This document shows, piece after piece, positions 1-64,000 of a stretch of DNA of 64,000 nt. Under the pieces are notes generated by a model, which searched no databases, was not told the DNA's origin, and worked only from the letters and a program-made list of their open reading frames with translations. The stretch lies in the NCBI GenBank assembly GCA_045648945.1, contig JAZROX010000045.1, forward strand, positions 26,362 to 90,361. The letters are read 5' to 3'. The position numbers and the translations under genes are program-made. Positions within the stretch are counted from its first letter, which is position 1; every line of letters begins with the position of its first letter. The DNA comes from Candidatus Enterousia sp. Its GTDB lineage: Bacteria > Pseudomonadota > Alphaproteobacteria > Rs-D84.

Positions 1-23
1 TTAAATTAAACATAGTTTATCCG

Positions 24-629
24 TTATTTTTTGTTTCCTTTGCGCGTTAGAACAAATCCCAAACCCAAAACCAACGCAACCAAGATTACATAAAATACCC
101 AACCGTTATCGCCCGGTTTAGAAACCTTTACTGGGCTATTTTTTTTTTGCGCGTCTTCATCGGCGCTTTCTGTTTTCGGAACTTCGCGTTCAACGATTGC
201 ACCCGGCCGGTCGGCGTGTGCGTTTTTGAATGCATCGGCATCCGCCGCCAATGCCTTTTTATTTTCCGCCGCAACGGATTTTGCATCATCCGTCATATCA
301 ACCTCTATCGCGGCGCGCAAATCGTCCGCCATAGAATCGGCAAAACCCTGGAAGCATTTTTCACCAATAACCAAAACCGGAACGCCACCCGATTCGTATT
401 CACATTTTTTCAATGTATTTGTGAAATCTTCACGGTTTGCCGCTTCACTTACATTGACCAAAGTGACGTGCAAATCTGGATATTCGTAAATCAAATTGTT
501 CGAAATAAAATCACGCGCGTGATGACAATGCGGGCATGTCGGCATATGATAAATCGTAATATCCGCCGCGTTCGCAGAACCAATAAATGCCGCACCTGCC
601 AGTGCCGATAACAATAAAGTTTTTTTCAT
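24..629 (-). CDS. Secreted thioredoxin/glutaredoxin-like protein with a CPHC redox motif, an N-terminal signal peptide and a C-terminal TM anchor
   Basis: ORF translation begins MKKTLLLSALAGAAFIGSANA (signal peptide), carries a CPHC motif and a GGVPVLVIG glutaredoxin-like motif, and ends in a hydrophobic C-terminus. Confidence 0.55.
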   Translation of the reverse strand: MKKTLLLSALAGAAFIGSANAADITIYHMPTCPHCHHARDFISNNLIYEYPDLHVTLVNVSEAANREDFTNTLKKCEYESGGVPVLVIGEKCFQGFADSMADDLRAAIEVDMTDDAKSVAAENKKALAADADAFKNAHADRPGAIVEREVPKTESADEDAQKKNSPVKVSKPGDNGWVFYVILVALVLGLGFVLTRKGNKK

Positions 630-773
630 TTTTTCTCCTTTTTGTGATTTTTGTTTGATTGATTATAGAAATAATATGCGCATCGGTGCAAGCCATTTTT
701 ATAAAAAAATAAACTATTTTTCCTGTGGCGATAAAAAAATTATTCGATACAATGTTTTCCAAAGGAGTTAAAG

Positions 774-1364
774 ATGTTCAACCTGAATGATTTTCCATTG
801 CCGTTTCGTGAAACAGATTTGGTTCCGTATATGTCGGTTGAAACCGTGCGATTGCATCACGATAAACATTTGGGCGCGTATATTGCGAATCTGAATAAAC
901 TTATTGCGGATACAAAATACTCAGATATGGATTTGCGCGAGATTATTGTAAATTCTGTGCGTGACGAATTCGCGCAAAAAATATTTAATAATGCGGCCCA
1001 GGTTTTTAATCACGAATTCTTTTTTAATTGTTTGGGGCGTGGTGGCGATACCACGGTTCCGGATTTAATATCCGACGCGTTTGGCGGCGTGGCCGCATTC
1101 AAAGAAAAATTTAAACGCGTTGCAAACGATGTCTTTGGTTCGGGTTGGGTTTGGGTGACACGCGACGGTGATAAATTTGAAATTATATCCACCAAGAATG
1201 CAGATACACCAATCGCACACGGGAAAAGACCGGTCTTGGCCCTGGATCTGTGGGAACACGCGTATTATATTGATTATCAAAACCGCCGCAGCGATTTTAT
1301 CGATACTTTTTTGGAATACCTAATTGATTGGAAATTTGTAATTGATAATTTGGATGTAGACTGA
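774..1364 (+). CDS. sod: Fe/Mn-family superoxide dismutase
   Basis: Hallmark DLWEHAYY motif and His ligands (HHDKH). Length 196 aa. RBS aaggag upstream of the ATG. Confidence 0.9.
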   Translation: MFNLNDFPLPFRETDLVPYMSVETVRLHHDKHLGAYIANLNKLIADTKYSDMDLREIIVNSVRDEFAQKIFNNAAQVFNHEFFFNCLGRGGDTTVPDLISDAFGGVAAFKEKFKRVANDVFGSGWVWVTRDGDKFEIISTKNADTPIAHGKRPVLALDLWEHAYYIDYQNRRSDFIDTFLEYLIDWKFVIDNLDVD

Positions 1365-1392
1365 GAACAAACGCGGGCACTTGTCCGCATTT

Positions 1393-1695
1393 TTATTTCA
1401 CCATTTGTATAAGTCGCACATCATCAAATTCCGGACAACGATTAAACACAGACTGCGCACGTGGGCACAGACATAAAATCTTGCGCCCGGTTTTACGTGC
1501 AAATTCTACGACACATCGCACCAGGTTTTTGCATATATCACCATCATCATATTCTGGGGCAATGTGCGTATGTTCAATAATCAATCGATTTGGCCCAACA
1601 ATGGCGATTTCTATTTCACCAATTTTCGCGTCGCCACGCCGCGCGCAGAACCCGTGACCATTTTGTAATTCTATGTATTCTATATCGACTGGCAT
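1393..1695 (-). CDS. Small GNAT-like N-acetyltransferase (YjdJ-type, ~100 aa)
   Basis: Internal ATG (MPVDIEYIELQ...) of the long ORF. Length and the GPNRLIIEHTHIAPEY...RKTGRKILCLCP pattern are typical of short GNAT proteins. The N-terminal part of the track ORF overlaps ldh in another frame and is likely not coding. Confidence 0.5.
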   Translation of the reverse strand: MPVDIEYIELQNGHGFCARRGDAKIGEIEIAIVGPNRLIIEHTHIAPEYDDGDICKNLVRCVVEFARKTGRKILCLCPRAQSVFNRCPEFDDVRLIQMVK

Positions 1696-1787
1696 TTCTG
1701 TTTTCCCCCGCATAAAAAAATAGCACGCGCAGGCGCGTGCATAAATATGAATGTTTGCCAACGGGCGGGTATGTTTTCCCCACGCGA

Positions 1788-2717
1788 TTAAATGCGTGAA
1801 AAATTCTTTTGAATAATTTTTCCACTGCGGCGCAGGGCGGCGGATTCGGTCGGCGACATTTTTGGGGCCAATGTCATAACCACACCATTCGCACCAACAA
1901 CGCGCGGCAAAGACATTGCAACCGTGTGCGCACCAGTACCGGCAACAATGGACACCGTTAAAATTCTGTGCTCGTCGTTTATAATGCACTTTAATAAATC
2001 GGAAACCGCGGCACCTATGCCGTCCCATGTTGCGCCACGTCCACGAATTATCTCGTACGCCGCGTTACGCACACGATATTCGATAGTTTCACGCGTTGAT
2101 GCGGTTAATGGAATTTTTGCCTGACGACAAAATTCTTCCAAACAAAGGCCGCCGACGGTGACGCCCGACCAATCGATAACACTGCTATCGCCATGTTCGC
2201 CCAGGACGTACGAATGAATCGATTGTGGCGACACGTCCAGTCCCCGTGACAATATCGTACGCAAACGCGCAGTATCCAACATTGTCCCCGTGCCAATAAC
2301 ACGCGACGGGGGTAATTTGGAAAGCGATTGCGCCAACATGACCATAACATCCAACGGATTCGTGACCAGGATTAAAATCACGCGTTTCGGATCAACATTT
2401 TCCATGACGCGCGGGACAATATCACGAATGACCGCGGCATTGTTTTGTAACAAATCAGTACGCGTTTCGCCCGGCCTCTGGTTTGCGCCGGCGGAAATAA
2501 TGACTATGTCTGAACCACGAATTCCGCGATAATTGTTCGCCGCAGAAATCTTGACATCAAAACCGAAACTGGCCGCGTGGCCCAAATCTTCTGCGGCGGC
2601 ACGCGCACGCACAGCGTCGCGGTCATACAGCACAATTTCGTGAACCAGACCCGTATTTTTCACCGCGGTCGCGACGGCCGAACCGACCGATCCCACACCA
2701 ATAATTGATATCTTCAT
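1788..2717 (-). CDS. ldh: L-lactate dehydrogenase (LDH/MDH family)
   Basis: Rossmann N-terminus MKISIIGVGSVGSAVA. GANQRPGETR loop with Gln at the LDH-discriminating position. 309 aa. Confidence 0.8.
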   Translation of the reverse strand: MKISIIGVGSVGSAVATAVKNTGLVHEIVLYDRDAVRARAAAEDLGHAASFGFDVKISAANNYRGIRGSDIVIISAGANQRPGETRTDLLQNNAAVIRDIVPRVMENVDPKRVILILVTNPLDVMVMLAQSLSKLPPSRVIGTGTMLDTARLRTILSRGLDVSPQSIHSYVLGEHGDSSVIDWSGVTVGGLCLEEFCRQAKIPLTASTRETIEYRVRNAAYEIIRGRGATWDGIGAAVSDLLKCIINDEHRILTVSIVAGTGAHTVAMSLPRVVGANGVVMTLAPKMSPTESAALRRSGKIIQKNFSRI

Positions 2718-2817
2718 GCTTTCATCCCTTTTGAATAATTATACCACAAAAAACATTTGATAAAAACATTTATATTTTGCTAGGATTCTCGTCGTGCGAA
2801 ATGAAAGGAACGGATAA

Positions 2818-3567
2818 ATGAAAAAAATTCTGTGTTTCGGAAATGTGACCGATAAATATAAAAATGCGATTGAACGCGCCATGCGCGAATGCGATAGCAT
2901 TGCGGGTTGGATGTGTGCGCCCGATGGTGACAAATTGCCGGACACAGATGAAGATTTTATTTTGATGAAGTGCGATATTCATTCGGATGATTTCTTGCGC
3001 CACATTATCGCGATAAACAAAAAATTAAATAATGGCAATAAATTTTACCTGACGCATTGTGCGGTGATGTTTAATCGCGCGGGCCGGCGCCCGCCATTTA
3101 TCTTGACCGACGCGGCGTGCGTGCCGATGCCGGACATGGAACAATTAACTCACATTGTGCAAAATGCAGCAAGATTATTCGGTCATGTTTTCGGCACATC
3201 GCGTGCACCGTTTATATCGCTGATTTCGGCGGGCGGTGATACAAACACCAAAATTGCACCGATGCTGCATGAATGGCACGCGGCGCACGCGGGCGATTTT
3301 CCGGCGGATACACTGCGTGTTGAACAATTGGATGTTGCCTTGGATGCGGATATTCGCACCGAAAAACATTTAACCGGTGAAATTGCGGACATAATCGTTG
3401 TTGATAACATAAACACCGGCAATGCGATATTCAAATCTTTATCGGTGTTGGGTAATTGGGAACCATCGTGCTTTTTGATGGGCGGGAAAAATACAATAAT
3501 ATTAAATTCCCGCGGGGCAACGGAACAAACCCTGACACACAATATCGCATTGGCATGCCGACATTAA
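2818..3567 (+). CDS. Phosphate acetyl/butyryl-transferase family protein (Pta/Ptb catalytic-domain type)
   Basis: Motifs IVVDNINTGNAIFKS and ISLISAGGDTNTK match the Pta C-terminal-domain conserved blocks (FPDLNTGN, LSYSTG). Confidence 0.55.
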   Translation: MKKILCFGNVTDKYKNAIERAMRECDSIAGWMCAPDGDKLPDTDEDFILMKCDIHSDDFLRHIIAINKKLNNGNKFYLTHCAVMFNRAGRRPPFILTDAACVPMPDMEQLTHIVQNAARLFGHVFGTSRAPFISLISAGGDTNTKIAPMLHEWHAAHAGDFPADTLRVEQLDVALDADIRTEKHLTGEIADIIVVDNINTGNAIFKSLSVLGNWEPSCFLMGGKNTIILNSRGATEQTLTHNIALACRH

Positions 3568-3570
3568 AAA

Positions 3571-3594
3571 AAACGGACGCCACGGCGTCCGTTT
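3571..3594. terminator. Bidirectional rho-independent terminator between the pta-like gene and proS
   Basis: Hairpin aaacggacgcc acggcgtccgttt flanked by A and T runs. Confidence 0.6.
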
Positions 3595-3609
3595 AGTTTC
3601 ATGTATATT

Positions 3610-4890
3610 TTACTTATGCAGAAGTTTCGTGATTGCGTTTTTCACATCCGCGATACATGTATCGATTGCAAATTCGTTTGGTAATGTGGACGTGTCAAAA
3701 TCGTTCACACGATATTTAACCTCTATCGCATTTTTATCCATATTCTTTTGTGATACAATCAAACGAATAGGTGCGGCAATTAAATCTGCATCGGCAAATT
3801 TTTCACCGGCACGCGCATCGCGGTTATCCAATAAAACCTCCATTCCATCGAGTTTCAAATCGTTATAGATTTGTTCCGCCATCGCAAATGTTTTATTTTC
3901 TTTATCTGGCAAACCGATTACTTCGACCGCAAAAGGCGCGGTTTCCATATTCCAAATCGGGCCGTTATCATCGGCGCTTTCTTCAATAATTGCCGCCATT
4001 GTACGACCAACGCCAATTCCATAGCACCCCATAATCGGGGTCTTTTCTGCACCGTCCGCCGCCGTGTATGTCATGTGCATGGAATCTGTATATTTTTTAC
4101 CCAATTGGAAAATATTGCCAATTTCAATACCACGAACCTTTTGCAATTCTTTACCACATTTTGGACATTTGGTTGAATCTGTATCTTCCAATTCTTTATT
4201 CGCGCGGAAGCCACAATCACAAATATACAAAGTGTCTTCACCCATTTCGTTAATCAGTTGAAATTCATGTGCGACCTTGCCACCCATATCGCCCGTTGAC
4301 GACAAAACATCGGTAAAGTTTTTCAAACCGCAACGGCGAAAGATTCTGTAATACGCATCGAAACAACGTTGATAATATTGTTCCAAATCTTCCTGGGTTT
4401 CATGGAAAGAATATGCATCTTTCATAATAAATTCACGTGTCCGTATCAAACCCGCGCGCACACGCAATTCATCACGGAATTTTGTTTGAATTTGATACAG
4501 CATAAACGGCAATTGACGATAAGACGTCAAAACAGAACGCGCATAATCGGTCACAACCTCTTCATGCGTTGGGCAAATCAAATAATCGGTCCCCGATGCA
4601 CCTTTGAATTTTGCAATAACACTCATCGCGTCATAACGGCCTGTTTCACGCCATAAATCGGCGGTGCAAACAACGGGCATCAAGATTTCTTGGCCATCAA
4701 TAGCATTCATTTCATCACGAATAATATTTTCAATTTTGTGAACAACGGACCAGCCAAGCGGTGTCAAAGTATAACCGCCCTGGAAAGTTTGGTATATATA
4801 ACCGCCTTTGATGGCAATTTTGTGTCCACGGGTTGTTGCGCCGGCGACATCGCCAATTAAACGCCGTACACATAAGTTTTCAATTTTCAT
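3610..4890 (-). CDS. proS: Prolyl-tRNA synthetase (short bacterial form without editing domain)
   Basis: Class II aaRS motifs (FRDE, GCYGIGVGR), a zinc-ribbon insertion CDCG...CPKCG and an anticodon-binding C-terminus. 426 aa. Confidence 0.85.
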   Translation of the reverse strand: MKIENLCVRRLIGDVAGATTRGHKIAIKGGYIYQTFQGGYTLTPLGWSVVHKIENIIRDEMNAIDGQEILMPVVCTADLWRETGRYDAMSVIAKFKGASGTDYLICPTHEEVVTDYARSVLTSYRQLPFMLYQIQTKFRDELRVRAGLIRTREFIMKDAYSFHETQEDLEQYYQRCFDAYYRIFRRCGLKNFTDVLSSTGDMGGKVAHEFQLINEMGEDTLYICDCGFRANKELEDTDSTKCPKCGKELQKVRGIEIGNIFQLGKKYTDSMHMTYTAADGAEKTPIMGCYGIGVGRTMAAIIEESADDNGPIWNMETAPFAVEVIGLPDKENKTFAMAEQIYNDLKLDGMEVLLDNRDARAGEKFADADLIAAPIRLIVSQKNMDKNAIEVKYRVNDFDTSTLPNEFAIDTCIADVKNAITKLLHK

Positions 4891-5714
4891 TTTTTTAAAT
4901 CCTTGGTTTCCATATATTTATCTGAAATTATTTTGTGCATTGTTTCTGCCATTTGTTTTCTGTCCATACCCGCCAAAGGCGGCGGCGGCAACATATACAC
5001 ATTTACGGTAAATCCACCCAAAACCATCACATGAAATATTTGACCAAACGCGCTGCGTTCGCGGGAACACCGCGGGCCTTGTGTCTGTTTTGCATTATCA
5101 AAGTATGCGTAATGTTCGGCCAGGTCTTCTTCACTTATCGGGGTTCCGTCGTGATAGCAATAACGCGTCACGACCGGTTGCACCGTAACGTCGGTTCCTT
5201 CGGCAACGTTGAAAAGGCTGCTTTTGAATTCTTTGACATATGCGCCGTTTGTTGTTGTGCCTTCGGGAAAGATATAAAGCGGGTATTTGATTTTTGATAT
5301 TTCGTCTTGGACCAACTTTAACGCATCCATCGCGTGCGAAGGACGGCGATCAATAAACACCACACCAAACTTATTCGCAATATATCCAACCAAAGGCCAA
5401 TGGCGCACATCGTTTTTGGAAATAAAACTGCCCCCGAACATTACCGGGAAAGTCGCAATTTCGAAAACCGATATATGGTTGCCCGCAACCAATAATGGGC
5501 GTTTTTGTGAAATCTGGCCATGCTTTACAATTTTGATACTTGCCAGAACCAGCAAGATTTTCATAAACACCGCCATATATTTAACAGACCACCGTGACCG
5601 CGACGGCAACAAAATAATTATCGGCAATTGCACCACAACCATTATCCAAAATGCCGTAAAACGCAGAGCCCCGGTGATTGTATTAAAAATATTTTGCTTA
5701 CGAACGTGCGACAT
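4887..5714 (-). CDS. olsA: Lyso-ornithine lipid / lysophospholipid O-acyltransferase (PlsC family, OlsA-like)
   Basis: HX4D motif GNHISVFE plus FPEGTTT. The ATG at 5714 overlaps the upstream olsB-like stop (ATGA-type coupling). Confidence 0.6.
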   Translation of the reverse strand: MSHVRKQNIFNTITGALRFTAFWIMVVVQLPIIILLPSRSRWSVKYMAVFMKILLVLASIKIVKHGQISQKRPLLVAGNHISVFEIATFPVMFGGSFISKNDVRHWPLVGYIANKFGVVFIDRRPSHAMDALKLVQDEISKIKYPLYIFPEGTTTNGAYVKEFKSSLFNVAEGTDVTVQPVVTRYCYHDGTPISEEDLAEHYAYFDNAKQTQGPRCSRERSAFGQIFHVMVLGGFTVNVYMLPPPPLAGMDRKQMAETMHKIISDKYMETKDLKK

Positions 5715-5715
5715 T

Positions 5716-6672
5716 TTAATTATCCTCGGTTTCCGGTGTGTCATCATCAATAAATTCCGCGTCCGCCGCATCTTCACGCAACAAAAATTCAAAGAACGCG
5801 CCCAACATATTCAACGGCCCCGTAATCGGCATTAACATAATTTTACCCAGTGTCTGCATCGGGTGCGGTTTCACATCCAAATGGTCCAGTGCGTTTTCAC
5901 GACCATAGAAATGTTTCTGATACGCGGCGTCCATATTCTTGCTCTGCATCATGACAAAGACATCGTATGTGTTAAACGGTTTATCAATAAACACGCCCGA
6001 CCCAAACGTTGCCCCCATACGCAGGTAACCTTTGATAAGAGGCGTCATTTGTTTTTTTGCAATTTCTTCGTCAACAAATGCGCGCGGCAAAATATTCATC
6101 TTGGACATGCGTGGATCCGCGCCGTCGGCAAAGTTTTCCGGTATCACGCGTGCGCGCAACCGCAACGGTGAAAGATGATTATAGTATAAATACGATATCG
6201 CCTGGGCCGATTCAACGGGTTTCTGGCCAACCCAAGACGCCACACCAAATAGAACCGCAATACGACGACGCAACACATATTCACTTAACCCCGCCCACAG
6301 CATACGCATAACCAACGCATTTTCGCGATATTCGGCGGCCACGCACGCACGCGACATTTCGGCAATATTGTCCGATGCCTTTTTAATCTTGGAAATATTG
6401 AACTCGGTTTCGGTATAGAACCCGCCCATTTTATCGGCGGCCTTTTTATCTATGATTCTGTACGTGCCAACAACCCGTCCATTATGAAACACGGCCATAT
6501 AGTCGGCATACCGGTCAAAATCATCAAATTCTTCGTGCAATTCATGTTGTTCGGCCGTTGCGGATGCGCCTTCTTCTACAACAAAAACGTCATAGCGCAA
6601 ATTGCGCACCATGCGGCGTTCTTCTTTATTCCGTGTAAGGCGAACTTCGAAATCACGAACCTTGATAGCCAT
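5716..6672 (-). CDS. olsB: Ornithine-acyl-ACP N-acyltransferase (OlsB-like, hemolysin-like acyltransferase)
   Basis: 318 aa GNAT-related fold. Conserved adjacency and translational coupling with a PlsC-family gene, as in the olsB-olsA operons of alphaproteobacteria. Confidence 0.55.
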   Translation of the reverse strand: MAIKVRDFEVRLTRNKEERRMVRNLRYDVFVVEEGASATAEQHELHEEFDDFDRYADYMAVFHNGRVVGTYRIIDKKAADKMGGFYTETEFNISKIKKASDNIAEMSRACVAAEYRENALVMRMLWAGLSEYVLRRRIAVLFGVASWVGQKPVESAQAISYLYYNHLSPLRLRARVIPENFADGADPRMSKMNILPRAFVDEEIAKKQMTPLIKGYLRMGATFGSGVFIDKPFNTYDVFVMMQSKNMDAAYQKHFYGRENALDHLDVKPHPMQTLGKIMLMPITGPLNMLGAFFEFLLREDAADAEFIDDDTPETEDN

Positions 6673-6765
6673 AAAACAATCCCTTGGTTATTTGGTAACT
6701 ATTGTATAAAGAATACCAAACATTGCAAGTCCGTGCAATCTTTTTATTTTTTTATTTACAAAAGC

Positions 6766-7182
6766 TTAATGTTGGTGTATTTGTGCCGCGTATTTCGCAA
6801 TTTCGTTCTTTAAACTGGGGTCCGCAGACATGTTTGCAAATTCTGACGGGTCTATCCATTTATAATCGGTGTGTTCATTTGATAATTTCACCTTGCCACT
6901 CAAATATTTTGCCAACAAAGTAATCCCAACGGTTTGTCTTTCTTTGGCCGGTGTCATAAAAGACCATAAAGACCAAGGCCTGAACTCGATTTCAACCTTT
7001 AGACCGGTTTCTTCAAAAACTTCGCGCTTTATTCCGTCAACGATTTTTTCGCCATATTCGATTTTTCCCCCAGGAATATCCCACAGTTCTGCGAAAACAT
7101 CTTCTTCGTTGCTGCGTTTTAAAACCAGAATTTTTCCGTCTTTTTGTATAATTGCTTTCAGTGCAACCTTAAATTCCGCCAT
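6766..7182 (-). CDS. NUDIX hydrolase
   Basis: Nudix box GGKIEYGEKIVDGIKREVFEETGL. The ATG at 7182 (MAEFKV...) gives a typical 138-aa protein. The track ORF uses an upstream TTG. Confidence 0.8.
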   Translation of the reverse strand: MAEFKVALKAIIQKDGKILVLKRSNEEDVFAELWDIPGGKIEYGEKIVDGIKREVFEETGLKVEIEFRPWSLWSFMTPAKERQTVGITLLAKYLSGKVKLSNEHTDYKWIDPSEFANMSADPSLKNEIAKYAAQIHQH

Positions 7183-7260
7183 TTTGCTCTCCTGTGTGTT
7201 GTCCACATTGATATTACCGCATAAATTCACAAAATCAAGATTTTTATAGACAGTCCACCC

Positions 7261-7286
7261 CGAACCAGTGACATACGGATTAACAG
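7261..7286. repeat. 26-bp direct repeat (left copy) bounding the defense island: cgaaccagtgacatacggattaacag
   Basis: Identical 26-mer recurs at 15962-15987. Putative attL. Confidence 0.7.
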
Positions 7287-7299
7287 TTATAACCAATTG

Positions 7300-7830
7300 T
7301 TTTTACTGTATTTTTTAAGTCCAGAGTGAGTGCGGGCTACAGCCGTTTTTTCGTGTAATTTTTGTATAAGTAAAAATAGCGGTATAACAAATGTATAATT
7401 TTGCGATTGTATTTTGTTGGAACATAATGCAAATATATCCAATGTTTTCCGTGGGTTTTGGCGAATTTTCCGTAATTTTGTTTTAAATTTTTCCGTTTGA
7501 TTTTTATGCGATTTTTTGCCTTGTATGAATTTTGGATAAAACCCGAAAAATTGGGATGCTGTGCGATACATTTTTATACACTTGTATAACAACATAAAAA
7601 TTTCATGGTTGTATAAAATTTCGCCAAATTCGTATAACAGCACGTATAGCAACTGTATAATCCAAAAATATATATGCCATGTATAAATTCATGCAAAATT
7701 ACAAATATAACGAATGTATAATTTTGATTTTCTTATTTGCAAACTTTTTGCAAATTCAGTCCGTGACTTACGTTTTGAAAATAGTTGATTATCTGATTGA
7801 TTTTTGTTCAATGATTATATACTATCCTCA
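7300..7830. repeat. AT-rich non-coding region with ~10 iteron-like TGTATAA(C/T) motifs
   Basis: gtataa copies at about 7357, 7383, 7392, 7585, 7611, 7632, 7655, 7681 and 7723. The track ORF 7287-7652 is probably spurious. Confidence 0.5.
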
Positions 7831-7832
7831 TT

Positions 7833-8225
7833 ATGAAACATGTGTTATTTGGTTTTAAGATGTTTATGAAAAATGTGCTATTATTCGTATGGCGCATGGT
7901 TTTTAATTTGGCTTATTATATAGCCTTGTTATTTGTACCGTGTTTTAGTAGCAGATTAAATTTTTGGCATATGGTTTGGTTTGTGATAACGACTGTGTAT
8001 TTGTATAACCATTTGGGGCAGGCAATGGTTTTTGTTCCGTTTAATGGCTATGCGTTAATTTTTATTGTATGGGTTTTTATGATAATGAAACCATTTATAA
8101 AAACAGTGGGCTGCCAATTGGGAACTCTGGAATTAAATAAAGCGGATAGTTCTAAACAGGAATTTGAAGAAAAACTTAAACAAGCCAAAAAGAATTTGGC
8201 TCTCAAGAAGGGTGAGGGTAAATAA
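7833..8225 (+). CDS. Hypothetical small membrane protein (island cargo)
   Basis: 130 aa with 3-4 predicted hydrophobic helices and a Lys-rich C-terminal tail. AT-rich codon usage matches the rest of the island. Confidence 0.45.
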   Translation: MKHVLFGFKMFMKNVLLFVWRMVFNLAYYIALLFVPCFSSRLNFWHMVWFVITTVYLYNHLGQAMVFVPFNGYALIFIVWVFMIMKPFIKTVGCQLGTLELNKADSSKQEFEEKLKQAKKNLALKKGEGK

Positions 8226-8617
8226 TGTTAAAACATGTTTTTGATTTTGGCGACAATAAAAATTTGGCAAGGAACAAACTGTTTGAAGTGGTTTCTAAAG
8301 GTGTTGATTTGTTAGCTAGTGATTATATTAACGAAGAATTGCTGAATTCTTGGAAAAAATATGCAAAAACCGTTCTTGAATTAGTGGATGAAGCGTACGG
8401 AACGCATTATTCGTCAGATTTTTATATATCTGATACGATGCTTGGAAGTAGTTATTTTAGTGCATATTCTTTGCATTTACATGATGTATATAACCACATC
8501 ACTCCGGGATTAAACCCGATACACATCCCATATGGACAATCTCCACAAGATTTTAAAGGAAAATTACAAAGATCTCTGAATGAATTATTAAATATTTTGT
8601 CAAAATTACAGAAATGA
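8225..8617 (+). CDS. Hypothetical protein (island cargo)
   Basis: 130-aa ORF whose start overlaps the stop of the previous ORF (coupling). No recognisable motif. Confidence 0.4.
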   Translation: MLKHVFDFGDNKNLARNKLFEVVSKGVDLLASDYINEELLNSWKKYAKTVLELVDEAYGTHYSSDFYISDTMLGSSYFSAYSLHLHDVYNHITPGLNPIHIPYGQSPQDFKGKLQRSLNELLNILSKLQK

Positions 8618-8632
8618 TATGAAAGTGACATT

Positions 8633-9535
8633 GTGCACTTTTCTTTTATAATTAAAAACGAGCATATATTGTTAAACAAAGAATTTCCTTTACAACACCC
8701 ATTAAAAAACGATGATATAGATACCTTGATGAAAAAGTTAAGGATGATGGTTCGTACCATGGAACAATTTCATCCCCAAGCGACAACAGATAAAGGATTG
8801 ATGGGAATCCATAGTTTAACCGCTGCAATCATATCACTAGCCGCAGAAGCGTATGATGCTTTGCAAAAAAATAGAGTATTTGTAGCATCTTCAATTGCTT
8901 GTCAGATAATAGAACTTTACATACAGTTGTTGTGGTTAGATAAACATTTTTCAACACACGGTGCAGACTATATTGATTTTGGATATGTTGAGCAAATAGA
9001 TATGCTGCGAGTGCATCCAGACCGAAAAGATGAAGTTTTGGCAAAAATAAAGCAAAATAACTGTAAACGTTTTTTGTTAAATAAACCTAAGAATGACAAT
9101 TTGTTGGATAAGCGAAATTACAGACCACATTGGTATCCTGGGACATTAAAGACAATTTCTAATGAGTGTTTTAAAGATATGTGGGACCAAATCAAAAATG
9201 TGCCACAGTTAACTGATTATTATGGTGACATGGATGTAAATTATGAGAACTATCAAATATTTTGTGGATTTAAACATTTTTCGCCGTACATAGTTCGTAA
9301 ATGCTTTGCGACGATGAGCTCCTTTGCAGAGGATGCACCTGAAGATACTAAGTGGATCGCTAGTGTCATTGTCGTTCAGAGTTTGTGTGTTATTTGTGAA
9401 ATAATGGAACAGCATGGAGATCATATTTTCAATTCAAAACCAGTTGCGACAGATGGACTGATGCTATCGTCTATACAAAACTTGATAAACGGTGACAATG
9501 TATTGTATTCTGTGAATTATCAAATAATTATCTGA
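8633..9535 (+). CDS. Hypothetical protein (island cargo)
   Basis: 300-aa ORF with no recognisable motif. The true start may be an internal Met (~8738). Confidence 0.4.
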   Translation: MHFSFIIKNEHILLNKEFPLQHPLKNDDIDTLMKKLRMMVRTMEQFHPQATTDKGLMGIHSLTAAIISLAAEAYDALQKNRVFVASSIACQIIELYIQLLWLDKHFSTHGADYIDFGYVEQIDMLRVHPDRKDEVLAKIKQNNCKRFLLNKPKNDNLLDKRNYRPHWYPGTLKTISNECFKDMWDQIKNVPQLTDYYGDMDVNYENYQIFCGFKHFSPYIVRKCFATMSSFAEDAPEDTKWIASVIVVQSLCVICEIMEQHGDHIFNSKPVATDGLMLSSIQNLINGDNVLYSVNYQIII

Positions 9536-9581
9536 GAATTTTTGTATGAAAAGTATTTAATGAATACTGAATTGTATATTT

Positions 9582-11009
9582 TTAGTTATTAAAAGTTAAA
9601 AGCAGTGAATTGGTAAATATGGTCAGAGTTTTACATGCACGAGTTGCAGCAACATAGAAGTTCTTTTTGTCAAGCAAATGAGCGTCCAATATAATTACAT
9701 TATCAAACTCTAGGCCTTTTGTAAGTAGGGTGCTGCCTATACATTGTTTATGTAAATTTCGTCCTGTTCTGCGTATATGATTTTTATAATCGTACATCGC
9801 ATTACAAATAGAACAGTTAGATACTATAGCATTTTGTAAAACTTTTATTATTGTGTTTAACAATTCGGGTCTTTGATACTTTAGCTTCAATACATCTCGC
9901 ATAAGCTTTATAATGTAAAATAATGATGTTTTACTGATTTTATCGTCGAGCAAGTTATCAACATGTTGTTTTAATTGGTTTGCCTTCTCTTTTTCTTCGA
10001 TTTTTGTTTTCTTTTTCAATCCGTTATTATTGAACCACGTATCAATATCTGTTTTATTGAACAAAAATTGTTCACACGTTTCTTTAAAAAGAGAGAATTG
10101 ACTAGTAGATGTGAGTAACGTGTCTAAGCGTATAGCTAAATTATAAAAATCTGGATCGTCTATGGCTTCTAGCAACTGAAAATGCGATAATGCTAAATTG
10201 TTTCTCAACGATTGTCTTTGCCGTAACATGGAATTTGCAATTATCAAAGTGTTCGGAATTCGTGATAAACGTAAAACTTGGCGTCTATAATTAAGATCGT
10301 TATAAACTGTGCCAGTGACGTGTATAATGTTTATGGCCGGCCAATTTTGCGATAAATCAACATCATTGCCTTGTTCCAAATATTTTCTTAGTGTTTTTAA
10401 AGATTGTCCTAAAATAGGGTTGTTGCCGTTGAGCTCCCATCTCCATGGCTGTTCCAGTGAGCCCGATGCATCAGAAAAATCGTTTAGTTCGCTATCAAAA
10501 TCGACCAAAGGTTCACCAAAATTGAAAATTCCTTGCATTGGGTCCCCCAATAAATGCATAGGTATCGCGTCCTTTAATTGCATAAGCATATTATGCTGAT
10601 TTGCAGTGCAATCTTGATATTCATCAATAAATATCCCTGAGTATGTTTTTTTTATTATATTACGTATCGGCTGCTTAGAAAACAATTCGGCCACCTTAGG
10701 TATGATGTTTTTATAGTATCCATTGGTGTTTTGTTCTGGTACAGATGCAGTAGCAAAGCCCAACACATATTTTTGGGCATATCCACATATCGTTTCTATA
10801 TTATATGCAGAACTGGGGATGCCACATTTTAACAATTTTTCCCTTATTGATGCGATTCCTGCATGAGTATGTGTTAAAATAAGTTGTTTGCCTAAGTTTC
10901 TGTCGTTAGCAAATTTTACGCAATCGGCGATAAAATGGGTTTTGCCATATCCAGCAGGCGCTATAATTTTTGTTTTTATTCCCATTACAAATTGTTCTAT
11001 ATTTACCAT
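9582..11009 (-). CDS. gajB: Gabija GajB, UvrD-like helicase
   Basis: Walker A APAGYGKTHF, UvrD motif II FIDEYQDC and motif VI VAATRA. 475 aa. Immediately downstream of, and coupled to, the OLD-family ATPase gene. Confidence 0.8.
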   Translation of the reverse strand: MVNIEQFVMGIKTKIIAPAGYGKTHFIADCVKFANDRNLGKQLILTHTHAGIASIREKLLKCGIPSSAYNIETICGYAQKYVLGFATASVPEQNTNGYYKNIIPKVAELFSKQPIRNIIKKTYSGIFIDEYQDCTANQHNMLMQLKDAIPMHLLGDPMQGIFNFGEPLVDFDSELNDFSDASGSLEQPWRWELNGNNPILGQSLKTLRKYLEQGNDVDLSQNWPAINIIHVTGTVYNDLNYRRQVLRLSRIPNTLIIANSMLRQRQSLRNNLALSHFQLLEAIDDPDFYNLAIRLDTLLTSTSQFSLFKETCEQFLFNKTDIDTWFNNNGLKKKTKIEEKEKANQLKQHVDNLLDDKISKTSLFYIIKLMRDVLKLKYQRPELLNTIIKVLQNAIVSNCSICNAMYDYKNHIRRTGRNLHKQCIGSTLLTKGLEFDNVIILDAHLLDKKNFYVAATRACKTLTIFTNSLLLTFNN

Positions 11010-12641
11010 TTACTCACCGATCCATTCAGATAAAGCAGTCCATGTTCTTTTTGTATAACAATCAGGTATTGTATCCCATTTGTCAAATATAGTTTTCCCT
11101 AAAGCTTCTCCCTTGTCGATTCTTTTATACCATTCGTTTCCTTTGTCAATGGCATAATTAGCAATTTTGATTCTATCTTCTGGGCAATCCTGCAACCCTG
11201 TTACAGACGGATGTGATAATAAGAGTTCTTCTATTATTGACCATGGTAAATCCTTAAAAATTTGATGCTCTATATCATTACCATTCTCGCAATCAAAAAT
11301 TTTGACGTCTAGGACTTGCAAGTCTGCTTTCTTATCATTTATATCATTTTTATCAGAATCAATAAAAACGCATGTATCAAAACCCAATTCTTTGAGTTTT
11401 TTTGCTCGTTCTATGGTGGTGCTTCCTTCGCCTAGAATATAGAAACAGTCATTTAAGGACATGGAATTTTTATTATTTTTTTGTCGCCATTTGTCCAATG
11501 CTCTACAAATACCTATCTCTGTTTTCCCTTCGCATATGATGATTTTTTTACAAAAAAAACCTTCCGGATTTGCCCTAACGACAGCTTGCCAATTGTCTTT
11601 TTCAGGAATGTTTGTAATAGAGACAAACTTGTTGTCATCGGACTTTTTTACAAGATACAAATCACTTGAAGCAAGTTCCACAATAGCATCACGTGAATGA
11701 GTAGTTAGAAAAATTTGCCCATTGTTTTCATCTTTTAATATTGATACAATTTGTTTAATTCTATCTGGTTCTAATCCTTGTTCTATTTCATCTATTAACA
11801 CTATCCCCCCTTGTTTGGTCAATGCTAATTGGATAGCTATAGAAAAAATGCGTTTTGAACCTTTACCTCTTAAACGTAAAGGTATATTGTTATAATCGTT
11901 TAAACAAATTTTAGTGTCCTTTATAGCAATATCCCTAAAATCGATGGATGTTTTTAAGCCTTCTGCGTTTAATCCGAGTTTGGTAGAAGTTTGGCTTATT
12001 TCATTGGTTGTTTCTAATGTTTGTGGAAAATCAATATTATCAATTTCAGATTTCACTGCTCTCAACCTATCGATAATTATGTTAGAATTTTCTGGTGCTC
12101 CAGAAATCTCTTTAAATAATTGATACAGTGGAGAACCTTTATTCCACGAAAAGTGATTGTCAACATAATCTGATATAAAAAAACAATTTAATTTTGCTCT
12201 ATCTGTTGCACTTATTGCTTTAGGTTCTTGGCGATTTGTAAAGATTTCCCATTTCGGTTCTAGGGTTTTATCTACGGTCAGCCTTATTGTATAAACATCT
12301 TCTAAATTATCATCGTCAGTTAAATCATCTATTACTTCTTTTGTGCTTCTATTATACTGTCTCTTATACAATCCAAACTTTTCTTCTGTTTGTAATACGT
12401 CTGGTATTTCAGAAAGAGTAACTTCGATTTGTATTTGTTGGTTTGTATCACCATCAAAAAAATCTGTGTCGTAAAACTGGAGAGTGTAATTAGGGCATAA
12501 AGCATAATAAATTGAATTTAAAACCGTTGTTTTCCCGCAATCATTCCTACCAATAAGACAAACAAAGTTTTTATCAAAGGTTTCAGATAATGATTTTATT
12601 GTACGAAAGTTTTTTATATCTAATTTTACTATCTTGCTCAA
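11010..12641 (-). CDS. gajA: Gabija GajA, OLD-family ABC ATPase fused to TOPRIM nuclease
   Basis: Walker A GRNDCGKTT, Walker B VLIDEIEQGLEP, and TOPRIM motifs IIICEGKTE and FIDSDKND in the C-terminal third. 543 aa. Confidence 0.8.
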   Translation of the reverse strand: MSKIVKLDIKNFRTIKSLSETFDKNFVCLIGRNDCGKTTVLNSIYYALCPNYTLQFYDTDFFDGDTNQQIQIEVTLSEIPDVLQTEEKFGLYKRQYNRSTKEVIDDLTDDDNLEDVYTIRLTVDKTLEPKWEIFTNRQEPKAISATDRAKLNCFFISDYVDNHFSWNKGSPLYQLFKEISGAPENSNIIIDRLRAVKSEIDNIDFPQTLETTNEISQTSTKLGLNAEGLKTSIDFRDIAIKDTKICLNDYNNIPLRLRGKGSKRIFSIAIQLALTKQGGIVLIDEIEQGLEPDRIKQIVSILKDENNGQIFLTTHSRDAIVELASSDLYLVKKSDDNKFVSITNIPEKDNWQAVVRANPEGFFCKKIIICEGKTEIGICRALDKWRQKNNKNSMSLNDCFYILGEGSTTIERAKKLKELGFDTCVFIDSDKNDINDKKADLQVLDVKIFDCENGNDIEHQIFKDLPWSIIEELLLSHPSVTGLQDCPEDRIKIANYAIDKGNEWYKRIDKGEALGKTIFDKWDTIPDCYTKRTWTALSEWIGE

Positions 12642-12709
12642 TTTTTATTTCTCCTAAAAGTTTTATATGCATGTGATTATGGCGAATGGTTCTTGTTGTA
12701 TTATAGTTT

Positions 12710-13606
12710 TTATTTCAATAATTCTTCCAACACACCTTTTTGCACCATGGCAATGTTCAAGATGTAATCTGTGGTGTTAAATGTGTCGTGCAATGGGCGT
12801 TGGGCAGTTTGCCAACCTAGACCATCAGTAATCCAAATGAATTGGTGACCGTCTTTAGACCATTGTTGATAAATTTTTGCATATTCGCCTGCTGTGGATT
12901 TTAGTTTTGAACCGCCACCACCGTAAAAGTTGGTTTCGATCAGATATAATTTATGTGGTGTGTTTATAGCAAAATCTATTCGTTTGGAAGAGTTTGTAAC
13001 GGTTATATGCTTACCCCATTCACTGTAAATTTTGTCTGCGGTAGCTTGGGCAATGTAGTCATATCCGTTTCTTTTACAAATATCTTTGATAAATAATTCT
13101 GTCAATGTTTCCATTGATGTGCCACTACGATTTTTGCGACCATTTGAATCAAGCCCGACTTCTACACCAAGGAAATAATCTGGAACGGATTTTATTGTTC
13201 GGTCAGAAATCAAATCTAATAAGCCAGATTCTTTCATGAATTTTGCAGCGTCTTTTGCGGACATTGGTTTTGTAAAATCAAAACTAGTTGTAGCGAAAGA
13301 GTTTGCGTGATCGATCAAAGAAATTTTTTTATGGCGTTCTGCGAGTAATGCAGGAATAATCTTAATTATATTTGGATATTCGCTTAAAAGTTGCTCTGCT
13401 GCCTTTTCAATATCTGGTTTGCCAATAAGGGTGTTAAGCAAATTCAATGATACTTCCGCTTCATGGTAATTTTTACATACCTTTTGCCAGTTCACAAAAT
13501 AATCCCAAGATTTGATAGTTTCTTTCAAATTATCAATCAAATACGCAAATACTTCGTCTTCGTTTTTACAACCTAGTAATTTATCAAATATTTGGGAATA
13601 TTTCAT
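12710..13606 (-). CDS. DpnII/MboI-family type II restriction endonuclease (predicted GATC-specific)
   Basis: 298-aa ORF terminal in a Dam-MTase / second-MTase / REase cassette, the same order as dpnM-dpnA-dpnB. Family assignment rests on context and size. Confidence 0.55.
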   Translation of the reverse strand: MKYSQIFDKLLGCKNEDEVFAYLIDNLKETIKSWDYFVNWQKVCKNYHEAEVSLNLLNTLIGKPDIEKAAEQLLSEYPNIIKIIPALLAERHKKISLIDHANSFATTSFDFTKPMSAKDAAKFMKESGLLDLISDRTIKSVPDYFLGVEVGLDSNGRKNRSGTSMETLTELFIKDICKRNGYDYIAQATADKIYSEWGKHITVTNSSKRIDFAINTPHKLYLIETNFYGGGGSKLKSTAGEYAKIYQQWSKDGHQFIWITDGLGWQTAQRPLHDTFNTTDYILNIAMVQKGVLEELLK

Positions 13607-14388
13607 TTTTTATCCTTTTTTTCAGATATATCATATAACCTTTTTTCAGCCAGTTCAACAAATTGTGACTCTTGGTCTATGCCAACAAACAAACGTCCAT
13701 GTTTTATTGCAGCAACACCTGTTGTGCCACTGCCCATAAAAGGATCCAGAATCAAATCGCCAGGATTTGTAGATGCCAAAATAATACGTTCCAATAATTC
13801 TACTGGTTTTTGAGTCGGGTGTTTGCCAAATTTCTTTTCTTCTTTAGTGGGTGTTCCAATAGCCCAAACACTTCGCATTTGGCAACCTGGCTTTTTAATA
13901 AAGTCTTTTGGGAAATCGCCATTCTTCATAGCTTCATAATTAAAAGTATGTTTTGCTTTTTTGTTTTTGCGCGCCCAAAGTAGGGTTTCGTGACTTGCGG
14001 TAAAGTACCGGCAAGACATATTCGGACTGGCATTTGGCTTAAACCAAGTTATGTCGTTTAAAATATGGAACCCAAGTAATTGCATAGCAAAGCCGCACGA
14101 ATATATGCTGTGGTATGTGCCGCTGACCCATAATGTGCCATTGGGTTTCAAAACACGATGACAGGCACAGAGCCATTTTTTATGAAATTCAAAATCATCA
14201 CTAAGACCGTGTGATTTATCCCAATCGCCTTTATTCACAGATACAACACAACCATTTTGACATGTGATACCACCGTTGGAAAGCATGTACGGTGGGTCTG
14301 CAAATATCATATCAAATGTATTTTCCGGAAGTTCAAGTAACTTTTCAAGGCAGTCTGCACAATAAAGACGATACGATTTCTTAGTCAT
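13603..14388 (-). CDS. DNA N6-adenine/N4-cytosine methyltransferase (DpnA-like second methylase)
   Basis: FADPPY catalytic motif near the N-terminus and a SAM-binding DPFMGSGTT motif near the C-terminus (beta-class order). Confidence 0.75.
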   Translation of the reverse strand: MTKKSYRLYCADCLEKLLELPENTFDMIFADPPYMLSNGGITCQNGCVVSVNKGDWDKSHGLSDDFEFHKKWLCACHRVLKPNGTLWVSGTYHSIYSCGFAMQLLGFHILNDITWFKPNASPNMSCRYFTASHETLLWARKNKKAKHTFNYEAMKNGDFPKDFIKKPGCQMRSVWAIGTPTKEEKKFGKHPTQKPVELLERIILASTNPGDLILDPFMGSGTTGVAAIKHGRLFVGIDQESQFVELAEKRLYDISEKKDKK

Positions 14389-15313
14389 AGTTAGTTATAA
14401 GTAATTCACGAATTGCATCACGACCATCTGCCTTGGAATTTATAAGACGTTTAGCCAAAATACGGTTAATTTTATAATCTTTGTACAAATCATCGAAGAA
14501 TGGATCATCAATGTAATTGGTTGGATCTGAATTGCTCAACATCTGCAAAGCCCCCATTTGATGACATTTATCAAAAACCTGTTTCAAACGTTCCTGTTCT
14601 GCATCGTCAAAATCGCCAACGGCATAAGAATTGAAAGATGATGTTTCACGAATTGGACGATATGGAGGATCATAATAAATGAACGTATCGGCTTTTACAT
14701 AATCTGGTGTAGCCCCAAAGTCTGCCTGCATAATAGTAGCAATTTGCAAAGCTTCAGACACGTTGCGTAAGTTTTCTTCATCCAAAATACGTGGATTTGT
14801 ATATTTGCCCATTGGAACATTGAATTTGTTTTTGCTGTTTACACGGAACAACCCATTAAAGCATGTCCGGTTCAAGAATATCGTTAGGGCAGCGCGGCGA
14901 ACAAAACTTGTGCGGTATACATTGGCATCAACATTTTTATCACAGTCGTTATATTCATCGCGTCTGGCATAATAATATGCCTTTGTGTCATCTGTATGTC
15001 TGTATTCGGTTTGAATTTTAGTTAATTCAACAATCAAACTTTCCACATCGCGTTTTATGACGTTGTAAAGAATCACCAATTCTGGGTTGATATCGAATAA
15101 AAACGCTTCCCGGATTTGATATCTATTATATATGTCAAAGAATACGGCACCGCCACCGACAAAGGGTTCTATATACCGTTTGATGCCCCCCATCTTTAGT
15201 TTCAAAGGAAGTTTTTGTTCAATTTGTTCCAACAATTGCCCTTTACCGCCGGCCCACTTCAAAACAGGGCGACATTCGGTATAATCTGGCAATCTGGCTG
15301 GTATCGCTATCAA
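14381..15313 (-). CDS. Dam-type DNA adenine methyltransferase (DpnM-like, GATC)
   Basis: N-terminal LKWAGGKGQLL motif typical of Dam/DpnM (D12 class), plus DPPY. Confidence 0.8.
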   Translation of the reverse strand: MIAIPARLPDYTECRPVLKWAGGKGQLLEQIEQKLPLKLKMGGIKRYIEPFVGGGAVFFDIYNRYQIREAFLFDINPELVILYNVIKRDVESLIVELTKIQTEYRHTDDTKAYYYARRDEYNDCDKNVDANVYRTSFVRRAALTIFLNRTCFNGLFRVNSKNKFNVPMGKYTNPRILDEENLRNVSEALQIATIMQADFGATPDYVKADTFIYYDPPYRPIRETSSFNSYAVGDFDDAEQERLKQVFDKCHQMGALQMLSNSDPTNYIDDPFFDDLYKDYKINRILAKRLINSKADGRDAIRELLITNYD

Positions 15314-15361
15314 AAATTATCCTTTCCTTATTGCTATATTAGAAGAAAATAGCAGATAAAA

Positions 15362-15625
15362 TCAAGGTGTTTTATAACGTTTTTGTGGTTTGTTTTTCCA
15401 CATGGCTGCCATTTGGAATAATTTGTGCTGGATACGGCGGAGCAACCATGCTTGCCGGCAGGTTAGGTTGCCGTTGTTTGTTCTGCGTATGGCGTTCTCT
15501 AATTCGTGCAGTGATCGGCATGCTGCGAAATAAAGCATAATAAAATCGGTTTTGTTACTGGGTTCAATTTCCCGAAAATGTTTGTACTTCATAGACAATC
15601 CTTTTAAGGTTGTCGCATTCATCAA
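15362..15625 (-). CDS. Small basic hypothetical protein; possible regulator or recombination directionality factor of the island
   Basis: 87 aa, Arg/Lys-rich. A perfect palindrome at 15706-15738 lies upstream of its start. Confidence 0.3.
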   Translation of the reverse strand: MMNATTLKGLSMKYKHFREIEPSNKTDFIMLYFAACRSLHELENAIRRTNNGNLTCRQAWLLRRIQHKLFQMAAMWKNKPQKRYKTP

Positions 15626-15705
15626 TATCTTTCGGAGAAAGTCCAGTCATTTGTTCGTTTCCTCGCAAATAAACATTTTTCGCGCTGATATAACAAATGT
15701 ATAAC

Positions 15706-15738
15706 GGTGACATACTTCCGGACGTTCCGTATGTCACC
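15706..15738. promoter_or_regulatory. Perfect inverted repeat GGTGACATAC-N13-GTATGTCACC (operator or recombinase-binding candidate)
   Basis: 10-bp arms. The GTGACATAC half-site also occurs inside the 26-bp island-boundary repeat. Flanked by ATAACAAATGTATAA repeats (15690-15704, 15811-15825, and 7384-7398 at the other island end). Confidence 0.5.
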
Positions 15739-15942
15739 CATTTTTGGAAGTTATGAAAGCCTTGTAAATCTTGGTATAGCGGGTTTGCCAGTAATTGAAA
15801 AAAATCCCGTATAACAAATGTATAATTTTTTGATTATATTTGGCTGTATTCTGGTATTTTTAGGTCGTATTTTTTCTGAAAATGTAAAGTGGTTTTTGGG
15901 ATAAAAAACGCCACAAACACGCGGGTTTGTGGCACTAGATCG

Positions 15943-15987
15943 TGGCTCGGGCAACTGGACTCGAACCAGTGACATACGGATTAACAG
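15943..15987 (-). pseudogene. 3' tRNA fragment (T-arm, acceptor 3' strand, CCA; anticodon loop CTGTTAA resembling tRNA-Asn GUU) forming the right island boundary
   Basis: Reverse complement reads CTGTTAATCCGTATGTCACTGGTTCGAGTCCAGTTGCCCGAGCCA: perfect T stem-loop ACTGG-TTCGAGT-CCAGT, 7-nt acceptor strand, discriminator, CCA. No complementary 5' half is present. Contains the second copy of the 26-bp direct repeat (15962-15987). Confidence 0.55.
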
Positions 15988-16239
15988 GGGGGGATAGAGG
16001 TGGGCTTGTAGGACGGCGTGTGAGGTGCAGAAAAACGTCGTTTTTTTGCGCGCGGATATGTTACAACTGTGAGGTGTTTTTGGATTTGTGGCCCAGTGTA
16101 GCAAAAAAATTGCACTATCGTGTAGCCACATGTGCCTAAATGATGCAAAAGGAAGGATATGCCGGCCGTATTCGCGGAATATTTTTTCGCTTGTGGAAAA
16201 GTATCATAACTTGTACTATCCAATTGAAAGGAGTCAAAA

Positions 16240-17265
16240 ATGAAATGGGCGATTATATTCGCAATCATCGTACTTGGAATCGCTGGATACTTTATGTTTT
16301 CCGGTAATAAATGGGATAAAACATTTGATCAAAATCCAAATGTTATAACCCAGAAAGTGCATTTTACAAATCGATATGGTGTTGATTTGGTTGGCGATTT
16401 ATATATGCCAAAAAACATAGATAAAAATCAAAAATATGCCGCTATCGCTGTATCCGGTCCATTTGGTGCGGTCAAAGAACAAGTCTCGGGTCGATATGCC
16501 CAAGAAATGGCAAATCGTGGTTTTGTGACTTTGGCCTTTGACCCGTCTTTTACCGGCGAAAGCGGTGGCAAGATTCGGGATGTCGCGTCGCCCGATATAA
16601 ATACCGAAGATTTTTCTGCGGCGGTGGATTACCTGGTGACTTTGCCATTTATCGATGAAAATAAAATTGGCATTATCGGTATTTGTGGTTTTGGTGGTTT
16701 TGCATTAAATGCGAATGCGATGGATACACGTATTCGTGCAACCGTCACATCAACAATGTATGATATGACACGTGTTTCGGCGCATGATTATAATGATACA
16801 AAAAGTGCCGAGCAATTATATGCCGAACGTGTTCAAATGAATAACCAAAGAACCGCGGACGCAAAAAGTGGCAAAATCGCAAAATCCGCCCCATTACCAG
16901 CCCCAGAAACTTTGACCGATGATACGCCGCAATTTGTGCGCGATTATGTTGCATTTTATAAAACGCCACTTGGCTATCATAAACGTTCGGTTGGTTCACA
17001 ACGTGGTTGGAATGCAACATCTGGGTTGTCTTTGATAACTATGCCGATATTGGCCTATGCAGACACAATCAAAAACCCGGTGTTAATGATACACGGCGAA
17101 AACGCGCACAGCCGTTATTTCAGCGAAGATGCGTTCAAAAAATTGACCGGCGATAACAAAGAATTATTGATTATTCCGGGGGCAAATCATACAGACCTGT
17201 ATTATAAAATGGATGTGATACCGTTTGATAAAATGGAACAATTCTTCAAAACAAATTTGAAATAA
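16240..17265 (+). CDS. Alpha/beta-hydrolase fold protein (dienelactone-hydrolase-like, Cys nucleophile GICGFGG)
   Basis: N-terminal TM/signal. GxCxG nucleophile-elbow-like motif. 341 aa. Confidence 0.5.
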   Translation: MKWAIIFAIIVLGIAGYFMFSGNKWDKTFDQNPNVITQKVHFTNRYGVDLVGDLYMPKNIDKNQKYAAIAVSGPFGAVKEQVSGRYAQEMANRGFVTLAFDPSFTGESGGKIRDVASPDINTEDFSAAVDYLVTLPFIDENKIGIIGICGFGGFALNANAMDTRIRATVTSTMYDMTRVSAHDYNDTKSAEQLYAERVQMNNQRTADAKSGKIAKSAPLPAPETLTDDTPQFVRDYVAFYKTPLGYHKRSVGSQRGWNATSGLSLITMPILAYADTIKNPVLMIHGENAHSRYFSEDAFKKLTGDNKELLIIPGANHTDLYYKMDVIPFDKMEQFFKTNLK

Positions 17266-17277
17266 AAAGGATAACAC

Positions 17278-17835
17278 ATGAAAAAATTACTATCTGTTTT
17301 AATGATGGTTTGCGCGGTATTCACAAATGCGAAAGCAGAGGAGGCGAATATGACGAACGATAAAATCTTGGTTGCTTATTTCAGTGCCACCGGAAACACA
17401 AAATCTGTAGCTGAAAAGTTGGCAGCCGCGATAAATGCCGATTTGTTCGAAATTATGCCTGAACAACCGTATACAAGCGATGACTTGAATTGGCAAAACG
17501 ACCAAAGTCGTTCTTCTATTGAAATGGGTGACAGAAGTTCAAGACCAGCAATCGCATCAAAAATCAAAGATATATCACAATATAAAATTGTATTTGTTGG
17601 ATCACCAATTTGGTGGGGACGTGAACCGTCAATTATGGATACGTTTATTGAAAGTTATGAATTTTCGGACAAAACGGTTATCCCGTTTGTTACATCCGGC
17701 AGCAGTGGTATCGGCGATTATGGGGCAAACCTGCAATCGTTAGCCCCAGGAGCAAAAGTCCTGACCGGCAAACGTTTTACAACCGATGTTACCGCGGAAG
17801 AATTAAAAGCCTGGGCTACTGCGCAAATGCAATGA
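17278..17835 (+). CDS. Flavodoxin-like protein with N-terminal signal peptide
   Basis: VAYFSATGNTKSVAEKLA flavodoxin FMN-binding signature. IVFVGSPIWWG motif. Confidence 0.7.
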   Translation: MKKLLSVLMMVCAVFTNAKAEEANMTNDKILVAYFSATGNTKSVAEKLAAAINADLFEIMPEQPYTSDDLNWQNDQSRSSIEMGDRSSRPAIASKIKDISQYKIVFVGSPIWWGREPSIMDTFIESYEFSDKTVIPFVTSGSSGIGDYGANLQSLAPGAKVLTGKRFTTDVTAEELKAWATAQMQ

Positions 17836-18176
17836 GAAAGGAAATCATAAAATTCATAGATAAAAAATATAACGCCGCCCCAGAATATCTGTGGAGGCGT
17901 TATCCAACATATTGCGTCTTTCGGCATGCGGGCAATAAAAGATGGTTTGTGCTGGTGGGCACCGTTCCACGCAGCGTCTTGAAACTGCCGGGCGATGGCG
18001 AGATTGATTTTATCAATTTAAAAACCGGCGATGCGGAATTCTTTCGTGGCGTCAGGGGTATTTTACCGGCATATCACATGAACAAAAACCATTGGATTAC
18101 GGTATTGCTGGATGGAACATTGCCGATAAAAAACATTCAGCATTTGATTGAAACATCATATGAATTAACATTGTGA
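17832..18176 (+). CDS. MmcQ/YjbR-family protein
   Basis: 114 aa. The pattern YLWRRYPTYCVFRHAGNKRWFVLV is characteristic of the YjbR family. Start overlaps the previous stop. Confidence 0.55.
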   Translation: MRKEIIKFIDKKYNAAPEYLWRRYPTYCVFRHAGNKRWFVLVGTVPRSVLKLPGDGEIDFINLKTGDAEFFRGVRGILPAYHMNKNHWITVLLDGTLPIKNIQHLIETSYELTL

Positions 18177-18196
18177 CAAATCAATTCGCGGGGAAA

Positions 18197-20428
18197 TTAT
18201 TTTCCAAATTTCCCACTGCGTGGGAATCCGACCGGAATGGTGCGGCCCTGGGTCGCGCGTTTACCCACCCATGGTTTCCAATCGTCCAATTTTGTTGTGC
18301 CACGGCCCGTCGTCCATCCAAAACCATCCGCCGCATCAAAGAACATCACATCCAAAACGTATGTCCGTTCGGCATTATACTTTTGCAGAATTACGCCCTT
18401 GCCACGAATCATTTCTGGGATTTCAGATGTGGCGAATATTAGCAATTTATCGTTTGAACCGGACATTGCGATTGTGTCCCCGGCAACCATCACACAGAAT
18501 GCCGCCGGATTTTTGTCATCGACATTCATTACCTGTTTCCCGGTGCGTGTTTGTGCAACGCAATTTTCGCCCGCAACGATAAACCCGTTTCCATGTCGTG
18601 ATACCACCAAATATTTTGCAGATGTATCCAACACGAACGCGCGCACTATATTTTCTTCGGCCCCAATGTCCGCCATCATACGCACAGATTCGCCAAATCC
18701 ACGTGCCGATGGCAAATCGTTTGCGGCCAATGTGAACATGCGCCCCGATGAACCGAACAGATTTATTTTATCGGTGGACATCGCATGGAACGCGCACTGT
18801 AATTCATCGCCTTCTTTGAATTTCAAATCCAAAGAATTCAAATCCAAATGTCCCTTGGCCGCGCGAATCCAACCCATGGTCGATAAAATTATCGTAAGTG
18901 GTTCTTTTTCAATAAATTCATCGGCATTCACGGTTACCTCTTCGGTCAATGCCGCCCATGTTGTGCGCCGCCGCCCCAAAGCAGTTTTTTTATCATATTG
19001 TTTTTTAATATCGGCAAACCATGCCTTGATCTGCGCATTTTGGATGTCCGTATCGCCCAACAACGCGATAAGTTGTTCCCGTTCCGTGCGCAGCTCTTTG
19101 TCTTCGCGCCGAATTTCCATTTCTTCCAATTTTCGCAATGCACGCAGACGGGTGTTCAAAATAGATTCAACCTGAATTTCGGTCAGACTGAATTCCGCCA
19201 TCAATACCGCCTTGGGGTCGTCTTCGGTTCGGATAATTTCAATCACACGGTCCAGGTTCAAATACACAACCAATAAACCGCCCAATATTTCCAAACGCCG
19301 GTCAATGTTGCCCAGGCGCCATTTTGAACGCCGCAACAGCACGTTCTTTTGATGCGCGATAAATTCCAACAAAACATCGCGAATGCCCATAACCCGCGGC
19401 GCGCCATTGGAATCGATAACATTAAAGTTCATATTGAATTTATATTCCGCATCCGTCATTGCGAACAAATGCGCCATCATTTTATCCGCCGGAATATTGC
19501 GCGACTTTGGCGTTATAACAATACGAACATCGGTGGTGGATTCATCGACAATATCGTCAATCAGTGGCAATTTTTTCGCGTCAATCATTTCGCCAATTTG
19601 TTCCACCAATTTGGATTTAATAATACCGTATGGAATCTCGGTAATTACAACCTGGTACCCGCCGCGTTCCAATTCTTCGATTTCATACCGTGCACGAATG
19701 CGGAATGCGCCTTTGCCCGTTTCATAGTTTTTTACAATTGTGTCAAAATCGTCAATCAATACACCACCTGTTGGAAAATCGGGGCCAATCATTTTACGCA
19801 TAATCTGGGCGGTTGTAGAATCAGGTTTGTCCACCATTAACGTCAATGCATCACAAACCTCGGCCACGTTGTGTGTCGGAATGTTTGTTGCCATACCAAC
19901 CGCGATACCCATTCCGCCATTTGCCAACAGGTTCGGAAACGCCCCCGGCATAACCACCGGTTCGGTTGTAGTGCCATCAAAGTTCGGCATCATATCAACA
20001 CTGTCTTCGTCAATGCCGTCCATAATCAGCATTGCCGCCTCGGTCATTTTTGATTCGGTATAACGATATGCCGCCTGGGGGTCGCCATCAATATTTCCAA
20101 AGTTACCCTGGCCATCAATCAATGGATAACGCACGGAAAAATCCTGGGCCAATCGGACCATGGCATCATAAACGGACGAATCGCCGTGCGGGTGATAATG
20201 CCCCAACACGTCACCGACAACCGTTGCACATTTGCGGAATGCCGCCGCCGGCGATAATTTTTGCCGCAACATAGAATATAAAATACGCCGGTGCACGGGT
20301 TTCAGACCATCACGCACATCGGGCAGGGCGCGCGACACAATCGTACTTACCGCATAGGACAAATACCGCGTGGAAAGCGCGTCTGATAATTGTTGTGAAT
20401 CAATTCTTTCTTGTATTTCTTTTACCAT
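18197..20428 (-). CDS. parC: DNA topoisomerase IV subunit A
   Basis: Type IIA topoisomerase A-subunit motifs ([12 protein letters not shown], catalytic Tyr region AAMRYTE-like). 743 aa without a GyrA-box-rich long C-terminus. Confidence 0.75.
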
Positions 20429-20474
20429 AGCAACATAAAATTAGAACATTTGAAAAAAAATAACAACCAAAAAA

Positions 20475-20583
20475 TAGTGGCTAGTGGCCAGTGTTAGTGG
20501 TTAGTGGATATCTGGAATTATTTTGTAATAACGGAGAAATTCCAGAAATTACTAACCACTATCCACTAACACTAACCACTAAT
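20475..20583. repeat. Long imperfect inverted repeat built from TAGTGG/CCACTA hexamer arrays (5+5 copies) around a central tctggaatt...aattccaga
   Basis: Left arm tagtggctagtggccagtgttagtggttagtgg. Right arm ccactatccactaacactaaccact. Lies between parC and the small-protein operon. Confidence 0.6.
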
Positions 20584-20850
20584 CTTGTTTTTTATTTCAC
20601 GTATGCGGGCCAAAATTTCCCGCAAATCGGCGTCAGTGATGGATGGAGCAGGGCGGCTGCGCACTTCGTCGGCCAAGACAATACAAAGCGTGGCCAACAA
20701 TGAATTTTCTGGTAATGGCCCAATTTTATCAAGGATTTGGCGCGCGCGGGCATCCACCATTTTACCCAATTCAACCAGGCGGCCTTCTTGGCCATCTTCA
20801 CACCCCATTGGGTAGTTTTTGTTTACAATAGGTATCGATACGACGCTCAT
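20572..20850 (-). CDS. Small conserved protein, possibly ZapA-like cell-division protein
   Basis: 92 aa. The LLATLCIVLADEV segment resembles the ZapA IAALNIAxEL helix. 4-bp overlap with the upstream coiled-coil ORF. Confidence 0.3.
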   Translation of the reverse strand: MSVVSIPIVNKNYPMGCEDGQEGRLVELGKMVDARARQILDKIGPLPENSLLATLCIVLADEVRSRPAPSITDADLREILARIREIKNKISG

Positions 20851-21056
20851 GTTAACTTCTTTAATAATGTCACCGATTGATCAATCAATTCGACCGCATG
20901 GGCGTTTTTTGCGCGCAGGTTACGAACCTGTTCGGTTAAAATTGCGACTTCAAGGTCGGTTTGTTTGCCGGCGTTTACGGCCGTTGCCCGCAGACGGGCC
21001 GCCGCCTCGTCCAATTTGGTCAATTCTTGAAAAATCTGGTCCTTGATATCCGACAT
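20847..21056 (-). CDS. Small coiled-coil protein (ZapB/ZauP-like candidate)
   Basis: 69 aa with heptad-like Leu/Ala spacing and an ATGA overlap with the downstream ORF. Confidence 0.3.
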   Translation of the reverse strand: MSDIKDQIFQELTKLDEAAARLRATAVNAGKQTDLEVAILTEQVRNLRAKNAHAVELIDQSVTLLKKLT

Positions 21057-21140
21057 ATCGCTATTTTAAGATATTTTTTATATGCGTTCAACCCTAAAAT
21101 GTGATATAATCGTCCTGGAAAAGTTTTTTAGGAAAGCAAA

Positions 21141-22010
21141 ATGAAAAAGAAAATTGTGTATATATCGGGCGCAGATGTGTTTGATGTGAACGATGTCCGT
21201 GCCGCTTTTGACGAGGTTAGAAATGCCCTGAATCTGGATTCAGATACGATATTGTTTGGTGTCCCCGTGGACGAGGCCGAATCTGTGCAGAGTGCAGATG
21301 CGTCCGCGGCGGCGGCCCAAGTGGACGCTGTGGTGCCCCCGGTTGTTGATACCGAATCGGAAAATCCCGGGCCAGATAAAGAAGAAACAGTTATCGATGA
21401 ACCGGTATCCCCGGTCAAAGATTCCGAGACCGAAACCGGGACACCGGTTGTTCCAATTCTGTCCATATTGGCGTCCAATGAAGATGACGAAATCGAATCG
21501 GAACCCGAAACGGCGACCGTTGAACCGGAACCGGTTGTGGAAATCGAGGAATCTGTCCAGGTTGAATTGAACGAGTCGGACGATTCCGAACCGGATGAAT
21601 CCGAACCTGATATTGCGGACATGATAAATGACGATCTGCCATCAGAACCCGGCGAAAAAACATTGGAAGAGTTATTAGAAACGATGACCCCACTGCGCGA
21701 AGATGCGGCTGCACCCGTCAAGAAAAAGGCAACCAAGAAGTCAGAACCAGAACCCGTTGCAGAACAAATTGATGAAATAGATGCGACACTTGAAAATTTG
21801 GCCAGTGAATTTGCCGAAAGTCAAGACAAAGTTGCCGATTCTAAAAAAAGTTCTGAACGTGGAAAAATTGGCAAACTGAAAAATATATTGCCATTCAAAA
21901 AGGTCAAACGTGATGATTCGGGATTGATGGGCGATTTGTTTGGTTGGGCCGGTATCGCCGCAAACGATGATGATTTTACGATACCCGGTTTTTTTAAACA
22001 AAAGATGTAA
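21141..22010 (+). CDS. Highly acidic, Pro/Glu-rich hypothetical protein
   Basis: 289 aa with long D/E/P/S low-complexity segments (EPEPV repeats), a globular N-terminus and a basic C-terminal patch. The antisense ORF 21128-21736 is rejected. Confidence 0.5.
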   Translation: MKKKIVYISGADVFDVNDVRAAFDEVRNALNLDSDTILFGVPVDEAESVQSADASAAAAQVDAVVPPVVDTESENPGPDKEETVIDEPVSPVKDSETETGTPVVPILSILASNEDDEIESEPETATVEPEPVVEIEESVQVELNESDDSEPDESEPDIADMINDDLPSEPGEKTLEELLETMTPLREDAAAPVKKKATKKSEPEPVAEQIDEIDATLENLASEFAESQDKVADSKKSSERGKIGKLKNILPFKKVKRDDSGLMGDLFGWAGIAANDDDFTIPGFFKQKM

Positions 22011-22013
22011 GGC

Positions 22014-22460
22014 GTGAACAGTATAACACAAATTCAAAAAATGCTTGAAAGATCCGGTTTGCGGGTCAATGGCATTGACGATGGTTTTGTGTATTTAGAA
22101 GACCCGTCTTGTATTTTGCGTGGATTTGAAACGTTTCTGGGGTACGCGTGGGATATTTTATTATTGATAACCGCATTTTTAATCATGGGTTGGGGCATAT
22201 CAATGATACGTGGCGCAAAAAACGATATCATAAACAATATGAAAAATTTGATTTTAATATTTAGTATTTTAACCGCATTGCCACTTATATTGAACGTTAT
22301 TTATGGCGGTGATTTAATTGGTGCGGGTTGCAAAACATTGAAAGTATCCGTTTCCGAAGTCAACGAAATCTTGGCGACCAAGGTTCAAACAAAATCTTTG
22401 GATGCATCGCTTTACGAAGATATTGATATATATGATTCCGGTCCAAATTCAGGTATTTGA
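22014..22460 (+). CDS. Hypothetical membrane protein
   Basis: 148 aa with two hydrophobic helices. GTG start directly after the previous stop. Confidence 0.4.
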   Translation: MNSITQIQKMLERSGLRVNGIDDGFVYLEDPSCILRGFETFLGYAWDILLLITAFLIMGWGISMIRGAKNDIINNMKNLILIFSILTALPLILNVIYGGDLIGAGCKTLKVSVSEVNEILATKVQTKSLDASLYEDIDIYDSGPNSGI

Positions 22461-23159
22461 ATTATACACAATATTGGCGCACCCCGGAATCCCTGAAAGA
22501 CTGTACAGCATATCGCCCGATACAACATAATGATCAATCAGTTTTATACCAACCGCGTCCAGCATTGCTCGTAATTGTTTTGTGACCTCTATATCCTGCG
22601 TTGAAAAAGATGTCTCACGGCGTGGATGATTATGCATCAACACGATACCTTTGGCATCAATCGAGATAGCGTGTTTTACAATTTCTACATTATATAAAGA
22701 CGATTCGTTATATGTTCCTTTGCTGTGCATTTCGTCTTCCAATAACCGACCAATTTCGTCCAGGTATAATACATGAACCTCTTCGACATCTTTGTGACCA
22801 ATCTTTAATTTGCAATAATTCGCCAATTGTTCCCGGTTGTGTAATATCGGCGTGTCACGGAATTTGCATTCGTATCCATCAAGCAAGATTTTTTGAACAA
22901 CCTTGATAAAAATTGCAGTGTTGCGTCCCATGCCACGAACCGTGCACAAATCATCAATTGATGCGCATAGTATCGGATACATGCCGCCAAATTTATTATA
23001 CAGCATTCGTGCCAAAGGTCGAACATCACGACGTGGAATCGCATAACTTAGCAATAATTCCAGCGTTTCATATTTTGCCAATTTATCATCAATGAAATTT
23101 TGACGTAACCTTTCACGATGACCGTTGCGCAAATAAGAATCTTCTGTTTTGTCCGACAT
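22449..23159 (-). CDS. radC: RadC-like JAB/MPN domain protein
   Basis: JAMM-type motif HNHPRRETSFSTQD and an N-terminal helix-hairpin-helix region. 236 aa. Confidence 0.8.
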   Translation of the reverse strand: MSDKTEDSYLRNGHRERLRQNFIDDKLAKYETLELLLSYAIPRRDVRPLARMLYNKFGGMYPILCASIDDLCTVRGMGRNTAIFIKVVQKILLDGYECKFRDTPILHNREQLANYCKLKIGHKDVEEVHVLYLDEIGRLLEDEMHSKGTYNESSLYNVEIVKHAISIDAKGIVLMHNHPRRETSFSTQDIEVTKQLRAMLDAVGIKLIDHYVVSGDMLYSLSGIPGCANIVYNSNT

Positions 23160-23160
23160 A

Positions 23161-23928
23161 TTATTCTTGAATCATTTTTTCTGTGAATATTGTGACGCCG
23201 TCTTCGGTAATTCCCAACGTGTGTTCCCATTGTGCAGAAAGCCCCCCGTCAACCGTGCGTGCGGTCCAACCATCTGCATCAATCTTGCAATCGGGTTTGC
23301 CGGTGTTAATCATGGGTTCGATTGTGAACACCAAACCCGGAACCATTTTGACCCGATCCCACATTTTATCATAGAAATGAAAGATTTGTGGGTCGTCGTG
23401 CATAACCTTGCCGATACCGTGGCCAACAAAGTCGCGCGATATTGAAAAACCATGCGGTTTAACGACCACCTCAATAGTTTTGCCGATTTCGGATAATGGT
23501 ACGCCCGGTGCACATACCGCAATTGCCGCATTCAATGCGTCTTGGCATGTTTGAACCAATTCCCGTGCGCGGGGCGACACATTTCCAATCATAAACATAC
23601 GCGAAGAATCGCCATGAAAACCCTTATATTCTGCGGTTAAATCTACATTTACAATATCCCCATCCTTTAATATAACATCATCACTTGGTATACCATGCAC
23701 AATTACGTCATTTACAGATGTGCAAATACTTTTCGGATATCCCATATATCCCAAATCCGAAGATCGTGCACCGTTTGATTTAAGAAAATCCGCAACCATA
23801 CGATCAATTTCGCCGGTTGATATGCCCGCCTTGATATACGGTGTGATATAATCAAAACAACGCGCAACCAAATCGCCAACCACACGCAGACGTTTAAAAT
23901 CTTTGGGTGCATATACCGATGCCAACAT
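23161..23928 (-). CDS. map: Methionine aminopeptidase type I
   Basis: Pita-bread fold metal ligands (D..D..H..E..E pattern) and VNDVIVHGIP. 255 aa. Confidence 0.85.
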   Translation of the reverse strand: MLASVYAPKDFKRLRVVGDLVARCFDYITPYIKAGISTGEIDRMVADFLKSNGARSSDLGYMGYPKSICTSVNDVIVHGIPSDDVILKDGDIVNVDLTAEYKGFHGDSSRMFMIGNVSPRARELVQTCQDALNAAIAVCAPGVPLSEIGKTIEVVVKPHGFSISRDFVGHGIGKVMHDDPQIFHFYDKMWDRVKMVPGLVFTIEPMINTGKPDCKIDADGWTARTVDGGLSAQWEHTLGITEDGVTIFTEKMIQE

Positions 23929-23929
23929 T

Positions 23930-24919
23930 TTAATTCCTCCGTTTAATAGACATTTTATATGTTTTTAATACCAATTTTAATGCGAAATCGCGCAACAAAA
24001 TCTCCGCCGGCATACCGGTGGTCCGAATTTGTGCCTCTAATTCATTAAGCCGAACCAAAACCGCGGAAATGTCGGGTCCGGTCCATATCTTCATTGCCGC
24101 GTTAAATTTGTCGGTAACCTTCCAAAACAGACGTGGTAATTGCCCATCAATCACCGCGGTCAGCAGTGTTTTAAAGTGTCGGTCCAACATGCGTACCAAC
24201 ATGTTCGGTTCGGCGTTATCATACAACAACCGGTCCAGTGCCAACATCGTTTGTTGAATATGTCCGGCCGTCAAAGAATATAAAAAATCATCGGTGTTCG
24301 CCGCACCCGTATCCGGCAGACATTTTTCCACATCTTCAAAATCGACCGTTTTTTTGTCATCAACATACAATGCGATTTTGTTCAAAAAACCACGCGTAAT
24401 TCCGCGGTCGCCCCCAAGGTGGTTAAGCATATATGACATGGCGTCCGGTGAAATCTGTTTAATCCCGGCATTTGTGAACAATTCGTTCCGTATCAGGTTT
24501 TCCAATGTTTTTGCATCATCGGTATAGCACGCAATTGCCGCAATGTTTGGCCCAGATTCGAACAAAGTTCGCAATCCACCACCCGCCCGCAGGTCACCCG
24601 CGGTGATAATCACCATCGCGTCCAATCCCGGATGTTCGACCAAATCTTTGATAACCTTGGCATCTGAATCGCCGGCGTTTGAAATAATAACCATTTTGCG
24701 GCCGCCAAACATAGATGGGGTGCATGCCTCGGCAAAAAGTGCGTCTTGTTTGTCGCGCAAATCGCCAGAATCCAACGCAAATATATTGTCTTTATCAATT
24801 GCCAAAATATCGATTGATTTATCGCACAACTCATCGACCAAACCCGCATCGGGCCCGTATATTAAAACGGCACGCACGGACAATATACCTTTGGCAAAAT
24901 CAGATTCTTTCCATTTCAT
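23930..24919 (-). CDS. holA: DNA polymerase III delta subunit
   Basis: 329 aa with a LIYGPD N-terminus. Follows lptE as in the conserved leuS-lptE-holA arrangement. Confidence 0.7.
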   Translation of the reverse strand: MKWKESDFAKGILSVRAVLIYGPDAGLVDELCDKSIDILAIDKDNIFALDSGDLRDKQDALFAEACTPSMFGGRKMVIISNAGDSDAKVIKDLVEHPGLDAMVIITAGDLRAGGGLRTLFESGPNIAAIACYTDDAKTLENLIRNELFTNAGIKQISPDAMSYMLNHLGGDRGITRGFLNKIALYVDDKKTVDFEDVEKCLPDTGAANTDDFLYSLTAGHIQQTMLALDRLLYDNAEPNMLVRMLDRHFKTLLTAVIDGQLPRLFWKVTDKFNAAMKIWTGPDISAVLVRLNELEAQIRTTGMPAEILLRDFALKLVLKTYKMSIKRRN

Positions 24920-25386
24920 TTATTGTCTGTTCCGTTTTCATGTTCATATGTTTGTGCGATGACGCGTGCGCTAATTTTATCCGCCAAAACCGTAATAGTG
25001 TTTGATACGGCGTTATTATACGATGCATTCGCCGCAACCAAATATCGCACAAAGGTATACGATTCAGACGCGGTTTCATTGCCGGTGGCAATTACATCGC
25101 CATTGTGTTTTAATACGTATCGTGCGGTCAAACGAATTTCCTGCCACGTGGCGGCGCCGGTTGGTTCCAACGCCTTGTACTGTGTAACCGGATTATTTAA
25201 TGTCACGTACAGGCTGTATGGCGCATTTTCACCATGTGGCCCACCAAACTTTGTATTTAACGCATTACGTAATTCGATACCGTTAATGCCGCGTATCGCC
25301 GGAACATATATGTCCGTGGCATCCCCAGAAAACATCGGCCTAAACCCGCATCCACATAAAAAAACAAACAAAAGAATCTTTTTCAT
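24916..25386 (-). CDS. lptE: LPS-assembly lipoprotein LptE
   Basis: Lipobox LFVFLCGCGF, ~156 aa, immediately upstream of and overlapping holA. Confidence 0.65.
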   Translation of the reverse strand: MKKILLFVFLCGCGFRPMFSGDATDIYVPAIRGINGIELRNALNTKFGGPHGENAPYSLYVTLNNPVTQYKALEPTGAATWQEIRLTARYVLKHNGDVIATGNETASESYTFVRYLVAANASYNNAVSNTITVLADKISARVIAQTYEHENGTDNK

Positions 25387-25468
25387 ATCGCATACCCATT
25401 AAAATAAAAATTTTCTTGAAATTTATTCATATAATACTTAGAGTTTTATTAAATCGCAAGGGGGAAAG

Positions 25469-26710
25469 ATGAATATTTTTTTGGTATTATTGATATCGGT
25501 TTTTATGGCGGGTTACTATATGTTTTTTGGCCCATCCGCCCGTGTCCCGGAACAAGAAACAGATTACGCGATTTCTGTGGCCGACCTGCGATCGGTTGCC
25601 GAATGCGCAATTGCCGCACATAATGCAAAAATTGCGGGTGGGTCATTCGAAGATGTTTGTGTTACACAAAATAAAATCAAAAGTGAATTTATATGTTTGG
25701 ATTCGCGATTTGCAACAACCACATGTGATGCGGGTGGAATCAAACGTCCGAAATACAGTTTTATTATAACAACGACATCGGCGCTGCATTCATCGGATTA
25801 TAACGATATGATGGAAATATTGGAACAAAACTTTTCAACCAGTGGCACACTTGGTATATATCAAGATGGTGTCGTTATCGCCGGTGGAACAACGTCTAAA
25901 CGCACGGTGCCCGAAGCGATTCAGAAAAGTCTGAATTTGGAAAACGGCCAATTGGTTTACATGACGCACTATGATAGTCCGGATCCACAACGTGTCTTTT
26001 CGGGGGGCACATCCGATAATATTACATGCCCGGCCGGAACAACCAAGACATATCGATTTGGCCGATGGCAATGTATTGGATATAATTTAAAGACCAGTTG
26101 CGGCGGCGATACGGTTTGGGATTCTACATTGATGGAATGCGTCCCGGACGAAAGTCGTAAACCATTGTGTTCCGGTGAACAAACCGCCGTCATGGTCGAT
26201 AATGTTTGGGAATGTATAAATCCATTTGGTGAACGCACGTGCCCGAACAGTATGTTGGCCCGATTGAATTATGAAACATTGGAATGGGAATGCGTCGAAG
26301 ACCCAAACAAAATGAAGGCTGCGTCCAAATGTGTCATGGCAAATTCGCGTGTAATTCGCGGGCGCAGTGGTGCAACTTTGCGTTTAATTGCGTCATCATG
26401 CACGGATTGTGAAAAAATGGTTATAAACGAATCAACATGCGAAACGGTCTGTGTTCCCGATGTGGCAAAATTGTCGTTGCCGGGGTGCTATCCGGGGCGT
26501 GCGATGGAATGCACCGGGGCGTCACGCGCGTTCTATTTTGGTTTTCCAAATCGTTCATATGTATCCAACATTGCGGGTTTAAGTCCGTCAGAAGTCCCGT
26601 TTGATTCCGCGCATTCCCAGAATCGTAAATTTAATTGTTTGGATTGCGGAACGGGCACAATAGATAAATCGAAATCGATTTACCCTTATATCGCGGTGTG
26701 CAAAGATTAG
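25469..26710 (+). CDS. Cys-rich secreted/membrane-anchored hypothetical protein
   Basis: N-terminal hydrophobic helix and >20 Cys in repeated CxxG and CxD contexts. 413 aa. No enzymatic motif. Confidence 0.45.
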   Translation: MNIFLVLLISVFMAGYYMFFGPSARVPEQETDYAISVADLRSVAECAIAAHNAKIAGGSFEDVCVTQNKIKSEFICLDSRFATTTCDAGGIKRPKYSFIITTTSALHSSDYNDMMEILEQNFSTSGTLGIYQDGVVIAGGTTSKRTVPEAIQKSLNLENGQLVYMTHYDSPDPQRVFSGGTSDNITCPAGTTKTYRFGRWQCIGYNLKTSCGGDTVWDSTLMECVPDESRKPLCSGEQTAVMVDNVWECINPFGERTCPNSMLARLNYETLEWECVEDPNKMKAASKCVMANSRVIRGRSGATLRLIASSCTDCEKMVINESTCETVCVPDVAKLSLPGCYPGRAMECTGASRAFYFGFPNRSYVSNIAGLSPSEVPFDSAHSQNRKFNCLDCGTGTIDKSKSIYPYIAVCKD

Positions 26711-26717
26711 ATAACCT

Positions 26718-28313
26718 TTATTTTGCCACTTCGAATGCACCGGCATCCAACATTTCACGAACTGCGTAATGCTTAATCTTTTTTGCGGACGTTTGTGGCA
26801 ATTCGTTTTCCGTTATGGCGAAATGATTAACCCATTTATACGGCGCGATTTTAAGGTTAGACGCCTTTAACAATGTTGCCACGCGTGCCATTGATGTGCC
26901 CGGCGCAACCTGAAACACTGCAAATGGAACGATTTTGCCGTTGATGGTATACTCAAATACGGCCGCCGCCAATATTTCATCATTTTGCAGGTATAAATCT
27001 TCCAATTCATCGGGATATACATTTTTACCACTGTCCAAAACGATAACTTGTTTTTTTCGTCCCTTGACGGCCAATCGTCCCCGCGAATCAAAGACACCAA
27101 TATCGCCCGTTTTGTACCAACCGTCTTCAAACGAATCCCGGTTTGCCGCATCGTTATCAATATATGCCGGCATAACCATTGCGCCACGAACCCAAATTTC
27201 GCCAATCCCGTTTTTATCAGGATTATGAATTTTAATTTCGTTTCCATCCAATGGCCCCGCATAGTGCATAGAACCATCCGGCAATTTAAACGCAAAATTA
27301 AAGTTCGCCGGACCCGTTGTTTCGGTTAATCCATAGCAATCACCAACAACAAACCCCATGCTTTCATAGAATCGGCGAATCGATGGTTTAAGTGTTGCAC
27401 CCGCCGAAACCAAAACGCGCGTGTTACCACCAAATATATCGTGGACCGGCTTTGTCACCCGACGAACCAATGCGCCCAATCCAATCGCATTTAAAACATG
27501 ACGCATCGACACAACGATTCGCATCAGCGTATAAACATGTTTTTCCCGCGCCGATTGAATAATCTTTTTATAGAACGTTTCCCATATGCGCGGAACGGCC
27601 GGTATCACTTCGGGTCTATATTCTTGGAAATCACGCAAGAATTCCCGCGGATTTAATATCGGTTGCAACAGCAATCGCCCATCCAATACCAACGGGGCAA
27701 TTATATTTATCACAACACCATATATATGATACAGCGGCAAAAATCCATAGAAGATAAAATTCGGATCTATGACCGCACGATAAAATTGTGCCCCATTGCC
27801 CAATGCCAATAAGTTTCTATGCGTAATTCCGACAATCTTTGGATTACCGGTTGAACCCGATGTAAACGACATCATCGCCAAATCATCGCGTCCACATTTT
27901 GCGGCAACAAAATCTTTTTCATCTGTATCATCAATTGATTCGATATCAAACATTTTTGGCCCATTCGGAATAAAATAAGATTTCTGCGCCAATGCCAATT
28001 TACAATTGGTGCGTTTCATCATATTTATGTGTTCGCTTTGTGCCAACCCGGTATCCAACATCAATACGCGTGCGCCTTGGGATAAAATCGCAAAATAAGA
28101 TTTTATAAATTCCGGTGTGTTTCCGGACAGAATCGCAACGGTATCCCCAGCCTTGATTTTAAACTTTTTTACCAATACCACCGCGCGCCGTTTTACCGCA
28201 CGTAATAAATCAGAATATGTTTCGTTTTGGCGAACAAAGAAAACGCGTTTCTTGTTTTCGTTGCATGCGCGAACCAACATTTCATATACATTTTGTAAAT
28301 CTTGTATTTTCAT
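26718..28313 (-). CDS. AMP-dependent synthetase/ligase (long-chain acyl-CoA synthetase-like)
   Basis: AMP-binding signature SFTSGSTGNPKIVGITHRNL. 531 aa. Confidence 0.8.
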   Translation of the reverse strand: MKIQDLQNVYEMLVRACNENKKRVFFVRQNETYSDLLRAVKRRAVVLVKKFKIKAGDTVAILSGNTPEFIKSYFAILSQGARVLMLDTGLAQSEHINMMKRTNCKLALAQKSYFIPNGPKMFDIESIDDTDEKDFVAAKCGRDDLAMMSFTSGSTGNPKIVGITHRNLLALGNGAQFYRAVIDPNFIFYGFLPLYHIYGVVINIIAPLVLDGRLLLQPILNPREFLRDFQEYRPEVIPAVPRIWETFYKKIIQSAREKHVYTLMRIVVSMRHVLNAIGLGALVRRVTKPVHDIFGGNTRVLVSAGATLKPSIRRFYESMGFVVGDCYGLTETTGPANFNFAFKLPDGSMHYAGPLDGNEIKIHNPDKNGIGEIWVRGAMVMPAYIDNDAANRDSFEDGWYKTGDIGVFDSRGRLAVKGRKKQVIVLDSGKNVYPDELEDLYLQNDEILAAAVFEYTINGKIVPFAVFQVAPGTSMARVATLLKASNLKIAPYKWVNHFAITENELPQTSAKKIKHYAVREMLDAGAFEVAK

Positions 28314-28442
28314 ATAATCCCCCGGGGTTTATGAATACCCCATTATACCCCAGAGCCATAAGGAAAAACAACCTAAAATTGATTTATATCCTATATCTTG
28401 ACCCGATTCACAAAAATCCCGGTTTTTCGGCGTTTTTTGAGT

Positions 28443-28469
28443 AACCCGATTCTGTGACAGAATCGGGTT
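28443..28469. promoter_or_regulatory. 27-bp perfect palindrome AACCCGATTCTGT-G-ACAGAATCGGGTT upstream of the acyl-CoA ligase gene
   Basis: 13-bp perfect arms. Located ~130 bp upstream of the ligase start on the minus strand. Confidence 0.5.
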
Positions 28470-28736
28470 GTCGCCGCAACGCACCGTATTTACGCGAAAA
28501 ATCATAAATGGTCAATATATAGATGTAGATTTATAATTTTTTATCTATATATTGTATTTTTCGTTTTTTGCGAATCGGTTTTCATCAAATTTTTTCAAAA
28601 TTATTGACACAAAACGTGTTTTGGTGCCCGATTCGGGATGTGACGGGCGTCCTGAACACCGCGGATAACCGGCATTTTTAAAAGTCCAGTAAAAAAATAA
28701 AAAAAATTTCATTTTCTTGGTTGTGAAAAAACTATA

Positions 28737-28786
28737 AAAACTATATATTGTTACGGAAATGGTAAAACGAACACAATATCTTGTGT
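28737..28786. promoter_or_regulatory. Tandem NrdR boxes upstream of nrdD
   Basis: acacaatatcttgtgt (28771-28786) fits the acaCwAtATaTwGtgt consensus. A weaker box aactatatattgtta lies ~33 bp upstream. Confidence 0.6.
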
Positions 28787-28812
28787 TTTTTTGACAAAAA
28801 TTGGAGTTTGAT

Positions 28813-30855
28813 ATGTCTGATAATGTAAAAGAGGTTAAAATGCAGGTCGCGCCGACATTTATTTGTAATGTGATGAGCGTTAAAAAACGTTCTGGTGAAA
28901 CCGTCGCGTTCGAGGCCAAAAAGATTTATGATGCGATTAAAAAGGCGGCCGTGGCCACCAACGAAATATCTGATGAGCATGTTGTCCAAATCACAAACGA
29001 TGTTTTGACCGATTTGGACAATAATTTTATGGGCAAAACTCCGTCGGTCGAAGAGATCCAAGATACAGTGATTCGCAAATTGATGGATGCGCGCGCATAC
29101 AAAACGGCCGAGGCATATATTATATATCGTCAAAAGCATTCTGAAATTCGCAACGCAAATATCGATGCGGTCGATGTTATCGAAAGTTATGTTGGTGGTT
29201 CGAATTGGCGTATCAAGGAAAACGCAAATATTGGTTATTCTATTGGTGGTCTTATTTTGCGGACCAGTGAACGTGTCACCGCGGAATATTGGTTGAATAT
29301 GTTCCCCGAAGAGATTGCCGATGCGCATCGCAGTGCCGCGATTCATATCCACGACCTTGGGTGGTTGACCGGTTATTGCGCGGGTTGGTCACTTCGCGAA
29401 TTGTTGTACGAAGGTTTCAACGGTGTTCCGGGCTACCTGCAGTGCGAACCGGCAAAGCACATGGCGACGGCGATTTCGCACATGGTAAACTTCCTGGGTA
29501 CATTGCAAAACGAATTTGCCGGGGCCCAGGCGTTCTCGTCCGTGGATACATACCTGGCACCATATGTCCGCATTGATAAAATGTCATATTCAGATGTGAA
29601 AAATGCGATGCAGACATTGGTCTTTAATTGCGCGGTGCCGTGCCGTTGGGGAACACAGACACCGTTTATTAACTTTACATTCGATTGGACATGTCCAAAG
29701 GATTTGCGTGAACAACGCCCGTTTGTTGGGAAAAAACAGGTCGATTTCACCTATGGCGACCTGCAAGAAGAAATGGATATGATAAACAAGGCGTTTATCG
29801 AGGTTATGACCGAAGGCGATGCCCAGGGCCGTCCATTTACATTCCCGATTCCGACATATAATATCACGGACGATTTTCCGTGGAACCATCCGAACGTCAA
29901 ACCTTTGTTCGATTTGGCGGCAAAATACGGAATTCCGAATTTCCAGAATTTCTTGAATTCTGATTTGAATCCGACGGATGTTCGTTCTATGTGTTGCAGA
30001 CTGCGTCTTGACGTGCGCGAATTGCTGAAACGCGGTGGTGGATTGTTCGGTTCTGCGGAAAAAACCGGTTCGATCGGCGTTGTTACGATGAACCTGGCGC
30101 GCCTGGGCTATCGTCACAAGGGTGATCGCGAAGGCTTGTATCGCGAATTGGAAAGACTTATGAACATGGGGCGTGAAGTTTTGGAAATTAAACGTCGCGT
30201 TATATCCAAGCATATGGAAAATGGTTTGTATCCATTTACCCGTCGTTACCTGGGCAATTGGAATCATCACTTTTCCACAATTGGCGTGAACGGTGCGAAC
30301 GAAATGGTTTTGAACTTTACGGATGGCAAAGAAAACATTGCGACCCCGTTTGGTAAAAAATTCGTTTTGGATTTAATGGACTTTATGCGTGACAAATTGG
30401 CCACGTTCCAAGAAGAAACCGGAAATCTGTATAATCTTGAGGCGACACCGGCCGAAGGTTGTTCATATCGCTTTGCAAAAACCGATGTGAAAAACTTTCC
30501 GGATATTATAACCGCCGGCACGCGTGAGGCGCCGTATTATACGAATTCAACGCAATTACCGGTGAACTTTACCGATGACCCGTTTGTTGCACTGGAGCAC
30601 CAGGAAGAATTGCAACGCAAATACACGGGCGGCACAATGTTGCACCTGTATATGGGCGAACCGGTATCCAGTGGCGAAGCCGCACAAAAGATTGTCCGAA
30701 CAATCTTTGAAAACTACAAGATTCCGTACATGACACTTACCCCGACATTTTCAATATGTCCAAAGCATGGGTATTTGCCGGGTGCGTATGACTTTTGCCC
30801 AAAGTGCGATGCAGAATTGGGAATTTGTACCGAATGTGCATCAAACAAGGCGTAA
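28813..30855 (+). CDS. nrdD: Anaerobic ribonucleoside-triphosphate reductase
   Basis: ATP-cone-like N-terminus, class III RNR core, C-terminal Zn-ribbon CPKHGY...CPKCD...CTEC and a glycyl-radical region. ATG at 28813 follows a ggag RBS. Confidence 0.85.
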   Translation: MSDNVKEVKMQVAPTFICNVMSVKKRSGETVAFEAKKIYDAIKKAAVATNEISDEHVVQITNDVLTDLDNNFMGKTPSVEEIQDTVIRKLMDARAYKTAEAYIIYRQKHSEIRNANIDAVDVIESYVGGSNWRIKENANIGYSIGGLILRTSERVTAEYWLNMFPEEIADAHRSAAIHIHDLGWLTGYCAGWSLRELLYEGFNGVPGYLQCEPAKHMATAISHMVNFLGTLQNEFAGAQAFSSVDTYLAPYVRIDKMSYSDVKNAMQTLVFNCAVPCRWGTQTPFINFTFDWTCPKDLREQRPFVGKKQVDFTYGDLQEEMDMINKAFIEVMTEGDAQGRPFTFPIPTYNITDDFPWNHPNVKPLFDLAAKYGIPNFQNFLNSDLNPTDVRSMCCRLRLDVRELLKRGGGLFGSAEKTGSIGVVTMNLARLGYRHKGDREGLYRELERLMNMGREVLEIKRRVISKHMENGLYPFTRRYLGNWNHHFSTIGVNGANEMVLNFTDGKENIATPFGKKFVLDLMDFMRDKLATFQEETGNLYNLEATPAEGCSYRFAKTDVKNFPDIITAGTREAPYYTNSTQLPVNFTDDPFVALEHQEELQRKYTGGTMLHLYMGEPVSSGEAAQKIVRTIFENYKIPYMTLTPTFSICPKHGYLPGAYDFCPKCDAELGICTECASNKA

Positions 30856-30906
30856 AAAAATAAACAAATAAATTAACAATCAAAAAAAACAGGAAAGGAG
30901 AGTAAA

Positions 30907-31092
30907 ATGATTGCAAATACACAACAAAGAACACCATGTGAAAAATTCTCACGCAGTATGGGATTTATCCGTCCGGTATCTAACTTTAACATTGGGAAAT
31001 ATTCTGAATTCTGCGAACGGAAAACATTCACCGAAGCGAACAGTTTAACCGCCGGTGCACGCCACACCGAATTGATGAAAAAGGCCGCATAA
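30907..31092 (+). CDS. Small ORF between nrdD and nrdG
   Basis: 61 aa preceded by a very strong RBS aggaaaggagag. No known motif. Confidence 0.35.
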   Translation: MIANTQQRTPCEKFSRSMGFIRPVSNFNIGKYSEFCERKTFTEANSLTAGARHTELMKKAA

Positions 31093-31095
31093 GAA

Positions 31096-31797
31096 ATGAA
31101 CACGATTCAGATTGGTGGATTGGTATCATTCACAACGATTGATTATCCGGGCAAATTGGCGTGTGTGCTGTTTTTGGTTGGTTGTCCAATTCATTGTGTA
31201 TATTGTTCAAATCCCCATCTGATACCCGTGGGCGCCGGCGAATACGATCCCGAAAAGGTCTTTGATTGGTTAAAATCGCGTGTTGGGCGGTTAGAGGCAG
31301 TTGTCTTTTCGGGGGGCGAGGCATTAATGCAAGGCCCGGCTTTATTGGATTATATGCGCCGCGTGCGGGAATTGGGTTTTTCCATTGGTCTGCACACCAA
31401 TGGATTTTATCCGGAAAACCTGGCCGCGGCGTCGTCTTTGATCGATTGGGTTGGGATTGATTACAAGGCAACCAAGACAAATTATGAAAAATTGACGGGC
31501 GTAAATATTGCATACGACCGTTTAATTAAAAGTTTGGATACGTGGGCCGCAACCGGCAAACCGGCCGAGGTCCGCACGACATGCGATCCGCGCTTTGTGA
31601 CGCCGGATGATCTAAGAAAAATTGCGCATGATGTTGCGTCGCGTGGTTTTAAAAACTTTGCGGTGCAAAAATATATTCCGCACTTTGAAGACGACGCACA
31701 CGCGACAACGCCCGCAATGCGCAACGCATTTTTTAATGATAACGCGTTGCGCGATGAAATAAATTCCCTGTTTGAAACCGTAACCTGGCGGGAATAA
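31096..31797 (+). CDS. nrdG: Anaerobic RNR activating protein (radical SAM)
   Basis: CPIHCVYC radical-SAM CX3CX2C cluster. 233 aa. Confidence 0.8.
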   Translation: MNTIQIGGLVSFTTIDYPGKLACVLFLVGCPIHCVYCSNPHLIPVGAGEYDPEKVFDWLKSRVGRLEAVVFSGGEALMQGPALLDYMRRVRELGFSIGLHTNGFYPENLAAASSLIDWVGIDYKATKTNYEKLTGVNIAYDRLIKSLDTWAATGKPAEVRTTCDPRFVTPDDLRKIAHDVASRGFKNFAVQKYIPHFEDDAHATTPAMRNAFFNDNALRDEINSLFETVTWRE

Positions 31798-31906
31798 TCC
31801 CCTTCGCTGGCGAAGGGGACAGGCCACCAACGGTGGCGGGGTAGTGGCGTTGAAAAAAATTACGCAGCGAAATAAATTCCTTGTTTGAACCCGTTACCTG
31901 ACAGGA

Positions 31907-32866
31907 TTAATCATTCGGCATATATACCGGCGCATTTCCCATTGTAAAGAATCGATTTGCAACCGTATCGTACATGCCAATTGCATTATCATGCCGCGCC
32001 GGTACATAGTTATGAATCATAACATCGTTTTCATAAACAGTTATATACGCAATATCACCATCAAAAATAGAATGATTGGCATATTGTGTTGAAAAATCGC
32101 CTATAAACCATACGTATGCACTACTTGACAGCGTTCTGGTACCTGTATATTCAATTCCATTTATGGTTCCGTACATATTATCACGTGTTTTGGTGCGGTC
32201 CAATACATCTTCCATTGTGTACCATACTCCTGTAGTTATCGGAATAAGTTTCGATATATTGCCGCCCGCCGGATAATTCGGTACGGTTATTATATGTGGT
32301 GCCCAATAACCGTCGGCGGACACACCAAAAAACATGCCATTATCTGCACCAAAAATCGAGTTATATTTTGTGGTGGACAGGCTGTTAAACCGAAACTTTG
32401 CTTTGACTTTATATGTTTGCAGTGTTGGATACCAACCGTAATCTACTATCGCGTCTTTGGTTGATATGTGTGACAATGCCGTATATCCCGCGGGCATGTT
32501 TTGTTCCACAACACTGTTGATAGACACCAACCAACAATCCGTCGGGTCATTTGGGTTGTATTTTATACACGTGAATTCTGCGTCAATTGCATCCTGAACC
32601 CCGCTGTTAAAGTCACCGGCGGTGACCAAGGCGTCCGTTTGTTCGGCGTATTCGCCGGTCGAATCGTAAATATTTTTTGTGCCGACCGTGCCCGCGGTGC
32701 CGGTGTTGGTCAAAACCTGGGCTACGCCGTCATTCGCCGGAATTGCGTCTTGCTTTTGTGCGACCGCGGTGTCAACGAATGCCTTGGACGTCGCAACATT
32801 TTCGCCCGCCGCAAACACGTCACCAGCCATAAACCCACAAACCAAAAACGTTAAAATTTTTTTCAT
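31907..32866 (-). CDS. Secreted paralog-family protein A (conserved ~100-aa N-module plus beta-rich C-terminal domain)
   Basis: Signal peptide MKKILTFLVCGFMAGDVFA. N-module GENVATSKAFVD...KQDAIPA...VLTNTGTAGTVGTKNIYDS...CIKYNPNDPTDCWL is shared with the ORFs at 54289, 60209 and 60935. Confidence 0.6.
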   Translation of the reverse strand: MKKILTFLVCGFMAGDVFAAGENVATSKAFVDTAVAQKQDAIPANDGVAQVLTNTGTAGTVGTKNIYDSTGEYAEQTDALVTAGDFNSGVQDAIDAEFTCIKYNPNDPTDCWLVSINSVVEQNMPAGYTALSHISTKDAIVDYGWYPTLQTYKVKAKFRFNSLSTTKYNSIFGADNGMFFGVSADGYWAPHIITVPNYPAGGNISKLIPITTGVWYTMEDVLDRTKTRDNMYGTINGIEYTGTRTLSSSAYVWFIGDFSTQYANHSIFDGDIAYITVYENDVMIHNYVPARHDNAIGMYDTVANRFFTMGNAPVYMPND

Positions 32867-33201
32867 AATTTGCTTCCTTTGATTGAACAAAAATAACCGC
32901 CAAGAATCCTGACGGTCGGGGTGTTAGCAAATCACTCATGTTATTGATTCTGATGACCTTTACATATACGTCACCAGCACCCCGACATACGGGGGACTTT
33001 AATATTGCGGTGCAAAAACACGAAATTCGCAATGGATTACGATGCTTTGCACCGAACATGAGCGGGTCTGCTACGACCCCGAACACAGATTTCCATCTGG
33101 TTCAAGCGCATTGTATTAGAAAAAAATTTTTATGGCAAGTGCAAATTAGATTTTTATTTGCGTTTTGAAAAAAAATACTATATGATGGTGCCACGGTTCC
33201 A

Positions 33202-33295
33202 GGATGGTTGGCAGAGCGGTTGAATGCATCCGACTTGAAATCGGACAAGGTATGAAATAAGACCTTCGGGGGTTCAAATCCCTCACCATCCGCCA
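33202..33295 (+). tRNA. tRNA-Ser (anticodon UGA) with long variable arm
   Basis: Acceptor GGATGGT/ACCATCC, anticodon stem CCGA/TCGG with loop CTTGAAA, long extra arm, T-loop GGTTCAAATCC, discriminator G and encoded CCA. Confidence 0.85.
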
Positions 33296-33455
33296 GTAAA
33301 ATCGGGCATCCCGTGGTAATTCCACGGGATGTTCTTTTTCGCCCCGTTTCCGGCAGTTTTTATACACGACATTACCAGTATATATCATTGTTTTTACCAA
33401 CTATGCCATATTTTACCATATTTATATACCTTACCCAAAAACGCGATGCCACTTT
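33290..33455. repeat. Direct repeat copy 1: tRNA-Ser 3' end (last 6 nt), its terminator hairpin and ~130 bp downstream
   Basis: ccgccagtaaaatcgggcatcccgtggtaattccacgggatgttcttttt...attaccagtatatatcat recurs at 38922-39090 with ~90% identity over the first 100 bp, degenerating beyond. The terminator hairpin is at 33308-33339. Confidence 0.75.
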
Positions 33456-33570
33456 TGAGTGCTTTTTCTATTAAAACCAAACAAAAAAACAGTTTCTTGT
33501 TATGAAATTAGTTGACAAAAGTTTTTGATGTGTTATTTTATCGGTGATATAAATTCAAGGCGTTTATATT

Positions 33571-34692
33571 ATGTTGATTGATTATAAAAATTATGTTAGC
33601 TCTTTAATTCGTTTTTTTGCACAAAAAAAATGGGAATATTCCTTTTTAAATGGAGATGTTATTTTTATAAAAAACTATACTGATACTGTCACTAGAAAAA
33701 TTAAACCTGAATATTTATTGAACGACTCGCTGTTTTATTCAAAAGTTGTTGAAAGCTTTTCTGCTCTGAATATACCCGTCAAAATAATAAATTCAATAGA
33801 AAATAAAAATTCTGATACAGATTTTATAATTGCTGGATTACAATTAGCTAATAACTCTTTAAAGAAAGATATCGTGAATCACGAATCTTTTTACTCATTG
33901 CAACCAGTTGTGCGTTTAACAAAAACCTCCATGGGAGGACAAAACAATAATATGCTAACATCGTTTATAAACTTATGTTCGGTTGATATAAACACTTCCT
34001 TAGATGAATATATGCAACGTGTGGATCAATGGATTTCTGTTTTTTCGAACCTTTCTTTACATACAAGTGGCTTTAAATTGATAACCAAAAAAATCCAAAA
34101 TAATAGGTTTTATGATGGGGTACCTTTTTATAATGGATTAAAGTTAAAATTCGTGTATCAAAACGTTGATATAGCCGTTGCTAATTTGTTTACCGTTAAT
34201 TGTAAACAAGGTTCAATTCTGGTTTCTGATTTCGGTTCTAGCTATGAACGTGTGTTAGGATGTATCAATGGGAATGATAACTTTTTTAAACCCATATATC
34301 CTAGTTTTCAGGTTTTATATGGCAACTATGTTATAAACGATAGGTTGCGAACGGCAGTTCTGATGTGTATGTCAGGTATAACTCCTAGTGCACATGGCAA
34401 TGGACAAAAATTAAGGAATATAATAAAAGAGGCTACAACAGTACCAGAAATTAGTAGACTAAAAGAAGTCATAACTTATTATTATATGTATTATTCAAAG
34501 TTTATAAATTCTAAAATAGAGTTGCCGTATGTATCCAGTATGATAGAAAAAGAGATTGAACAACAGCAGAAAAAGATTATTTCTGGTAAATATGATAAAA
34601 AAAATGTTACTAAATCAATAGATAATGTTTGTAGCGAAATCATTTTGAAGCAAGTCTTGCAAAGACAATCTATGTTAACCAAATTTAAATAA
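33571..34692 (+). CDS. Hypothetical protein (AT-rich island gene 1)
   Basis: 373-aa ORF with island-type low-GC codon usage. No confident motif. Confidence 0.45.
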   Translation: MLIDYKNYVSSLIRFFAQKKWEYSFLNGDVIFIKNYTDTVTRKIKPEYLLNDSLFYSKVVESFSALNIPVKIINSIENKNSDTDFIIAGLQLANNSLKKDIVNHESFYSLQPVVRLTKTSMGGQNNNMLTSFINLCSVDINTSLDEYMQRVDQWISVFSNLSLHTSGFKLITKKIQNNRFYDGVPFYNGLKLKFVYQNVDIAVANLFTVNCKQGSILVSDFGSSYERVLGCINGNDNFFKPIYPSFQVLYGNYVINDRLRTAVLMCMSGITPSAHGNGQKLRNIIKEATTVPEISRLKEVITYYYMYYSKFINSKIELPYVSSMIEKEIEQQQKKIISGKYDKKNVTKSIDNVCSEIILKQVLQRQSMLTKFK

Positions 34693-34706
34693 TAAAAAGT
34701 TACATT

Positions 34707-36827
34707 ATGAATGTATTTGAGACCCCACAATTTTTTCGAGAAGAAATATTAAAACTTTCAAACTTAGTTAATCGTGAAGAAGATAAATATACTGGCAAGT
34801 CCTTAATCTGTGTTTTTTTTACATCCTATTGCGGTGTTGGTTGTCCTTTTTGCTTTTTTTCCAGCCCTTCTCCAATACATGGAGAAAATGTAGAAAATAA
34901 GTTTAATGCTGATGGAGTTGATAAATTTATAGAATTCGCTAACAGTGCGAATGTAGGATATCTGCAAATATCTGGTGGTGGTGAACCATTTTTAGAAAAA
35001 GAGGCTATTATAAAAAGTATAGAACATATCAATGCGGATAGAATAATTTTAGTAACCAGCGGCATATGGGCCTGTAATATTGAGAATGCTGAAAAATACC
35101 TATTAGATTTGAAAAATGCTTTAAGTCGTAGAACCAACAAAACAAGACTATCTATTAGATTAAGTGTCAGCAAAGATCATAATATTAAATTGAAAAATCG
35201 TCCTCTTTATAACTTATTACAATTATTTGAAAAAAAATATAAATATGACGAGGATTTCACATTACAGCTAAAGACCTTTGATAACGATGATACTTTGACA
35301 ACTTATCTGGACAAATTTAATCCTGGGTGCAAAATAGAATACATTGGTAAAAATTGTTCTGATGATGAAAATCATATCAAAGTTATGCCACAAAAATTCA
35401 GAGTAATTTTTGATTCTGGTTATTCAGTAATAATCGGTCAATCTAGAATTTTTAATTCCAATCTTAGACCAAATATGAATATTCCAAATTCTATTGCAAA
35501 TACAATTAATGTATACGATCAGGATACCTCACAAAGCCAGTCTGATTTTCCATCTCTAGTTTTTAATTCAAACGGAAAACCAGGAATAGATTGGATTATT
35601 GAGTACAATGGAAATGTTTGTGCATGGCAAAACCGTGTTCAAGACAATTTATTAAACATATATGAAGACAAGTATGATTATGTTGTGAATAAAACATTGT
35701 CAGATCCTTTGACTTTGTCTTTTATAGAAAAGGGCGCAAAATATAGAGAAAAAATCATACAAGAAGTTGCCCCGCACACCGTAAAATTGGTAAAGGCTGT
35801 TAGTATACGTGATTATGCTGGAACATTATTGTTTGAAGATGAAAAGACCAGACTATATTACACATTACGCGTTTTGCAAGATTACATGAAAGAAGGGAGA
35901 ATAAATCAAGAAATATTTAGGCAACTGCCTTCAGAGATTCGATCGATACTGCAATTAACACAACAAGATTTAGTCGCATTGTATAAAAAATCTAATTATT
36001 CAATATTATCACAAGAACTAAGCAAGAATCATAACGCACAAACTTTTGGGGATTTTTTAGAGTTGGTCAAACTAGGACACTATAAACTCAATGCGTATGA
36101 TATACAAAAAGCTATCAAATATTACAATTCCATAAGTGGTTGCCAGATAAGTAGTATAGACGAGATACCTCATTTGACGGGAATTGATGTCGAGAGACGC
36201 TTTACAAAAAGAGTAATGACAATGAAAAAATTAGGACAAAATACAACAGGTTTGAAACATATATACATATACCGTCACGGAGAAACTTTTTGGAATACAG
36301 AAGGTATTGTTAAAGGTCAAATGGATGATCTAAACGTAAGTTTTACTGATAAAGGGTTAGAACAAATAAATACAATTGCGCAAGATATGAAGTTTAATCA
36401 AATTGAAGAAATATATGCATCTGATTTGGCAAGAACTAAAAATACCGCTCTGTTAGCTAATACAGATTTACAGCTTCCATTATCTTTTCATTCTGAATTA
36501 CGCGCATTGAATATGGGAAAATATCAAGGAAAACCATTCAAAGATTTTATTAGTGATCCTGCTGTACAAACAGCTTTCATAAACCACGATATTTGCATTC
36601 CTGATGGTGAGAGCATTAATCAGTTAAATACTAGACTTTTTACATTTTTAAACAAAATTGTATCGCAAACCACAGCTAAAAATATCGCAATAATTATGCA
36701 TAGTGCAGCTATAAGCAACTTAAAAGCCTATATTACAAAAGAAAAATATGAAGATATAGAACGATGTGAAATTTTATATGCAAATAAAAAATTTACAGTA
36801 ATAAAAACTAGACAAAAGACGTATTAA
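34707..36827 (+). CDS. Radical SAM domain protein fused to a C-terminal histidine-phosphatase (PGM-branch) domain
   Basis: N-terminal CGVGCPFC (CX3CX2C) and GGGEPFL SAM-binding motif. C-terminal IYRHGETFWN (RHG catalytic motif) and IIMHSAA second His. 706 aa. Confidence 0.7.
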   Translation: MNVFETPQFFREEILKLSNLVNREEDKYTGKSLICVFFTSYCGVGCPFCFFSSPSPIHGENVENKFNADGVDKFIEFANSANVGYLQISGGGEPFLEKEAIIKSIEHINADRIILVTSGIWACNIENAEKYLLDLKNALSRRTNKTRLSIRLSVSKDHNIKLKNRPLYNLLQLFEKKYKYDEDFTLQLKTFDNDDTLTTYLDKFNPGCKIEYIGKNCSDDENHIKVMPQKFRVIFDSGYSVIIGQSRIFNSNLRPNMNIPNSIANTINVYDQDTSQSQSDFPSLVFNSNGKPGIDWIIEYNGNVCAWQNRVQDNLLNIYEDKYDYVVNKTLSDPLTLSFIEKGAKYREKIIQEVAPHTVKLVKAVSIRDYAGTLLFEDEKTRLYYTLRVLQDYMKEGRINQEIFRQLPSEIRSILQLTQQDLVALYKKSNYSILSQELSKNHNAQTFGDFLELVKLGHYKLNAYDIQKAIKYYNSISGCQISSIDEIPHLTGIDVERRFTKRVMTMKKLGQNTTGLKHIYIYRHGETFWNTEGIVKGQMDDLNVSFTDKGLEQINTIAQDMKFNQIEEIYASDLARTKNTALLANTDLQLPLSFHSELRALNMGKYQGKPFKDFISDPAVQTAFINHDICIPDGESINQLNTRLFTFLNKIVSQTTAKNIAIIMHSAAISNLKAYITKEKYEDIERCEILYANKKFTVIKTRQKTY

Positions 36828-36869
36828 ATGAGTATTATGTAGCTTGGTTAAGTAATAATCTAAGATAAG

Positions 36870-37586
36870 GTGTGTCCGATGAATGTATTATTGAACGGTG
36901 GTGGTTGCGCCGAAAAAACAAAAGAAATTTATACTTTTTTAAATAAAATCATAAACAATTCAAAACCTATATTGTGTATTCCCCTTGCCCGGGATAGAGA
37001 TGATAGTGGATATGAAAATTCTAAGGTTTGGTTGCAGAATGAATTAAATGACATTGATTATTCTGGTTTGGTTATGGCAGATTCATCCGATTATATATCA
37101 AAGATGAATTTAAATGATTTTGGATTGATTTACATTAGTGGGGGGAATACGTACAAATTATTGAAAGAATTAAAGGATACAGAAGCATTTAATAAAATAA
37201 GAGCCTATTTTCTTTCTGGTGGTATTATTTATGGATCTAGTGCCGGGGCGGCAATATTTGGCGCTTCTTTACGTTCCATAGCATATGCCGATAAAAACGA
37301 TGTTAAATTGCAAAATATTCAAGGATATGATTTGTTTTCCGGAATATCAATAGCCGCACACTATACTAATAAAAATGAAGAAAAAACTCAAATTGCAACA
37401 GAATACCTGATACAATTATCAAAAACTGAACCAGTTGTAGCTTTACCAGAAGAAGATACTATATATATACACGATGGTCTTGTTACCGTGTTTGGTTCTC
37501 GCGATTATTACATATTCAGGAATGGTGTTCGAAAAGCATTTACTACTGGCCAAACCATGCCAAAAGAAGTATTTTTGAATCTGTAA
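36870..37586 (+). CDS. Peptidase S51 family (dipeptidase E / cyanophycinase-like)
   Basis: ISGGNTYKL and GSSAGAAIFG nucleophile-Ser motifs typical of S51. 238 aa. Confidence 0.6.
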   Translation: MCPMNVLLNGGGCAEKTKEIYTFLNKIINNSKPILCIPLARDRDDSGYENSKVWLQNELNDIDYSGLVMADSSDYISKMNLNDFGLIYISGGNTYKLLKELKDTEAFNKIRAYFLSGGIIYGSSAGAAIFGASLRSIAYADKNDVKLQNIQGYDLFSGISIAAHYTNKNEEKTQIATEYLIQLSKTEPVVALPEEDTIYIHDGLVTVFGSRDYYIFRNGVRKAFTTGQTMPKEVFLNL

Positions 37587-37640
37587 ACATTACTGAATTG
37601 TTAAAATCAATTGATGTTGACAAATGTAAATTGCAGTTCT

Positions 37641-38525
37641 CTATTTTGTTGCCATTTTTTGGTTGCAGACTAATTGTCCGCATGCGCCTGCAATATCTTG
37701 TCCTTTGCTAATTCTAATAATTGTTTGTACACCTACGCTTTCCAATCTTTGTTTAAATATATTTGCTTTATCCTCTTTTGCACGAGACATTGAGATTGTT
37801 TGCGTTTCGTTATACAATAATATTTGAACTTTAAAATATTTAGGGTCAATCAATTTTATTAGGTCTGCTAAATGCTTTTCAGAATCGTTCACATTGTTTA
37901 TTAACATATAACTTAATGTCACTCTTTTATTGGTCTGAATTACATATTCTTTGCAAGCCCCCAACAGTGTGCTTATATCATATTTTTTATTAACAGGCAT
38001 CAGTTGTGAACGTTGGTTGTCGTAAGGAGAATGCAACGAAACAAAAAATTTGATGTTTTTTAATTCATTTTGTAGCGTGGCAAGCTCTGCTATTTTGTCT
38101 ACTATACCTACCGATGATATAGGAATTGTTTCCAAATTTGGGTCGTATTGGCTTATTCGTTTGCAAAAATGTTTCAAATTGATAAAATTATCTAGCGGTT
38201 CCCCCATTCCCATTACCACGGCACTATATTTAATATTTTCTGATTCTATATTTCTGTATATTAAATCAGACCTGATAAGTCTGATTTCATCCAGCATTTC
38301 ATTATGAGATAAGTTAGCATAAAATCCATTATGACCAGTTGCACAAAACAAGCAGTTCATTTTACAACCCGCTTGTGAAGATATACAAATATGGTATCTA
38401 TCGTACGGGATCCCATTTCTTTGGTTTATTCTGTAGTAAACAGCCTCGCACAAATTACCGAAATTTGTGCGAAATATGTACTTTATGCTTCCGTCTTGAG
38501 ATCTCAAAGAATTCAGAATTTTCAT
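37641..38525 (-). CDS. RlmN/Cfr-family radical SAM RNA methyltransferase homolog lacking the N-terminal accessory domain
   Basis: HICISSQAGCKMNCLFCATG, MGMGEPLDNF and C-terminal DIAGACGQL retain both mechanistic Cys of RlmN/Cfr. Only 294 aa (about 70 residues shorter at the N-terminus). Confidence 0.65.
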   Translation of the reverse strand: MKILNSLRSQDGSIKYIFRTNFGNLCEAVYYRINQRNGIPYDRYHICISSQAGCKMNCLFCATGHNGFYANLSHNEMLDEIRLIRSDLIYRNIESENIKYSAVVMGMGEPLDNFINLKHFCKRISQYDPNLETIPISSVGIVDKIAELATLQNELKNIKFFVSLHSPYDNQRSQLMPVNKKYDISTLLGACKEYVIQTNKRVTLSYMLINNVNDSEKHLADLIKLIDPKYFKVQILLYNETQTISMSRAKEDKANIFKQRLESVGVQTIIRISKGQDIAGACGQLVCNQKMATK

Positions 38526-38921
38526 ATAACAGACCCTTGCTAATTACATATTAGAATAAAAAAAACAAGTTTCAACCGGTTTTATATAAAAAACACAACA
38601 TTCAGCTTGTTATTAGAACACAGATATCCTGGTAATATACTTTGTATCAAATGTGGTGATTCTTGCATATAGACAAATTTTCCCAAATTTCGAACATCTT
38701 TTGAACCATAGGTAATATCTATTTGATATTACTTGATTGTTTGTAAAGACATTACTATCAAAAAGGTGCGTTTTATTTATCACTTTTTTTAACAATGTAA
38801 TCGGTGCTTTTCGCATAATTTTGGCTTTTGTGCACTACAAATATTGTTGGCTGTACTTGTTATAAAATCTATTTTTTCGTTCACACGGGCAAAACTTCCT
38901 GTTTTTCGAATACCTTTTGAG

Positions 38922-39090
38922 CCGCCAGTAAAATCGGGCATCCCGTGGTAATCCCACGGGATGTTCTTTTTTGCCCGATTTTCCGCAGTTTTTGGCTATG
39001 ATATTACCAGTGTATATCATCATCCGCGCCCAAACCGCCAAAATTCACCACAACCATATACCTTGCCCAATTTCCCGATGCCAGTTTTCC
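38922..39090. repeat. Direct repeat copy 2 of the tRNA-Ser 3'-end/downstream segment
   Basis: See 33290-33455. Includes a second copy of the terminator hairpin catcccgtggtaatcccacgggatg and its T-tract. Confidence 0.75.
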
Positions 39091-39145
39091 CTTGAATGGC
39101 CGCGTTTTTCTGTTAATATCGTAACCGATAAACAAAGGATTTTAC

Positions 39146-40162
39146 ATGGTTGATGCGAATTTAAAAACAGAAGCAAAATTGACGTTGCCAGAGAGGGTTG
39201 ATAATAACCTGGGTTATTCAATCAAAGTTTTGTCTGAAGGAGTAGCGTCTTTACTTAAACTTCCAGAGAAAGTTGTTGATACAGTCGTAATATCTGGTGC
39301 CACCTTGTTTAAACCATTGGTCGCATATTTTAACGGTAAGGCTACTATTATAAGTGCACGGAGTTTTGTGGAAACCCAAAATATTCGTAAAGAATTGAGT
39401 CAGTGTCAATTGGCAATCAATGTTGCAAAAAACTTGGCAATTAAACATCAATCTGGTCAAGAAATCCCGAAAGGAATTGTTGATACAGACACTTTATTTG
39501 CTATACAAAACGCAGCAGCAGAAACAACGGATAAAGATTTTTTGGAATTTTGGGCACACTTGTATACAGAAGAAGCATGCAAACCTAATACGATAAGCAA
39601 AAAAACTGTTGAATTATGTAAAGTATTAGATAAACAAGTTGCAGAAATTTTAGAAAAAAAGATATTCCCATACTGTGCTAGCGGATTCTTTTTTGCGGCC
39701 AGAGAATTTAGTGTTTATGAAGTTTCTAAAGCCGAAGATTATGGTTTCCTAACACAAAAGGATATTTTATTAAATCCAAAAGCTCCTAATGATAATGTAA
39801 TATTACAATTTGGTCAGTATACAGTTGTATGTAGAATTGGTTTCAGTGTTTTGCCATCACATCCAAATTTTTCATTATCTATGTCTGGAGAAGAAATACG
39901 AAATATAATTATTAATAAAGGTATGAATATTGACTTTGATATATTGATAAATTGTTTAAAAGAAGCTTCAAAAAATTGGCAATTATCTGATAAATTTAAA
40001 GACCATATTGTTAAATTTGTGCCAGGAAAACAAATTGATACAAATTTTATTGTTGTTCAAAATGATAAAATCATTTACCCGGAGAGTTGGCAGAATAAAT
40101 CTGTACGGGATTATAATAATGCATGTTTAGAAACGTTAGATATCAAATTAATACCAGCTTAA
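39146..40162 (+). CDS. Hypothetical protein (AT-rich segment beyond second repeat)
   Basis: 338-aa ORF. No motif recognised. Confidence 0.4.
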   Translation: MVDANLKTEAKLTLPERVDNNLGYSIKVLSEGVASLLKLPEKVVDTVVISGATLFKPLVAYFNGKATIISARSFVETQNIRKELSQCQLAINVAKNLAIKHQSGQEIPKGIVDTDTLFAIQNAAAETTDKDFLEFWAHLYTEEACKPNTISKKTVELCKVLDKQVAEILEKKIFPYCASGFFFAAREFSVYEVSKAEDYGFLTQKDILLNPKAPNDNVILQFGQYTVVCRIGFSVLPSHPNFSLSMSGEEIRNIIINKGMNIDFDILINCLKEASKNWQLSDKFKDHIVKFVPGKQIDTNFIVVQNDKIIYPESWQNKSVRDYNNACLETLDIKLIPA

Positions 40163-40785
40163 TATAATTGATTTTCTCCAGCAATTGTGAACAAATCATT
40201 AACGTTGATTTTTAATTTTCCAGACAAGATTTCATTGATTTTGTCTGGGTTCATGTATGCGATGTCCAAATAACGATAAAACTGGCGCGGGGACGTGTGC
40301 AGATTGCGGATGATATTATCAACCCCACCATCGCGTTCATATAATTCTCGATACTTCCATGCGGTGGCAAAGGCTTTTAGAATCAGATGGTTGTTGTCGG
40401 TGACATTTAATATACCGTTTTTACCACGGTCGTATACCGTGTTGACGTATTTGCGTAAGAATACTTTTTCAGTAATTGTTATGCTGTTGTCGCCAATTAT
40501 GTATTCCATTTTATCCGCATTTTGGTTTACATAATGTTCAGATACAAATTGTTGCAATTTTGCGGAATCGGTCGTAATTGTATAAATCAGCTGTTCCTGC
40601 GAACACACAACTTTTTCAATCAGAGATTGAATTAAATTGCGTTTTTCTGCGAAATTCATGTTTGCAATATCTATGTGTTTTAATGTAGTGGCCAGGTTTA
40701 TGGGCAGATTCGACATATCACTGTTCAGAAAATCTGTTATCGTTTTTATAACAATTTCATCTACTACGCTAAGCATGCCAAACAA
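40159..40785 (-). CDS. Hypothetical protein
   Basis: 208-aa ORF. No motif recognised. Confidence 0.35.
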   Translation of the reverse strand: MFGMLSVVDEIVIKTITDFLNSDMSNLPINLATTLKHIDIANMNFAEKRNLIQSLIEKVVCSQEQLIYTITTDSAKLQQFVSEHYVNQNADKMEYIIGDNSITITEKVFLRKYVNTVYDRGKNGILNVTDNNHLILKAFATAWKYRELYERDGGVDNIIRNLHTSPRQFYRYLDIAYMNPDKINEILSGKLKINVNDLFTIAGENQLY

Positions 40786-40823
40786 CCTTTTTATGACTTG
40801 TAATTATCAGATTGACATATTTT

Positions 40824-41603
40824 TTATTCTCTGCCTTTGCCTAGATTTATGTGCTGTTGTTCCGACTTCATGAGTTTATATGTCTTTGCACCAGGCTTTG
40901 ATATGATTTCGGTCATCGTTTGATTGTTTTTATCATCTGTTTGAACCATAATTGCGGCCCCTTCATCAACAGCGTATCCCCATTTGTTTTCTTTGGTTAG
41001 CATCTTCCTTATAGAATTTCTGGACACAGAACCTTCAACATCTTTGTTTTCAGATTTAGTATTCCAATGTGGAACGAAATATCCACGAACCAACCCCAAT
41101 GCTGGTTTTGTTTTGAGTGTTTCAAGATTGCCGCTGTCAAAATCATCATCTTCATCGTTGCCATAATACTCAAACCAAGCACATCCACCGGCACTATTAC
41201 CCGCCATAATTATCCCTTGGTCGTATGCTTGACGTAATAGCTTATCAACCCCCGTATCACTCAACACTTTCATGAGATACGTGACATTGCCACCACCAAC
41301 ATAGATAATATCTGCCCCTAAAATAATCTTTTTAAGATCATCTGCATTTGGTCTTTTGGAAGCGTCAATCAAATTCAAATTTTCTACAACACATCCAAAT
41401 TGTTCAGTAAAATACTTTTCGATTGCCAAGAAACGAGATAAATCATCACCATGTGCAGCACCAATAAATACCAGTTTTGGGTGCTGTTTGCCGGTAAGTT
41501 CTACCATTTTTTTATCAATCTCGAATGTTTCCATCGGCTTTTGTATTCCATTCTTCATCTGACCAAACGAACCACCACCGATTGCAATAACGGTTTTTGT
41601 CAT
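40824..41603 (-). CDS. Peptidase S51 family (cyanophycinase/peptidase E-like), second copy
   Basis: GGGNVTYLM and AGNSAGGCAW motifs. 259 aa. Confidence 0.55.
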   Translation of the reverse strand: MTKTVIAIGGGSFGQMKNGIQKPMETFEIDKKMVELTGKQHPKLVFIGAAHGDDLSRFLAIEKYFTEQFGCVVENLNLIDASKRPNADDLKKIILGADIIYVGGGNVTYLMKVLSDTGVDKLLRQAYDQGIIMAGNSAGGCAWFEYYGNDEDDDFDSGNLETLKTKPALGLVRGYFVPHWNTKSENKDVEGSVSRNSIRKMLTKENKWGYAVDEGAAIMVQTDDKNNQTMTEIISKPGAKTYKLMKSEQQHINLGKGRE

Positions 41604-41700
41604 TTTGTATTTCCTTGTTTAATTTTATGGTAATTATAACATATCCCCCTGTAAATTGCTACATTTTTGTGGTATAGTTATTGAAACAAAAGGATAAAAA

Positions 41701-42270
41701 ATGTCTGAATTTGTAAAACCAGAAGAAATAATTGTTGATAATTTTGTGTTGCGACCGATCCCGGCGACAAAGGAATATGCACAAATGATATATGATATCT
41801 TTGTTGCGGACACTGAGACCTTTCGGCACTGGTTTCATGGTGGTATGTGGAAATCTGCGGATGAAGTCCTGGCATATTATCAAAACAAAGCAAAAAATGA
41901 TGAACCTAGATGGAAGTACGCCATGTACGGTATATTCAAAGACGGTGAATTGTTGGGTGAAATCGGTCTAAGCGGCATTGACACCCGGAACCAAACCGGC
42001 CAAATCGGATATTGGTTGAAAAAATCTGCACGTGGTGCCGGGATTGTTGATAAATTGATCCCAGCTATCGAAAAATTGGGCTTTGAAACCCTGAATTTGC
42101 GTAAGATTGATATATCATGCGACACCGATAATATTGCATCTCGCAGGCACGCCGAGAAAAATGGCTATGTGCTTGAGGGGGTAAACCGAGAAAGAGATCT
42201 GTGGCGCGACGGTTCCATCCACAGCACATCCATGTTCGGCAAATTGAAATCTGAATGGAATAATAAATAG
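41701..42270 (+). CDS. GNAT N-acetyltransferase (RimJ/RimL-like)
   Basis: 189 aa with an acetyl-CoA-binding motif region RGAGIVDKLI. Confidence 0.6.
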   Translation: MSEFVKPEEIIVDNFVLRPIPATKEYAQMIYDIFVADTETFRHWFHGGMWKSADEVLAYYQNKAKNDEPRWKYAMYGIFKDGELLGEIGLSGIDTRNQTGQIGYWLKKSARGAGIVDKLIPAIEKLGFETLNLRKIDISCDTDNIASRRHAEKNGYVLEGVNRERDLWRDGSIHSTSMFGKLKSEWNNK

Positions 42271-42395
42271 CCTTGCCCCGTTTTTATATAAATCAGGGCT
42301 GTCACATGGCCCTGAATATTTTTTATCTACCCGCTTGACAAACATATTTTTTAGTGTTATATATACCACCAGACAATAACCAAAAGGGGTCTGTA

Positions 42396-43250
42396 ATGAG
42401 AAAGAGTCTGAATCAAGAATTAAGAGAAGCGTTTGTTGCTAATGATGCAGAACGCGTAAAATCTTTGTTGGCCGCTGGTGCTGATAAGAATCGCCGTGTA
42501 AGAAATGAATATCTGTTATGTAATTGCAGTCACAACGAGACAGAAGAAAATATTAAAGTTACAAAAATGCTGCTTGATAATGGTGCAAACCCTAACTGGG
42601 TTGATCCGGATCCGAGTTGGTATGAAACTCCATTGATGGAAAGTTTGTACTATTTTAACTTTAATCTGGCGCAATTATTGATTGATAACGGTGCCAAGGT
42701 TAACATGCACAGCAGTGGTGACACGCCGTTGACATGGTTTGCCGGCCGAACCGATGATGGTCATTTGGCAACTATTAAATTCTTGCATAAAAACGGTGCA
42801 AACCTTGATGCCAAGAATTATAAAGGCCAAACAGCCCTTATGAGAGTTGCTGGATTTGACACTATCATTTCTGCTGATTTGTTTTGCGATAAAACCGATT
42901 GGCTTATTGAACCGATTGAATATTTGTTATCGAAAGGTGCGAAAGTCAACCTGCGTGATAAGGAAGGCAAAACCGCATTGCTGCATTCGTTGGGTCAAGA
43001 TTGGAACAAATATTACAGTTGGAACAATGAAACGGCACTTCAATACAAAGACAACTTTTCGGCGACTTTCTATTATGAAATTCCAACGATATTGTTGTCA
43101 AACGGTGCGCATGTAGGCATAAAAGATAAATCTGGTAAGAATGCCATGAATTATGCGGCGGCGGATGAAGAAAAAATGGACTTGTTCGCACGTGCAATCG
43201 ATGATTCAAACAAATTCTTGCACAGAAAAATCGTTGTTATGTCCAGATAA
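42396..43250 (+). CDS. Ankyrin-repeat protein
   Basis: At least five ANK repeats (LLAAGADKN, LLDNGANPN, LIDNGAKVN, LHKNGANLDAKNYKGQTALM, LLSKGAKVNLRDKEGKTALLH). ATG at 42396 preferred over the track start. Confidence 0.75.
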   Translation: MRKSLNQELREAFVANDAERVKSLLAAGADKNRRVRNEYLLCNCSHNETEENIKVTKMLLDNGANPNWVDPDPSWYETPLMESLYYFNFNLAQLLIDNGAKVNMHSSGDTPLTWFAGRTDDGHLATIKFLHKNGANLDAKNYKGQTALMRVAGFDTIISADLFCDKTDWLIEPIEYLLSKGAKVNLRDKEGKTALLHSLGQDWNKYYSWNNETALQYKDNFSATFYYEIPTILLSNGAHVGIKDKSGKNAMNYAAADEEKMDLFARAIDDSNKFLHRKIVVMSR

Positions 43251-43277
43251 AAAGACAATAACCAAAAGGTATAAAAA

Positions 43278-44105
43278 ATGAAAAAACGTTTTCCAGGGGT
43301 CAACCCCAAAGAAATCGCCAAACAAGAGGTTGCAAACGCAACTGGCATCAGCAGAAGCACCTTTATGGATGAAAAAGGTATTCCTTCAGCCGGTGATTTG
43401 CACCCTGTTTATGTCAAACCGTACAGTAAACCGAAGTTTGATTTAAAAACATGGCTGTTGACGAATTTAAAGGTAAATTTGTTTGCACCGATTTTTTGGG
43501 CTGTGATCTTTGGTGGTATAAACGAGTATGACCACCCGATACGTGCGATGTTTTATAACGTTTATAACCCAAAACCAAAAGCACAGTCGGAAAAAAGCCC
43601 GGTGCTGGGAATTGAAACGAAAAACAAGCCGTTTTTCTGGGTCAATTTGTCGTTTGCATTATCATATATGCTTCTAACTGCTGGCATCTTAATGCGTCAT
43701 TACCGCAAAGATAAACGTAGCGAGACAGCAAGATTTGCAAATGAAAATGCAACAGTTGACATGATGTTGGCGATTAAATCCATAAAAGAAGCCGGTAAAA
43801 AAGTCAACTTGAACGTAACGGATGAAACCGCCAAGAAACTGATCGAGGTATGTCCGCATATTATATCACGCATGTCTGCCGATGAACGTGTCTATTTTGA
43901 TATGCTGATTGACGGTGATATTGAAAGCAAGAACGAGGAAATGTTCAAAAACTTTGCTCTTGCGGTTATGGATGGACACTTGCGTTCAAATCCGGAAGAT
44001 TTGCAGATGGTTTTGGATGCCTTTGATGAAACATCCATCGCATTATTGCTGTCAGATATGTACAGACAAAATCTGTTATCTCAGCAAAAGCAAAAAAATA
44101 AATAA
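43278..44105 (+). CDS. Hypothetical membrane protein
   Basis: 275 aa with two central hydrophobic helices. Terminator hairpin at 44108-44136. Confidence 0.45.
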   Translation: MKKRFPGVNPKEIAKQEVANATGISRSTFMDEKGIPSAGDLHPVYVKPYSKPKFDLKTWLLTNLKVNLFAPIFWAVIFGGINEYDHPIRAMFYNVYNPKPKAQSEKSPVLGIETKNKPFFWVNLSFALSYMLLTAGILMRHYRKDKRSETARFANENATVDMMLAIKSIKEAGKKVNLNVTDETAKKLIEVCPHIISRMSADERVYFDMLIDGDIESKNEEMFKNFALAVMDGHLRSNPEDLQMVLDAFDETSIALLLSDMYRQNLLSQQKQKNK

Positions 44106-44133
44106 TAAAAGGCCCTCGTTTGAGGGTCTTTTT

Positions 44134-44688
44134 TTAATCTGTTTCTTTACGTTTTTCATAAATCAGAGAATCGCATTTGCCGACACATTTGGCCCATGAT
44201 GCCATTGGCAAGCGTTTGACCAATGTATACCCGTTGCGTTTGGCGACATTTTCAGACATTGTGTTCCCATCGTCTATGTCCAGCGTGATTTTATCAAAAC
44301 CAAATGCAAATAATTCGCTTTCCAGTGCAGTTAATGCCTCACTCATATAACCATGCCCATTTTCCTTTTTAACCAGCCAGTAACCGATTTCACAGCCATT
44401 ATCGTGGATATCAAAGAACCGGATCCGTCCGATAATGTTATCATTCTGGTAAATATAAAAACACACACCTTGATTTGTTTTGATTTGATTTGCCCGTTTA
44501 TTTAAGTATGCCACCACATCTTCAACGGTGTTTAGTTCGCCAAAGTGCCCCTGCCATTCCATAAAATAATCACGATTTTGATCAATAATACTCAAAAGCT
44601 TTGTTGCGTTTTCTGCTGTGGGCGCAACCACACGCAACACCAATCTTGGTGTCTTGATCTCGGTTGGAAATTGCGATAATGCTTTCAT
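44134..44688 (-). CDS. GNAT N-acetyltransferase (RimL-like)
   Basis: 184 aa with a GNAT core. Confidence 0.6.
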   Translation of the reverse strand: MKALSQFPTEIKTPRLVLRVVAPTAENATKLLSIIDQNRDYFMEWQGHFGELNTVEDVVAYLNKRANQIKTNQGVCFYIYQNDNIIGRIRFFDIHDNGCEIGYWLVKKENGHGYMSEALTALESELFAFGFDKITLDIDDGNTMSENVAKRNGYTLVKRLPMASWAKCVGKCDSLIYEKRKETD

Positions 44689-44740
44689 TTGTCTTCCCTG
44701 CCATGCACAAAACTATTAACTATATTTGTACATCTATTGA

Positions 44741-45652
44741 TTACTTGCGTTCTTTGCTTTTATTTATAGTATTTTTCTCAAACCATTTTATGTAATCGGA
44801 CATGGTCCATTCCTGTTCTATTTTATCATGCAGTTTACTTATCATTAAATACTTATGATTTGTACTAAAAGTATACAATTCCCCGTTTATATTTAATAAT
44901 AGTACTCTATAATCTCCATCTTGAGGTTTGATAACTTTTATCGGCAATTTGGAATCTTGCATTAATTTACAGAAATTATATACATTACCGGGTCCATTTG
45001 AATTTATTTGTTTTAATACCGTTTCTATTGCCGCAACAATTGTTTTTGTCTTTCTGTCGCGCTTTGATCCATATTTCAGAAAAGTTCCAAAATCAGAACA
45101 CTTTTTCTCATATTCTGGCCATGACATAACCGCTGTTATTTCGTATGGTATGCCAGCCATACGTTCTTTTATGTGATGTATCTTATTGCCAACTTTTATT
45201 TCATCCATAATGAAAGGGATATCTGGATAAAGTGGATGACATGATCGGTGTTCAACTATATTTCTCTGCGGTTCGATGGCATACCATTTACCATCGCCCA
45301 TTTTCACACATGGTAAAGTATGGTTAGCTTTACTATCTATCAAATGGTCTGGATGCGTGCTTATCATAATCTTAACTTCTAATTGCTCGTTTTTTGGCAG
45401 TGTTGAATTTAGATAACAAAATGTTTTGGCTTCGGTTCCGCACGACCATTGATAACCGCTTTCATAAATATCTTTGCCGCTTATTGCAAAAAAACGTTCG
45501 AAATCTGTAGATTTTTCGGTTATACCTGGGTAATTCTTGGTTCTGTTGATAAGTATATCAGCTTTATCACCCGCGTCTCGATGTTCTGGGTGCCGTTGTT
45601 TTTGCAATATAGCTTTAATCGAATTTATTCTTTGTTCGTCTGTCATAGTCAT
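44741..45652 (-). CDS. Hypothetical protein with possible transglutaminase/papain-like Cys-His core
   Basis: YQWSCGTEAKTFCYL resembles the catalytic-Cys region of transglutaminase-like proteases. Downstream His/Asp candidates. 303 aa. Confidence 0.35.
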   Translation of the reverse strand: MTMTDEQRINSIKAILQKQRHPEHRDAGDKADILINRTKNYPGITEKSTDFERFFAISGKDIYESGYQWSCGTEAKTFCYLNSTLPKNEQLEVKIMISTHPDHLIDSKANHTLPCVKMGDGKWYAIEPQRNIVEHRSCHPLYPDIPFIMDEIKVGNKIHHIKERMAGIPYEITAVMSWPEYEKKCSDFGTFLKYGSKRDRKTKTIVAAIETVLKQINSNGPGNVYNFCKLMQDSKLPIKVIKPQDGDYRVLLLNINGELYTFSTNHKYLMISKLHDKIEQEWTMSDYIKWFEKNTINKSKERK

Positions 45653-45668
45653 AATTATACCATATTTT

Positions 45669-47057
45669 TTAGTTAATTATTATCTGTTTGTCTACATTTA
45701 TATTTTTTGCAAACATTTCATCATGCGACACCAACAATATCGCACCACGATATTGATTCAATGCGTCTTCCAGTATCGCAATACTTTTGATTTCAAGGTT
45801 GTTAGTCGGTTCGTCCAGAATCAGCAAGTCAGGCTGATTTTCGCCGCCCAGTATTGCCGCCAATGTCGCCTTTAATAATTCCCCACCCGACAAAACACAT
45901 GCGCGTTTATTTGACGCGTCCCCGCGGAAACCAAAGTTCGCCGCAATCGCATGTGCATCGTGTTTCAAAACGCCAGAGATATCCATTATATTTTCAACAA
46001 TGGTTTTATCCCTGTCCAGCACCGATAAATCTTGATTCAAATACGCAATTTTACCAAATGTTTTAACTGTGCCGGATTCTGGTTTCAAATCACCACAAAT
46101 GATTTTAAGTAAAGTGGATTTGCCCGAACCATTTTTGCCGGTTATACGAATGCGTTGCCCACCGTACATAGAAAAATCAAACCCGTTAAAGATGCGCCGG
46201 TTGCCATATCCAAAACCCAGGTTCGATATTTGAATCAGTTCTTTGCTGTAAAACGGCTTGCTGGGCAACGGAATTTTGATTTTATCATCCACCATTTGTG
46301 CCGATAATTCCGCCTGCAAATTCATTTGTGTATCCAGTTTCTTTTGAATTATTGCACGCTTTTTTGCTTCGGTCTCAATGCTTTTCCCTTTAAGGGCATT
46401 TGCATCAATACGGCTGCGGCGTGCATTGGCGATTTCTTTCTTTTGCTTTGCCTCGTGATGTTGCCGCGTATTCTGGGCTATGTTGATAGTCTCGGTCAAA
46501 CGGCCAATTTCTTTTTTGGTATTCACATATTTGGAATATATGGTTTCTTGCTCGGCGCGTTTTTGTGCAACATAGAAATCATAGTTTCCGCCATAGACTT
46601 TGATTTTGCCGTTTGCTATTTCAATAATTTTATCCATTTTCTGCAATAATTCCCGGTCATGGGATACAATTACCGTCCCGAATGGGTAAGACATCAAATC
46701 ATTGAAAAATCGTTGTTTGGCATCACTGTCCAGGTTATTTGTCGGCTCGTCCAGCAACAGTATCGCCGCACCGCTGTTAAATGCACGACGCAGTTCGGCA
46801 CTTTGCCGTTCACCGCCACTTTTGGAATCCAATGCGTTTATTTGATTCAGCATGTAAACGGACGCATTTCGTGCAACATTGCCAGCGTCCGGCACGATAT
46901 CACCGGCCAACAATTTCAACAGTGTTGTTTTGCCGGAACCATTGTCGCCAACAATCGCGACCCGGTCTGAATCAGAAAATGCAACAGACACACCATCCAA
47001 AATCGGATTTAATGAATCATAAGAAAAAGATACTTTTGATAAAGAAATTACGAACAT
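45669..47057 (-). CDS. ABC-F family ATPase (tandem ABC domains, no TMD)
   Basis: Two Walker A motifs (GDNGSGKTTLLK, GKNGSGKSTLLK), two LSGGE signatures, and an interdomain linker rich in K/E/Q. 462 aa. Confidence 0.75.
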   Translation of the reverse strand: MFVISLSKVSFSYDSLNPILDGVSVAFSDSDRVAIVGDNGSGKTTLLKLLAGDIVPDAGNVARNASVYMLNQINALDSKSGGERQSAELRRAFNSGAAILLLDEPTNNLDSDAKQRFFNDLMSYPFGTVIVSHDRELLQKMDKIIEIANGKIKVYGGNYDFYVAQKRAEQETIYSKYVNTKKEIGRLTETINIAQNTRQHHEAKQKKEIANARRSRIDANALKGKSIETEAKKRAIIQKKLDTQMNLQAELSAQMVDDKIKIPLPSKPFYSKELIQISNLGFGYGNRRIFNGFDFSMYGGQRIRITGKNGSGKSTLLKIICGDLKPESGTVKTFGKIAYLNQDLSVLDRDKTIVENIMDISGVLKHDAHAIAANFGFRGDASNKRACVLSGGELLKATLAAILGGENQPDLLILDEPTNNLEIKSIAILEDALNQYRGAILLVSHDEMFAKNINVDKQIIIN

Positions 47058-47280
47058 GATAAAAACCTTTTAATATTGTAACCAACGGGCGCATATTTCT
47101 ATGCACAGTTTATTCAGATAAGAATTACAATATTACATACGCATCGGTTTTTATCCTTTTGTTTCAAGGGAATTCTAGCATATTGAGCCCAAAAGTCAAA
47201 TTTTATTTTTGTGCAATATGTTTGTTGACCTGGTATGTTTTGTGGTACAATGGCTCTATAATCATAACAGAGGGGTTATC

Positions 47281-48420
47281 ATGGTCAAAATACCAACAAT
47301 TAAAGAAATGGAAGATTTTTTGCTAAGGGATTCCAAGACAAGTGATTTAGTTGCGGCTGGCGATACAAAGGCGAAATCCCCAGATACAATACTTACCGCA
47401 AGACAAGTCCGGCACGCGGTATCTGTATTCGCGCGTGTGCTGATAAATGTGTATTGCGGGTGGCCTTTTCACAATGAAATACTGAAACGAAAAATTCTTC
47501 GGATATTGACAGATATTTATAACGATGCGCATGAGATTACATCGCTGGAATTACTGGAACAATTAAGACCATGTATTGAAATTATACCAGATAATCATAT
47601 AAGTCTTCGAATGGTTGGGTATGATAAGGGAGTGCGTACAGGATTGCGCAAACAACGACCAAATGTTGGTTCCAATGTTGCAGGTGCCGAGAAGTTTATT
47701 GTCGAGTTAAAAAAAGGTATCGGTATCATTGGTGTTCGAACATTATCAAAATGGTCCGCAGAAGAACAAGAAAGTTTCGAGCAACAATGGCGAATAATTT
47801 TGCCAAAGGCAAAAACCTTGATAGTTGATTTACGAAATAATGGTGGTGGCGACAGTACCCCAACAGATATTTTAGCATCACATATACTGGGGCAAGAGTA
47901 TCCAACAGCACGCCGAGAATTTATCCGTAATAATCCAGATGCAAACGCAGTCAAAAACCTCTACAAACGACCCGACATCGAGAAGTTTAAAGTAGATTCA
48001 ATTGAAGACCCCGTAATTTTTGAAGATAATACTAAAAAACCGTTGCCGAAATTCAACGCCGAAAAGGCGGGATTTAGTGGACCGATATATATTTTGATAA
48101 ACGGTGGTGTAATGTCGTCTGGCGAAATGTTTTGTACCAGTATTCGCAATTATCCAAACGCAAAATTTATTGGTGTAAACACGCGTGGGGGCGAAGTTTA
48201 CGGATATAACTATGCGCACCTCTTACTGCCGCACACCAATATAAAATTCAATGTTGGTTGTGTGTATCGTGAACTGTTTGTTAAGAACATTGAATTGAAC
48301 GGATACAAACCAGATATTGAATGCGAAGATGGGACAGATGCAATGGATGTAGCACTCACGCAGATTGATTGTAGCAATATCAAAAAGCCTTTGACGCGCA
48401 ATAATAGTTTAGAAAAATGA
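47281..48420 (+). CDS. S41-family C-terminal processing peptidase-like protein
   Basis: LIVDLRNNGGGDS motif (S41 signature LxxDLRxNxGG). ATG at 47281 chosen. Confidence 0.55.
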   Translation: MVKIPTIKEMEDFLLRDSKTSDLVAAGDTKAKSPDTILTARQVRHAVSVFARVLINVYCGWPFHNEILKRKILRILTDIYNDAHEITSLELLEQLRPCIEIIPDNHISLRMVGYDKGVRTGLRKQRPNVGSNVAGAEKFIVELKKGIGIIGVRTLSKWSAEEQESFEQQWRIILPKAKTLIVDLRNNGGGDSTPTDILASHILGQEYPTARREFIRNNPDANAVKNLYKRPDIEKFKVDSIEDPVIFEDNTKKPLPKFNAEKAGFSGPIYILINGGVMSSGEMFCTSIRNYPNAKFIGVNTRGGEVYGYNYAHLLLPHTNIKFNVGCVYRELFVKNIELNGYKPDIECEDGTDAMDVALTQIDCSNIKKPLTRNNSLEK

Positions 48421-48453
48421 CATCATAAAACAACCGCTAAATTGGCGGTTATT

Positions 48454-48840
48454 TTATATTTGATGTTGGTCATCTGGTTTGGTACTGTTTTCTATATCCT
48501 GCACCGCACTCATTGCACCAACCACTTTTGTCCCTTCAAGCAATGATTGCCGTGTCACCCGCCGTTTCTGTGTAAATCCAGCTTTATCTGCAAACATGAC
48601 CGTTTTGCCATAGCCAGTTGGCAATTTAAAATAACTGTGTGCTATTTGTTCGTCTGTAAATTTGTCGGACACAAGTTCACGAAAAACCTCAAGTTTTTGC
48701 TTGTCACGCCACGTGGGCCAGGCATCTGCATCGGCTATCTGCCTAGCAAGACCCGCACGTAAAAGTTCTACATCTGTTGTATCCATATTTAGACCCACCT
48801 TATGGCTTGTATTGTACCATAAAAAATTGATATGTACCAT
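48454..48840 (-). pseudogene. Remnant of a helicase/type III restriction-like N-terminus (Q-motif plus motif I only)
   Basis: EQIAHSYFKLPTGYGKTVMF (Walker A-like PTGxGKT) with no downstream helicase motifs. 128-aa ORF. Confidence 0.3.
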
Positions 48841-49333
48841 AAAAACGACAAATAGCGCCCAAATACAGACAAGTTATATTTCTCTCTTTTGTGCCGGTTT
48901 TTGTCGCATCAAATTATAATCTGCCATCATCTTAGCAACGGCCCCTGGTAAATCTTTTTTTATTGCATCAACGGTTATGTATGAATTTGCAAAAGATTTT
49001 TCAAACATTTGCTGAACCACATTTGAAAAATGAAAAAAGTTGCTTAATATGCAAAAAAAAGAAATATGCAAAATAAATTAATATTTATGTATGGGAAATT
49101 GTGCAACAGAATTCTATTCCGCCAGTATTCTCAGGATTACGGTATCCTACATAAAAAGCCTGCGGTTCTGCGGGATTTTTCATGCGTTGACTTATGCTTG
49201 GGCGAAAAATGCCCTTTTTTACGCCATAATATTCCGCTTTCTATACCCCCCCATGTTCCGATAGTCAAAAGACAAAACAAGTTGAACTTATGCGCAAAAC
49301 ATTTATAATATAAACCATGTATAAGAAAAAGGA

Positions 49334-50413
49334 TTGGACATGAAACAACTTATAAAACCGCATAAATTAAATCCAGGTGATTTGGTTGCAACTGTGTCTT
49401 TGTCTTCTGCGATGGCTGGCAAAATTCCGGGACGTTATAATTATGCAAAAAAACAATTTGAAGATACATTTGGTGTTAAAATTATTGAAATGCCAAACTC
49501 GTTAAAAACAGACGAATTGTATAACAATCCTCAATTAAGATTAGATGATTTAATGATGGCGATAAAAGCCCCTTCAATCAAAGCGATTCTTACAAACATT
49601 GGGGGAGATGATACTGTGCGTTTATTGCGTCATATGACTGATGAACATTTTGAGATTATTCGTAATAATCCAAAAATATTTTTGGGTATGTCTGATACAA
49701 CAGGTAATCATTTGATGTTTTTTCATGCGGGTGTTTCTTCTTTTTACAGCGCATCTCTTATGTTTGGTTATGGTGAAAATTGTGGTATTCCAAAAATTAT
49801 GGTTGAAAATACCAAAAAGACTTTATTTGATAATTCTCCAATTGGTGAATTGCCACAATCTGATGAATTTATTGTAGAAAAAATTTATTGGGATGATAAA
49901 AACGATGTGTTAAGAAAACGAACACACACCGATGGGTGGCATTTTATCCAAGGAAATAAACCTGTTCGTGGACGGTTGCTGGGCGGATGTATGGAATTAC
50001 TGGCAATGACAAACGGAACAAAAATATGGCCAAAAATGGACGATTGGGATGGTGCTATTTTGTTTGTTGAAAATAGTGAAATAAGAGCAATCCCAGAACA
50101 ATTTGGCGATTTTTTGCACAATATTGCAGCGATGGGAATACTGGAAAATTTGTCTGGTATATTATTTGGACGCCCAGGTGGTGAATTTTCAGCAGGTAAA
50201 GAATCCGAACAAGATAAGTGGCTGTCTCTTTATCCACAGTTTGAGAAACGCCTTGTTAAGGTATGTGCAGAATACGGTCGCAGCGATATGCCAATTGTTA
50301 CGAATATGGATTTTGGTCATACTGTACCACAAATAATATTACCGTATGGCGCATTAACAGAGATAGACCCAATAAATAAAAAAGTTTCAATATTGGAAAG
50401 TGCAGTATTGTAA
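49334..50413 (+). CDS. S66-family LD-carboxypeptidase (LdcA/MccF-like)
   Basis: 359 aa with a GDLVATVSLSS N-terminus and a Ser-His-Glu triad arrangement (GMSDTTG...H...E) typical of S66. Confidence 0.6.
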   Translation: MDMKQLIKPHKLNPGDLVATVSLSSAMAGKIPGRYNYAKKQFEDTFGVKIIEMPNSLKTDELYNNPQLRLDDLMMAIKAPSIKAILTNIGGDDTVRLLRHMTDEHFEIIRNNPKIFLGMSDTTGNHLMFFHAGVSSFYSASLMFGYGENCGIPKIMVENTKKTLFDNSPIGELPQSDEFIVEKIYWDDKNDVLRKRTHTDGWHFIQGNKPVRGRLLGGCMELLAMTNGTKIWPKMDDWDGAILFVENSEIRAIPEQFGDFLHNIAAMGILENLSGILFGRPGGEFSAGKESEQDKWLSLYPQFEKRLVKVCAEYGRSDMPIVTNMDFGHTVPQIILPYGALTEIDPINKKVSILESAVL

Positions 50414-50564
50414 TATTGCGTATTTAGGTATGGGAAAGTTTGCAACAGAATTTCTCCCCGCCACGAATAGAAAATGTTCGATTAGGCCTTATATTCAACG
50501 GTCAAAAAACTTGCATACAATTTCTATTTCATTATAATCGAAACAAAAATTAAAGGTTCGGCCA

Positions 50565-50876
50565 ATGGTTATGATACACTATAATTCCGATGAATTGATG
50601 AATTTGGTAAAAGTTTTTTCTTATGCCGTTGAAATCATTCGTGATTACACACCACAAAATGCCCGCGAGGTCAGTATTGTGCAGGATTTGCAACGCCTGT
50701 TACAATCCAGAAATTATGACGAGGCGGAAAAAACAATTATGCACGCCAGTGCGGCATTTAAACGCGAATTCGATTATACACCTGTGACGGACGCGGTGGC
50801 ATATTTCAAAGGTGCGGTCCCCACAATAAACGAAAGAAAAATAGCAATGTTTATTCAAAAGATAAAAAGCCGGTAA
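50565..50876 (+). CDS. Hypothetical protein
   Basis: 103-aa ORF. No motif. Confidence 0.35.
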   Translation: MVMIHYNSDELMNLVKVFSYAVEIIRDYTPQNAREVSIVQDLQRLLQSRNYDEAEKTIMHASAAFKREFDYTPVTDAVAYFKGAVPTINERKIAMFIQKIKSR

Positions 50877-51094
50877 CAAATGGCGGTTTTAAACGCGGGA
50901 CATTTGTTGCGGTACAACGCCAACTTTTCGGTGCCTATTGACTTTTAAATAAAATGTCCTATAATTAAAGGCATGAAAACAGAAATTGCATTTTGTTCGT
51001 TCACTTGGTGGCTGTAGTCACAGCCAGTATTTTTCACACCCATTATATTTTTTAACTTCATTTAGTTTAATCAATTAAACCAAGGATTTTTATT

Positions 51095-52093
51095 ATGAAA
51101 AACAATGAACAAAAAGTTATGTTAACCGGTGTGCGCCCAAGTGGGAACCTGACATTGGGCAACTATCTGGGCGCCATCAAAAATTTTGTAACGCGCCAGA
51201 GCCAGTACAAAAGTTATATCTTTGTGGCGGACCTGCACGCGATAACATCGCCACGCGACCCGGCGGAATTACGGACCGCGGTCAATGACTGTATAGCCAT
51301 GTATTTGGCATGTGGTGTCGACCCAGAACAAACAACCGTCTTTCGTCAAAGCGATGTTCTGGAACATGGCATTATGGGCTTTATAATGACATTCCAGACG
51401 CACATGGGCGAATTGTTACGTATGACCCAGTTTAAGTTAAAATCGCAAAACACGGGCAAAAACGGCATTGATACGGGGCTGTTTGTGTACCCGCCATTGA
51501 TGTCTGCCGATATCTTGCTGTATAACACAGATATTGTGCCGGTGGGCCTGGACCAGCAACAGCATGTAGAACTAACGCGCGATTTGGCGCAAAGGTTTAA
51601 CAAACGATATGGCGATACGTTTAATGAACCCGATGTCTATATTGCGCCCGTTGGAAACAAGATATTGAACCTGCAAAACCCGACCGAAAAGATGAATAAA
51701 TCGGACGGGCCGAACCCGGGGACGATATTCTTGATGGACGATTTGAAATTGGTTCGTAAAAAGATAATGTCTGCGGTCACAGACAGTGAATCTGTGGTGC
51801 GATTTGATGAAGAAAATAAACCCGGAATTTCGAATCTGATAAGCATTTTGGCCGCAACGACCGGCGAAAGTATCGAAAGTATCGAGAAACGCTTTGCGGA
51901 CCGTGGATATGGCGATTTTAAGCGTGCGGTTGCCGATGCGGTTTGTGATTTGATTGGAAATATTCAATCAAAATATCAGCAATTCAAGAATCCGGATGTG
52001 TTAAATGCGATTTTTGCCGCGGGCGCCGAACGTGCACGCACCGTTGCATCGGAAACTTTGAACCGTGCCAAGGTCGCATTGGGGTTGAAATAA
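51095..52093 (+). CDS. trpS: Tryptophanyl-tRNA synthetase
   Basis: HIGH-like TGVRPSGNLTLGNY and KMSKS-like KMNKSD motifs. 332 aa. Confidence 0.9.
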   Translation: MKNNEQKVMLTGVRPSGNLTLGNYLGAIKNFVTRQSQYKSYIFVADLHAITSPRDPAELRTAVNDCIAMYLACGVDPEQTTVFRQSDVLEHGIMGFIMTFQTHMGELLRMTQFKLKSQNTGKNGIDTGLFVYPPLMSADILLYNTDIVPVGLDQQQHVELTRDLAQRFNKRYGDTFNEPDVYIAPVGNKILNLQNPTEKMNKSDGPNPGTIFLMDDLKLVRKKIMSAVTDSESVVRFDEENKPGISNLISILAATTGESIESIEKRFADRGYGDFKRAVADAVCDLIGNIQSKYQQFKNPDVLNAIFAAGAERARTVASETLNRAKVALGLK

Positions 52094-52159
52094 TTATATT
52101 TAACTTAACGTGCCACAACAAAAAACGCCCAACCGGGCGTTTTGTTGTTTATGACATCT

Positions 52160-52984
52160 TTACCGTTTCAAGATTTTATTATTTTTGGCCAACAGGGCAT
52201 TCAGGCTGTCATACGCCCTATCAAAATCGGTAAGATTTTTTTCAATAATAGAATCATTTATACTAATATCGGCATTTAATTCCGCTATCTTGTTTTTGTT
52301 TTTCGTATATTCCGGTTTAATCCGTGCAACTTCGCGGATTTTAAAGTTCGGTTCGGTTTTTTCTTCGTCGGCAAAGACCATATCAATATCACGTAAATAC
52401 GCTTCAAATGTTTTCTGTTGATGCGGGTCGTTGAACATATACAGGTACCCCGCATCGATAATCATATCCATAGCCGCGAACTTTTCCGCCGGTATATCTA
52501 ATATACGTATAACACGTTCAAACGTGGGAATTGTTGTCCCGGGTTTTATAGGTGTATATTGCTTGATAAAATTCCATTCCGGGTCGGATTTGTCCATCTG
52601 GGCCACGTACGGCATAACAATTTTGTTCAATTCCGCAATACCGGTGGCACCAAAGAAAGCACCAATCGGGTAACGGGTGTCTATGCGTGAAAAATATTTT
52701 TGTTGTGCACCCAAGAATATATCATTATTGCGGTTTTCCAAAGAATCCACGGTTTTCTTGAGCCTGTGATTTTTGTCGAATTCGGGCGCCTTGATCATAT
52801 ACGTGAATTTCGCGTCTTTATTTTTGCGAATTTCACCGTTCAGGTGCGCAATCTCGTGCCGTGCCTTTTTGCGTTCAAAATAATGCGTAAAGACGAACCC
52901 ACCTAAACCCAAAACCGCGATAATAGCGACGCACAGTGCAATATTGCTTGAATTTCCGGATTTTTGATTATTTTCTTTGTTCAT
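52160..52984 (-). CDS. Hypothetical membrane-anchored protein
   Basis: Starts at internal ATG (MNKENNQ...) followed by a TM helix IALCVAIIAVLGLGGFVF. Terminator hairpins flank the gene (52124-52150 and 53044-53076). Confidence 0.45.
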   Translation of the reverse strand: MNKENNQKSGNSSNIALCVAIIAVLGLGGFVFTHYFERKKARHEIAHLNGEIRKNKDAKFTYMIKAPEFDKNHRLKKTVDSLENRNNDIFLGAQQKYFSRIDTRYPIGAFFGATGIAELNKIVMPYVAQMDKSDPEWNFIKQYTPIKPGTTIPTFERVIRILDIPAEKFAAMDMIIDAGYLYMFNDPHQQKTFEAYLRDIDMVFADEEKTEPNFKIREVARIKPEYTKNKNKIAELNADISINDSIIEKNLTDFDRAYDSLNALLAKNNKILKR

Positions 52985-53092
52985 ATTCTTGGTCCTTTTG
53001 TAATTCTCTACACTTTTATAGCACAAAAAAGCGAAATGGCAACAAAAAAACCACGAAAACGTGTTTCGTGGTTTTTCAGGCATGAAAATCTA

Positions 53093-54091
53093 TTATATCA
53101 GTTTGCCCATCGCGACGGCGGTATCGCTCATGCGGTTTGAAAAACCCCATTCATTGTCATACCACGCGGTCACGTGCAGCAATTTATCATCCAGCACGCG
53201 CGTCTGGGTTGCGTCGAATATTGAACTGTGCGCGTCGTGCGTAAAGTCAACCGACACCAATGGCAATTCGTTATACCCGAACGTGTTCGACACATTTGCG
53301 CGCATCGCATCGTTCACGGCATCCACGGTCGCAGATTTTTTCAGGTTCACAACCAATTCCACCACCGACACATCCGGCGTAGGCACGCGAATCGCAATCC
53401 CATCCAATTTCCCGGCAAGTTTCGGTAACACCAAACCGATGGCCTTGGCGGCGCCGGTACTGGTCGGAATCATAGACAGTGCGGCGGCACGTGCGCGGCG
53501 AAAATCTTTGTGGTTTTTATCCAACAATTGTTGGTCGCCGGTATAGGCATGCACGGTCGTCATCCATCCCGATTCTATGCCGAATTTTTTATCCAACACG
53601 GCGGCGACGGGCGCAAGGCAATTCGTGGTGCACGATGCATTCGACACAATAATGTCATCCGCGGTCAAAGTGTCCTGGTTAACACCAAACACAATCGTTT
53701 TGTCGGCCCCCGCGGATGGCGCAGAAACCAAAACCCGCTTTGCGCCGGCGTCGATATGCACGCGCGCCTTGTCCGCCGCGGTGAACAGCCCCGTGCATTC
53801 CATAACCACGTCAATGCCCATCTCTTTCCATGGCAATTTAGTCGGATCTTTTTCCGAAACGCATTTAATTTTATGTTTGCCGACGATGATAGTATCACCA
53901 TCCAATTTCACATCCATCGGCAATTTGCCGTGCACAGAATCATATTGTAACAGATACGCATTCTGTTCCGCCGGCGCCAAGTCATTGACGGCGACGAATT
54001 CGATATCATCACGTCCCGATTCCAACGCCGCGCGCAGAACCAACCGACCGATACGGCCGAAACCATTTATTGCAACTTTTACTTTTGACAT
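53093..54091 (-). CDS. gap: Glyceraldehyde-3-phosphate dehydrogenase
   Basis: INGFGRIGR NAD-binding motif and active-site SCTTNCLAP. 332 aa. Confidence 0.9.
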   Translation of the reverse strand: MSKVKVAINGFGRIGRLVLRAALESGRDDIEFVAVNDLAPAEQNAYLLQYDSVHGKLPMDVKLDGDTIIVGKHKIKCVSEKDPTKLPWKEMGIDVVMECTGLFTAADKARVHIDAGAKRVLVSAPSAGADKTIVFGVNQDTLTADDIIVSNASCTTNCLAPVAAVLDKKFGIESGWMTTVHAYTGDQQLLDKNHKDFRRARAAALSMIPTSTGAAKAIGLVLPKLAGKLDGIAIRVPTPDVSVVELVVNLKKSATVDAVNDAMRANVSNTFGYNELPLVSVDFTHDAHSSIFDATQTRVLDDKLLHVTAWYDNEWGFSNRMSDTAVAMGKLI

Positions 54092-54288
54092 ATTTACCTT
54101 CCTTTTGTTTACGTTCGCCGTATCATAGCACCATTTTTTTAAAAATCCAATGCGAATTTTTACATTGGGTCGGTCCGAACGTAATGCGTCATCCTGGCAC
54201 AGGCCGGGACTAGATGCCGCGGGGTGGGGGGGTGTATGGAATTATTCTTCAAACATGGCACAAACAAAATGGGCCGCCGCAACGTTTT

Positions 54289-55140
54289 TTAATTTACACT
54301 TGGTATAAAATTATTCGGATTATAATAAGGAAAGAAAGTTGTATATGTGGTCACGCCGTCTTCGACAAACATTGGCGCAAAACTAAATCCACTCATATCA
54401 GTATTTGCATCAATGTAAATACGGACATATTTGACAATATAACCCGTTTGGTTGACATAAGTAAAAGTTTGTCGGTTTTCCTTTGTAAAACGCCAACAAT
54501 CAATAAAACCTTTATTTGGGGTAAGCCATGCGAGCGAAACCGTATTCCCGAACCCTCGGCCGCAATTGCCGTCACTAAACCTTTTGTTGTTCCACAAATA
54601 CATCCCGCCCCTACCGCCATAATACACAGATGTTGGAAACTGGTAATCTCTGGTCAATTCAAATTCAAAATAAGTATCTGCGGTGGCAACACCATTGAAC
54701 GAATACATCCCGTTATTTACCGTAACCGTGACACCATTAAGTGTTTTAGTTTGGTTTTCTGGTGCGGGCAGTCGATTTGGACTCGCACTGCGTATTTGTA
54801 CCAGCCAACAATCCGTCGAATCGTTTGGATTCCATGCAATACATTCAAATTCAGTGTCTATGGCGTTTTGCACGGCGGTGTTAAAGTCCCCGGCCGTCAC
54901 CAATGCGTCTGTTTGTGCGGAATACGATGCGTTCGAATCATAAATGTTTTTTGTGCCAACCGCACCGGGTGTTCCGGTGTTTGTCAGTACCTGGGGCGCG
55001 CCATTGTTTGCCGGAATTATGTTTTGTTTTTGTGCCACGCCCGCATCAACAAAGGCCTTGGATGTTGCGACATTTTCACCCGTCGCAAATGCCGCACCAC
55101 ACATTACCGAACAAACAAAAAATGTTAAAAGTTTTCTCAT
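54289..55140 (-). CDS. Secreted paralog-family protein B
   Basis: N-module ~80% identical to protein A (GENVATSKAFVDAGVAQKQNIIPANNGAPQVLTNTGTPGAVGTKNIYDS...CIAWNPNDSTDCWLV) with a divergent C-terminal domain. 283 aa. Confidence 0.6.
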   Translation of the reverse strand: MRKLLTFFVCSVMCGAAFATGENVATSKAFVDAGVAQKQNIIPANNGAPQVLTNTGTPGAVGTKNIYDSNASYSAQTDALVTAGDFNTAVQNAIDTEFECIAWNPNDSTDCWLVQIRSASPNRLPAPENQTKTLNGVTVTVNNGMYSFNGVATADTYFEFELTRDYQFPTSVYYGGRGGMYLWNNKRFSDGNCGRGFGNTVSLAWLTPNKGFIDCWRFTKENRQTFTYVNQTGYIVKYVRIYIDANTDMSGFSFAPMFVEDGVTTYTTFFPYYNPNNFIPSVN

Positions 55141-55469
55141 AATCCCGCCTCCTTGGTGATAATCAAAAAAACCACTGAAGCAACAGTGGTTGGAGGTTCA
55201 AGACAATTTATGTGCAAATTGTGTGCTTATTTTATCGGGAAGCCCGATATTATTCACAACCCTCCAACCCAACGGTTGGAGATTTTTACGTCATAAAGAC
55301 GGCACATAAACACGGGTCTTGACACCCCACCGATGGAACACCCATCGACGTATGAAATTTACCAAGATTTCAAATTTGTTGCAAGACTTATTTGCGCGTT
55401 CGTGAAATTAATTTTGGAATTTTTGCGCGGGACCTTGAATTTGCGGGTTTTGCCGGTTATAATTGCGTT

Positions 55470-56354
55470 ATGAATAAACATGATTCTTATATTATTACTG
55501 GTCCGACCGCGTCGGGAAAATCAGATTTCGCACATGCATTGGCGCGGCGCGTCCATGGTGCAATCATAAATTGCGACAGCGTGCAAATCTATCGCGGCAT
55601 AGAAAATATTTCTGCCTCACCCTTTGCCGGTCGCGCGATTGCCGATGAAATAGACGGCGTGCCGTATCGGCTTTTTTCTGTTTTAACTTTAGATAAACAA
55701 ATCAGTGTCGCGGACTATATCAAAATGGCGCGCGAACAATACGATGATGTCGTCGCGCACGGCTATGTTCCGATTTTTGTCGGCGGAACGGGGTACTATA
55801 TAAATGGAATTATAAATGGTATTTCGGACATACCAAATGTGTCGGATGAAAACCGCCGCCGCGCACGCGAATTGGTCGCACGCGATATGGCCATCGCACG
55901 TGCAATGGTTCCAAACTGCACGGCGACCGACCCGCAACGCGTTGCCCGCGCGGTCGAGGTTTTCTTAGGCACCGGCGTCCACCTGAACGAATGGCAGAAA
56001 ACACCGCGCGCGGGTGCGATTTTGCCTACGCCGTTCAGAATTCTGATAAATCCGCCAATTGATGAACTGCGTGCGCGAATCGCCGCGCGTATTCCGAAAA
56101 TGATAACCGGTGGTGCCATGGCCGAGGCCGAATATATTATAAAAAACAACCTGAGCCCGAATCGCGCAATCGGTGCAGAACAAATGTGCGCGTATCTGGG
56201 TGGTGAAATTACGCGCGATGCGGCGGTGGAAAATTGGACGATTAAGACAAATCAATATGCAAAACGGCAAAGAACGTGGTTCAAAACACAATTCTTTGCC
56301 GATTTAGTCATCAATCATATTCCGAATGCGGAAGATTTGAATTTGATTATTTAG
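55470..56354 (+). CDS. miaA: tRNA dimethylallyltransferase
   Basis: P-loop ITGPTASGKS and a conserved DSVQIYRG motif. ATG at 55470. Confidence 0.85.
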   Translation: MNKHDSYIITGPTASGKSDFAHALARRVHGAIINCDSVQIYRGIENISASPFAGRAIADEIDGVPYRLFSVLTLDKQISVADYIKMAREQYDDVVAHGYVPIFVGGTGYYINGIINGISDIPNVSDENRRRARELVARDMAIARAMVPNCTATDPQRVARAVEVFLGTGVHLNEWQKTPRAGAILPTPFRILINPPIDELRARIAARIPKMITGGAMAEAEYIIKNNLSPNRAIGAEQMCAYLGGEITRDAAVENWTIKTNQYAKRQRTWFKTQFFADLVINHIPNAEDLNLII

Positions 56355-56937
56355 TATGCTCTTTCAAAACATTCATAAGGTCCGTATTACGGTTCCGGCG
56401 ATATGTCGTAAAGTCGGGATATGTAAACCGTACCACCGTTTTATCGCGCAGGGTGATTTCTTGGATAATTGTGTCGCCCTGTCTTAATATAACCTTGGTG
56501 TACAGAGGTTGGGTTTCCGGGGCACGTGGCGCCGGTTTTGGTTTTTTGACCGGTTTTTGTTCTTTTTTTGTGGCCCTTGCGGATTCAATCCATGTTAAAA
56601 ACCGGTTGTTCAGGTCCGTATACGCACGATCTGTGCGCGCCCGCATATTGGTGTTGTCTGCATATTTCGGCGATTTCGACACATATACCGATAAATAATC
56701 TGCCATGAAATTCGCCAAGGCCCGACGGAATTTCATATCGCACGATTTATCAATTAATGACAAAAATATCAAAGATTTTTTGATAATTTCTTTTTCAATT
56801 TGTTCGGTGTATGCGCGTTGTGTGCGCCATGTTTGCTTGGTTTGTTCAAATGTCTTGAACGAAGAATGGTTTTCATACATGTGTTGCGAAATATAGTTTT
56901 CAAAATCGCGTTGTGTTTGCGTTATTTGCGGTTCCAT
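56347..56937 (-). CDS. Hypothetical protein
   Basis: 196-aa ORF with a basic Pro-rich segment KKEQKPVKKPKPAPRAPE. Confidence 0.4.
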   Translation of the reverse strand: MEPQITQTQRDFENYISQHMYENHSSFKTFEQTKQTWRTQRAYTEQIEKEIIKKSLIFLSLIDKSCDMKFRRALANFMADYLSVYVSKSPKYADNTNMRARTDRAYTDLNNRFLTWIESARATKKEQKPVKKPKPAPRAPETQPLYTKVILRQGDTIIQEITLRDKTVVRFTYPDFTTYRRNRNTDLMNVLKEHTK

Positions 56938-56979
56938 AATATCACCCTTTGGTTGTTTTTATGGAACGATTATAATACG

Positions 56980-57726
56980 TTATTTTGTTTTGTCAAGCCG
57001 TGAGTCCCGCAATCTGTAATATTCACAAATCGCTTCGGGCGCAATGTCGGTCATACGCATTTTGCGGCGAACGCGGAAAATTCCAAAAAATTCCCGCTTT
57101 AACGGCCCGAATCCGGCGTATTCCCAATCTATGATGCCCGTGATTTTCATCTGTTTTGGGTCGACCAAGATGTTGCTGCACATGTCGCCGTGAACCATGC
57201 CTATGTTGCGGCCGCCCCGGCCGGTTGGTCGCATATCGTTTAATTCCGGCAATTCTGCATGAAACAGAGTGTATATGATTTGCCCCAATTCTTGGCCGAT
57301 TTCTGCGCGATGCGCCCGAATTTTTCTAAGTGGTAAATCCATCAAAATTTTCCCCGTAATAAAGTCGGATTCATACACTGTGTATGCACTAACGGTGTGG
57401 ATTTTTATTTTCGGCACGCGTATGGGCAATATCGGCGCAACCGCGTCTGTTATACGTTTTTCGCGGGCAAATCTGATATTGGAATCATCGCGCATGTGAA
57501 ATTTTCGAATTTTATAAACGCGGCCCGATGTGGTTATAAACGCCAAGCATCCGCCGCCTTTGGCAAGGCGAAAATGTCGCCAGTCTTCATTTGGAAATGC
57601 GTTTCGCAGCGCCGTCAATTTCGCATGATAATCAAACAATTTTTCGCGCCGGAACCATTGCCGGGCGCGCCGTGTCGGAATAAAGTATGCCAGGATATAA
57701 AGCGTATTAAAAAATGTTCGCCACAT
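56980..57726 (-). CDS. Aminoglycoside phosphotransferase / protein-kinase-like fold protein
   Basis: Brenner motif HGDMCSNILVD and downstream IDWEYAGFG (APH-like). 248 aa. Confidence 0.6.
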   Translation of the reverse strand: MWRTFFNTLYILAYFIPTRRARQWFRREKLFDYHAKLTALRNAFPNEDWRHFRLAKGGGCLAFITTSGRVYKIRKFHMRDDSNIRFAREKRITDAVAPILPIRVPKIKIHTVSAYTVYESDFITGKILMDLPLRKIRAHRAEIGQELGQIIYTLFHAELPELNDMRPTGRGGRNIGMVHGDMCSNILVDPKQMKITGIIDWEYAGFGPLKREFFGIFRVRRKMRMTDIAPEAICEYYRLRDSRLDKTK

Positions 57727-57792
57727 AGATTATCTTTTGTTTGGTAAAATAATACTGTTGAAACATTGAAAAAAAATAGGTATTTTATCCAT

Positions 57793-59994
57793 ATGTTTAA
57801 ATCGGGAACAATTGTAAAAGTTTTATTGCCAAACGTTGTAAATCGTGGTTACGATTATCGGTTGAATACGGATGCGGATTTGGGTGCCTTTGTTCGTGTT
57901 ACATTGATGAACCGCCCGTATATTGGTGTGATTTATGGCGTGGGTGATGGTGCGGTTGCGCCCGACAAGATTAAAGATGTGTCCATGGTTTTTCCGTGGA
58001 AACTTTCGGTTACCGATTTACAGTGGATTCAAAAAATGTCTGAATGGACATTGATGGCGCCGGGTGCGGTGCTGCGTTTGATTATAAATGTTCCAGATGC
58101 TTTTTCTGAACCCCGGGTCGAACAATTATATTCTTATAACTTTGATGCGCCGAAATCTAAAATGACTGAAAGTCGCCAAATGGTTTTGGACGCGTTCGAA
58201 TTAAACGATAACGAACCAATGTCGGGACCCGATATTCAATCTATTGCGCGCGTGGGGCCGTCGGTTGTAAAAACCATGATTGCACGCGGCATGCTTATCC
58301 CGACCTTGTCGCGCCCGATTGATAAATCATTTGCATATCAATACCACGATATGGGCAATATAGAACTAAACCCGGAACAACGCGCCGCCGCCGATAAAAT
58401 CGGCCACGATATAGAAAACGGTGGCTTTTCGGTGAACCTGGTTGACGGCATAACGGGCAGTGGTAAAACCCAGGTTTATTTTGATTCCGTATGGCGCGCG
58501 TACAGTGCGGGTAAATCTGTATTGTTGATGATGCCGGAAATTGCGCTGACCACCCAGTTTATAAAAAGATTCGAATCCCGTTTTGGTGCGCCACCCGTTG
58601 TATGGCACAGTAATTTAACCGCGGCGCGACGGCGCGATATATGGCGCGGTGTTATGCAGGGAAAAATCAAAATTGTTGTTGGTACGCGCAGCGCGCTGTT
58701 CCTGCCGTGGCAAGATTTGGGTTTGATTGTTGTTGATGAAGAGCATGATTCTTCATATAAACAGGAAGATATGGGAAATTACCATGGTCGCGATATGGCG
58801 ATTCTGCGTGCAAAGTTGGCGGGGTTCCCGGTGGTGTTGGCGTCCGCAACCCCGTCAGAAGAAACAATGCATAATATCGAAATAGGGCGCTATGGCCACT
58901 TGGTTTTGCGGTCGCGGTATGGTGGTGCCGAATTGCCAACAATCGAAACCATAGATATGCGTGAACATCGGCCCGACGAATATGATGTGAACGATGAAAA
59001 CGAAGATAAACGTGCCGGGGCGCTATCGCCAATATTATGTGATGCGATTAAAAACACGTTGGATAATCATCAACAGATTATGTTGTTTATAAATCGTCGC
59101 GGCTTTGCGCCAATTGTTCAGTGTAAAAAATGCGGTTGGGTTGCAACATGTGGCGATTGTTCGGTGGGCATGACATATCACAAAAGAATCGGAAAATTAT
59201 TGTGCCACATGTGTGGGCGCACTATGAGTATGCCGAATGCGTGCCCCGATTGCGGGGGGGCGATTTCTATGCGTGGTGCGGGATTGGAAAAGATAGAAGA
59301 AGAGGTTAAATCGCGTTTTCCAAACGCGCGCACCGCGATTGTATCCAGTGACACAATGATGTCGCGCGGCGCGTTGGAACGTCTGGTTGCAAAAATGGAA
59401 TCCGGCGAATTGGATATAATAATCGGAACACAAATCTTGGCCAAGGGACACCATTTTCCGCACCTTACTTTGGTTGGGGTCGTGGATGCCGACATGGGTT
59501 TGTTCGGGACGGATTTTCGCAGTCCCGAACACACATTTCAACAATTATTCCAGGTTGCCGGTCGCGCGGGTCGTGGTGCGATGCCGGGACGTGTTTTATT
59601 ACAGACATATCAACCGACGCATCCGGTGTTGACCGCAATATGTGCCGGAAATCGTGACGAATTTTTACGCACAGATATGGATGCGCGCCGGGCCGCAAAA
59701 ATGCCGCCGTTTGGGCAATTGATTGCGGTGATTGTCGAATGCAAAAAAGAATCGGTATTAAAAAATTTCTGTGATGATTTGGTGCGCGCAATGCCGAACG
59801 TAAATGGTGCACGAATAATGGGACCGGTTATGGCGCAAATATACGTAGCGCGGAATTGGTATCGTATGCGGTTTTTGATATCGGGTGATGCGCGTGCACA
59901 TTTGCAACCATTGGTAACATTGTGGTTGTCGCGCGTAAGCGTGCCCGCAAACGTCCGCGTCAAAATTGACGTTAACCCAATGAATTTTATGTAA
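57793..59994 (+). CDS. priA: Primosomal protein N' (replication restart helicase)
   Basis: Walker A GITGSGKTQVYF, DEEH box VVDEEHD, and Cys-rich Zn-binding region CKKCGW...CGDC...CHMCG...CPDCGG. Terminator at 60003-60032. Confidence 0.9.
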   Translation: MFKSGTIVKVLLPNVVNRGYDYRLNTDADLGAFVRVTLMNRPYIGVIYGVGDGAVAPDKIKDVSMVFPWKLSVTDLQWIQKMSEWTLMAPGAVLRLIINVPDAFSEPRVEQLYSYNFDAPKSKMTESRQMVLDAFELNDNEPMSGPDIQSIARVGPSVVKTMIARGMLIPTLSRPIDKSFAYQYHDMGNIELNPEQRAAADKIGHDIENGGFSVNLVDGITGSGKTQVYFDSVWRAYSAGKSVLLMMPEIALTTQFIKRFESRFGAPPVVWHSNLTAARRRDIWRGVMQGKIKIVVGTRSALFLPWQDLGLIVVDEEHDSSYKQEDMGNYHGRDMAILRAKLAGFPVVLASATPSEETMHNIEIGRYGHLVLRSRYGGAELPTIETIDMREHRPDEYDVNDENEDKRAGALSPILCDAIKNTLDNHQQIMLFINRRGFAPIVQCKKCGWVATCGDCSVGMTYHKRIGKLLCHMCGRTMSMPNACPDCGGAISMRGAGLEKIEEEVKSRFPNARTAIVSSDTMMSRGALERLVAKMESGELDIIIGTQILAKGHHFPHLTLVGVVDADMGLFGTDFRSPEHTFQQLFQVAGRAGRGAMPGRVLLQTYQPTHPVLTAICAGNRDEFLRTDMDARRAAKMPPFGQLIAVIVECKKESVLKNFCDDLVRAMPNVNGARIMGPVMAQIYVARNWYRMRFLISGDARAHLQPLVTLWLSRVSVPANVRVKIDVNPMNFM

Positions 59995-60106
59995 ATTGCG
60001 ATATCGATTCGTTTTTCGAATCGGTTTTTTTTGCCGATTCGGTGGCGATTTTGGCCTGGTTGACAAATATTTTATTATGAAAGCGCGCTAAGTCATTGAT
60101 ATTTCG

Positions 60107-60125
60107 TTTTTTTTTTTTTTTTTTT
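60107..60125. repeat. Homopolymeric T19 tract (followed by gT7) about 85 bp upstream of paralog-family gene C
   Basis: Read directly in sequence: 19 consecutive T. Confidence 0.9.
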
Positions 60126-60208
60126 GTTTTTTTGCCTTTGACTCGCCGCCGCGATTTTTTCTAAACTTTTAATCAGGGAATGAATAAGCAACAAAGGAGA
60201 AAAATCCC

Positions 60209-60619
60209 ATGAAGAAATCCAAAAATATAATAATTTGTGGCGCAATTGCATCTGTGTGCACGGTTGGTGCATTTGCCGAAAACGAAAACATCGTGACGTC
60301 CAAGGGATATGTGGACAGTGCGGTCGGCACAAAACAAAATACAATACCTGCGGCAGAAACAAACAGCGCCACCCCGGGGACCAGTGTAGTTATGTACACC
60401 GGCACGGCGGGAACAATTGGCGAACGCGCTATATACGACAGTACTACATATACATCCAATGATGCAAATAAATTGGTGACGGCGGCATCGTTAAATGGAA
60501 CGGTAAATAACATACCGACAATAACAACATCTAAATTGACATGTTCGAACAGCCCTGATTGTACACTGTGGGATTTGTCTGACCAGACAGTATTGGGGCA
60601 ACAGCAACAAGGGAATTAA
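60209..60619 (+). CDS. Secreted paralog-family protein C (N-module only, 136 aa)
   Basis: Signal peptide plus ENENIVTSKGYVDSAVGTKQNTIPA...YTGTAGTIGERAIYDS...KLTCSNSPDCTLWDL. Terminates right after the shared module. Confidence 0.55.
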   Translation: MKKSKNIIICGAIASVCTVGAFAENENIVTSKGYVDSAVGTKQNTIPAAETNSATPGTSVVMYTGTAGTIGERAIYDSTTYTSNDANKLVTAASLNGTVNNIPTITTSKLTCSNSPDCTLWDLSDQTVLGQQQQGN

Positions 60620-60630
60620 AATGCTGTGCC

Positions 60631-60885
60631 GTCATCCTGAACTTGGTTCAGGATCCCGTCGATGCCGCCTGATACACGTCATCCCGCCGAAGGGCGGGAC
60701 CCAGTGCGAACGAAGTGAGCACTTGCGTCGCAGACAGTACATGTGTGTCACGCGCATTGCGCGTTCCACATTTCCTGCGGAGCAGTCAACCTTTGCCTAA
60801 GGCTTCGGTTGATGGGTACCGCCCTTCGGCGGTATGACGGGACCGCGACGGAAATGAAGAGATCCTGAAACAAGTTCAGGATGAC
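60631..60885. mobile_element. 255-bp palindromic MITE-like element with 25-bp terminal inverted repeats GTCATCCTGAACTTGGTTCAGGATC / GATCCTGAAACAAGTTCAGGATGAC
   Basis: Nested internal inverted repeats cccgccgaagggcggg / ccgcccttcggcgg. Related fragments occur at about 54190-54235 and 28600-28660. Confidence 0.6.
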
Positions 60886-60934
60886 GTGCAAAAAAGGATG
60901 ACGAAAAAACAATAAACAAAAAAAGGAGAAAGAT

Positions 60935-61864
60935 ATGAAACGAATATTAGCGGGAACGGTGTTGATGGTGATGGCATTACCGTGCTATGGCGCGGGTGAA
61001 AACATACCAACATCGCGTGCGTATGTTGATTCTGCATTAAGCCTGAAACAGGCGAAGTTCCCTGCGGCGAATTCTGGTTTGGGTTCGGGAACCAGTGTTT
61101 TAACATATACCGCGACCAGTGGTACAATTGGTGAACGTGCATTATATACGGACGCGTCCAGTTACGATGCATCGAATGATGCAGATAAATTGATAACTGC
61201 GTCGGCATTAAACGGTGCGGTGACATCATTACAGACAGATACAACAACGAAATTGGTATGTGCGAACCCGGGGACATGCGACCTGTGGAATATTGTTGAC
61301 CAAACGGCCTATGCCGGCGGCAGCAGTTCCGGCGGTGGAACGACGTTGGAACAATGCGTTTTTAGTGGTTTATCGGATTATATGCCTGCACAAGAATATT
61401 ATCGTGACAGCACGTGTTCAAAATTGCTAAACGGTAATTCTGTTGGAAATAGCATTTGCAGTGCAGATGTATTCAATTCATTGTCATACGGTGAATGGGC
61501 GGTTCAATTGGTGGACAAAGAAACAGAAAATACAACCGTTTATGTGCAAGGGACCAGTACTTGTAGTAGCGTAGAGCCGTCCGCCGTGAGTCAGTGGGTG
61601 CTATCGTTCGATCAGAGTCAGCTTCAGCAAGATTATGCATTAAATCTATCCAATGCTCCAACATCCAGTCTAGTAGGTTCGTATTGTCATTGTAAAATTA
61701 CAAATGTGATTGGTACGGGGTGTACCGCACCGTGGGTTTCTTATGATTATGAAGCGTATTACTCAGCAGTCGATTGTGCCGGCAACTGTGCAAATGATTG
61801 TGCGTATCAAGTCTATAACAAGATTAACAACGGCGAAAGTTTGTCCCCGTATCAATATGACTAG
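60935..61864 (+). CDS. Secreted paralog-family protein D (N-module plus Cys-rich C-terminal domain)
   Basis: GENIPTSRAYVDSALSLKQAKFPA...YTATSGTIGERALYTD...KLVCANPGTCDLWNI. The C-terminal 200 aa are unique, with 12 Cys. 309 aa. Confidence 0.6.
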   Translation: MKRILAGTVLMVMALPCYGAGENIPTSRAYVDSALSLKQAKFPAANSGLGSGTSVLTYTATSGTIGERALYTDASSYDASNDADKLITASALNGAVTSLQTDTTTKLVCANPGTCDLWNIVDQTAYAGGSSSGGGTTLEQCVFSGLSDYMPAQEYYRDSTCSKLLNGNSVGNSICSADVFNSLSYGEWAVQLVDKETENTTVYVQGTSTCSSVEPSAVSQWVLSFDQSQLQQDYALNLSNAPTSSLVGSYCHCKITNVIGTGCTAPWVSYDYEAYYSAVDCAGNCANDCAYQVYNKINNGESLSPYQYD

Positions 61865-61926
61865 GAATAAAGAATGTTTATAACAGTAATATTACAAATC
61901 TAAAAAATCGCCGTTTGGCGATTTTT

Positions 61927-62886
61927 TTACACCACCTCGGTCACGGCGCGTAACGACCCATCGCGCGAAAGTTGTACAACACGAATCTTTTTCTTCATTT
62001 CTTCTATCAATTCGCCACGGTCATATGCCGGTTGAGTATGTAAAATGCGATCTGCAAATGCGGCATACGCGGCATCGGCACTTTCGGCATGAATCGTTGT
62101 ATAGAAATGTTCGTGACCCGTCCCCAGCATTTCCCACATAACCGCCGCATTATCCGTTGATATTTCACCGCCGATTATAACATCCGGCGTCATACGCACA
62201 ACCAAATCCAACAATCGTGCATAGTTAAATTCATTTGTCTGTTCGGTGCGCGACAGTACAAAGTGCACGCGGTTTTTTTGCGGAACGCGGACCTCGCGCG
62301 CGTCTTCAACCGTAATCACGCGACTGTTTTGGTCAATCAGTGTCAACATGTGATTAAGAAAAGTAGTTTTTCCGGTCGCGGTTGCACCACTTATAAGAAT
62401 GGGGCTGCCGTCGTTTATCGCGCTCATCAACCGGTCGTATGGATCGTCGGGACGATTCGTTTCGCGTGGTTTAACCTTCATCAATTTTTCCCCGCGTTTC
62501 AAATGATAGTTTTCAAAAGATGTGTCGGTCACGCCCTCGCCACGAATATTTAACGCCACGCCGCCCGTTACATCGCGTTCGTCATATTGAACATTTGGGC
62601 CGGCAATCGCACTGAACCGATGATTCCCCGGCAATGTTGCATAAACAACCGGCATTCCATGAATCGGGTCAAACGGCCGTTCATATATATTTGCGATGGT
62701 ATGAATCAAATCCACCAAGTATTGTTTGGTAAGTGTCGGCGCATCATACGCAACCCACGGCACGCGTGCACCATGCAGACGCATCCAAACCTCGCCTTCG
62801 TGGTTTATTGCGATTTCTTCCACAAAAGACGGTCGGTAAAATTCCGACAATGGTTTCAGTAAAGATTCCAGTACAACATTTGTCAT
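61927..62886 (-). CDS. VirB11/TrbB-family type IV secretion ATPase (orphan)
   Basis: Walker A GATATGKTT, VirB11-type His box, and GGEISTDNAAVMWEMLGTGH. 319 aa. Confidence 0.7.
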   Translation of the reverse strand: MTNVVLESLLKPLSEFYRPSFVEEIAINHEGEVWMRLHGARVPWVAYDAPTLTKQYLVDLIHTIANIYERPFDPIHGMPVVYATLPGNHRFSAIAGPNVQYDERDVTGGVALNIRGEGVTDTSFENYHLKRGEKLMKVKPRETNRPDDPYDRLMSAINDGSPILISGATATGKTTFLNHMLTLIDQNSRVITVEDAREVRVPQKNRVHFVLSRTEQTNEFNYARLLDLVVRMTPDVIIGGEISTDNAAVMWEMLGTGHEHFYTTIHAESADAAYAAFADRILHTQPAYDRGELIEEMKKKIRVVQLSRDGSLRAVTEVV

Positions 62887-62966
62887 CTATAAATTCATTT
62901 TATCATAAATCGGTGCTTGAATCAAAATTGTTTATTTGTTAGAATTAAAAAAAAGAGAGAAAGAAA

Positions 62967-63527
62967 ATGAAGAAAATATTTTTAACAATCTTTTGTTTAA
63001 CCTTGGCCCTGGCGGGGTGCAGCCACGATGACCGGCCGTACAATGCCGAAGATTTTGCAAACGGTGGTGATGACGCACCATATTATAATGAACGGACCAG
63101 TACGTTTATGCAGGCCGATAATGACTATGCCGGAATTGATTCTTATCGTCCAAAATCCGATTTAGAAAAGGAAGAAATAAATAAACGTTGGACAACTTCG
63201 CGTATGGAAACCCGTTGGCAGGAATACAAGGGAACGATGATTCGGGTTCAAATACTTTTGGGAAATACCGATTTGCGTGAAATGCGCCTGCGTTTGATAC
63301 AAAATGCCGATGGTATGGATATTGATGGCGATATTCGCACCGTTTTGGGCAAGGTTGCAGATTATGAAATGAAACGTGTGTGTGGCCGTAATGCCGATAG
63401 CATTGTTTTGGTTTATGATAAACCTTCGTTTGAAACAATGCGGCCATCACCGTTCTTTGATTATAGGATAGAGGCCGATGGCGCGACAATGCGCGAATAC
63501 GGTTTCCGTTGCGTTTACAACAAATAA
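62967..63527 (+). CDS. Hypothetical lipoprotein
   Basis: Lipobox LALAGC after the signal peptide. 186 aa. Confidence 0.5.
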   Translation: MKKIFLTIFCLTLALAGCSHDDRPYNAEDFANGGDDAPYYNERTSTFMQADNDYAGIDSYRPKSDLEKEEINKRWTTSRMETRWQEYKGTMIRVQILLGNTDLREMRLRLIQNADGMDIDGDIRTVLGKVADYEMKRVCGRNADSIVLVYDKPSFETMRPSPFFDYRIEADGATMREYGFRCVYNK

Positions 63528-63553
63528 AAAAAACTAACAAAAAAGGATGAAAA

Positions 63554-63886
63554 ATGAAAAAAATGCTTGGTGTGTTTGGTTTGTGTGGTGCGCTGGTTTG
63601 CGCGGGATGTGATGCGGGTGATGTAACCGCTCAAAACGGCGATACGGTCGTTATCAATTTTGCGGGTTACCTGAATGGTGTTCAATTCCCGGGTGGAACG
63701 GCGGAATCTTACCCGTTGGTTTTGGGCAGTGGCCAATTCGTTCCGGGCTTTGAAGAACAATTGGTTGGTGCGAAAAAGGGCGAAGAACGTGATGTTAATA
63801 TCACATTCCCGACACAATATGTTCCGGATTTGGCCGGCAAAGACGTTGTGTTCAAGGTCAAAGTTGTTGATATTCAAAAGAAATAA
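63554..63886 (+). CDS. FKBP-type peptidyl-prolyl cis-trans isomerase (lipoprotein)
   Basis: FKBP domain signature GDTVVINFAGYLNGVQF...GSGQFVPGFEEQLVGAKKGE. Lipobox LVCAGC. Terminator at 63907-63934. Confidence 0.75.
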   Translation: MKKMLGVFGLCGALVCAGCDAGDVTAQNGDTVVINFAGYLNGVQFPGGTAESYPLVLGSGQFVPGFEEQLVGAKKGEERDVNITFPTQYVPDLAGKDVVFKVKVVDIQKK

Positions 63887-64000
63887 TTTTGAATCGGTTT
63901 AATAAAAAACGTCGGATTTTTCCGACGTTTTTTATTATTTGCTTCTATCCAATTGGGTTTTATAACTGGATTTTTTTGCGTATTTTTCGGCAATAAGTTT

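Follow-up and report, generated by a model that had tools for sequence, protein, structure and literature searches.

The segment 7261-15987 of the window, the whole 64-kb stretch of DNA that was analysed, is a genuine 8.7-kb anti-phage island, carrying Gabija and DpnII-type restriction and lacking an integrase of its own. It is a non-autonomous, CIME-like unit within a decayed tandem array, and quite probably it is one unit of an array whose members use the anticodon loop of tRNA-Asn(GUU) for recombination. Its element family comprises tRNA-Asn anticodon-loop recombiners of uncultured gut and rumen Alphaproteobacteria, the host itself being such an uncultured alphaproteobacterium, related to the MAGs labelled Candidatus Enterousia. 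Elements of this type are already known, the island being a tidy and unsurprising example. The original prediction of a foreign, integrase-less island with tRNA-Asn-derived direct repeats has stood, and its label of a decayed or satellite integrative element is fair; its proposal that a tRNA-Asn gene was split or displaced here when the island inserted has not.

The island is A+T-rich, as had been predicted, with a G+C content of 0.32-0.35 over 7-14 kb against ~0.44 in the flanks, and its composition is foreign. The features are the following; the X arm lies outside the island, whose right boundary it accounts for, and the inner end of this arm near 16215 is approximate:

7261..7286, minus strand: distal core, attR-like (exact repeat; relatives with shorter relics at the equivalent position)
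7287..7832, no strand: distal arm (P arm), non-coding (92.9% nucleotide identity to L077 817-1268 and 74% to L073 9127-9638)
7833..8225, plus strand: 130-aa ORF, hydrophobic in its N-terminal half (no match in Pfam, PADLOC, PHROGs or NCBIfam)
8225..8617, plus strand: second 130-aa ORF (no family match)
8633..9535, plus strand: DUF5677-domain protein of 300 aa (Pfam PF18928, 1.9e-6, 28.5 bits against a cut-off of 27.1)
9582..11009, minus strand: GajB, UvrD-like helicase of Gabija (PADLOC GajB 2.3e-117, full length; Pfam UvrD-helicase, AAA_19)
11010..12641, minus strand: GajA, ATPase and OLD-like TOPRIM nuclease of Gabija (PADLOC GajA 2.9e-152; Pfam AAA_21, AAA_15, OLD-like_TOPRIM)
12710..13606, minus strand: DpnII-family restriction endonuclease (Pfam DpnII 1.2e-96, profile positions 2-278 of 278)
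13603..14388, minus strand: N6_N4-class DNA methyltransferase, DpnA-like (Pfam N6_N4_Mtase 1.4e-63; PADLOC MTase_II 5.2e-98)
14381..15313, minus strand: D12-class N6-adenine methyltransferase, DpnM/Dam-like (Pfam MethyltransfD12 4.7e-59)
15362..15592, minus strand: conserved 76-aa ORF (MKYKHFREIEP...), first in the restriction-modification operon (homologues; no family match)
15593..15906, no strand: tRNA-proximal arm (P' arm), non-coding (73% nucleotide identity to L408 3075-3312)
15907..15936, minus strand: intrinsic terminator directly 3' of the tRNA CCA end (12-bp stem, then a T run)
15943..15987, minus strand: 3' 45 nt of tRNA-Asn(GUU), anticodon loop to CCA (identity to the L002, L073 and L075 genes)
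15988..16215, no strand: X arm, what is left of a neighbouring element's distal arm (homology to L074, L078 and L025)

The profile matches bear out the predicted cargo of gajA-gajB, a DpnII-type triad and three unknown genes, the 76-aa ORF and the terminator being newly added. Gabija consists of GajA (ATPase and TOPRIM) adjacent to GajB (UvrD-like helicase), and the island has the same arrangement. The order of its restriction-modification genes is likewise that of the Streptococcus pneumoniae DpnII cassette dpnM-dpnA-dpnB, encoding a D12 methyltransferase, an N6_N4 methyltransferase and the DpnII endonuclease; compared with that cassette, the island operon has the 76-aa ORF as an extra leading gene, and its GATC specificity is predicted. 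The cargo would act as ordinary defence, combining predicted GATC methylation and restriction with Gabija. The 76-aa ORF, a candidate regulator, has more than 200 homologue clusters (66-96% identity) in alphaproteobacterial MAGs. Concerning the opposite strand, the ORF 7833..8225 fills the slot used for xis in sibling elements, and the ORF 8225..8617 is no paralogue of it (BLASTP E=4.9). The DUF5677 protein shares 78% amino acid identity (tblastx) with L073 5766-6572, inside the island of that contig, and no relatives of it were found among solved structures. In agreement with the claim that a recombinase is missing, family profile searches found no recombinase domain in the island ORFs, and the integrase and Xis of the sibling family gave no tblastn match anywhere in the window.

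The direct repeats were confirmed as well, the 26-mer CGAACCAGTGACATACGGATTAACAG having exactly two copies in the 64 kb (7261-7286 and 15962-15987) and no further one there even at <=3 mismatches. The right copy belongs to the segment 15943-15987, which holds the proximal core and the reverse complement of which, CTGTTAATCCGTATGTCACTGGTTCGAGTCCAGTTGCCCGAGCCA, is identical to the 3' 45 nt of the intact tRNA-Asn(GUU) in contigs L002, L073 and L075, so that its reading as a tRNA 3' half holds; this right repeat is the tRNA-restoring end belonging to the island itself. Hairpins equivalent to the terminator are found downstream of CCA in relatives. The distal core consists of the loop CTGTTAA and 19 nt more of tRNA-Asn (TCCGTATGTCACTGGTTCG), beyond which the sequence is not that of a tRNA, and the distal cores of relatives are truncated too, keeping 10-19 nt after the loop between the element arm and the NUDIX gene. 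The left 26-mer is an eroded relic of an earlier displaced tRNA 3' half. The tRNA-Asn 5' half, said to be missing, is absent across the whole window at <=3 mismatches. ARAGORN found no tRNA-Asn gene in the window and Rfam no tRNA match at E<=1 in 7000-16400; the functional tRNA-Asn of this genome was not seen.

Both non-coding arms carry the same motif. The distal arm contains directly repeated GTATAAC-type heptamers, which may serve as arm-type sites, and the 16-mer TATAACAAATGTATAA occurs in it at 7383, 7645 and 7706 and in the proximal arm at 15689 and 15810, i.e. in five copies against 0.16 expected in the window, all at the two island ends. The listed ORF 7287-7652 on the minus strand, lacking a family match, is taken as spurious. 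The matches of the distal arm in L077 and L073 both adjoin a core, the distal arm of the L073 island corresponding to window positions 7270-7794 at 74% identity. The proximal arm has partial matches in L099, L314 and L073, in the same position beside the tRNA-Asn 3' half, and harbours an inverted repeat, GGTGACATAC-N13-GTATGTCACC (15708-15740), the right arm of which matches the core-type TCCGTATGTCAC (12-mer match to the tRNA). The arms are conserved and the cargo differs, that of L408 being EcoRV, a D12 methyltransferase and SocA. It should be noted that the NUDIX gene adjoining the island shares 86.9% identity with the L077 contig, against 92.9% for the distal arm.

At the other end, the position expected for the tRNA 5' half is taken by the X arm, which abuts CTGTTAA, carries GTGTAGC repeats at 16096 and 16120, and is related to L074 13890-14045 (74%), L078 7339-7424 (86%) and L025 12309-12455 (66%). 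The L025 arm, with five exact GTGTAGC and one GTGTATC, is flanked by a core on one side and by xis and a 431-aa tyrosine integrase on the other. To judge from this homology, the X arm is the leftover of an integrase-bearing neighbour whose xis-int are gone.

The contigs compared are short, metagenome-derived and from other species. On them, islands that share homologous non-coding ends but differ in defence cargo are located directly 3' of an intact tRNA-Asn or of elements with xis and a tyrosine integrase. In L073 (tRNA at 904-979) and L075 the intact tRNA-Asn is followed by a different island of 7.4-8.7 kb and then a partial core. The contigs with an identical NUDIX protein (P0077) present at least five different arrangements upstream, this site being hypervariable. 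L099 exhibits, in order, a 420-aa integrase (Phage_integrase 4.1e-21, Arm-DNA-bind_3, Phage_int_M), an AlpA-like ORF, an arm, CTGTTAA, the full 3' half and island-type sequence; the AlpA-like ORF, with a homologue in L025 (38%, tblastn), may be read as Xis. The integrase P0274, the element of which has an xis with Pfam HTH_17, is found with the same layout in seven contexts, with a different island past the 3' half in each. The 28 junctions comprise an arm joined to the full 3' half (10), an arm joined to a partial core (10), the 5' half joined to non-tRNA sequence (5) and the intact tRNA (3). CTGTTAA, the 7-nt anticodon loop, is likely to be the crossover site, because it is their sole invariant part, and strand crossover would occur inside it. 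No integrase adjoins a GTATAAC-type arm in any contig compared, the sibling integrases adjoining arms with other repeats (GTGTAGC, GTGTAGAC, TTATTTAAG and TGTAAGATT), and therefore the cognate integrase of that arm type is hypothetical.

It is possible, although the less probable reading of the locus, that the repeats and arms are fossils without a present role in recombination, the cargo being swapped by homologous recombination between conserved flanking sequences (the arms, NUDIX and the tRNA region), in the manner of other defence hotspots. Wholly different cargo between conserved arms would be explained in this way, as would distal cores worn down to 10-26 nt and the lack of an integrase in three islands with a GTATAAC-type arm (that of the window, that of L073 and the partial one of L077). 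Moreover, in L397-L404 the 76-aa ORF again stands upstream of the D12 and N6_N4 methyltransferase pair, on a stretch also carrying serine-recombinase, terminase and ParB-like genes, which indicates a shuffling of modules that does not depend on the island. Were a tRNA-proximal island to excise, a broken tRNA would stay behind; together with the truncated distal cores, this argues that such islands are often fixed and their cargo turned over by other routes. On the other hand, CTGTTAA plus TCCGTATGTC is retained at every unit boundary despite divergent neighbouring sequence, the four junction classes are those expected for reciprocal exchange at one 7-bp site, and active-looking integrase-bearing siblings occur within the same arrays. 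L079 and L082, in addition, suggest that the neighbouring NUDIX-to-ASCH unit, which lacks an integrase, exists as a circle or in tandem. Cargo exchange through the flanks and a site-specific array are not mutually exclusive.

The insertion of the island itself into an intact tRNA-Asn at this place, with the gene split or destroyed, the 5' half lost and the integrase decayed in situ, is very improbable. It would account for island-sized A+T-rich DNA between direct repeats and for a 3' half left without 5' half and integrase, but an island of the same family regenerates the intact tRNA-Asn in L073, no trace of an integrase pseudogene is present in the island, and the place of the 5' half is occupied by a conserved arm of another element rather than by arbitrary DNA. 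The junction of another element's arm, CTGTTAA and the full 3' half recurs in nine further contigs, with a complete xis-int directly beside the arm in eight of them, and this points to a neighbouring array element, since decayed, as what separated the 5' half. That the repeat arose by chance, or that assembly wrongly fused unrelated contigs at a shared k-mer of tRNA origin, hardly merits consideration, even for a window probably derived from an uncultured organism with five proteins lacking an exact match in database look-ups, since the 26-mer had no match in 100 shuffles, both junction types occur independently in several assemblies that differ in sample and assembler, and the k-mers at which assemblers join contigs should be much longer than 26 nt.

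According to the favoured reading, the island is a unit of an array recombining at the anticodon loop. On the minus strand it runs from the core CTGTTAA through the rest of the tRNA 3' half, the terminator and an arm holding a core-like palindrome and GTATAAC-type repeats to the cargo (76-aa ORF, DpnM, DpnA, DpnII, GajA and GajB, with DUF5677 and the two 130-aa ORFs on the opposite strand), followed by a 0.5-kb arm with the same repeats and the second core. A tyrosine integrase of the sibling family (Arm-DNA-binding, central and catalytic domains), partnered by an AlpA-like Xis, would exchange strands within the 7-bp loop sequence. Beside a tRNA gene, the island would restore the tRNA with its own 3' half, as in L073; a later member of the guild would have integrated into the regenerated loop, pushing that 3' half away from the 5' half, and would then have lost its xis-int and body, leaving the arm at 15988-~16215. 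The left 26-mer would be what remained of an earlier displaced 3' half. The array is now detached from any tRNA gene within the window, the candidate routes being a deletion, an inversion or an integration at a relic site. Renewed movement would be expected only through an integrase acting in trans or homologous exchange via the conserved arms; since the comparisons yielded neither an excised circle nor an empty site, nor a second, identical copy of the island, its present-day mobility is hypothetical.

Among known systems, the first descriptions of CIMEs and of the tandem accretion of genomic islands concerned elements of Streptococcus thermophilus related to ICESt1 (reviewed in PMC5704250). 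Like the island, CIMEs have attL- and attR-type bounds without integration or transfer genes, stand in tandem with elements of the same site specificity and are expected to move only with the integrase of a neighbour or helper. Their target, however, is the 3' end of fda in a Firmicute, instead of the tRNA-Asn anticodon loop in an alphaproteobacterium, and no conjugation module is present in any examined sibling of the island, which is CIME-like by structure and has arm repeats of its own, an ICE/IME ancestry by decay being hypothetical.

The Islander database lists 2083 tDNA islands whose attP is centred on the anticodon and 159 that have 5' fragments (PMC4383910), the sublocation analysis of tRNA/tmRNA islands being that of Williams 2002, as cited there. 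Those islands also carry a gene-restoring tDNA fragment at one end and a displaced fragment of the same orientation at the other, with anticodon-loop-centred crossover and tandem arrays. The present island differs in having no internal integrase, full tDNA at neither end in the window, and an internal distal fragment without the tRNA 3' end; the Islander filters would presumably reject it on all three counts.

Prochlorococcus tycheposons (bioRxiv 10.1101/2020.12.28.424599) are similarly tRNA-proximal, with successive integrations displacing older elements outwards, scattered partial tRNAs, degenerate elements and cargo-carrying forms. What defines them are tyrosine recombinase clades and replication modules of their own, none of which occur in the island, and their host phylum and habitat differ. 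Finally, the ssrA islands of Dehalococcoides (PMC3146451) are reported to be site-specific at a single-copy small-RNA gene, as the island is, and to share a mobilisation mechanism across strains, whereas their target gene and host are different.

The 26-mer CGAACCAGTGACATACGGATTAACAG, predicted to bound the island as an exact repeat, occurs in just two copies, at 7261-7286 and 15962-15987, the search over the whole window revealing no further copy even with three mismatches allowed, and 100 shuffles giving no match. The reverse complement of 15943-15987 corresponds to the 3′-terminal 45 nt of tRNA-Asn(GUU), beginning with the anticodon loop CTGTTAA and ending in the CCA, which is followed on the tRNA strand by an intrinsic terminator; its identity to the intact genes of the related contigs L002, L073 and L075 bears out the placement of the right copy within a 3′ tRNA-Asn half. 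The 5′ half, sought across all 64 kb, is indeed absent, and no intact tRNA-Asn gene overlaps either boundary: the single tRNA recognized in the window by ARAGORN is tRNA-Ser (33202-33295) and Rfam gave no match for 7000-16400. The left fragment, of the same orientation as the right copy and identical to it over 26 nt, is internal, reaching from the anticodon loop as far as the T loop without the tRNA 3′ end, which suggests erosion. The G+C content of the island falls to 0.32-0.35 vs ~0.44 in the flanks. It should be noted that the 71 loci retrieved with the 26-mer from viral contigs come mostly from unrelated bacteria having this conserved tRNA segment, the rumen contig L099 being the only informative one.

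The genes of the island and of its flanks are as follows.

Principal genes of the island and its chromosomal flanks (window positions)
Left flank, chromosomal: aminoacyl-tRNA synthetase, two acyltransferases, NUDIX
9582-11009, minus strand: GajB, UvrD-like helicase (PADLOC 2.3e-117)
11010-12641, minus strand: GajA, ABC-type ATPase and OLD-like TOPRIM (PADLOC 2.9e-152)
12710-13606, minus strand: DpnII endonuclease (Pfam DpnII 1.2e-96)
13603-14388, minus strand: N6_N4 methyltransferase (Pfam N6_N4_Mtase 1.4e-63)
14381-15313, minus strand: D12 methyltransferase (Pfam MethyltransfD12 4.7e-59)
15362-15592, minus strand: 76-aa ORF, the first in the R-M operon, with homologues in >200 protein clusters
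Right flank, chromosomal: hydrolase, flavodoxin, YjbR, ParC, RadC, Map, HolA

Both Pfam and PADLOC confirmed the cargo genes proposed originally, i.e. Gabija and a DpnII-type R-M triad, the latter predicted to recognize and methylate GATC. The adjacent GajA and GajB genes that define Gabija abut at 11009/11010, and the endonuclease with the D12 and N6_N4 methyltransferases, defining a DpnII-type R-M system, are arranged in one minus-strand operon with its genes overlapping or abutting. Concerning the DUF5677 protein and the two 130-aa ORFs, no other family match was obtained. The 76-aa ORF also heads a D12 and N6_N4 methyltransferase pair in the related contigs L397-L404 and is therefore considered a part of the R-M module and not of the island backbone; as a backbone marker it was discarded, since it accompanies that pair in a neighbourhood carrying a serine recombinase. 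The stretch in question (e.g. 8366-13985 of L397) contains serine-recombinase, terminase and ParB-like genes together with the small ORF and the two methyltransferases, has a PDDEXK_11 protein and an ApeA_NTD1 protein where the island has DpnII and, in L397, adjoins an NrdD/NrdG block syntenic with window 26.7-32.9 kb. A short upstream ORF of ~28 codons, MTGLSPKDIDECDNLKRIVYEVQTFSGN, at 15593-15676 on the minus strand, overlaps the start of the 76-aa ORF and is kept in L099 (7870-7960). In the right flank, the RadC-like JAB-domain gene (22449-23159), placed between ParC and Map/HolA, coincides with a local drop in G+C content to 0.38.

The predicted lack of a recombinase in the island held true in domain searches of its ORFs, and tblastn queries with the integrase and Xis of the family gave nothing anywhere in the window. 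Among the island ORFs, searches for integrase, Xis, relaxase and conjugation domains were negative.

The putative recombination site was characterized on 28 junctions, taken from the window and 25 related contigs. Ten of them join an element arm to a full tRNA-Asn 3′ half and ten join an element arm to a partial core, while the 5′ half followed by non-tRNA sequence and the intact tRNA are represented by five and three junctions, respectively. The sole invariant is the 7-nt loop CTGTTAA, the flanking sequences varying independently on each side, as expected from reciprocal exchange in a 7-bp overlap; the partial cores retain 10-19 nt of tRNA after the loop, the 19 nt in the window being the longest. 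We infer that strand exchange would take place within CTGTTAA, and the pattern agrees with the anticodon-centred class common among tDNA islands (PMC4383910).

The cores are adjoined by conserved arms, distal (7287-7832) and proximal (15593-15906). The distal arm is, over 7287-7738, 92.9% identical to the related contig L077 (817-1268) and 74% identical to L073 (9127-9638), both matches abutting a core, and the NUDIX gene next to the arm shares no more than 86.9% identity with that L077 contig. The proximal arm is, over 15674-15918, 73% identical to the related contig L408, in which it lies between a tRNA-Asn 3′ half and a quite different cargo (EcoRV, D12 methyltransferase, SocA). The 16-mer TATAACAAATGTATAA is present in both arms, its five copies in the window (vs 0.16 expected) all being located at the two island ends, and many more GTATAA(C/T/A) heptamers occur in 7574-7722. 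The sequence directly 3′ of the tRNA loop also makes up an inverted repeat at 15708-15740, with similar palindromes in the matching regions of relatives. The arm repeat types considered in the family were GTATAAC, GTGTAGC and TTATTTAAG. Of the loci returned with the 16-mer TTATACATTTGTTATA, a pattern too A+T-rich for specificity, only L314 among the metagenome contigs and only L099 among the viral ones were relevant; a longer arm pattern returned no match.

Siblings bearing an integrase share this site. In L099, a 420-aa tyrosine integrase with catalytic, central and arm-binding domains is followed by a small AlpA-like ORF, an arm and CTGTTAA, beyond which there is a full tRNA-Asn 3′ half without the 5′ half and then an island-type sequence 90% identical to window 15429-15656. 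The AlpA-like ORF is read here as a putative Xis, owing to its sequence, a 38% tblastn match to the xis of the related contig L025 and the HTH_17 domain of its equivalent in the elements with the integrase P0274. In the contig L025, a core is followed by a GTGTAGC-repeat arm, xis and an integrase of 431 aa that is 53% identical to that of L099; the integrase family counts at least 158 clusters. The P0274 integrase was found in seven contexts, in all of which the xis-integrase pair and the arm abut CTGTTAA and the full 3′ half with a different island beyond each; the same junction is seen in L314. In the contig L395, the xis-integrase pair is located upstream of the tRNA-Asn promoter and 5′ half. 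An integron-like platform with a resident integrase beside the tRNA promoter was rejected, there being no integrase homologue in the ~900 nt upstream of the promoter in L073; L075, with just ~250 nt there, is uninformative in this respect.

In three further contigs, the tRNA-Asn promoter and 5′ half stop exactly at the end of CTGTTAA and continue into non-tRNA sequence (L062 6353-6394; L080 381-418; L076), the last having two such copies, 965-1002 and 4442-4479, 3.5 kb apart around an integrase-less unit; none of the three has a 3′ half on the contig. Together with L395, these junctions look like elements carrying the 5′ part of the tRNA gene, for which there is a precedent in the 159 5′-fragment islands listed in Islander (PMC4383910).

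With regard to the missing 5′ half, its position in the window is occupied by an arm (15988-~16215) homologous to a conserved arm of the relatives, i.e. 74% to L074, 86% to L078 and 66% to L025, and keeping two GTGTAGC units. Since this arm leads to the xis-integrase pair in L025—its neighbour in the window being the hydrolase gene—it is regarded as a relic of a neighbouring element, which would have integrated between the 5′ half and the 3′ half of the island and then decayed. The original proposal that the island itself split or displaced the tRNA gene here was thus not substantiated, the conserved arm of another element standing at the place of the 5′ half; of the decayed or satellite integrative element proposed, an integrase-less integrative island remains, without a tRNA gene being split here. 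The half without a partner is then the normal mark of a neighbour's integration and not of gene loss. Because no further core exists anywhere in the window, the array is seen as now detached from the tRNA gene, with deletion, inversion or island entry into a relic site, such as that of L082 (this arm, core, NUDIX), as candidate routes. A split, trans-assembled tRNA was dismissed as unsupported, both kinds of half being ordinary att junctions.

The hydrolase next to the right end of the island points to the uncultured Alphaproteobacteria of gut and rumen as the group to which the window belongs, the best hydrolase match (88%) being from a MAG labelled Candidatus Enterousia. The genome-contig scan revealed the hydrolase-flavodoxin pair in unrelated contexts, common to Firmicutes and Bacteroidota at ~60% identity; as the neighbourhood is not conserved, the hydrolase is of no use for an empty-site search. 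The alpha/beta-hydrolase gene itself (window 16240-18176; contigs L001-L061) exhibits ~55-63% identity in Firmicutes, Bacteroidota and other gut taxa, accompanied by flavodoxin and/or YjbR in a differing wider context (neighbours checked in L001 and L023-L025), which suggests horizontal spread. Exact look-ups of the hydrolase, flavodoxin, DpnII, GajB and NUDIX proteins found none on record; the NUDIX query started a codon too early, so that its negative result carries little weight.

The closest NUDIX homologues (93-94% at the amino acid level) belong to a sister species, where NUDIX is followed by a conserved block of radical-SAM genes to ASCH and the upstream DNA differs per contig. The order in both L073 and L075 is intact tRNA-Asn, a 7.4-8.7-kb defence-type island, which gave no integrase match, a partial tRNA repeat starting with CTGTTAA, and NUDIX. 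The NUDIX-to-ASCH block of the sister species, ~7 kb, is itself flanked by cores (L079 contig ends; L082 1-560), and its end arm is joined back to its own start in the order arm (of the type at window 15988-~16215), core, 330-nt segment and NUDIX; such a join points to an integrase-less unit occurring in circular or tandem form.

A second variable region (33202-52100) starts right after tRNA-Ser(tga), with a G+C content of 0.30-0.35 to ~41 kb, and codes, among others, for a radical-SAM/His-phosphatase fusion, two S51 peptidases and DUF2806. An integrase in its low-GC part (33-52 kb) was ruled out in the ORFs scanned, since ten of the larger ones lacked any recombinase domain and the family integrase had no tblastn match there, and no repeat of tRNA-Ser was found for it. 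In the syntenic contig L063, tRNA-Ser is followed by Fic, two glycosyltransferases, NUDIX and flavodoxin before the common GAPDH block.

The anatomy of the island and the comparative pattern are matters of direct observation. Judged from sequence, it appears that the island is a non-autonomous unit with att-type ends, arrayed in tandem with further elements that share its site specificity; the heptamers would presumably be arm-type sites and mobilisation would presumably proceed in trans. Neither an excised circle—its junction would read ...CAATTGGTTATAA/CTGTTAATCCGTATGTCACTGGTTCGAGTCC...—nor an empty site—...CCTCTATCCCCCC/CTGTTAATCCGTATGTCACTGGTTCGGGGTGGACTG...—nor a second island copy was found. 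These results count against current mobility, as do the lack of an integrase beside a GTATAAC-type arm in any contig examined and the eroded distal cores, owing to which excision of the tRNA-proximal unit would break the tRNA. As a partial alternative to be taken seriously, the cargo may turn over by homologous exchange via the conserved arms. It is rather unlikely that the islands with GTATAAC arms are dedicated non-autonomous multi-gene defence cassettes, never carrying a recombinase and borrowing the tRNA-Asn integrases of unrelated siblings; if they were, several integrase and arm types with one 7-bp core may let the units be shuffled along the array, somewhat like a large-scale integron, the heptamers would bind a putative helper-encoded arm-binding domain or directionality factor, and the island could have entered the relic site (arm-core-NUDIX) and not the tRNA gene.

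Taken as a non-autonomous unit of a tandem array, the island illustrates the way in which a group of uncultured gut and rumen Alphaproteobacteria with small genomes keep and trade anti-phage systems: tandem units with conserved ends and swappable defence cargo, many of them without an integrase, gather at a single tRNA-Asn locus. Such units would escape island finders that demand both an integrase and a full tDNA, judging from the Islander filters (PMC4383910). The knowledge of tRNA-targeting integrases, Gabija and DpnII systems is unchanged; the kind of element is already known, the novelty being an example in a poorly studied clade.

As for the known systems, the island lacks the tyrosine integrase inside that characterizes Islander entries, and the full tRNA gene regenerated at one end is reduced in the window to the 3′ 45 nt; it is present in the family members L073 and L075. 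The island is not a phage satellite (PICI or P4-like), having no integrase, primase/replicase or packaging-related domain, nor an integron cassette array, the window being without an integrase and the boundaries being tRNA-derived cores and not attC; the units are, moreover, 3.5-9 kb long with several genes, whereas integron cassettes are short, promoterless and end in attC hairpins. With the cis-mobilizable elements it shares the retention of both attL and attR (cores 7261-7286 and 15962-15987, each adjoining a conserved arm) and the absence of integration and transfer genes, as a present state that does not imply their former presence; L099 and the related contigs L405-L411 offer examples of units in tandem with siblings that bear an integrase. 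A non-autonomous unit bounded by att sites and placed in tandem is what defines a cis-mobilizable element and accretion (PMC5704250), and the growth of the array resembles that of tycheposon islands.

Follow-up and report, generated by a model that had tools for sequence, protein, structure and literature searches.

Gabija is an established two-gene system, and to our knowledge the stand-alone MutT-like NUDIX hydrolase PDC-S07, a PADLOC candidate, figures in the literature as a prediction only. Integrative-element defence hotspots (P2/P4, tRNA-linked islands) hold variable cargo between anchors, carry tRNA 3'-half repeats and grow by tandem accretion. In RexAB-type and other abortive-infection (Abi) systems, a small multi-TM protein is combined with a soluble partner. 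DUF5677 has been found enriched in defence contigs beside serine recombinases (bioRxiv 10.1101/2025.10.07.681051). In the one experimental test known to us, nine candidates were challenged with six phages in E. faecalis; five gave protection, and the DUF5677 ORF, from Bacillota, was not one of them. The three genes analysed here, ORF1 to ORF3, lie beside Gabija in a stretch of 64,000 nucleotides from Candidatus Enterousia sp., referred to below as the window. The features of the locus are the following.

6766-7182, minus strand: NUDIX gene of the window, divergent and outside the att repeat, 30% identical to the NUDIX fused to ORF3 relatives
7261-7286, minus strand: left 26-nt direct repeat, a tRNA-Asn(GTT) fragment from anticodon loop to T arm, left boundary of the island
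7287-7832, plus strand: leader, gene-free, G+C 0.284, carrying some 11 motifs of the GTATAA type and members of a 48-nt repeat family
7833-8225, plus strand: ORF1, basic membrane protein of 130 aa, first gene of the ORF1-ORF2 pair
8225-8617, plus strand: ORF2, soluble protein of 130 aa, its start overlapping the ORF1 stop
8625-8652, plus strand: sigma-70-like hexamer pair GTGACA-16-TATAAT (11/12, the best of the region), a consensus match only
8633-9535, plus strand: ORF3, 300 aa if started at GTG but more likely 288 aa with TTG 8669 as start, a DUF5677 protein, predicted all-alpha and cytoplasmic
9582-11009, minus strand: gajB (PADLOC GajB, 2.3e-117), convergent on ORF3, neighbouring cargo and not part of the trio
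11010-12641, minus strand: gajA (PADLOC GajA, 2.9e-152), likewise neighbouring cargo and not part of the trio
12710-15313, minus strand: DpnII-type restriction enzyme (DpnII, 1.2e-96) and two methyltransferases, further island cargo
15962-15987, minus strand: right 26-nt repeat, within a tRNA-Asn 3' half (15943-15987), right boundary of the island

The block of low G+C content at 7261-15987 is 8.7 kb long and is bounded by the exact 26-nt tRNA-Asn fragment, present in two exact copies in the window against none expected by chance. The same 26-mer sits inside intact tRNA-Asn genes of loci L010 and L028, and its other copies are each preceded by a tRNA acceptor half. At the right end, the tRNA-Asn 3' half (15943-15987) has a terminator-like hairpin just downstream on the minus strand, and its 5' half is missing. 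Beyond the repeats lie ordinary genes of higher G+C content: the left flank has GNAT and NUDIX genes, the right flank those of an alpha/beta hydrolase and a flavodoxin. The block is best explained as an integrase-less island of a family that builds up tandem arrays at tRNA-Asn in uncultured Alphaproteobacteria of gut and rumen. It resembles the integrative-element hotspots in its variable cargo between anchors, its tRNA 3'-half repeats and its tandem accretion; unlike them, it has no integrase between the repeats, its tRNA lacks the 5' half (the window has no intact tRNA-Asn), and ORF3, the anchor, is itself cargo-like. Locus L010 has an integrase beyond the tRNA, and its syntenic methyltransferases belong to N6_N4_Mtase and MethyltransfD12. 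The leader is 96-100% identical in L010-L017. Copies of its 48-nt repeat family stand at 7372-7419 and 7695-7742, with a third at 15799-15846, and these motifs and repeats are candidate recombinase arm sites, a candidate promoter region, or both. No Rfam family matched 6500-17500, and the AT-rich leader therefore does not correspond to a known RNA.

A preliminary description of the sequence had reported three co-directional genes that converge on Gabija, and their positions and lengths proved exact, all three lying on the plus strand and facing GajB. The translational coupling described for ORF1 and ORF2 agrees with a stop and a start that share one base (TAATG), and the AT-rich composition with a G+C content of 0.31-0.34, versus 0.41 for the whole window. 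Kyte-Doolittle profiles likewise bear out a hydrophobic, multi-TM ORF1 and a soluble ORF2, ORF3 also being soluble. The "compact operon" is right as to strand and tight spacing, but a single three-gene transcript is possible only, given the start and promoter of ORF3 discussed below. All three genes are under purifying selection: in unsaturated comparisons (dS 0.7-1.5), dN/dS is 0.08-0.15 for ORF1 and 0.10-0.13 for both ORF2 and ORF3. With values of 0.08-0.15 overall, the ORFs are real genes and not chance frames of AT-rich DNA.

The absence of detectable motifs claimed for the trio holds for ORF1 and ORF2, which match no family, but not for ORF3, which matches Pfam DUF5677 (PF18928) with an E-value of 1.9e-6 and 28.5 bits. 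This score exceeds the gathering cut-off of 27.1 bits, and the alignment of residues 59-218 to profile positions 4-152 of 166 covers most of the profile. Twenty of 30 relatives also match DUF5677, the best at 7.7e-12. By its profile match, ORF3 is a new member of this known, uncharacterised family and, because its score lies just above the cut-off, a divergent one. Compared with DUF5677 at large, the ORF3 subfamily is small (1.84 billion proteins yielded only 37 clusters at 50% identity) and divergent, occurs mainly in Ca. Enterousia-like Alphaproteobacteria and is often NUDIX-fused. The remote-homology searches suggested earlier thus led from ORF3 to DUF5677, returned noise for ORF1 and ORF2 (Pfam, PADLOC, PHROGs and NCBIfam) and reached no known defence model: the PADLOC-DB 2.0 HMMs gave no family at E<=1 for any of the three proteins, and neither did PHROG or NCBIfam models match one. 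Viral contig scans found no relatives of ORF2 or ORF3, and ORF3 had no tblastn match in the phage and plasmid collections searched.

The AlphaFold model of ORF3 is all-alpha and confident (pLDDT 88.8). Structural analogues were found neither in the PDB nor in BFVD, leaving no biochemical clue from structure, and a PDB sequence search matched neither ORF3 nor the alignment profile A2. The conserved residues are E94, D115, F116, F147, Y163, W167, Y207 and a C211-x2-K214-H215 motif, and no DNA-binding or recombinase domain is recognisable. ORF3 was also considered as a HEPN protein. Its sole R-x4-6-H motif, R161-N-Y-R-P-H166, lacks conservation, most homologues having K or N in place of H166, and for this reason the reading was rejected; there was neither a Pfam match nor a significant Foldseek match to HEPN. 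Translation of ORF3 likely begins at TTG 8669, giving 288 aa, since this codon is the start in the 100%-identical database protein P0001 and homologues begin there too. Such a start leaves a gap of 51 nt behind ORF2, which holds the sigma-70-like match, and makes a three-gene operon a possibility only. This hexamer pair is a possible separate promoter of ORF3, located between ORF2 and the TTG start; the total count of sigma-70-like matches in the region is not above that of shuffled sequence.

Many ORF3 relatives carry a NUDIX domain. It is fused N-terminally in P0004, P0005, P0008, P0020-P0022, P0024, P0028 and P0029, and where fused or encoded just upstream it matches PDC-S07 (PADLOC, 2e-34); apart from this domain, the ORF3 relatives have no PADLOC match. 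In the window, ORF3 itself contains no NUDIX (PDC-S07) domain, and its N-terminal extension aligns with the linker of the NUDIX fusions. The NUDIX gene at 6766-7182 is unlikely to be a split partner: the att repeat separates it from ORF3, it is encoded on the opposite strand, and it is only 30% identical to the fused domain. A "121-aa ORF" upstream of ORF3 in L030, L031 and L033, considered as a split NUDIX, is low-complexity and spurious, with no NUDIX detected. In L008, the ORF1-ORF2 pair is followed directly by the cognate NUDIX gene of NUDIX-DUF5677 fusions (91% identity), where the contig ends; this gene carries two in-frame stops.

ORF1 has hydrophobicity peaks at about residues 15-40 and 61-95, two to three predicted TM helices, a pI of 9.8 and a charged C-terminal tail. 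Only two clusters of homologues were found in 5.8 billion proteins. Every locus with either gene (L007-L017, L036 and L044) has ORF1 and ORF2 adjacent and in the same order, and stop and start overlap throughout, by 1 nt in most cases and by 8 nt in L008, whose pair is only 44-48% identical to that of the window. Three loci (L007, L009 and L044) carry the pair without ORF3. ORF1-ORF2 is thus a two-gene module, very rare, that always moves as a pair. In gross architecture, and in lying in a defence island, it would be akin to RexAB-type and other systems of a small multi-TM protein with a soluble partner, but neither protein is similar to Pfam, PADLOC or PHROG models, those of Rex and Abi included, nor to holin-like proteins. 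By hhalign, ORF2 is related neither to DUF5677 nor to the alternative 121-aa upstream partner in L018 and L026.

Homologues of ORF3 occur at 20 species-level loci, all in Ca. Enterousia-like Alphaproteobacteria of gut and rumen; as L021 duplicates L022, 19 of these loci are distinct. The ORF1-ORF2 pair is absent from 18 of the 19 and, besides the window, is present only in L036. Given these absences and the pairs without ORF3, the proposal of one three-gene system is not supported. The trio does co-occur outside this genome, in close relatives of the window island (L010-L014, L016 and L036; L015 and L017 break off within ORF3) and possibly in L008, but not across diverged loci. The window type and L008 represent two diverged lineages, and the pair adjoins a gene of the ORF3 family in both, which argues for some linkage between the modules.

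Among ORF3 homologues more than 90% identical, and also within clades of 90-97% identity, the neighbours differ on both sides. Upstream there are the fused or adjacent PDC-S07-type NUDIX, PDC-S41, PDC-S20 or a serine recombinase, and downstream two Gabija types, type IIG RM, Mrr or unknown giant proteins. This bears out the defence-island setting described earlier, above all for ORF3, whose homologues lie among RM, Gabija, TA, RT, AIPR, Mrr and PADLOC candidates in every locus examined. A homologue of 48% identity adjoins RT, AIPR and AAA+protease genes, a relative of 30% identity is a moron behind a prophage tape-measure gene, and in L035 a relative lies downstream of a serine recombinase, the arrangement noted above for DUF5677. 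All the homologues belong to a single narrow bacterial lineage, and largely to a single island family, so their constant presence in defence islands could reflect shared ancestry of the island rather than function.

Comparison with L010 places a recombination breakpoint inside ORF3. The near-identical block that the window shares with L010-L017 extends from the att repeat across the pair and takes in some 40 codons at the start of ORF3. Between the window and L010, near-identity breaks at about 8750-8800: the pair is 98-100% identical, the rest of ORF3 only about 70%, the two Gabija systems are of non-homologous types, and identity returns to 96% in DpnII. ORF3 may thus be the constant element of a recombination hotspot, and we propose that its conserved sequence serves as a homology anchor by which the defence cassettes on either side are exchanged.

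Several explanations were weighed for the trio. Spurious reading frames would suit the AT-rich region and the near lack of homologues of ORF1 and ORF2, but are barely conceivable: the dN/dS values at dS 0.7-1.5 already refute them, the L008 pair is conserved over its full length at 44-48% identity, and ORF3 has a Pfam family match and a confident fold. A single three-gene Abi system, in which ORF3 would sense infection and ORF1 and ORF2 would be the effector in the role of NUDIX, would agree with the shared strand and tight spacing, the near-identical block shared with L010-L017 from the att repeat into ORF3, the diverged L008 pair placed again directly before the cognate NUDIX gene, and the N-terminal extension that aligns with the fusion linker. 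We nevertheless judge it unlikely, as the pair is missing from 18 of 19 distinct ORF3 loci and occurs without ORF3 in three others, different genes lie upstream of ORF3 homologues that share more than 94% identity with the L036 protein, the L008 NUDIX gene has two in-frame stops, and ORF3 has a plausible promoter of its own. A related reading, in which DUF5677 would be a sensing or ligand-binding core with swappable partners (fused or adjacent NUDIX in most relatives, here ORF1-ORF2) and the trio its membrane-effector variant, on a fold that has no solved analogue, is quite improbable.

ORF3 might instead be a backbone or maintenance gene of the tRNA-Asn islands, acting in regulation, recombination anchoring or competitor exclusion rather than immunity. 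It is constant between variable flanks, often comes first among the genes, 370-570 bp in from the att repeat, holds the recombination breakpoint and has convergent neighbours at gaps of 0-4 bp. This too is of low probability, since some repeat-bounded islands have no ORF3 (e.g. L005 4979-7603), many relatives carry a NUDIX hydrolase fusion, ORF3 lies far from any repeat in L019, L034 and L045, no DNA-binding or recombinase domain is recognised, and distant relatives stand elsewhere, for example in a prophage tail module or downstream of a serine recombinase. A role for ORF3 as accessory to, or regulator of, the neighbouring Gabija system is very unlikely. ORF3 converges on GajB and nearly abuts it in the window, L018 and L021-L023/L036, loci that cover two non-homologous Gabija types; yet proteins 94-96% identical to the ORF3 of L036 adjoin unrelated genes of 960, 1212 and 695 aa, clade A homologues adjoin S24 peptidase, type IIG RM and similar genes, and Gabija is by general knowledge complete with two genes.

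The reading we prefer, with moderate confidence, is that the trio consists of two separate cargo modules of the defence island, placed at its left end, with functions suggested by context. One would be ORF1-ORF2, a small protein of two to three TM helices coupled to a soluble 130-aa protein, which may act on the membrane in its own right, for example as a toxin-modulator pair or in exclusion. The other would be ORF3, a self-contained DUF5677 protein, probably with its own start and promoter, which may be a stand-alone anti-phage protein of the Abi type. Its conserved E/D/Y/W/C-x2-K-H pocket may bind or process a nucleotide-derived ligand, and such a ligand would explain the MutT-like NUDIX fused N-terminally in close relatives. 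From their context, both modules are plausible anti-phage candidates.

All of these are context-based candidates, from organisms that cannot be grown. The tRNA-Asn island arrays offer a clear example of defence cassettes swapped by homologous recombination around an anchor gene. If ORF3-type DUF5677 proteins, alone or fused to NUDIX, protect against phage, a widespread uncharacterised Pfam family would gain a role, a new fold would join the immune repertoire, and the PADLOC candidate PDC-S07 would be linked to a partner domain.

The three co-directional ORFs at the left end of the defence island (7261-15987) fall into two separable cargo modules, the ORF1-ORF2 pair and ORF3, carried by an integrase-less island bounded by tRNA-Asn fragments.

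Features of the island (coordinates, strand, feature)
7261-7286: left copy of the 26-nt direct repeat
7287-7832: gene-free leader of 546 bp, left repeat to ORF1; GC 0.284, about 11 GTATAA-type motifs
7833-8225, +: ORF1, 130 aa, ATG start
8225-8617, +: ORF2, 130 aa, ATG start
8633-9535, +: ORF3, 300 aa from GTG
9582-11009, -: GajB (PADLOC, 2.3e-117)
11010-12641, -: GajA (PADLOC, 2.9e-152)
12710-13606, opposite strand to ORF1-3: DpnII-type endonuclease (Pfam, 1.2e-96), after GajBA and with two methyltransferases
15362-15625, -: 87-aa ORF, last gene before the right repeat, no Pfam match
15943-15987, -: tRNA-Asn 3' half, 45 nt, holding the right repeat copy (15962-15987), then a terminator-like hairpin

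The ORF list and the sequence agree exactly with the preliminary description, which placed three co-directional ORFs at 7833-9535, convergent on Gabija. Its account of a membrane protein coupled to a soluble one is also borne out: ORF1 is basic (pI 9.8), with a strongly hydrophobic N-terminal two thirds (Kyte-Doolittle windows above 1.6 begin at residues 15-22 and 61-76) and a charged C-terminal tail, ORF2 and ORF3 have the sequence properties of soluble proteins, and the ORF1 stop and ORF2 start have one base in common (TAATG). The AT-rich composition was likewise correctly described: the ORFs have a GC of 0.31-0.34 and the entire block 0.344, compared with 0.406 across the window. All three are real genes; measured against homologues, ORF1 has a Nei-Gojobori dN/dS of 0.08-0.15, and ORF2 and ORF3 have 0.10-0.13 each (dS 0.7-1.6 across the three), which refutes spurious ORFs. 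The true start of ORF3 is probably TTG 8669, giving 288 aa, because a database homologue (P0001, 100% identical) has that length and other homologues start at the corresponding position (MLNKE.../MSEKE...); ORF2 and ORF3 would then be 51 nt apart. Of all sigma-70-like matches in the region, the best (8625-8652, 11/12) falls in this gap, and since the match total is not above that of shuffled sequence, a promoter here is only a hint. ORF2 and ORF3 share a reading frame, with TGA and a few codons between them (8615-8669).

The direct repeat, CGAACCAGTGACATACGGATTAACAG, is exact, and none is expected by chance. Reverse-complemented, it matches the segment of tRNA-Asn(GTT) that runs from anticodon loop to T arm; the 5' half of the tRNA is absent at the right repeat, and ARAGORN found no tRNA-Asn in the window. 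In many of the related loci fetched for comparison (L001-L045) the 26-mer is 100% conserved, often in two copies. L010 and L028 each have a copy within an intact tRNA-Asn gene, and each remaining copy is preceded by the acceptor-stem half, a pattern that points to islands integrating successively at tRNA-Asn. Between the two repeats of the window are only ORF1-3, Gabija, the DpnII restriction-modification (RM) system and the 87-aa ORF, and no integrase; outside lie ordinary higher-GC genes (GNAT and NUDIX on the left, alpha/beta hydrolase and flavodoxin on the right). The leader matches no Rfam family. A 48-nt repeat family has copies in the leader and near the right island end (15688-15846), and these repeats and the leader motifs could plausibly be arm-type recombinase sites. 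The NUDIX gene directly outside the left repeat (6766-7182, -) is MutT-like and matches the PADLOC candidate defence family PDC-S07 (6e-20); its extension in the ORF list to 7296, across the tRNA fragment, is probably spurious. A second low-GC block (about 33300-41000, GC 0.30-0.34), directly after tRNA-Ser(TGA) at 33202-33295 and encoding ORFs of 373, 706, 238, 294 and 338 aa, may be another integrated island.

The lack of detectable motifs reported for the three proteins does not extend to ORF3, which matches Pfam DUF5677 (PF18928) with 28.5 bits, just over the curated cut-off of 27.1 (E 1.9e-6). The same model matches 20 of 30 family members. ORF3 belongs, if marginally by score, to this known but uncharacterised family, in a divergent subfamily with frequent NUDIX fusion. 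Word-indexed searching identified 45 homologues (48-100% identity). The family is small: when 1.84 billion cluster representatives were searched exhaustively with the profile, only 37 proteins came out. In the GTDB species set homologues occur at 20 loci, nearly all in Candidatus Enterousia or unnamed gut/rumen alphaproteobacterial MAGs. The AlphaFold model, made with a deeper alignment, is confident (pLDDT 88.8, pTM 0.85, about 12 helices); Foldseek found no analogue in PDB or BFVD (best E 0.3), and the profile matched no PDB sequence. In the wide family, conservation covers E94, D115/F116, F147, Y163, W167, Y207, C211 and K214-H215. An R-x4-H string looks HEPN-like and is unconserved, and HEPN membership was rejected. 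About ten homologues are of about 400 aa, with an N-terminal MutT-like NUDIX domain that matches PDC-S07, a single-gene candidate (2e-34), and their linker lines up with the N-terminal extension of the window's ORF3. ORF3 itself is not a PDC-S07 protein, nor a member of any PADLOC system, and in the literature found PDC-S07 is a prediction only. The NUDIX protein outside the left repeat is only 30% identical to the fused domains.

For ORF1 and ORF2, 5.8 billion proteins yielded only 2-3 homologous clusters each; the two always co-occur, stop and start overlapping. Their architecture is like that of RexAB-type modules of a small polytopic protein and a soluble partner; the likeness is one of architecture only, and sequence gives no support for membership of any family.

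As to whether the three genes form one system, tblastn across all fetched loci and analysis of ORF3 clades showed that the claimed unit does not hold. Recurrence of the trio was found in L010-L017/L036, which are variants of the window's own island; all other species-level ORF3 loci are without the pair, and the pair also occurs without ORF3 (L009, and L007 and L044, where HNH and Mrr follow on the other strand). In the island variants the pair is 98-100% identical to that of the window and ORF3 only 71-88%, the Gabija is longer and non-homologous, and DpnII returns to 96% identity. The profile of nucleotide identity breaks inside ORF3, at about 8750-8800, showing cassette exchange by recombination within the gene. 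Neighbours on both sides differ even within ORF3 clades of 90-97% identity.

Elements upstream of ORF3 homologues (locus, element)
L020-22, L028, L029, L032: fused NUDIX
L023, L034: separate NUDIX, then an inserted PDC-S41 ATPase gene (L023:7629-10807, L034:7626-10828; 2.6e-250) ahead of ORF3
L024: PDC-S20 KAP-type NTPase (5.5e-48)
L018, L026: unrelated 121-aa protein
L035:6912-9421: large serine recombinase, its gene overlapping the start of the ORF3 homologue

On the downstream side the neighbour is mostly convergent, 0-4 bp away, and is a long or short Gabija, type IIG RM, S24 peptidase, Mrr, or one of the uncharacterised proteins (1207, 960 or 695 aa). With neighbours variable on both sides, ORF3 is the constant element of a recombination hotspot, and the pair, missing from most ORF3 loci and found without it, is a separate, much rarer cassette. 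The PDC-S41 gene lies exactly between the cognate NUDIX and DUF5677 genes, as if it had entered where the two domains of the fusion meet. The ORF3 homologue of L035 is the most divergent (50% identity). The abutting, convergent proteins of 1207-1212 aa (L030:2960-6583, L033:10832-14455, L024:4262-7900), 960 aa (L026:2904-5786, L031:10829-13711) and 695 aa (L025:7601-9688) have no Pfam or PADLOC match, adjoin type IIG-like enzymes and are possible uncharacterised defence genes.

The defence-island setting was confirmed at every locus examined, with RM, toxin-antitoxin, Mrr, reverse transcriptase and AIPR genes around: HigBA, Mrr, methyltransferases and reverse transcriptase at L001-3, AccI and Eco57I RM and PIN at L004, AIPR, EcoRI methylase and ICEA at L005, and reverse transcriptase, AIPR and an AAA+S8 protease beside a 48%-identical ORF3 homologue at L045. 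When 131 neighbouring ORFs were scanned with PADLOC, 363 models matched, RM and MADS components foremost. DUF5677 is statistically enriched beside serine recombinases in Bacillota defence contigs (2025 preprint, bioRxiv 10.1101/2025.10.07.681051), a recombinase-linked pattern that the overlap at L035 fits; in that study five of nine candidates were reported to protect E. faecalis against six phages, the tested DUF5677 ORF not among them. A 30%-identical DUF5677 relative (L038:5814-6581, also L039 and L040) immediately follows the tape-measure gene in a prophage tail module, and this prophage also encodes a Lit-type Peptidase_U49.

We regard the reading of the island as modular cargo as highly probable. 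ORF3 would be a self-contained anti-phage protein, an immune role to which we give somewhat less than an even chance, and its conserved polar pocket may handle a nucleotide-derived ligand, which would account for the recurrent NUDIX partner. ORF1-ORF2 would be an independent membrane-acting pair. Taken together, modular cargo with an immune ORF3 is slightly favoured. A true three-gene system is kept alive by the block structure of the identity profile and by L008, where the pair shows only 44-48% identity and the next gene is the NUDIX cognate to the fusions (91% identity, with two in-frame stops, at the contig end); given how often pair and ORF3 occur apart, we consider it unlikely. That ORF3, constant among changing neighbours, is a backbone or anchor gene of the island with no immune role is also improbable, and that it is an accessory of Gabija, one of several downstream neighbours, is very doubtful. 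ORF3 and the pair, as modular cargo, are good candidates, with functional roles at candidate level only, in an instructive hotspot.

Follow-up and report, generated by a model that had tools for sequence, protein, structure and literature searches.

A long direct repeat at a tRNA-Ser gene of Candidatus Enterousia as the probable arm of tandem elements linked to large serine recombinases

Direct repeats that start inside the 3' end of a tRNA gene and bracket a block of genes raise the question of whether they are the two ends of one integrated island or the trace of several insertions. Such a pair is found in the 64-kb stretch of Candidatus Enterousia DNA analysed here (the window), where the tRNA-Ser(TGA) gene at 33202-33295 (forward strand; ARAGORN; Rfam tRNA, 57 bits) is intact and predicted to be functional and a low-GC array begins directly 3' of it, at 33296. 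The original prediction had described a repeat at 33290 and 38922 that starts at the tRNA end and is longer than a usual attachment-site core, and had proposed either serial insertions or a copy of the tRNA-proximal sequence carried by the element. Both the repeat and its starting point were borne out. Indeed, a 167-nt unit, named T1, occurs on the forward strand at 33290-33456 (copy A; nhmmer E = 3e-52) and 38922-39088 (copy B; E = 8e-55), using a profile built from 19 distinct T1 sequences, each 150 nt or longer, from the window and related loci. No third copy was detected in the 64-kb window with this profile, and a repeat search of the window returned the same pair (family D2).

Both copies open with CCGCCAG (33290-33296 and 38922-38928), which equals the final 6 nt of tRNA-Ser(TGA) and one further base. 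A terminator hairpin of 12 bp with a T-run comes next (33307-33339 and 38939-38971). Further on lie an inverted repeat, with arms at 33371-33386 and 33423-33438 in copy A and at 39003-39018 and about 39055-39070 in copy B, and an end motif, CGATGCCACTTTT in copy A (33444-33456), located at 39076-39088 in copy B. Homology between the copies stops after CGATGCCA(C/G)TTTT, at 33456 and 39088. Their identity is unevenly distributed, with 48 of the first 49 aligned columns, 21 of the next 31 and 56 of the distal 82 being identical, and the longest exact shared run is 31 nt. The nearest relatives of the segments also differ: the middle part of copy A matches locus L096 (28/31) and its distal part L095 (51/55), while the distal part of copy B is identical to that of L001 (82/82, in flanking DNA that is about 78% identical; 91% over the whole T1) and the sequence just past copy B matches L098 (52/53). 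These affinities point to a mosaic origin of copies A and B from different lineages. Furthermore, mosaicism is seen at several T1 boundaries, and the distal end of T1 also behaves as a recombination boundary.

Examination of the sequence to the left of copy B extends its tRNA likeness by about 44 nt (38878-38921, forward strand), to an allele other than that adjoining copy A. The gene at 33202-33295 is a 94-nt allele with an AT-rich anticodon stem and variable arm, identical in L003, L005, L006, L008, L025, L096 and L103. A 90-nt allele, from which it differs in nt 20-66, is present in L001, L002, L004, L007 and distant relatives, and both alleles circulate among the relatives. The stretch at 38878-38921 is a decayed 3' part of the 90-nt type (positions 41-84) and, together with the CCGCCA that follows it (38878-38927), covers positions 41-90. 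Its local alignment score of 29 compares with 13.2 +/- 1.9 for shuffled sequences, none of 500 shuffles reaching 29, while local alignment to the 94-nt allele gave no similarity. A blastn alignment between the window and L001 runs into the L001 tRNA from position 38887. The partial tRNA is broken near the anticodon loop and its 5' half is unrecognisable, 220 of 1000 shuffles equalling the score of that half.

The two T1 copies bracket a four-gene cargo cassette (33571-38525; GC 0.31; Pfam, NCBIfam and PADLOC scans). It encodes a paralog of the catalytic domain of AlaRS-like class II aminoacyl-tRNA synthetases (33571-34692, forward; AF2 and Foldseek), a radical-SAM/histidine-phosphatase fusion (34707-36827, forward), an S51 peptidase (36870-37586, forward) and an RlmN/Cfr-like radical-SAM protein from which about 70 N-terminal residues are missing (37641-38525, reverse). 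Pfam, NCBIfam and PADLOC revealed no recombinase in the cassette. Three or all four of these genes are found together again in unrelated surroundings (L081-L090); the cassette is horizontally mobile, and it was not found in viral contigs.

Downstream of copy B, a DUF2806 gene (39146-40162, forward; Pfam PF10987) occupies the slot between T1 and the recombinase gene, and its product shares 74% amino acid identity with the protein at the equivalent position in L001 and 98% with that of L098, where the gene adjoins tRNA-Ser(GGA). Next comes a C-terminal remnant, 208 aa long, of a large serine recombinase (LSR; 40159-40785, reverse), which aligns to residues ~330-530 of the intact 534-aa LSRs of L001, L104, L097 and L088 and is devoid of the catalytic N-terminal two thirds. 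The array continues to a right-end arm, M, consisting of TGTATGGGAAATTGTGCAACAGAAT, 6 nt and CCGCCA (49088-49124, forward; repeat family D7), after which comes a sequence of type T2 (49118-49200) that is located directly 3' of tRNA-Ser(TGA) in L004, L007 and L061. A one-gene unit encoding an S66 LD-carboxypeptidase (49334-50413) is closed by a second M arm, again with CCGCCA at its end (50427-50463, forward), which precedes a Trp leader and trpS. The units are therefore separated by partial tRNA copies, namely the 3' half at 38878-38927 and the CCGCCA tails at 49119-49124 and 50458-50463, and many integrase-less units are present at this locus. Fragments of tRNA-Asn, 26 nt long, flank a second island of the window (7287-15961).

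Comparison with related loci brings T1 to 26 places, 2 in the window and 24 elsewhere. In the related loci, T1 is preceded by tRNA-Ser(TGA) of either allele, by tRNA-Ser(GGA) (L092, L097, L098, L101 and L102) or by the right-end arm of another element, which is not a tRNA (L041, L091, L093, L105, L107 and L108); across the 23 T1-bearing related loci, each copy is placed either at the 3' end of a tRNA-Ser or at the end of an element. T1 is absent from many close relatives that carry the same tRNA-Ser(TGA), and in other close relatives the sequence past CCGCCA(G) is of types T2, T3 or T5, unrelated to T1, which recur after an M arm in other genomes. Thus, T3 follows the tRNA in L006 and an M arm in L007, and T2 follows the tRNA in L004 and L007 and an M arm in the window. 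Since the same downstream sequences follow either a tRNA or an M arm, CCGCCA(G) is the junction common to all: these 6-7 bp are all that is shared by tRNA/T1, tRNA/T2, T3 or T5, M/T1 and M/T2, T3, T4 or T5. The repeat seemed too long for an attachment core because the true common sequence is this short one, the 167 nt being an element arm.

The closest relative, L001, shows the empty, single-element state of the site: nrdG, tRNA-Ser, T1, DUF2806 and an intact 534-aa LSR follow one another, and none of the four cassette genes is found in that locus. Other occupancy states are represented by L006 and L007 and by L004 and L002. Tandem arrays of such elements also occur elsewhere. One IMG/VR contig carries two LSR and T1 modules 14.7 kb apart and without a tRNA, with the contiguous joint right arm (M)/CCGCCAG/T1, and resembles a tandem element array rather than one free genome. 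Serial insertion and an element-borne copy, offered as alternatives in the original prediction, hold together: the window has two left ends in tandem where L001 has one, and T1 travels with LSR modules, beside two tRNA-Ser genes and beside element ends that are not tRNAs.

This linkage is seen in 14 of the 26 T1 places (12 of the 19 distinct sequences), where an LSR gene or fragment lies on the opposite strand within about 2.5 kb downstream of T1, usually one or two genes away. L088 adds one further case with a diverged T1-like arm; in that locus, 83-nt imperfect direct repeats surround a single CYTH gene beside the LSR gene. The intact LSRs match Pfam Resolvase and Recombinase as well as phrog_95 'integrase' (2.5e-96) and lie near the attachment arm in L001, L097, L104, L088 and L107, the window having the stump only. 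The L097 element also carries DUF2924, ParB-methylase, DUF5681 and terminase genes. The whole window yielded neither the N-terminal part of an LSR nor a DUF2924 gene. Intact recombinases, whatever their kind, are absent at 33-52 kb, and Pfam recombinase families, including Phage_integrase, are missing from the 21 large ORFs scanned at 33-53 kb.

Taken as a whole, we consider it probable that T1 is an arm of LSR-encoding, prophage-like elements residing at tRNA-Ser 3' ends and that the window contains two such units in tandem. T1 would be the recombinase-proximal attachment-site arm (the conserved left arm) of elements that insert at CCGCCA(G) at the 3' end of tRNA-Ser genes, and would also provide the transcription terminator of the tRNA. 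The distal unit, composed of copy B, DUF2806 and the LSR stump, would be the older resident and matches the intact L001 element, while the proximal unit, copy A with the four-gene cassette, would have settled between the working tRNA-Ser and the older junction, the decayed tRNA 3' half being left as a separator between them. We infer from this arrangement that the copy B junction is the older one. Copies A and B would descend from two different elements, which would explain the divergence of their distal halves, and the near identity of their proximal 50 nt may be due to homogenisation or to use of this region for the crossover. T1 is not the target duplication of a single insertion, and its copies are the left ends of two neighbouring units.

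Several steps of this scheme may have taken more than one route. The proximal unit may have entered through a recombinase acting in trans on the tRNA/T1 junction or through Campbell-type homologous recombination within T1, and the partial tRNA may be the displaced half of the resident gene or the incoming unit's own right arm. The role of the LSR as the catalyst of the insertions is suggested by its association with T1 in other genomes. The window itself holds remnants, not a working member, of an LSR prophage attachment system, and the array is probably immobile now, as an intact recombinase is missing and its only LSR is a 208-aa stump. Counting against the two-unit scheme, the separator is a tRNA-like 3' half and not the M-type arm seen elsewhere, and its break near the anticodon loop needs more than an LSR crossover at CCGCCAG as an explanation. 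Moreover, the intact tRNA has the 94-nt allele over its whole length and the fragment is of the 90-nt type, so that either the gene was replaced as a whole or alleles were exchanged later. The lack of the cassette from the viral contigs also speaks against the scheme. As the distal end of T1 also acts as a recombination boundary, some of T1 could have been a landing pad and not the end of an element. To our knowledge, canonical serine integrases accept no pair of substrates other than attP and attB. A tRNA/T1 junction that is already occupied should therefore be no substrate, and tandem arrays require either a relaxed target rule or homologous recombination. A relaxed rule in which the occupied junction remains a usable target, so that integrase-less units whose only element parts are a T1 arm and a tRNA-like right arm, as in the four-gene cassette unit, inserted there, perhaps moved in trans by the LSR of a neighbour, strikes us as rather improbable.

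The alternative that survives best, although we regard it as unlikely, dispenses with a recombinase: a circle bearing T1 and the cassette, for example an infecting element genome or an excised circle, would have recombined with the resident T1 by RecA-type homology in a Campbell-type event. The identity profile fits one crossover in the proximal 50-60 nt with distal parts of different ancestry, and the mosaicism at T1 boundaries, the repeats around the CYTH gene of L088 and the abundance of integrase-less units are in agreement with it. However, the donor circle must already have carried a partial-tRNA/T1 junction, 50-100 nt of homology is short for efficient RecA recombination, and the CCGCCA(G) common to all junction types stays unexplained.

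Considerably less credit can be given to the view of the 5.6-kb block as one island whose repeats are attL and attR from one integration by a tyrosine integrase. Direct repeats that start within a tRNA 3' end and bracket a low-GC block, with a partial tRNA at the distal one, are what such an event leaves, and the island bracketed by tRNA-Asn fragments has a similar layout. Yet the block and its surroundings have no integrase, the repeats differ in lineage in their distal halves, copy B and the genes downstream of it exist in L001 without the block as the left end of another element, the homology of the block to other cassette copies begins only past the end of copy A, and 7 bp only are common to all junction types. 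A classic tyrosine-integrase tRNA island is disfavoured by the lack of a tyrosine integrase among the 21 large ORFs scanned at 33-53 kb and by the differing nearest relatives of the distal halves. Phage_integrase was likewise not found among the 10 largest ORFs of the second island and its flanks.

Three further explanations are very doubtful. An intragenomic tandem duplication of tRNA-Ser and T1, after which the copies diverged, one tRNA decayed and the cassette was inserted between them, would give a pair of tRNA-like sequences in direct orientation, both with T1 behind them, but the tRNAs belong to distinct alleles, both of which are in circulation among relatives, each T1 distal half is much closer to another genome than to the other copy, and the second tRNA is detectable as a 3' half only. 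A chimeric assembly joining two strains or loci at T1 is conceivable for a contig of a metagenome-assembled genome, the more so as contigs L060 and L095 end within T1, which indicates that assemblers struggle there. The 31-nt longest exact run is, however, below usual assembly k-mers and was judged too short, the block side of the copy B junction has unique sequence (the decayed partial tRNA and a 350-nt AT-rich spacer), and independent assemblies contain tandem junctions of this kind. Chance duplication of a functional host non-coding element, such as a small RNA or regulatory leader, would suit the perfect match of the copy B and L001 distal parts within less similar flanks and the promoter-like motifs close to the T1 end; against it, no Rfam family matches T1, RNAalifold shows the terminator and a 9-bp inverted repeat alone (arms conserved, 39-nt spacer variable) with almost no covariation (-0.28 kcal/mol), T1 occurs beside LSR modules without any tRNA, and many close relatives with the same tRNA are devoid of it. 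A genome-wide dispersed repeat, named in the original prediction as the outcome that would overturn it, or an intergenic repeat of the REP or MITE kind does not agree with the sequences covered, in which T1 has two copies in 64 kb and is confined to tRNA-Ser 3' ends or element ends in the related loci.

Serial integration at a tRNA gene is a known way for islands to grow, and the window is a further case, having an intact tRNA, partial tRNA separators, less-occupied relatives and an integrase fragment. The LSR is an unusual recombinase family for a tRNA site. The CIMEs next to ICESt1 and ICESt3 of Streptococcus thermophilus, which reportedly use a tyrosine integrase and identical att cores and whose mobilisation is said to have been shown experimentally, are likewise integrase-less cargo with att-type flanks in tandem with a related element that bears, or formerly bore, a recombinase; unlike them, the present array is linked to an LSR and is known from its sequence. 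A close parallel in layout is given by the tycheposon arrays of Prochlorococcus, in which adjoining units lie downstream of one tRNA with partial tRNA copies between them, older units are presumed to be displaced outward by newer ones, elements are degenerate with fragmented integrases, and cargo consists mostly of accessory or defence genes; a figure legend of that work includes tRNA-Ser(TGA) in its tRNA labels (bioRxiv 10.1101/2020.12.28.424599). In contrast to those elements, 910 of 937 of which use a tyrosine recombinase and whose separators are ~40-nt att motifs (bioRxiv 10.1101/2020.12.28.424599), the units described here are LSR-linked and have a 7-bp core and a repeated 167-nt element arm that includes the tRNA terminator.

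The core length is in line with serine integrases, whose common cores are 5-8 bp, as opposed to 25-76 bp for tyrosine integrases at tRNA sites (PMC8092301). Likenesses to serine-integrase prophages (Bxb1, phiC31 and the mycobacterial Int-S prophages) also include a ~530-aa Resolvase and Recombinase protein beside the attachment site and cargo or 'moron' genes between the integrase gene and the att site (PMC8092301), as well as the terminase and other phage genes of the intact relative L097. While Int-S prophages integrate within protein-coding genes and disrupt them (PMC8092301), the LSR family described here is found at the 3' end of tRNA-Ser genes without damage to the tRNA, and its tandem arrays are not predicted by the canonical attP x attB rule. 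A possible relative is the Acidithiobacillus prophage AcaML1, listed at 'srrA' with 10-bp direct repeats (PMC3826726, Table 2). Its 'site specific recombinase large subunit' is 41% identical to the L001 LSR over 71% of the length, and the Int listed for AcaML1 would be this L001-LSR-like recombinase. We presume that 'srrA' may be the tmRNA gene, in which case the target of AcaML1 would be tRNA-like. As far as the tabulated part of its description goes, AcaML1 differs from the present family in host class and target, and neither a long conserved arm nor tandem arrays are apparent there (PMC3826726).

The analysis does not overturn current ideas on island formation. It explains a conspicuous repeat as a junction scar, defines, for a hitherto undescribed family of serine-recombinase elements in Ca. 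Enterousia (order Rs-D84), the ends and the common core, and brings a widely transferred four-gene cassette to attention. It would also place the 3' ends of tRNA-Ser genes among the few RNA-gene targets of serine integrases, and M/CCGCCAG/T1 provides candidate att arms as possible recombination tools. The hosts are uncultured gut Alphaproteobacteria with reduced genomes of under 1 Mb, so that an accessory stack of ~16-17 kb at one tRNA represents a large share of the flexible genome. If the occupied junction were indeed reusable, the rule that serine integrases recombine attP with attB only would be broken, and tRNA-Ser would serve as a cassette platform in these sub-1-Mb genomes.

The T1 repeat pair is real and explained. 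A single tRNA is called in the window (ARAGORN, Rfam), a tRNA-Ser(TGA) gene at 33202–33295 on the plus strand, which is also the sole Rfam match both on the region and on the whole window. The motif CCGCCAG, followed by a GC-rich hairpin of 12 bp, its T-run and some 110 more bases, lies at 33290 and again at 38922, as the original prediction had it, and a search of the 64 kb with a profile built from 19 distinct sequences of at least 150 nt each returned exactly two copies of this unit, T1 (E = 3e-52 and 8e-55). A third copy or further tRNA-Ser 3' ends were looked for in the window and none was found. The anticipated decay of identity between copy A (33290–33456) and copy B (38922–39088), both on the plus strand, also stands: identity drops away from the tRNA end, from 48/49 in the proximal part to 21/31 in the middle and 56/82 in the distal part, and the similarity ends after CGATGCCA(C/G)TTTT, at 33456 and 39088.

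Examination of the segments one by one indicates that this decay is not uniform in origin. The proximal part of copy A is nearest to that of copy B and to the related locus L091 (48/49 each), its middle part to L096, a locus linked to a 94-nt tRNA allele (28/31), and its distal part to L095, linked to a 90-nt allele (51/55), while the nearest relative is L001 for the distal part of copy B (82/82) and L098 for the sequence just beyond it (52/53). Since each segment has its own nearest relative, copies A and B are of different ancestry, and recombination has shuffled T1 segments at several points. Within 38922–39140, the distal 82 nt of copy B are identical to L001 though the flanks are about 78% identical, and the next 53 nt together with the DUF2806 gene match L098 instead (about 98%), so that the T1 end itself is a recombination boundary for cargo exchange. 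L098 carries the DUF2806 of the window at 98% amino acid identity, with the post-T1 sequence at 52/53, adjoining a tRNA-Ser(GGA) gene.

RNAalifold on the 19 T1 sequences retrieved nothing beyond the terminator and an inverted repeat of 9 bp whose arms are conserved in sequence, with a variable 39-nt spacer and negligible covariation. A structured RNA was therefore rejected, and a candidate protein-binding DNA site fits the inverted repeat better. A small ORF in distal T1, whose frame is kept (by eye) but whose start codon is inconsistent, was dropped, and deducing the crossover position from half-site spacing was set aside as too speculative.

The original prediction had the two repeats bracket a gene block, for which the relatives provide the empty site. 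A genome scan based on NrdG yielded 80 loci, all from uncultured gut or rumen Alphaproteobacteria and many named Candidatus Enterousia, a lineage with genomes below 1 Mb (PMC12306168). The closest of these loci, L001 (amino acid identity of 96% for NrdD, 95% for ABC-F and 97% for a 303-aa ORF), shows the order nrdG, tRNA-Ser(TGA), T1, DUF2806, then the downstream genes as in the window, with none of the four block genes (0/4), and its T1 is 91% identical to copy B across 175 nt. The four-gene block is present in none of the 80 NrdG-neighbour loci. Proteins identical to NrdG, DUF2806 or TrpS, which might have led to empty sites at strain level, are not on record. Relative to L001, the window also has an extra segment between nrdG and the tRNA promoter (31799–33151), with a minus-strand ORF at 31907–32890 that encodes 327 aa without family match and has distant homologs at the same spot in the related locus L006; a 304-aa paralog lies at 54214–55128, in which a 300-nt stretch (54800–55099) is 74% identical.

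T1 is not simply the chromosomal sequence 3' of tRNA-Ser(TGA). Equally close relatives have unrelated sequences, T2, T3 and T5, after the same tRNA, including different terminators. A metagenome scan with the T1 hairpin retrieved 16 stretches, in which the left partner of T1 is tRNA-Ser(TGA) in 7, tRNA-Ser(GGA), a different gene, in 5, and short tRNA-like tails or the conserved motif M, an element right-end arm ending in CCGCCA, in 3; the last one starts too near a contig end for its upstream partner to be visible. Furthermore, an IMG/VR contig contains T1 twice and no tRNA, CCGCCAG joining each copy to an M-type or other right-hand arm; the exact T1 hairpin pattern had no match in IMG/VR. Across the junctions, what stands on the left is thus one of the two tRNA-Ser genes, M, some other arm or a tRNA fragment, and what stands on the right is T1, T2, T3, T4 or T5, with CCGCCA(G) as the sole sequence common to all junction types. 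T3, for instance, follows the tRNA in L006 and M in L007, and T2 follows the tRNA in L004 and L007 and M in the window. Such modular junctions are what attB, attL, attR and attP sites with a common core of 7 bp look like.

The recombinase that goes with these sites is indicated by a 208-aa ORF after DUF2806 (40159–40785, minus strand), which represents the C-terminal third of a large serine recombinase (LSR). In L001, L097, L104, L088 and L107, this position is taken by intact LSR genes of about 534 aa in matching orientation, and L003 and L041 hold a full-length copy with an internal break at that position. The intact proteins have Pfam Resolvase and Recombinase domains and a PHROG 'integrase' match at 2.5e-96. 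All LSR-bearing loci compared share a constant order, T1, one or two variable cargo genes and then, on the other strand, the LSR gene. The cargo is DUF2806, a TIR/SEFIR protein, an HNH protein, a CoiA-like protein or a NERD-like protein (the latter assigned only by eye). An LSR gene or fragment stands within about 2.5 kb downstream of T1 in 14 of 26 places, or for 12 of the 19 distinct T1 sequences; L088 has the same layout, but its T1-like arm has diverged. In L003, L041, L097 and L107, the gene directly upstream of the LSR gene encodes DUF2924; in L001, the DUF2924 gene is one position farther away on that side. Neither this gene nor the LSR catalytic domain was found across the whole window. 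Beyond its LSR, L097 encodes a ParB-methylase, DUF5681 and a terminase, and therefore at least some family members are prophages.

The suggestion that an element could carry its own copy of the tRNA-proximal sequence agrees with the occurrence of T1 with LSR modules, including on the IMG/VR contig lacking a tRNA. On this 37.5-kb 'viral' contig, IMG/VR_UViG_3300029904_000303 (loci L107 and L108), 14.7 kb separate two LSR+T1 modules; it further encodes a terminase, a reverse transcriptase next to a 1290-aa product, HSP70-like and AAA proteins and a third DUF2924. Several TTCCCTGT arm repeats adjoin the right arms in L041, L107, L108 and L093, the last being on the same human-gut contig as L097, and are absent around the junctions of the window. 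In L088, 83-nt imperfect direct repeats (5795–5876 and 6516–6596, 83–89% identity) flank a single CYTH-domain gene at the very start of the LSR gene; this unit, too, is a small insertion that has long flanking repeats and no integrase.

A partial tRNA marks the second junction of the window. The 44 nt left of copy B plus CCGCCA align to positions 41–90 of the 90-nt tRNA-Ser(TGA) allele found in L001 and most relatives (score 29 vs 13.2 ± 1.9 in shuffles), and do not align with the functional 94-nt allele of the window; a search for the 5' half of the decayed tRNA gave nothing significant. About one third of its positions are changed, mostly from G/C to A/T, a divergence that would correspond roughly to that of unconstrained DNA at the window–L001 distance (flanks about 78% identical). 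The 90-nt allele (GC-rich) and the 94-nt allele (AT-rich in the anticodon stem and variable arm) differ in those two parts and are the same in nt 1–19 and the last 28 nt except for one T-loop base. Both are patchily spread among close relatives (L001–L008, L025, L094–L106), which suggests that most of the gene has repeatedly been replaced through recombination. Immediately to the left of CCGCCAG|T1, L091 and L105 have a 13–21-nt copy of a tRNA-Ser isoacceptor's 3' end. Four other loci (L002, L004, L007 and L060) have a diverged copy of the first ~35 nt of tRNA-Ser about 157 nt upstream of the functional gene, broken off within the anticodon loop and separated from the full gene by a conserved spacer of ~120 nt; this breakpoint is common to the 5' copies and the 3' fragment of the window.

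The block itself comprises four genes (33571–38525) with a GC content of 0.31 vs 0.44 upstream and no recombinase. The first product (373 aa) has no Pfam, PDB or PHROG match; the top 22 structural matches of its low-confidence model (pLDDT 61) are alanyl-tRNA synthetase catalytic domains (E 1e-7 to 2e-5), and 8 of 9 sub-threshold profile hits against PDB sequences are AlaRS. No Pfam model covers this AlaRS-like family, which comprises 311 cluster representatives. The other genes encode a radical-SAM/histidine-phosphatase fusion, with homologs in Patescibacteria, Clostridia and Alphaproteobacteria, an S51 peptidase and an N-terminally short RlmN/Cfr-like radical-SAM protein. This trio is kept together in all three unrelated contexts examined (L081–L090, 59–72% amino acid identity). 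It adjoins a tRNA-Gly and a DNA-methylase/HNH cluster in L081, where a 90-aa ORF replaces the first gene, and lies downstream of tRNA-Gly and tRNA-Tyr genes in L082–L087, where the first slot holds a 320-aa ORF with no detectable similarity to the first gene of the window. In L088–L090, the trio and the first gene (66% identity) lie inside an island beside tRNA-Ser(GGA) that has an intact LSR, and the similarity between the cassettes of the window and L088 starts at ~33482, directly past the end of copy A. No relatives of the block were found in viral contigs (IMG/VR). A transformation-driven cassette was rejected, the count of DUS/USS-type uptake sequences being zero. The cassette may belong to a small-molecule or RNA-modification pathway.

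Further downstream, M arms occur at 49088 and 50427 and a T2 sequence at 49118, the S66 peptidase gene forming a one-gene unit between T2 and an M arm; the stack therefore runs on to ~50.5 kb, just before a putative Trp leader and trpS, which it adjoins. The interval 39146–50463 encodes two S51 peptidases (the third is in the block), two RimL-like GNATs, an S41 peptidase and an S66 MccF-like LD-carboxypeptidase. We take these peptidases and GNATs to be enzyme kinds that detoxify aminoacyl-nucleotide antibiotics, an association that gives the stack a putative link to antibiotic immunity. The short ORF MKTEIAFCSFTWWL* at 50973–51017, with a Trp-Trp pair just upstream of trpS (51095–52093), resembles a leader peptide that senses Trp; L007 has similar sequence ahead of trpS, and L008 a looser match. 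A second low-GC island (7287–15961) stands between exact 26-nt direct repeats (7261–7286 and 15962–15987) that correspond, on the minus strand, to tRNA-Asn from the anticodon loop to the T-stem. The copy at 15987–15940 continues to the full tRNA 3' end and terminator, lacks the 5' half and is called a tRNA by no tool. This island has a DpnII restriction-modification system, a Gabija-like OLD-ATPase and UvrD helicase pair and DUF5677, and no integrase.

Taken together, the attachment site of this LSR element family would have T1 as its arm on the recombinase side, M-type sequences as its opposite arm and, as the core shared between them, CCGCCA(G) at the 3' end of tRNA-Ser. The window has two left arms because two units stand in tandem, in line with the serial insertion envisaged at the tRNA-downstream site. 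The older unit would consist of copy B, DUF2806 and the now-truncated LSR, matching the occupied site of L001, and the proximal one of copy A and the cassette, placed between the working tRNA and the older unit. The IMG/VR contig and L041 have tandem junctions of this kind as well, which shows that stacking is normal for this family. To our knowledge, canonical serine integrases do not use occupied sites. The proximal unit may have entered because this LSR family tolerates tRNA|T1 as a target. Entry of a T1-bearing circle via homologous recombination in the conserved proximal 50–60 nt would also fit, and agrees with the identity profile and the widespread mosaicism. The partial tRNA may be the displaced half of the resident gene or the incoming unit's own tRNA-like right arm. 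That the tRNA of the window became wholly the 94-nt allele through later allelic exchange is plausible, since copy A is a mosaic of 94-nt-linked and 90-nt-linked segments.

The closest described behaviour is that of tycheposons, which integrate serially at tRNA genes with partial-tRNA separators, leave degenerate elements and include a small minority with large serine recombinases (10.1101/2020.12.28.424599); the array in the window likewise combines serial tRNA-gene integration with a partial tRNA and degenerate elements. The short core of the junctions fits serine integrases, those of mycobacterial prophages having 5–8-bp cores and integrating inside protein-coding genes, vs 25–76-bp cores for tyrosine integrases at tRNA sites (PMC8092301). 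The recombinase of prophage AcaML1, listed at 'srrA' with 10-bp repeats (PMC3826726), is related to the LSR family (41% identity). Because only an LSR stump remains, the array of the window is not a working serine-integrase system and is best filed as a remnant array of this family. It belongs to an already known kind of system, serial tRNA-gene integration; it is notable for joining a serine recombinase family to tRNA-Ser 3' ends, an unusual combination, for the stacking and for an unexplored cassette.
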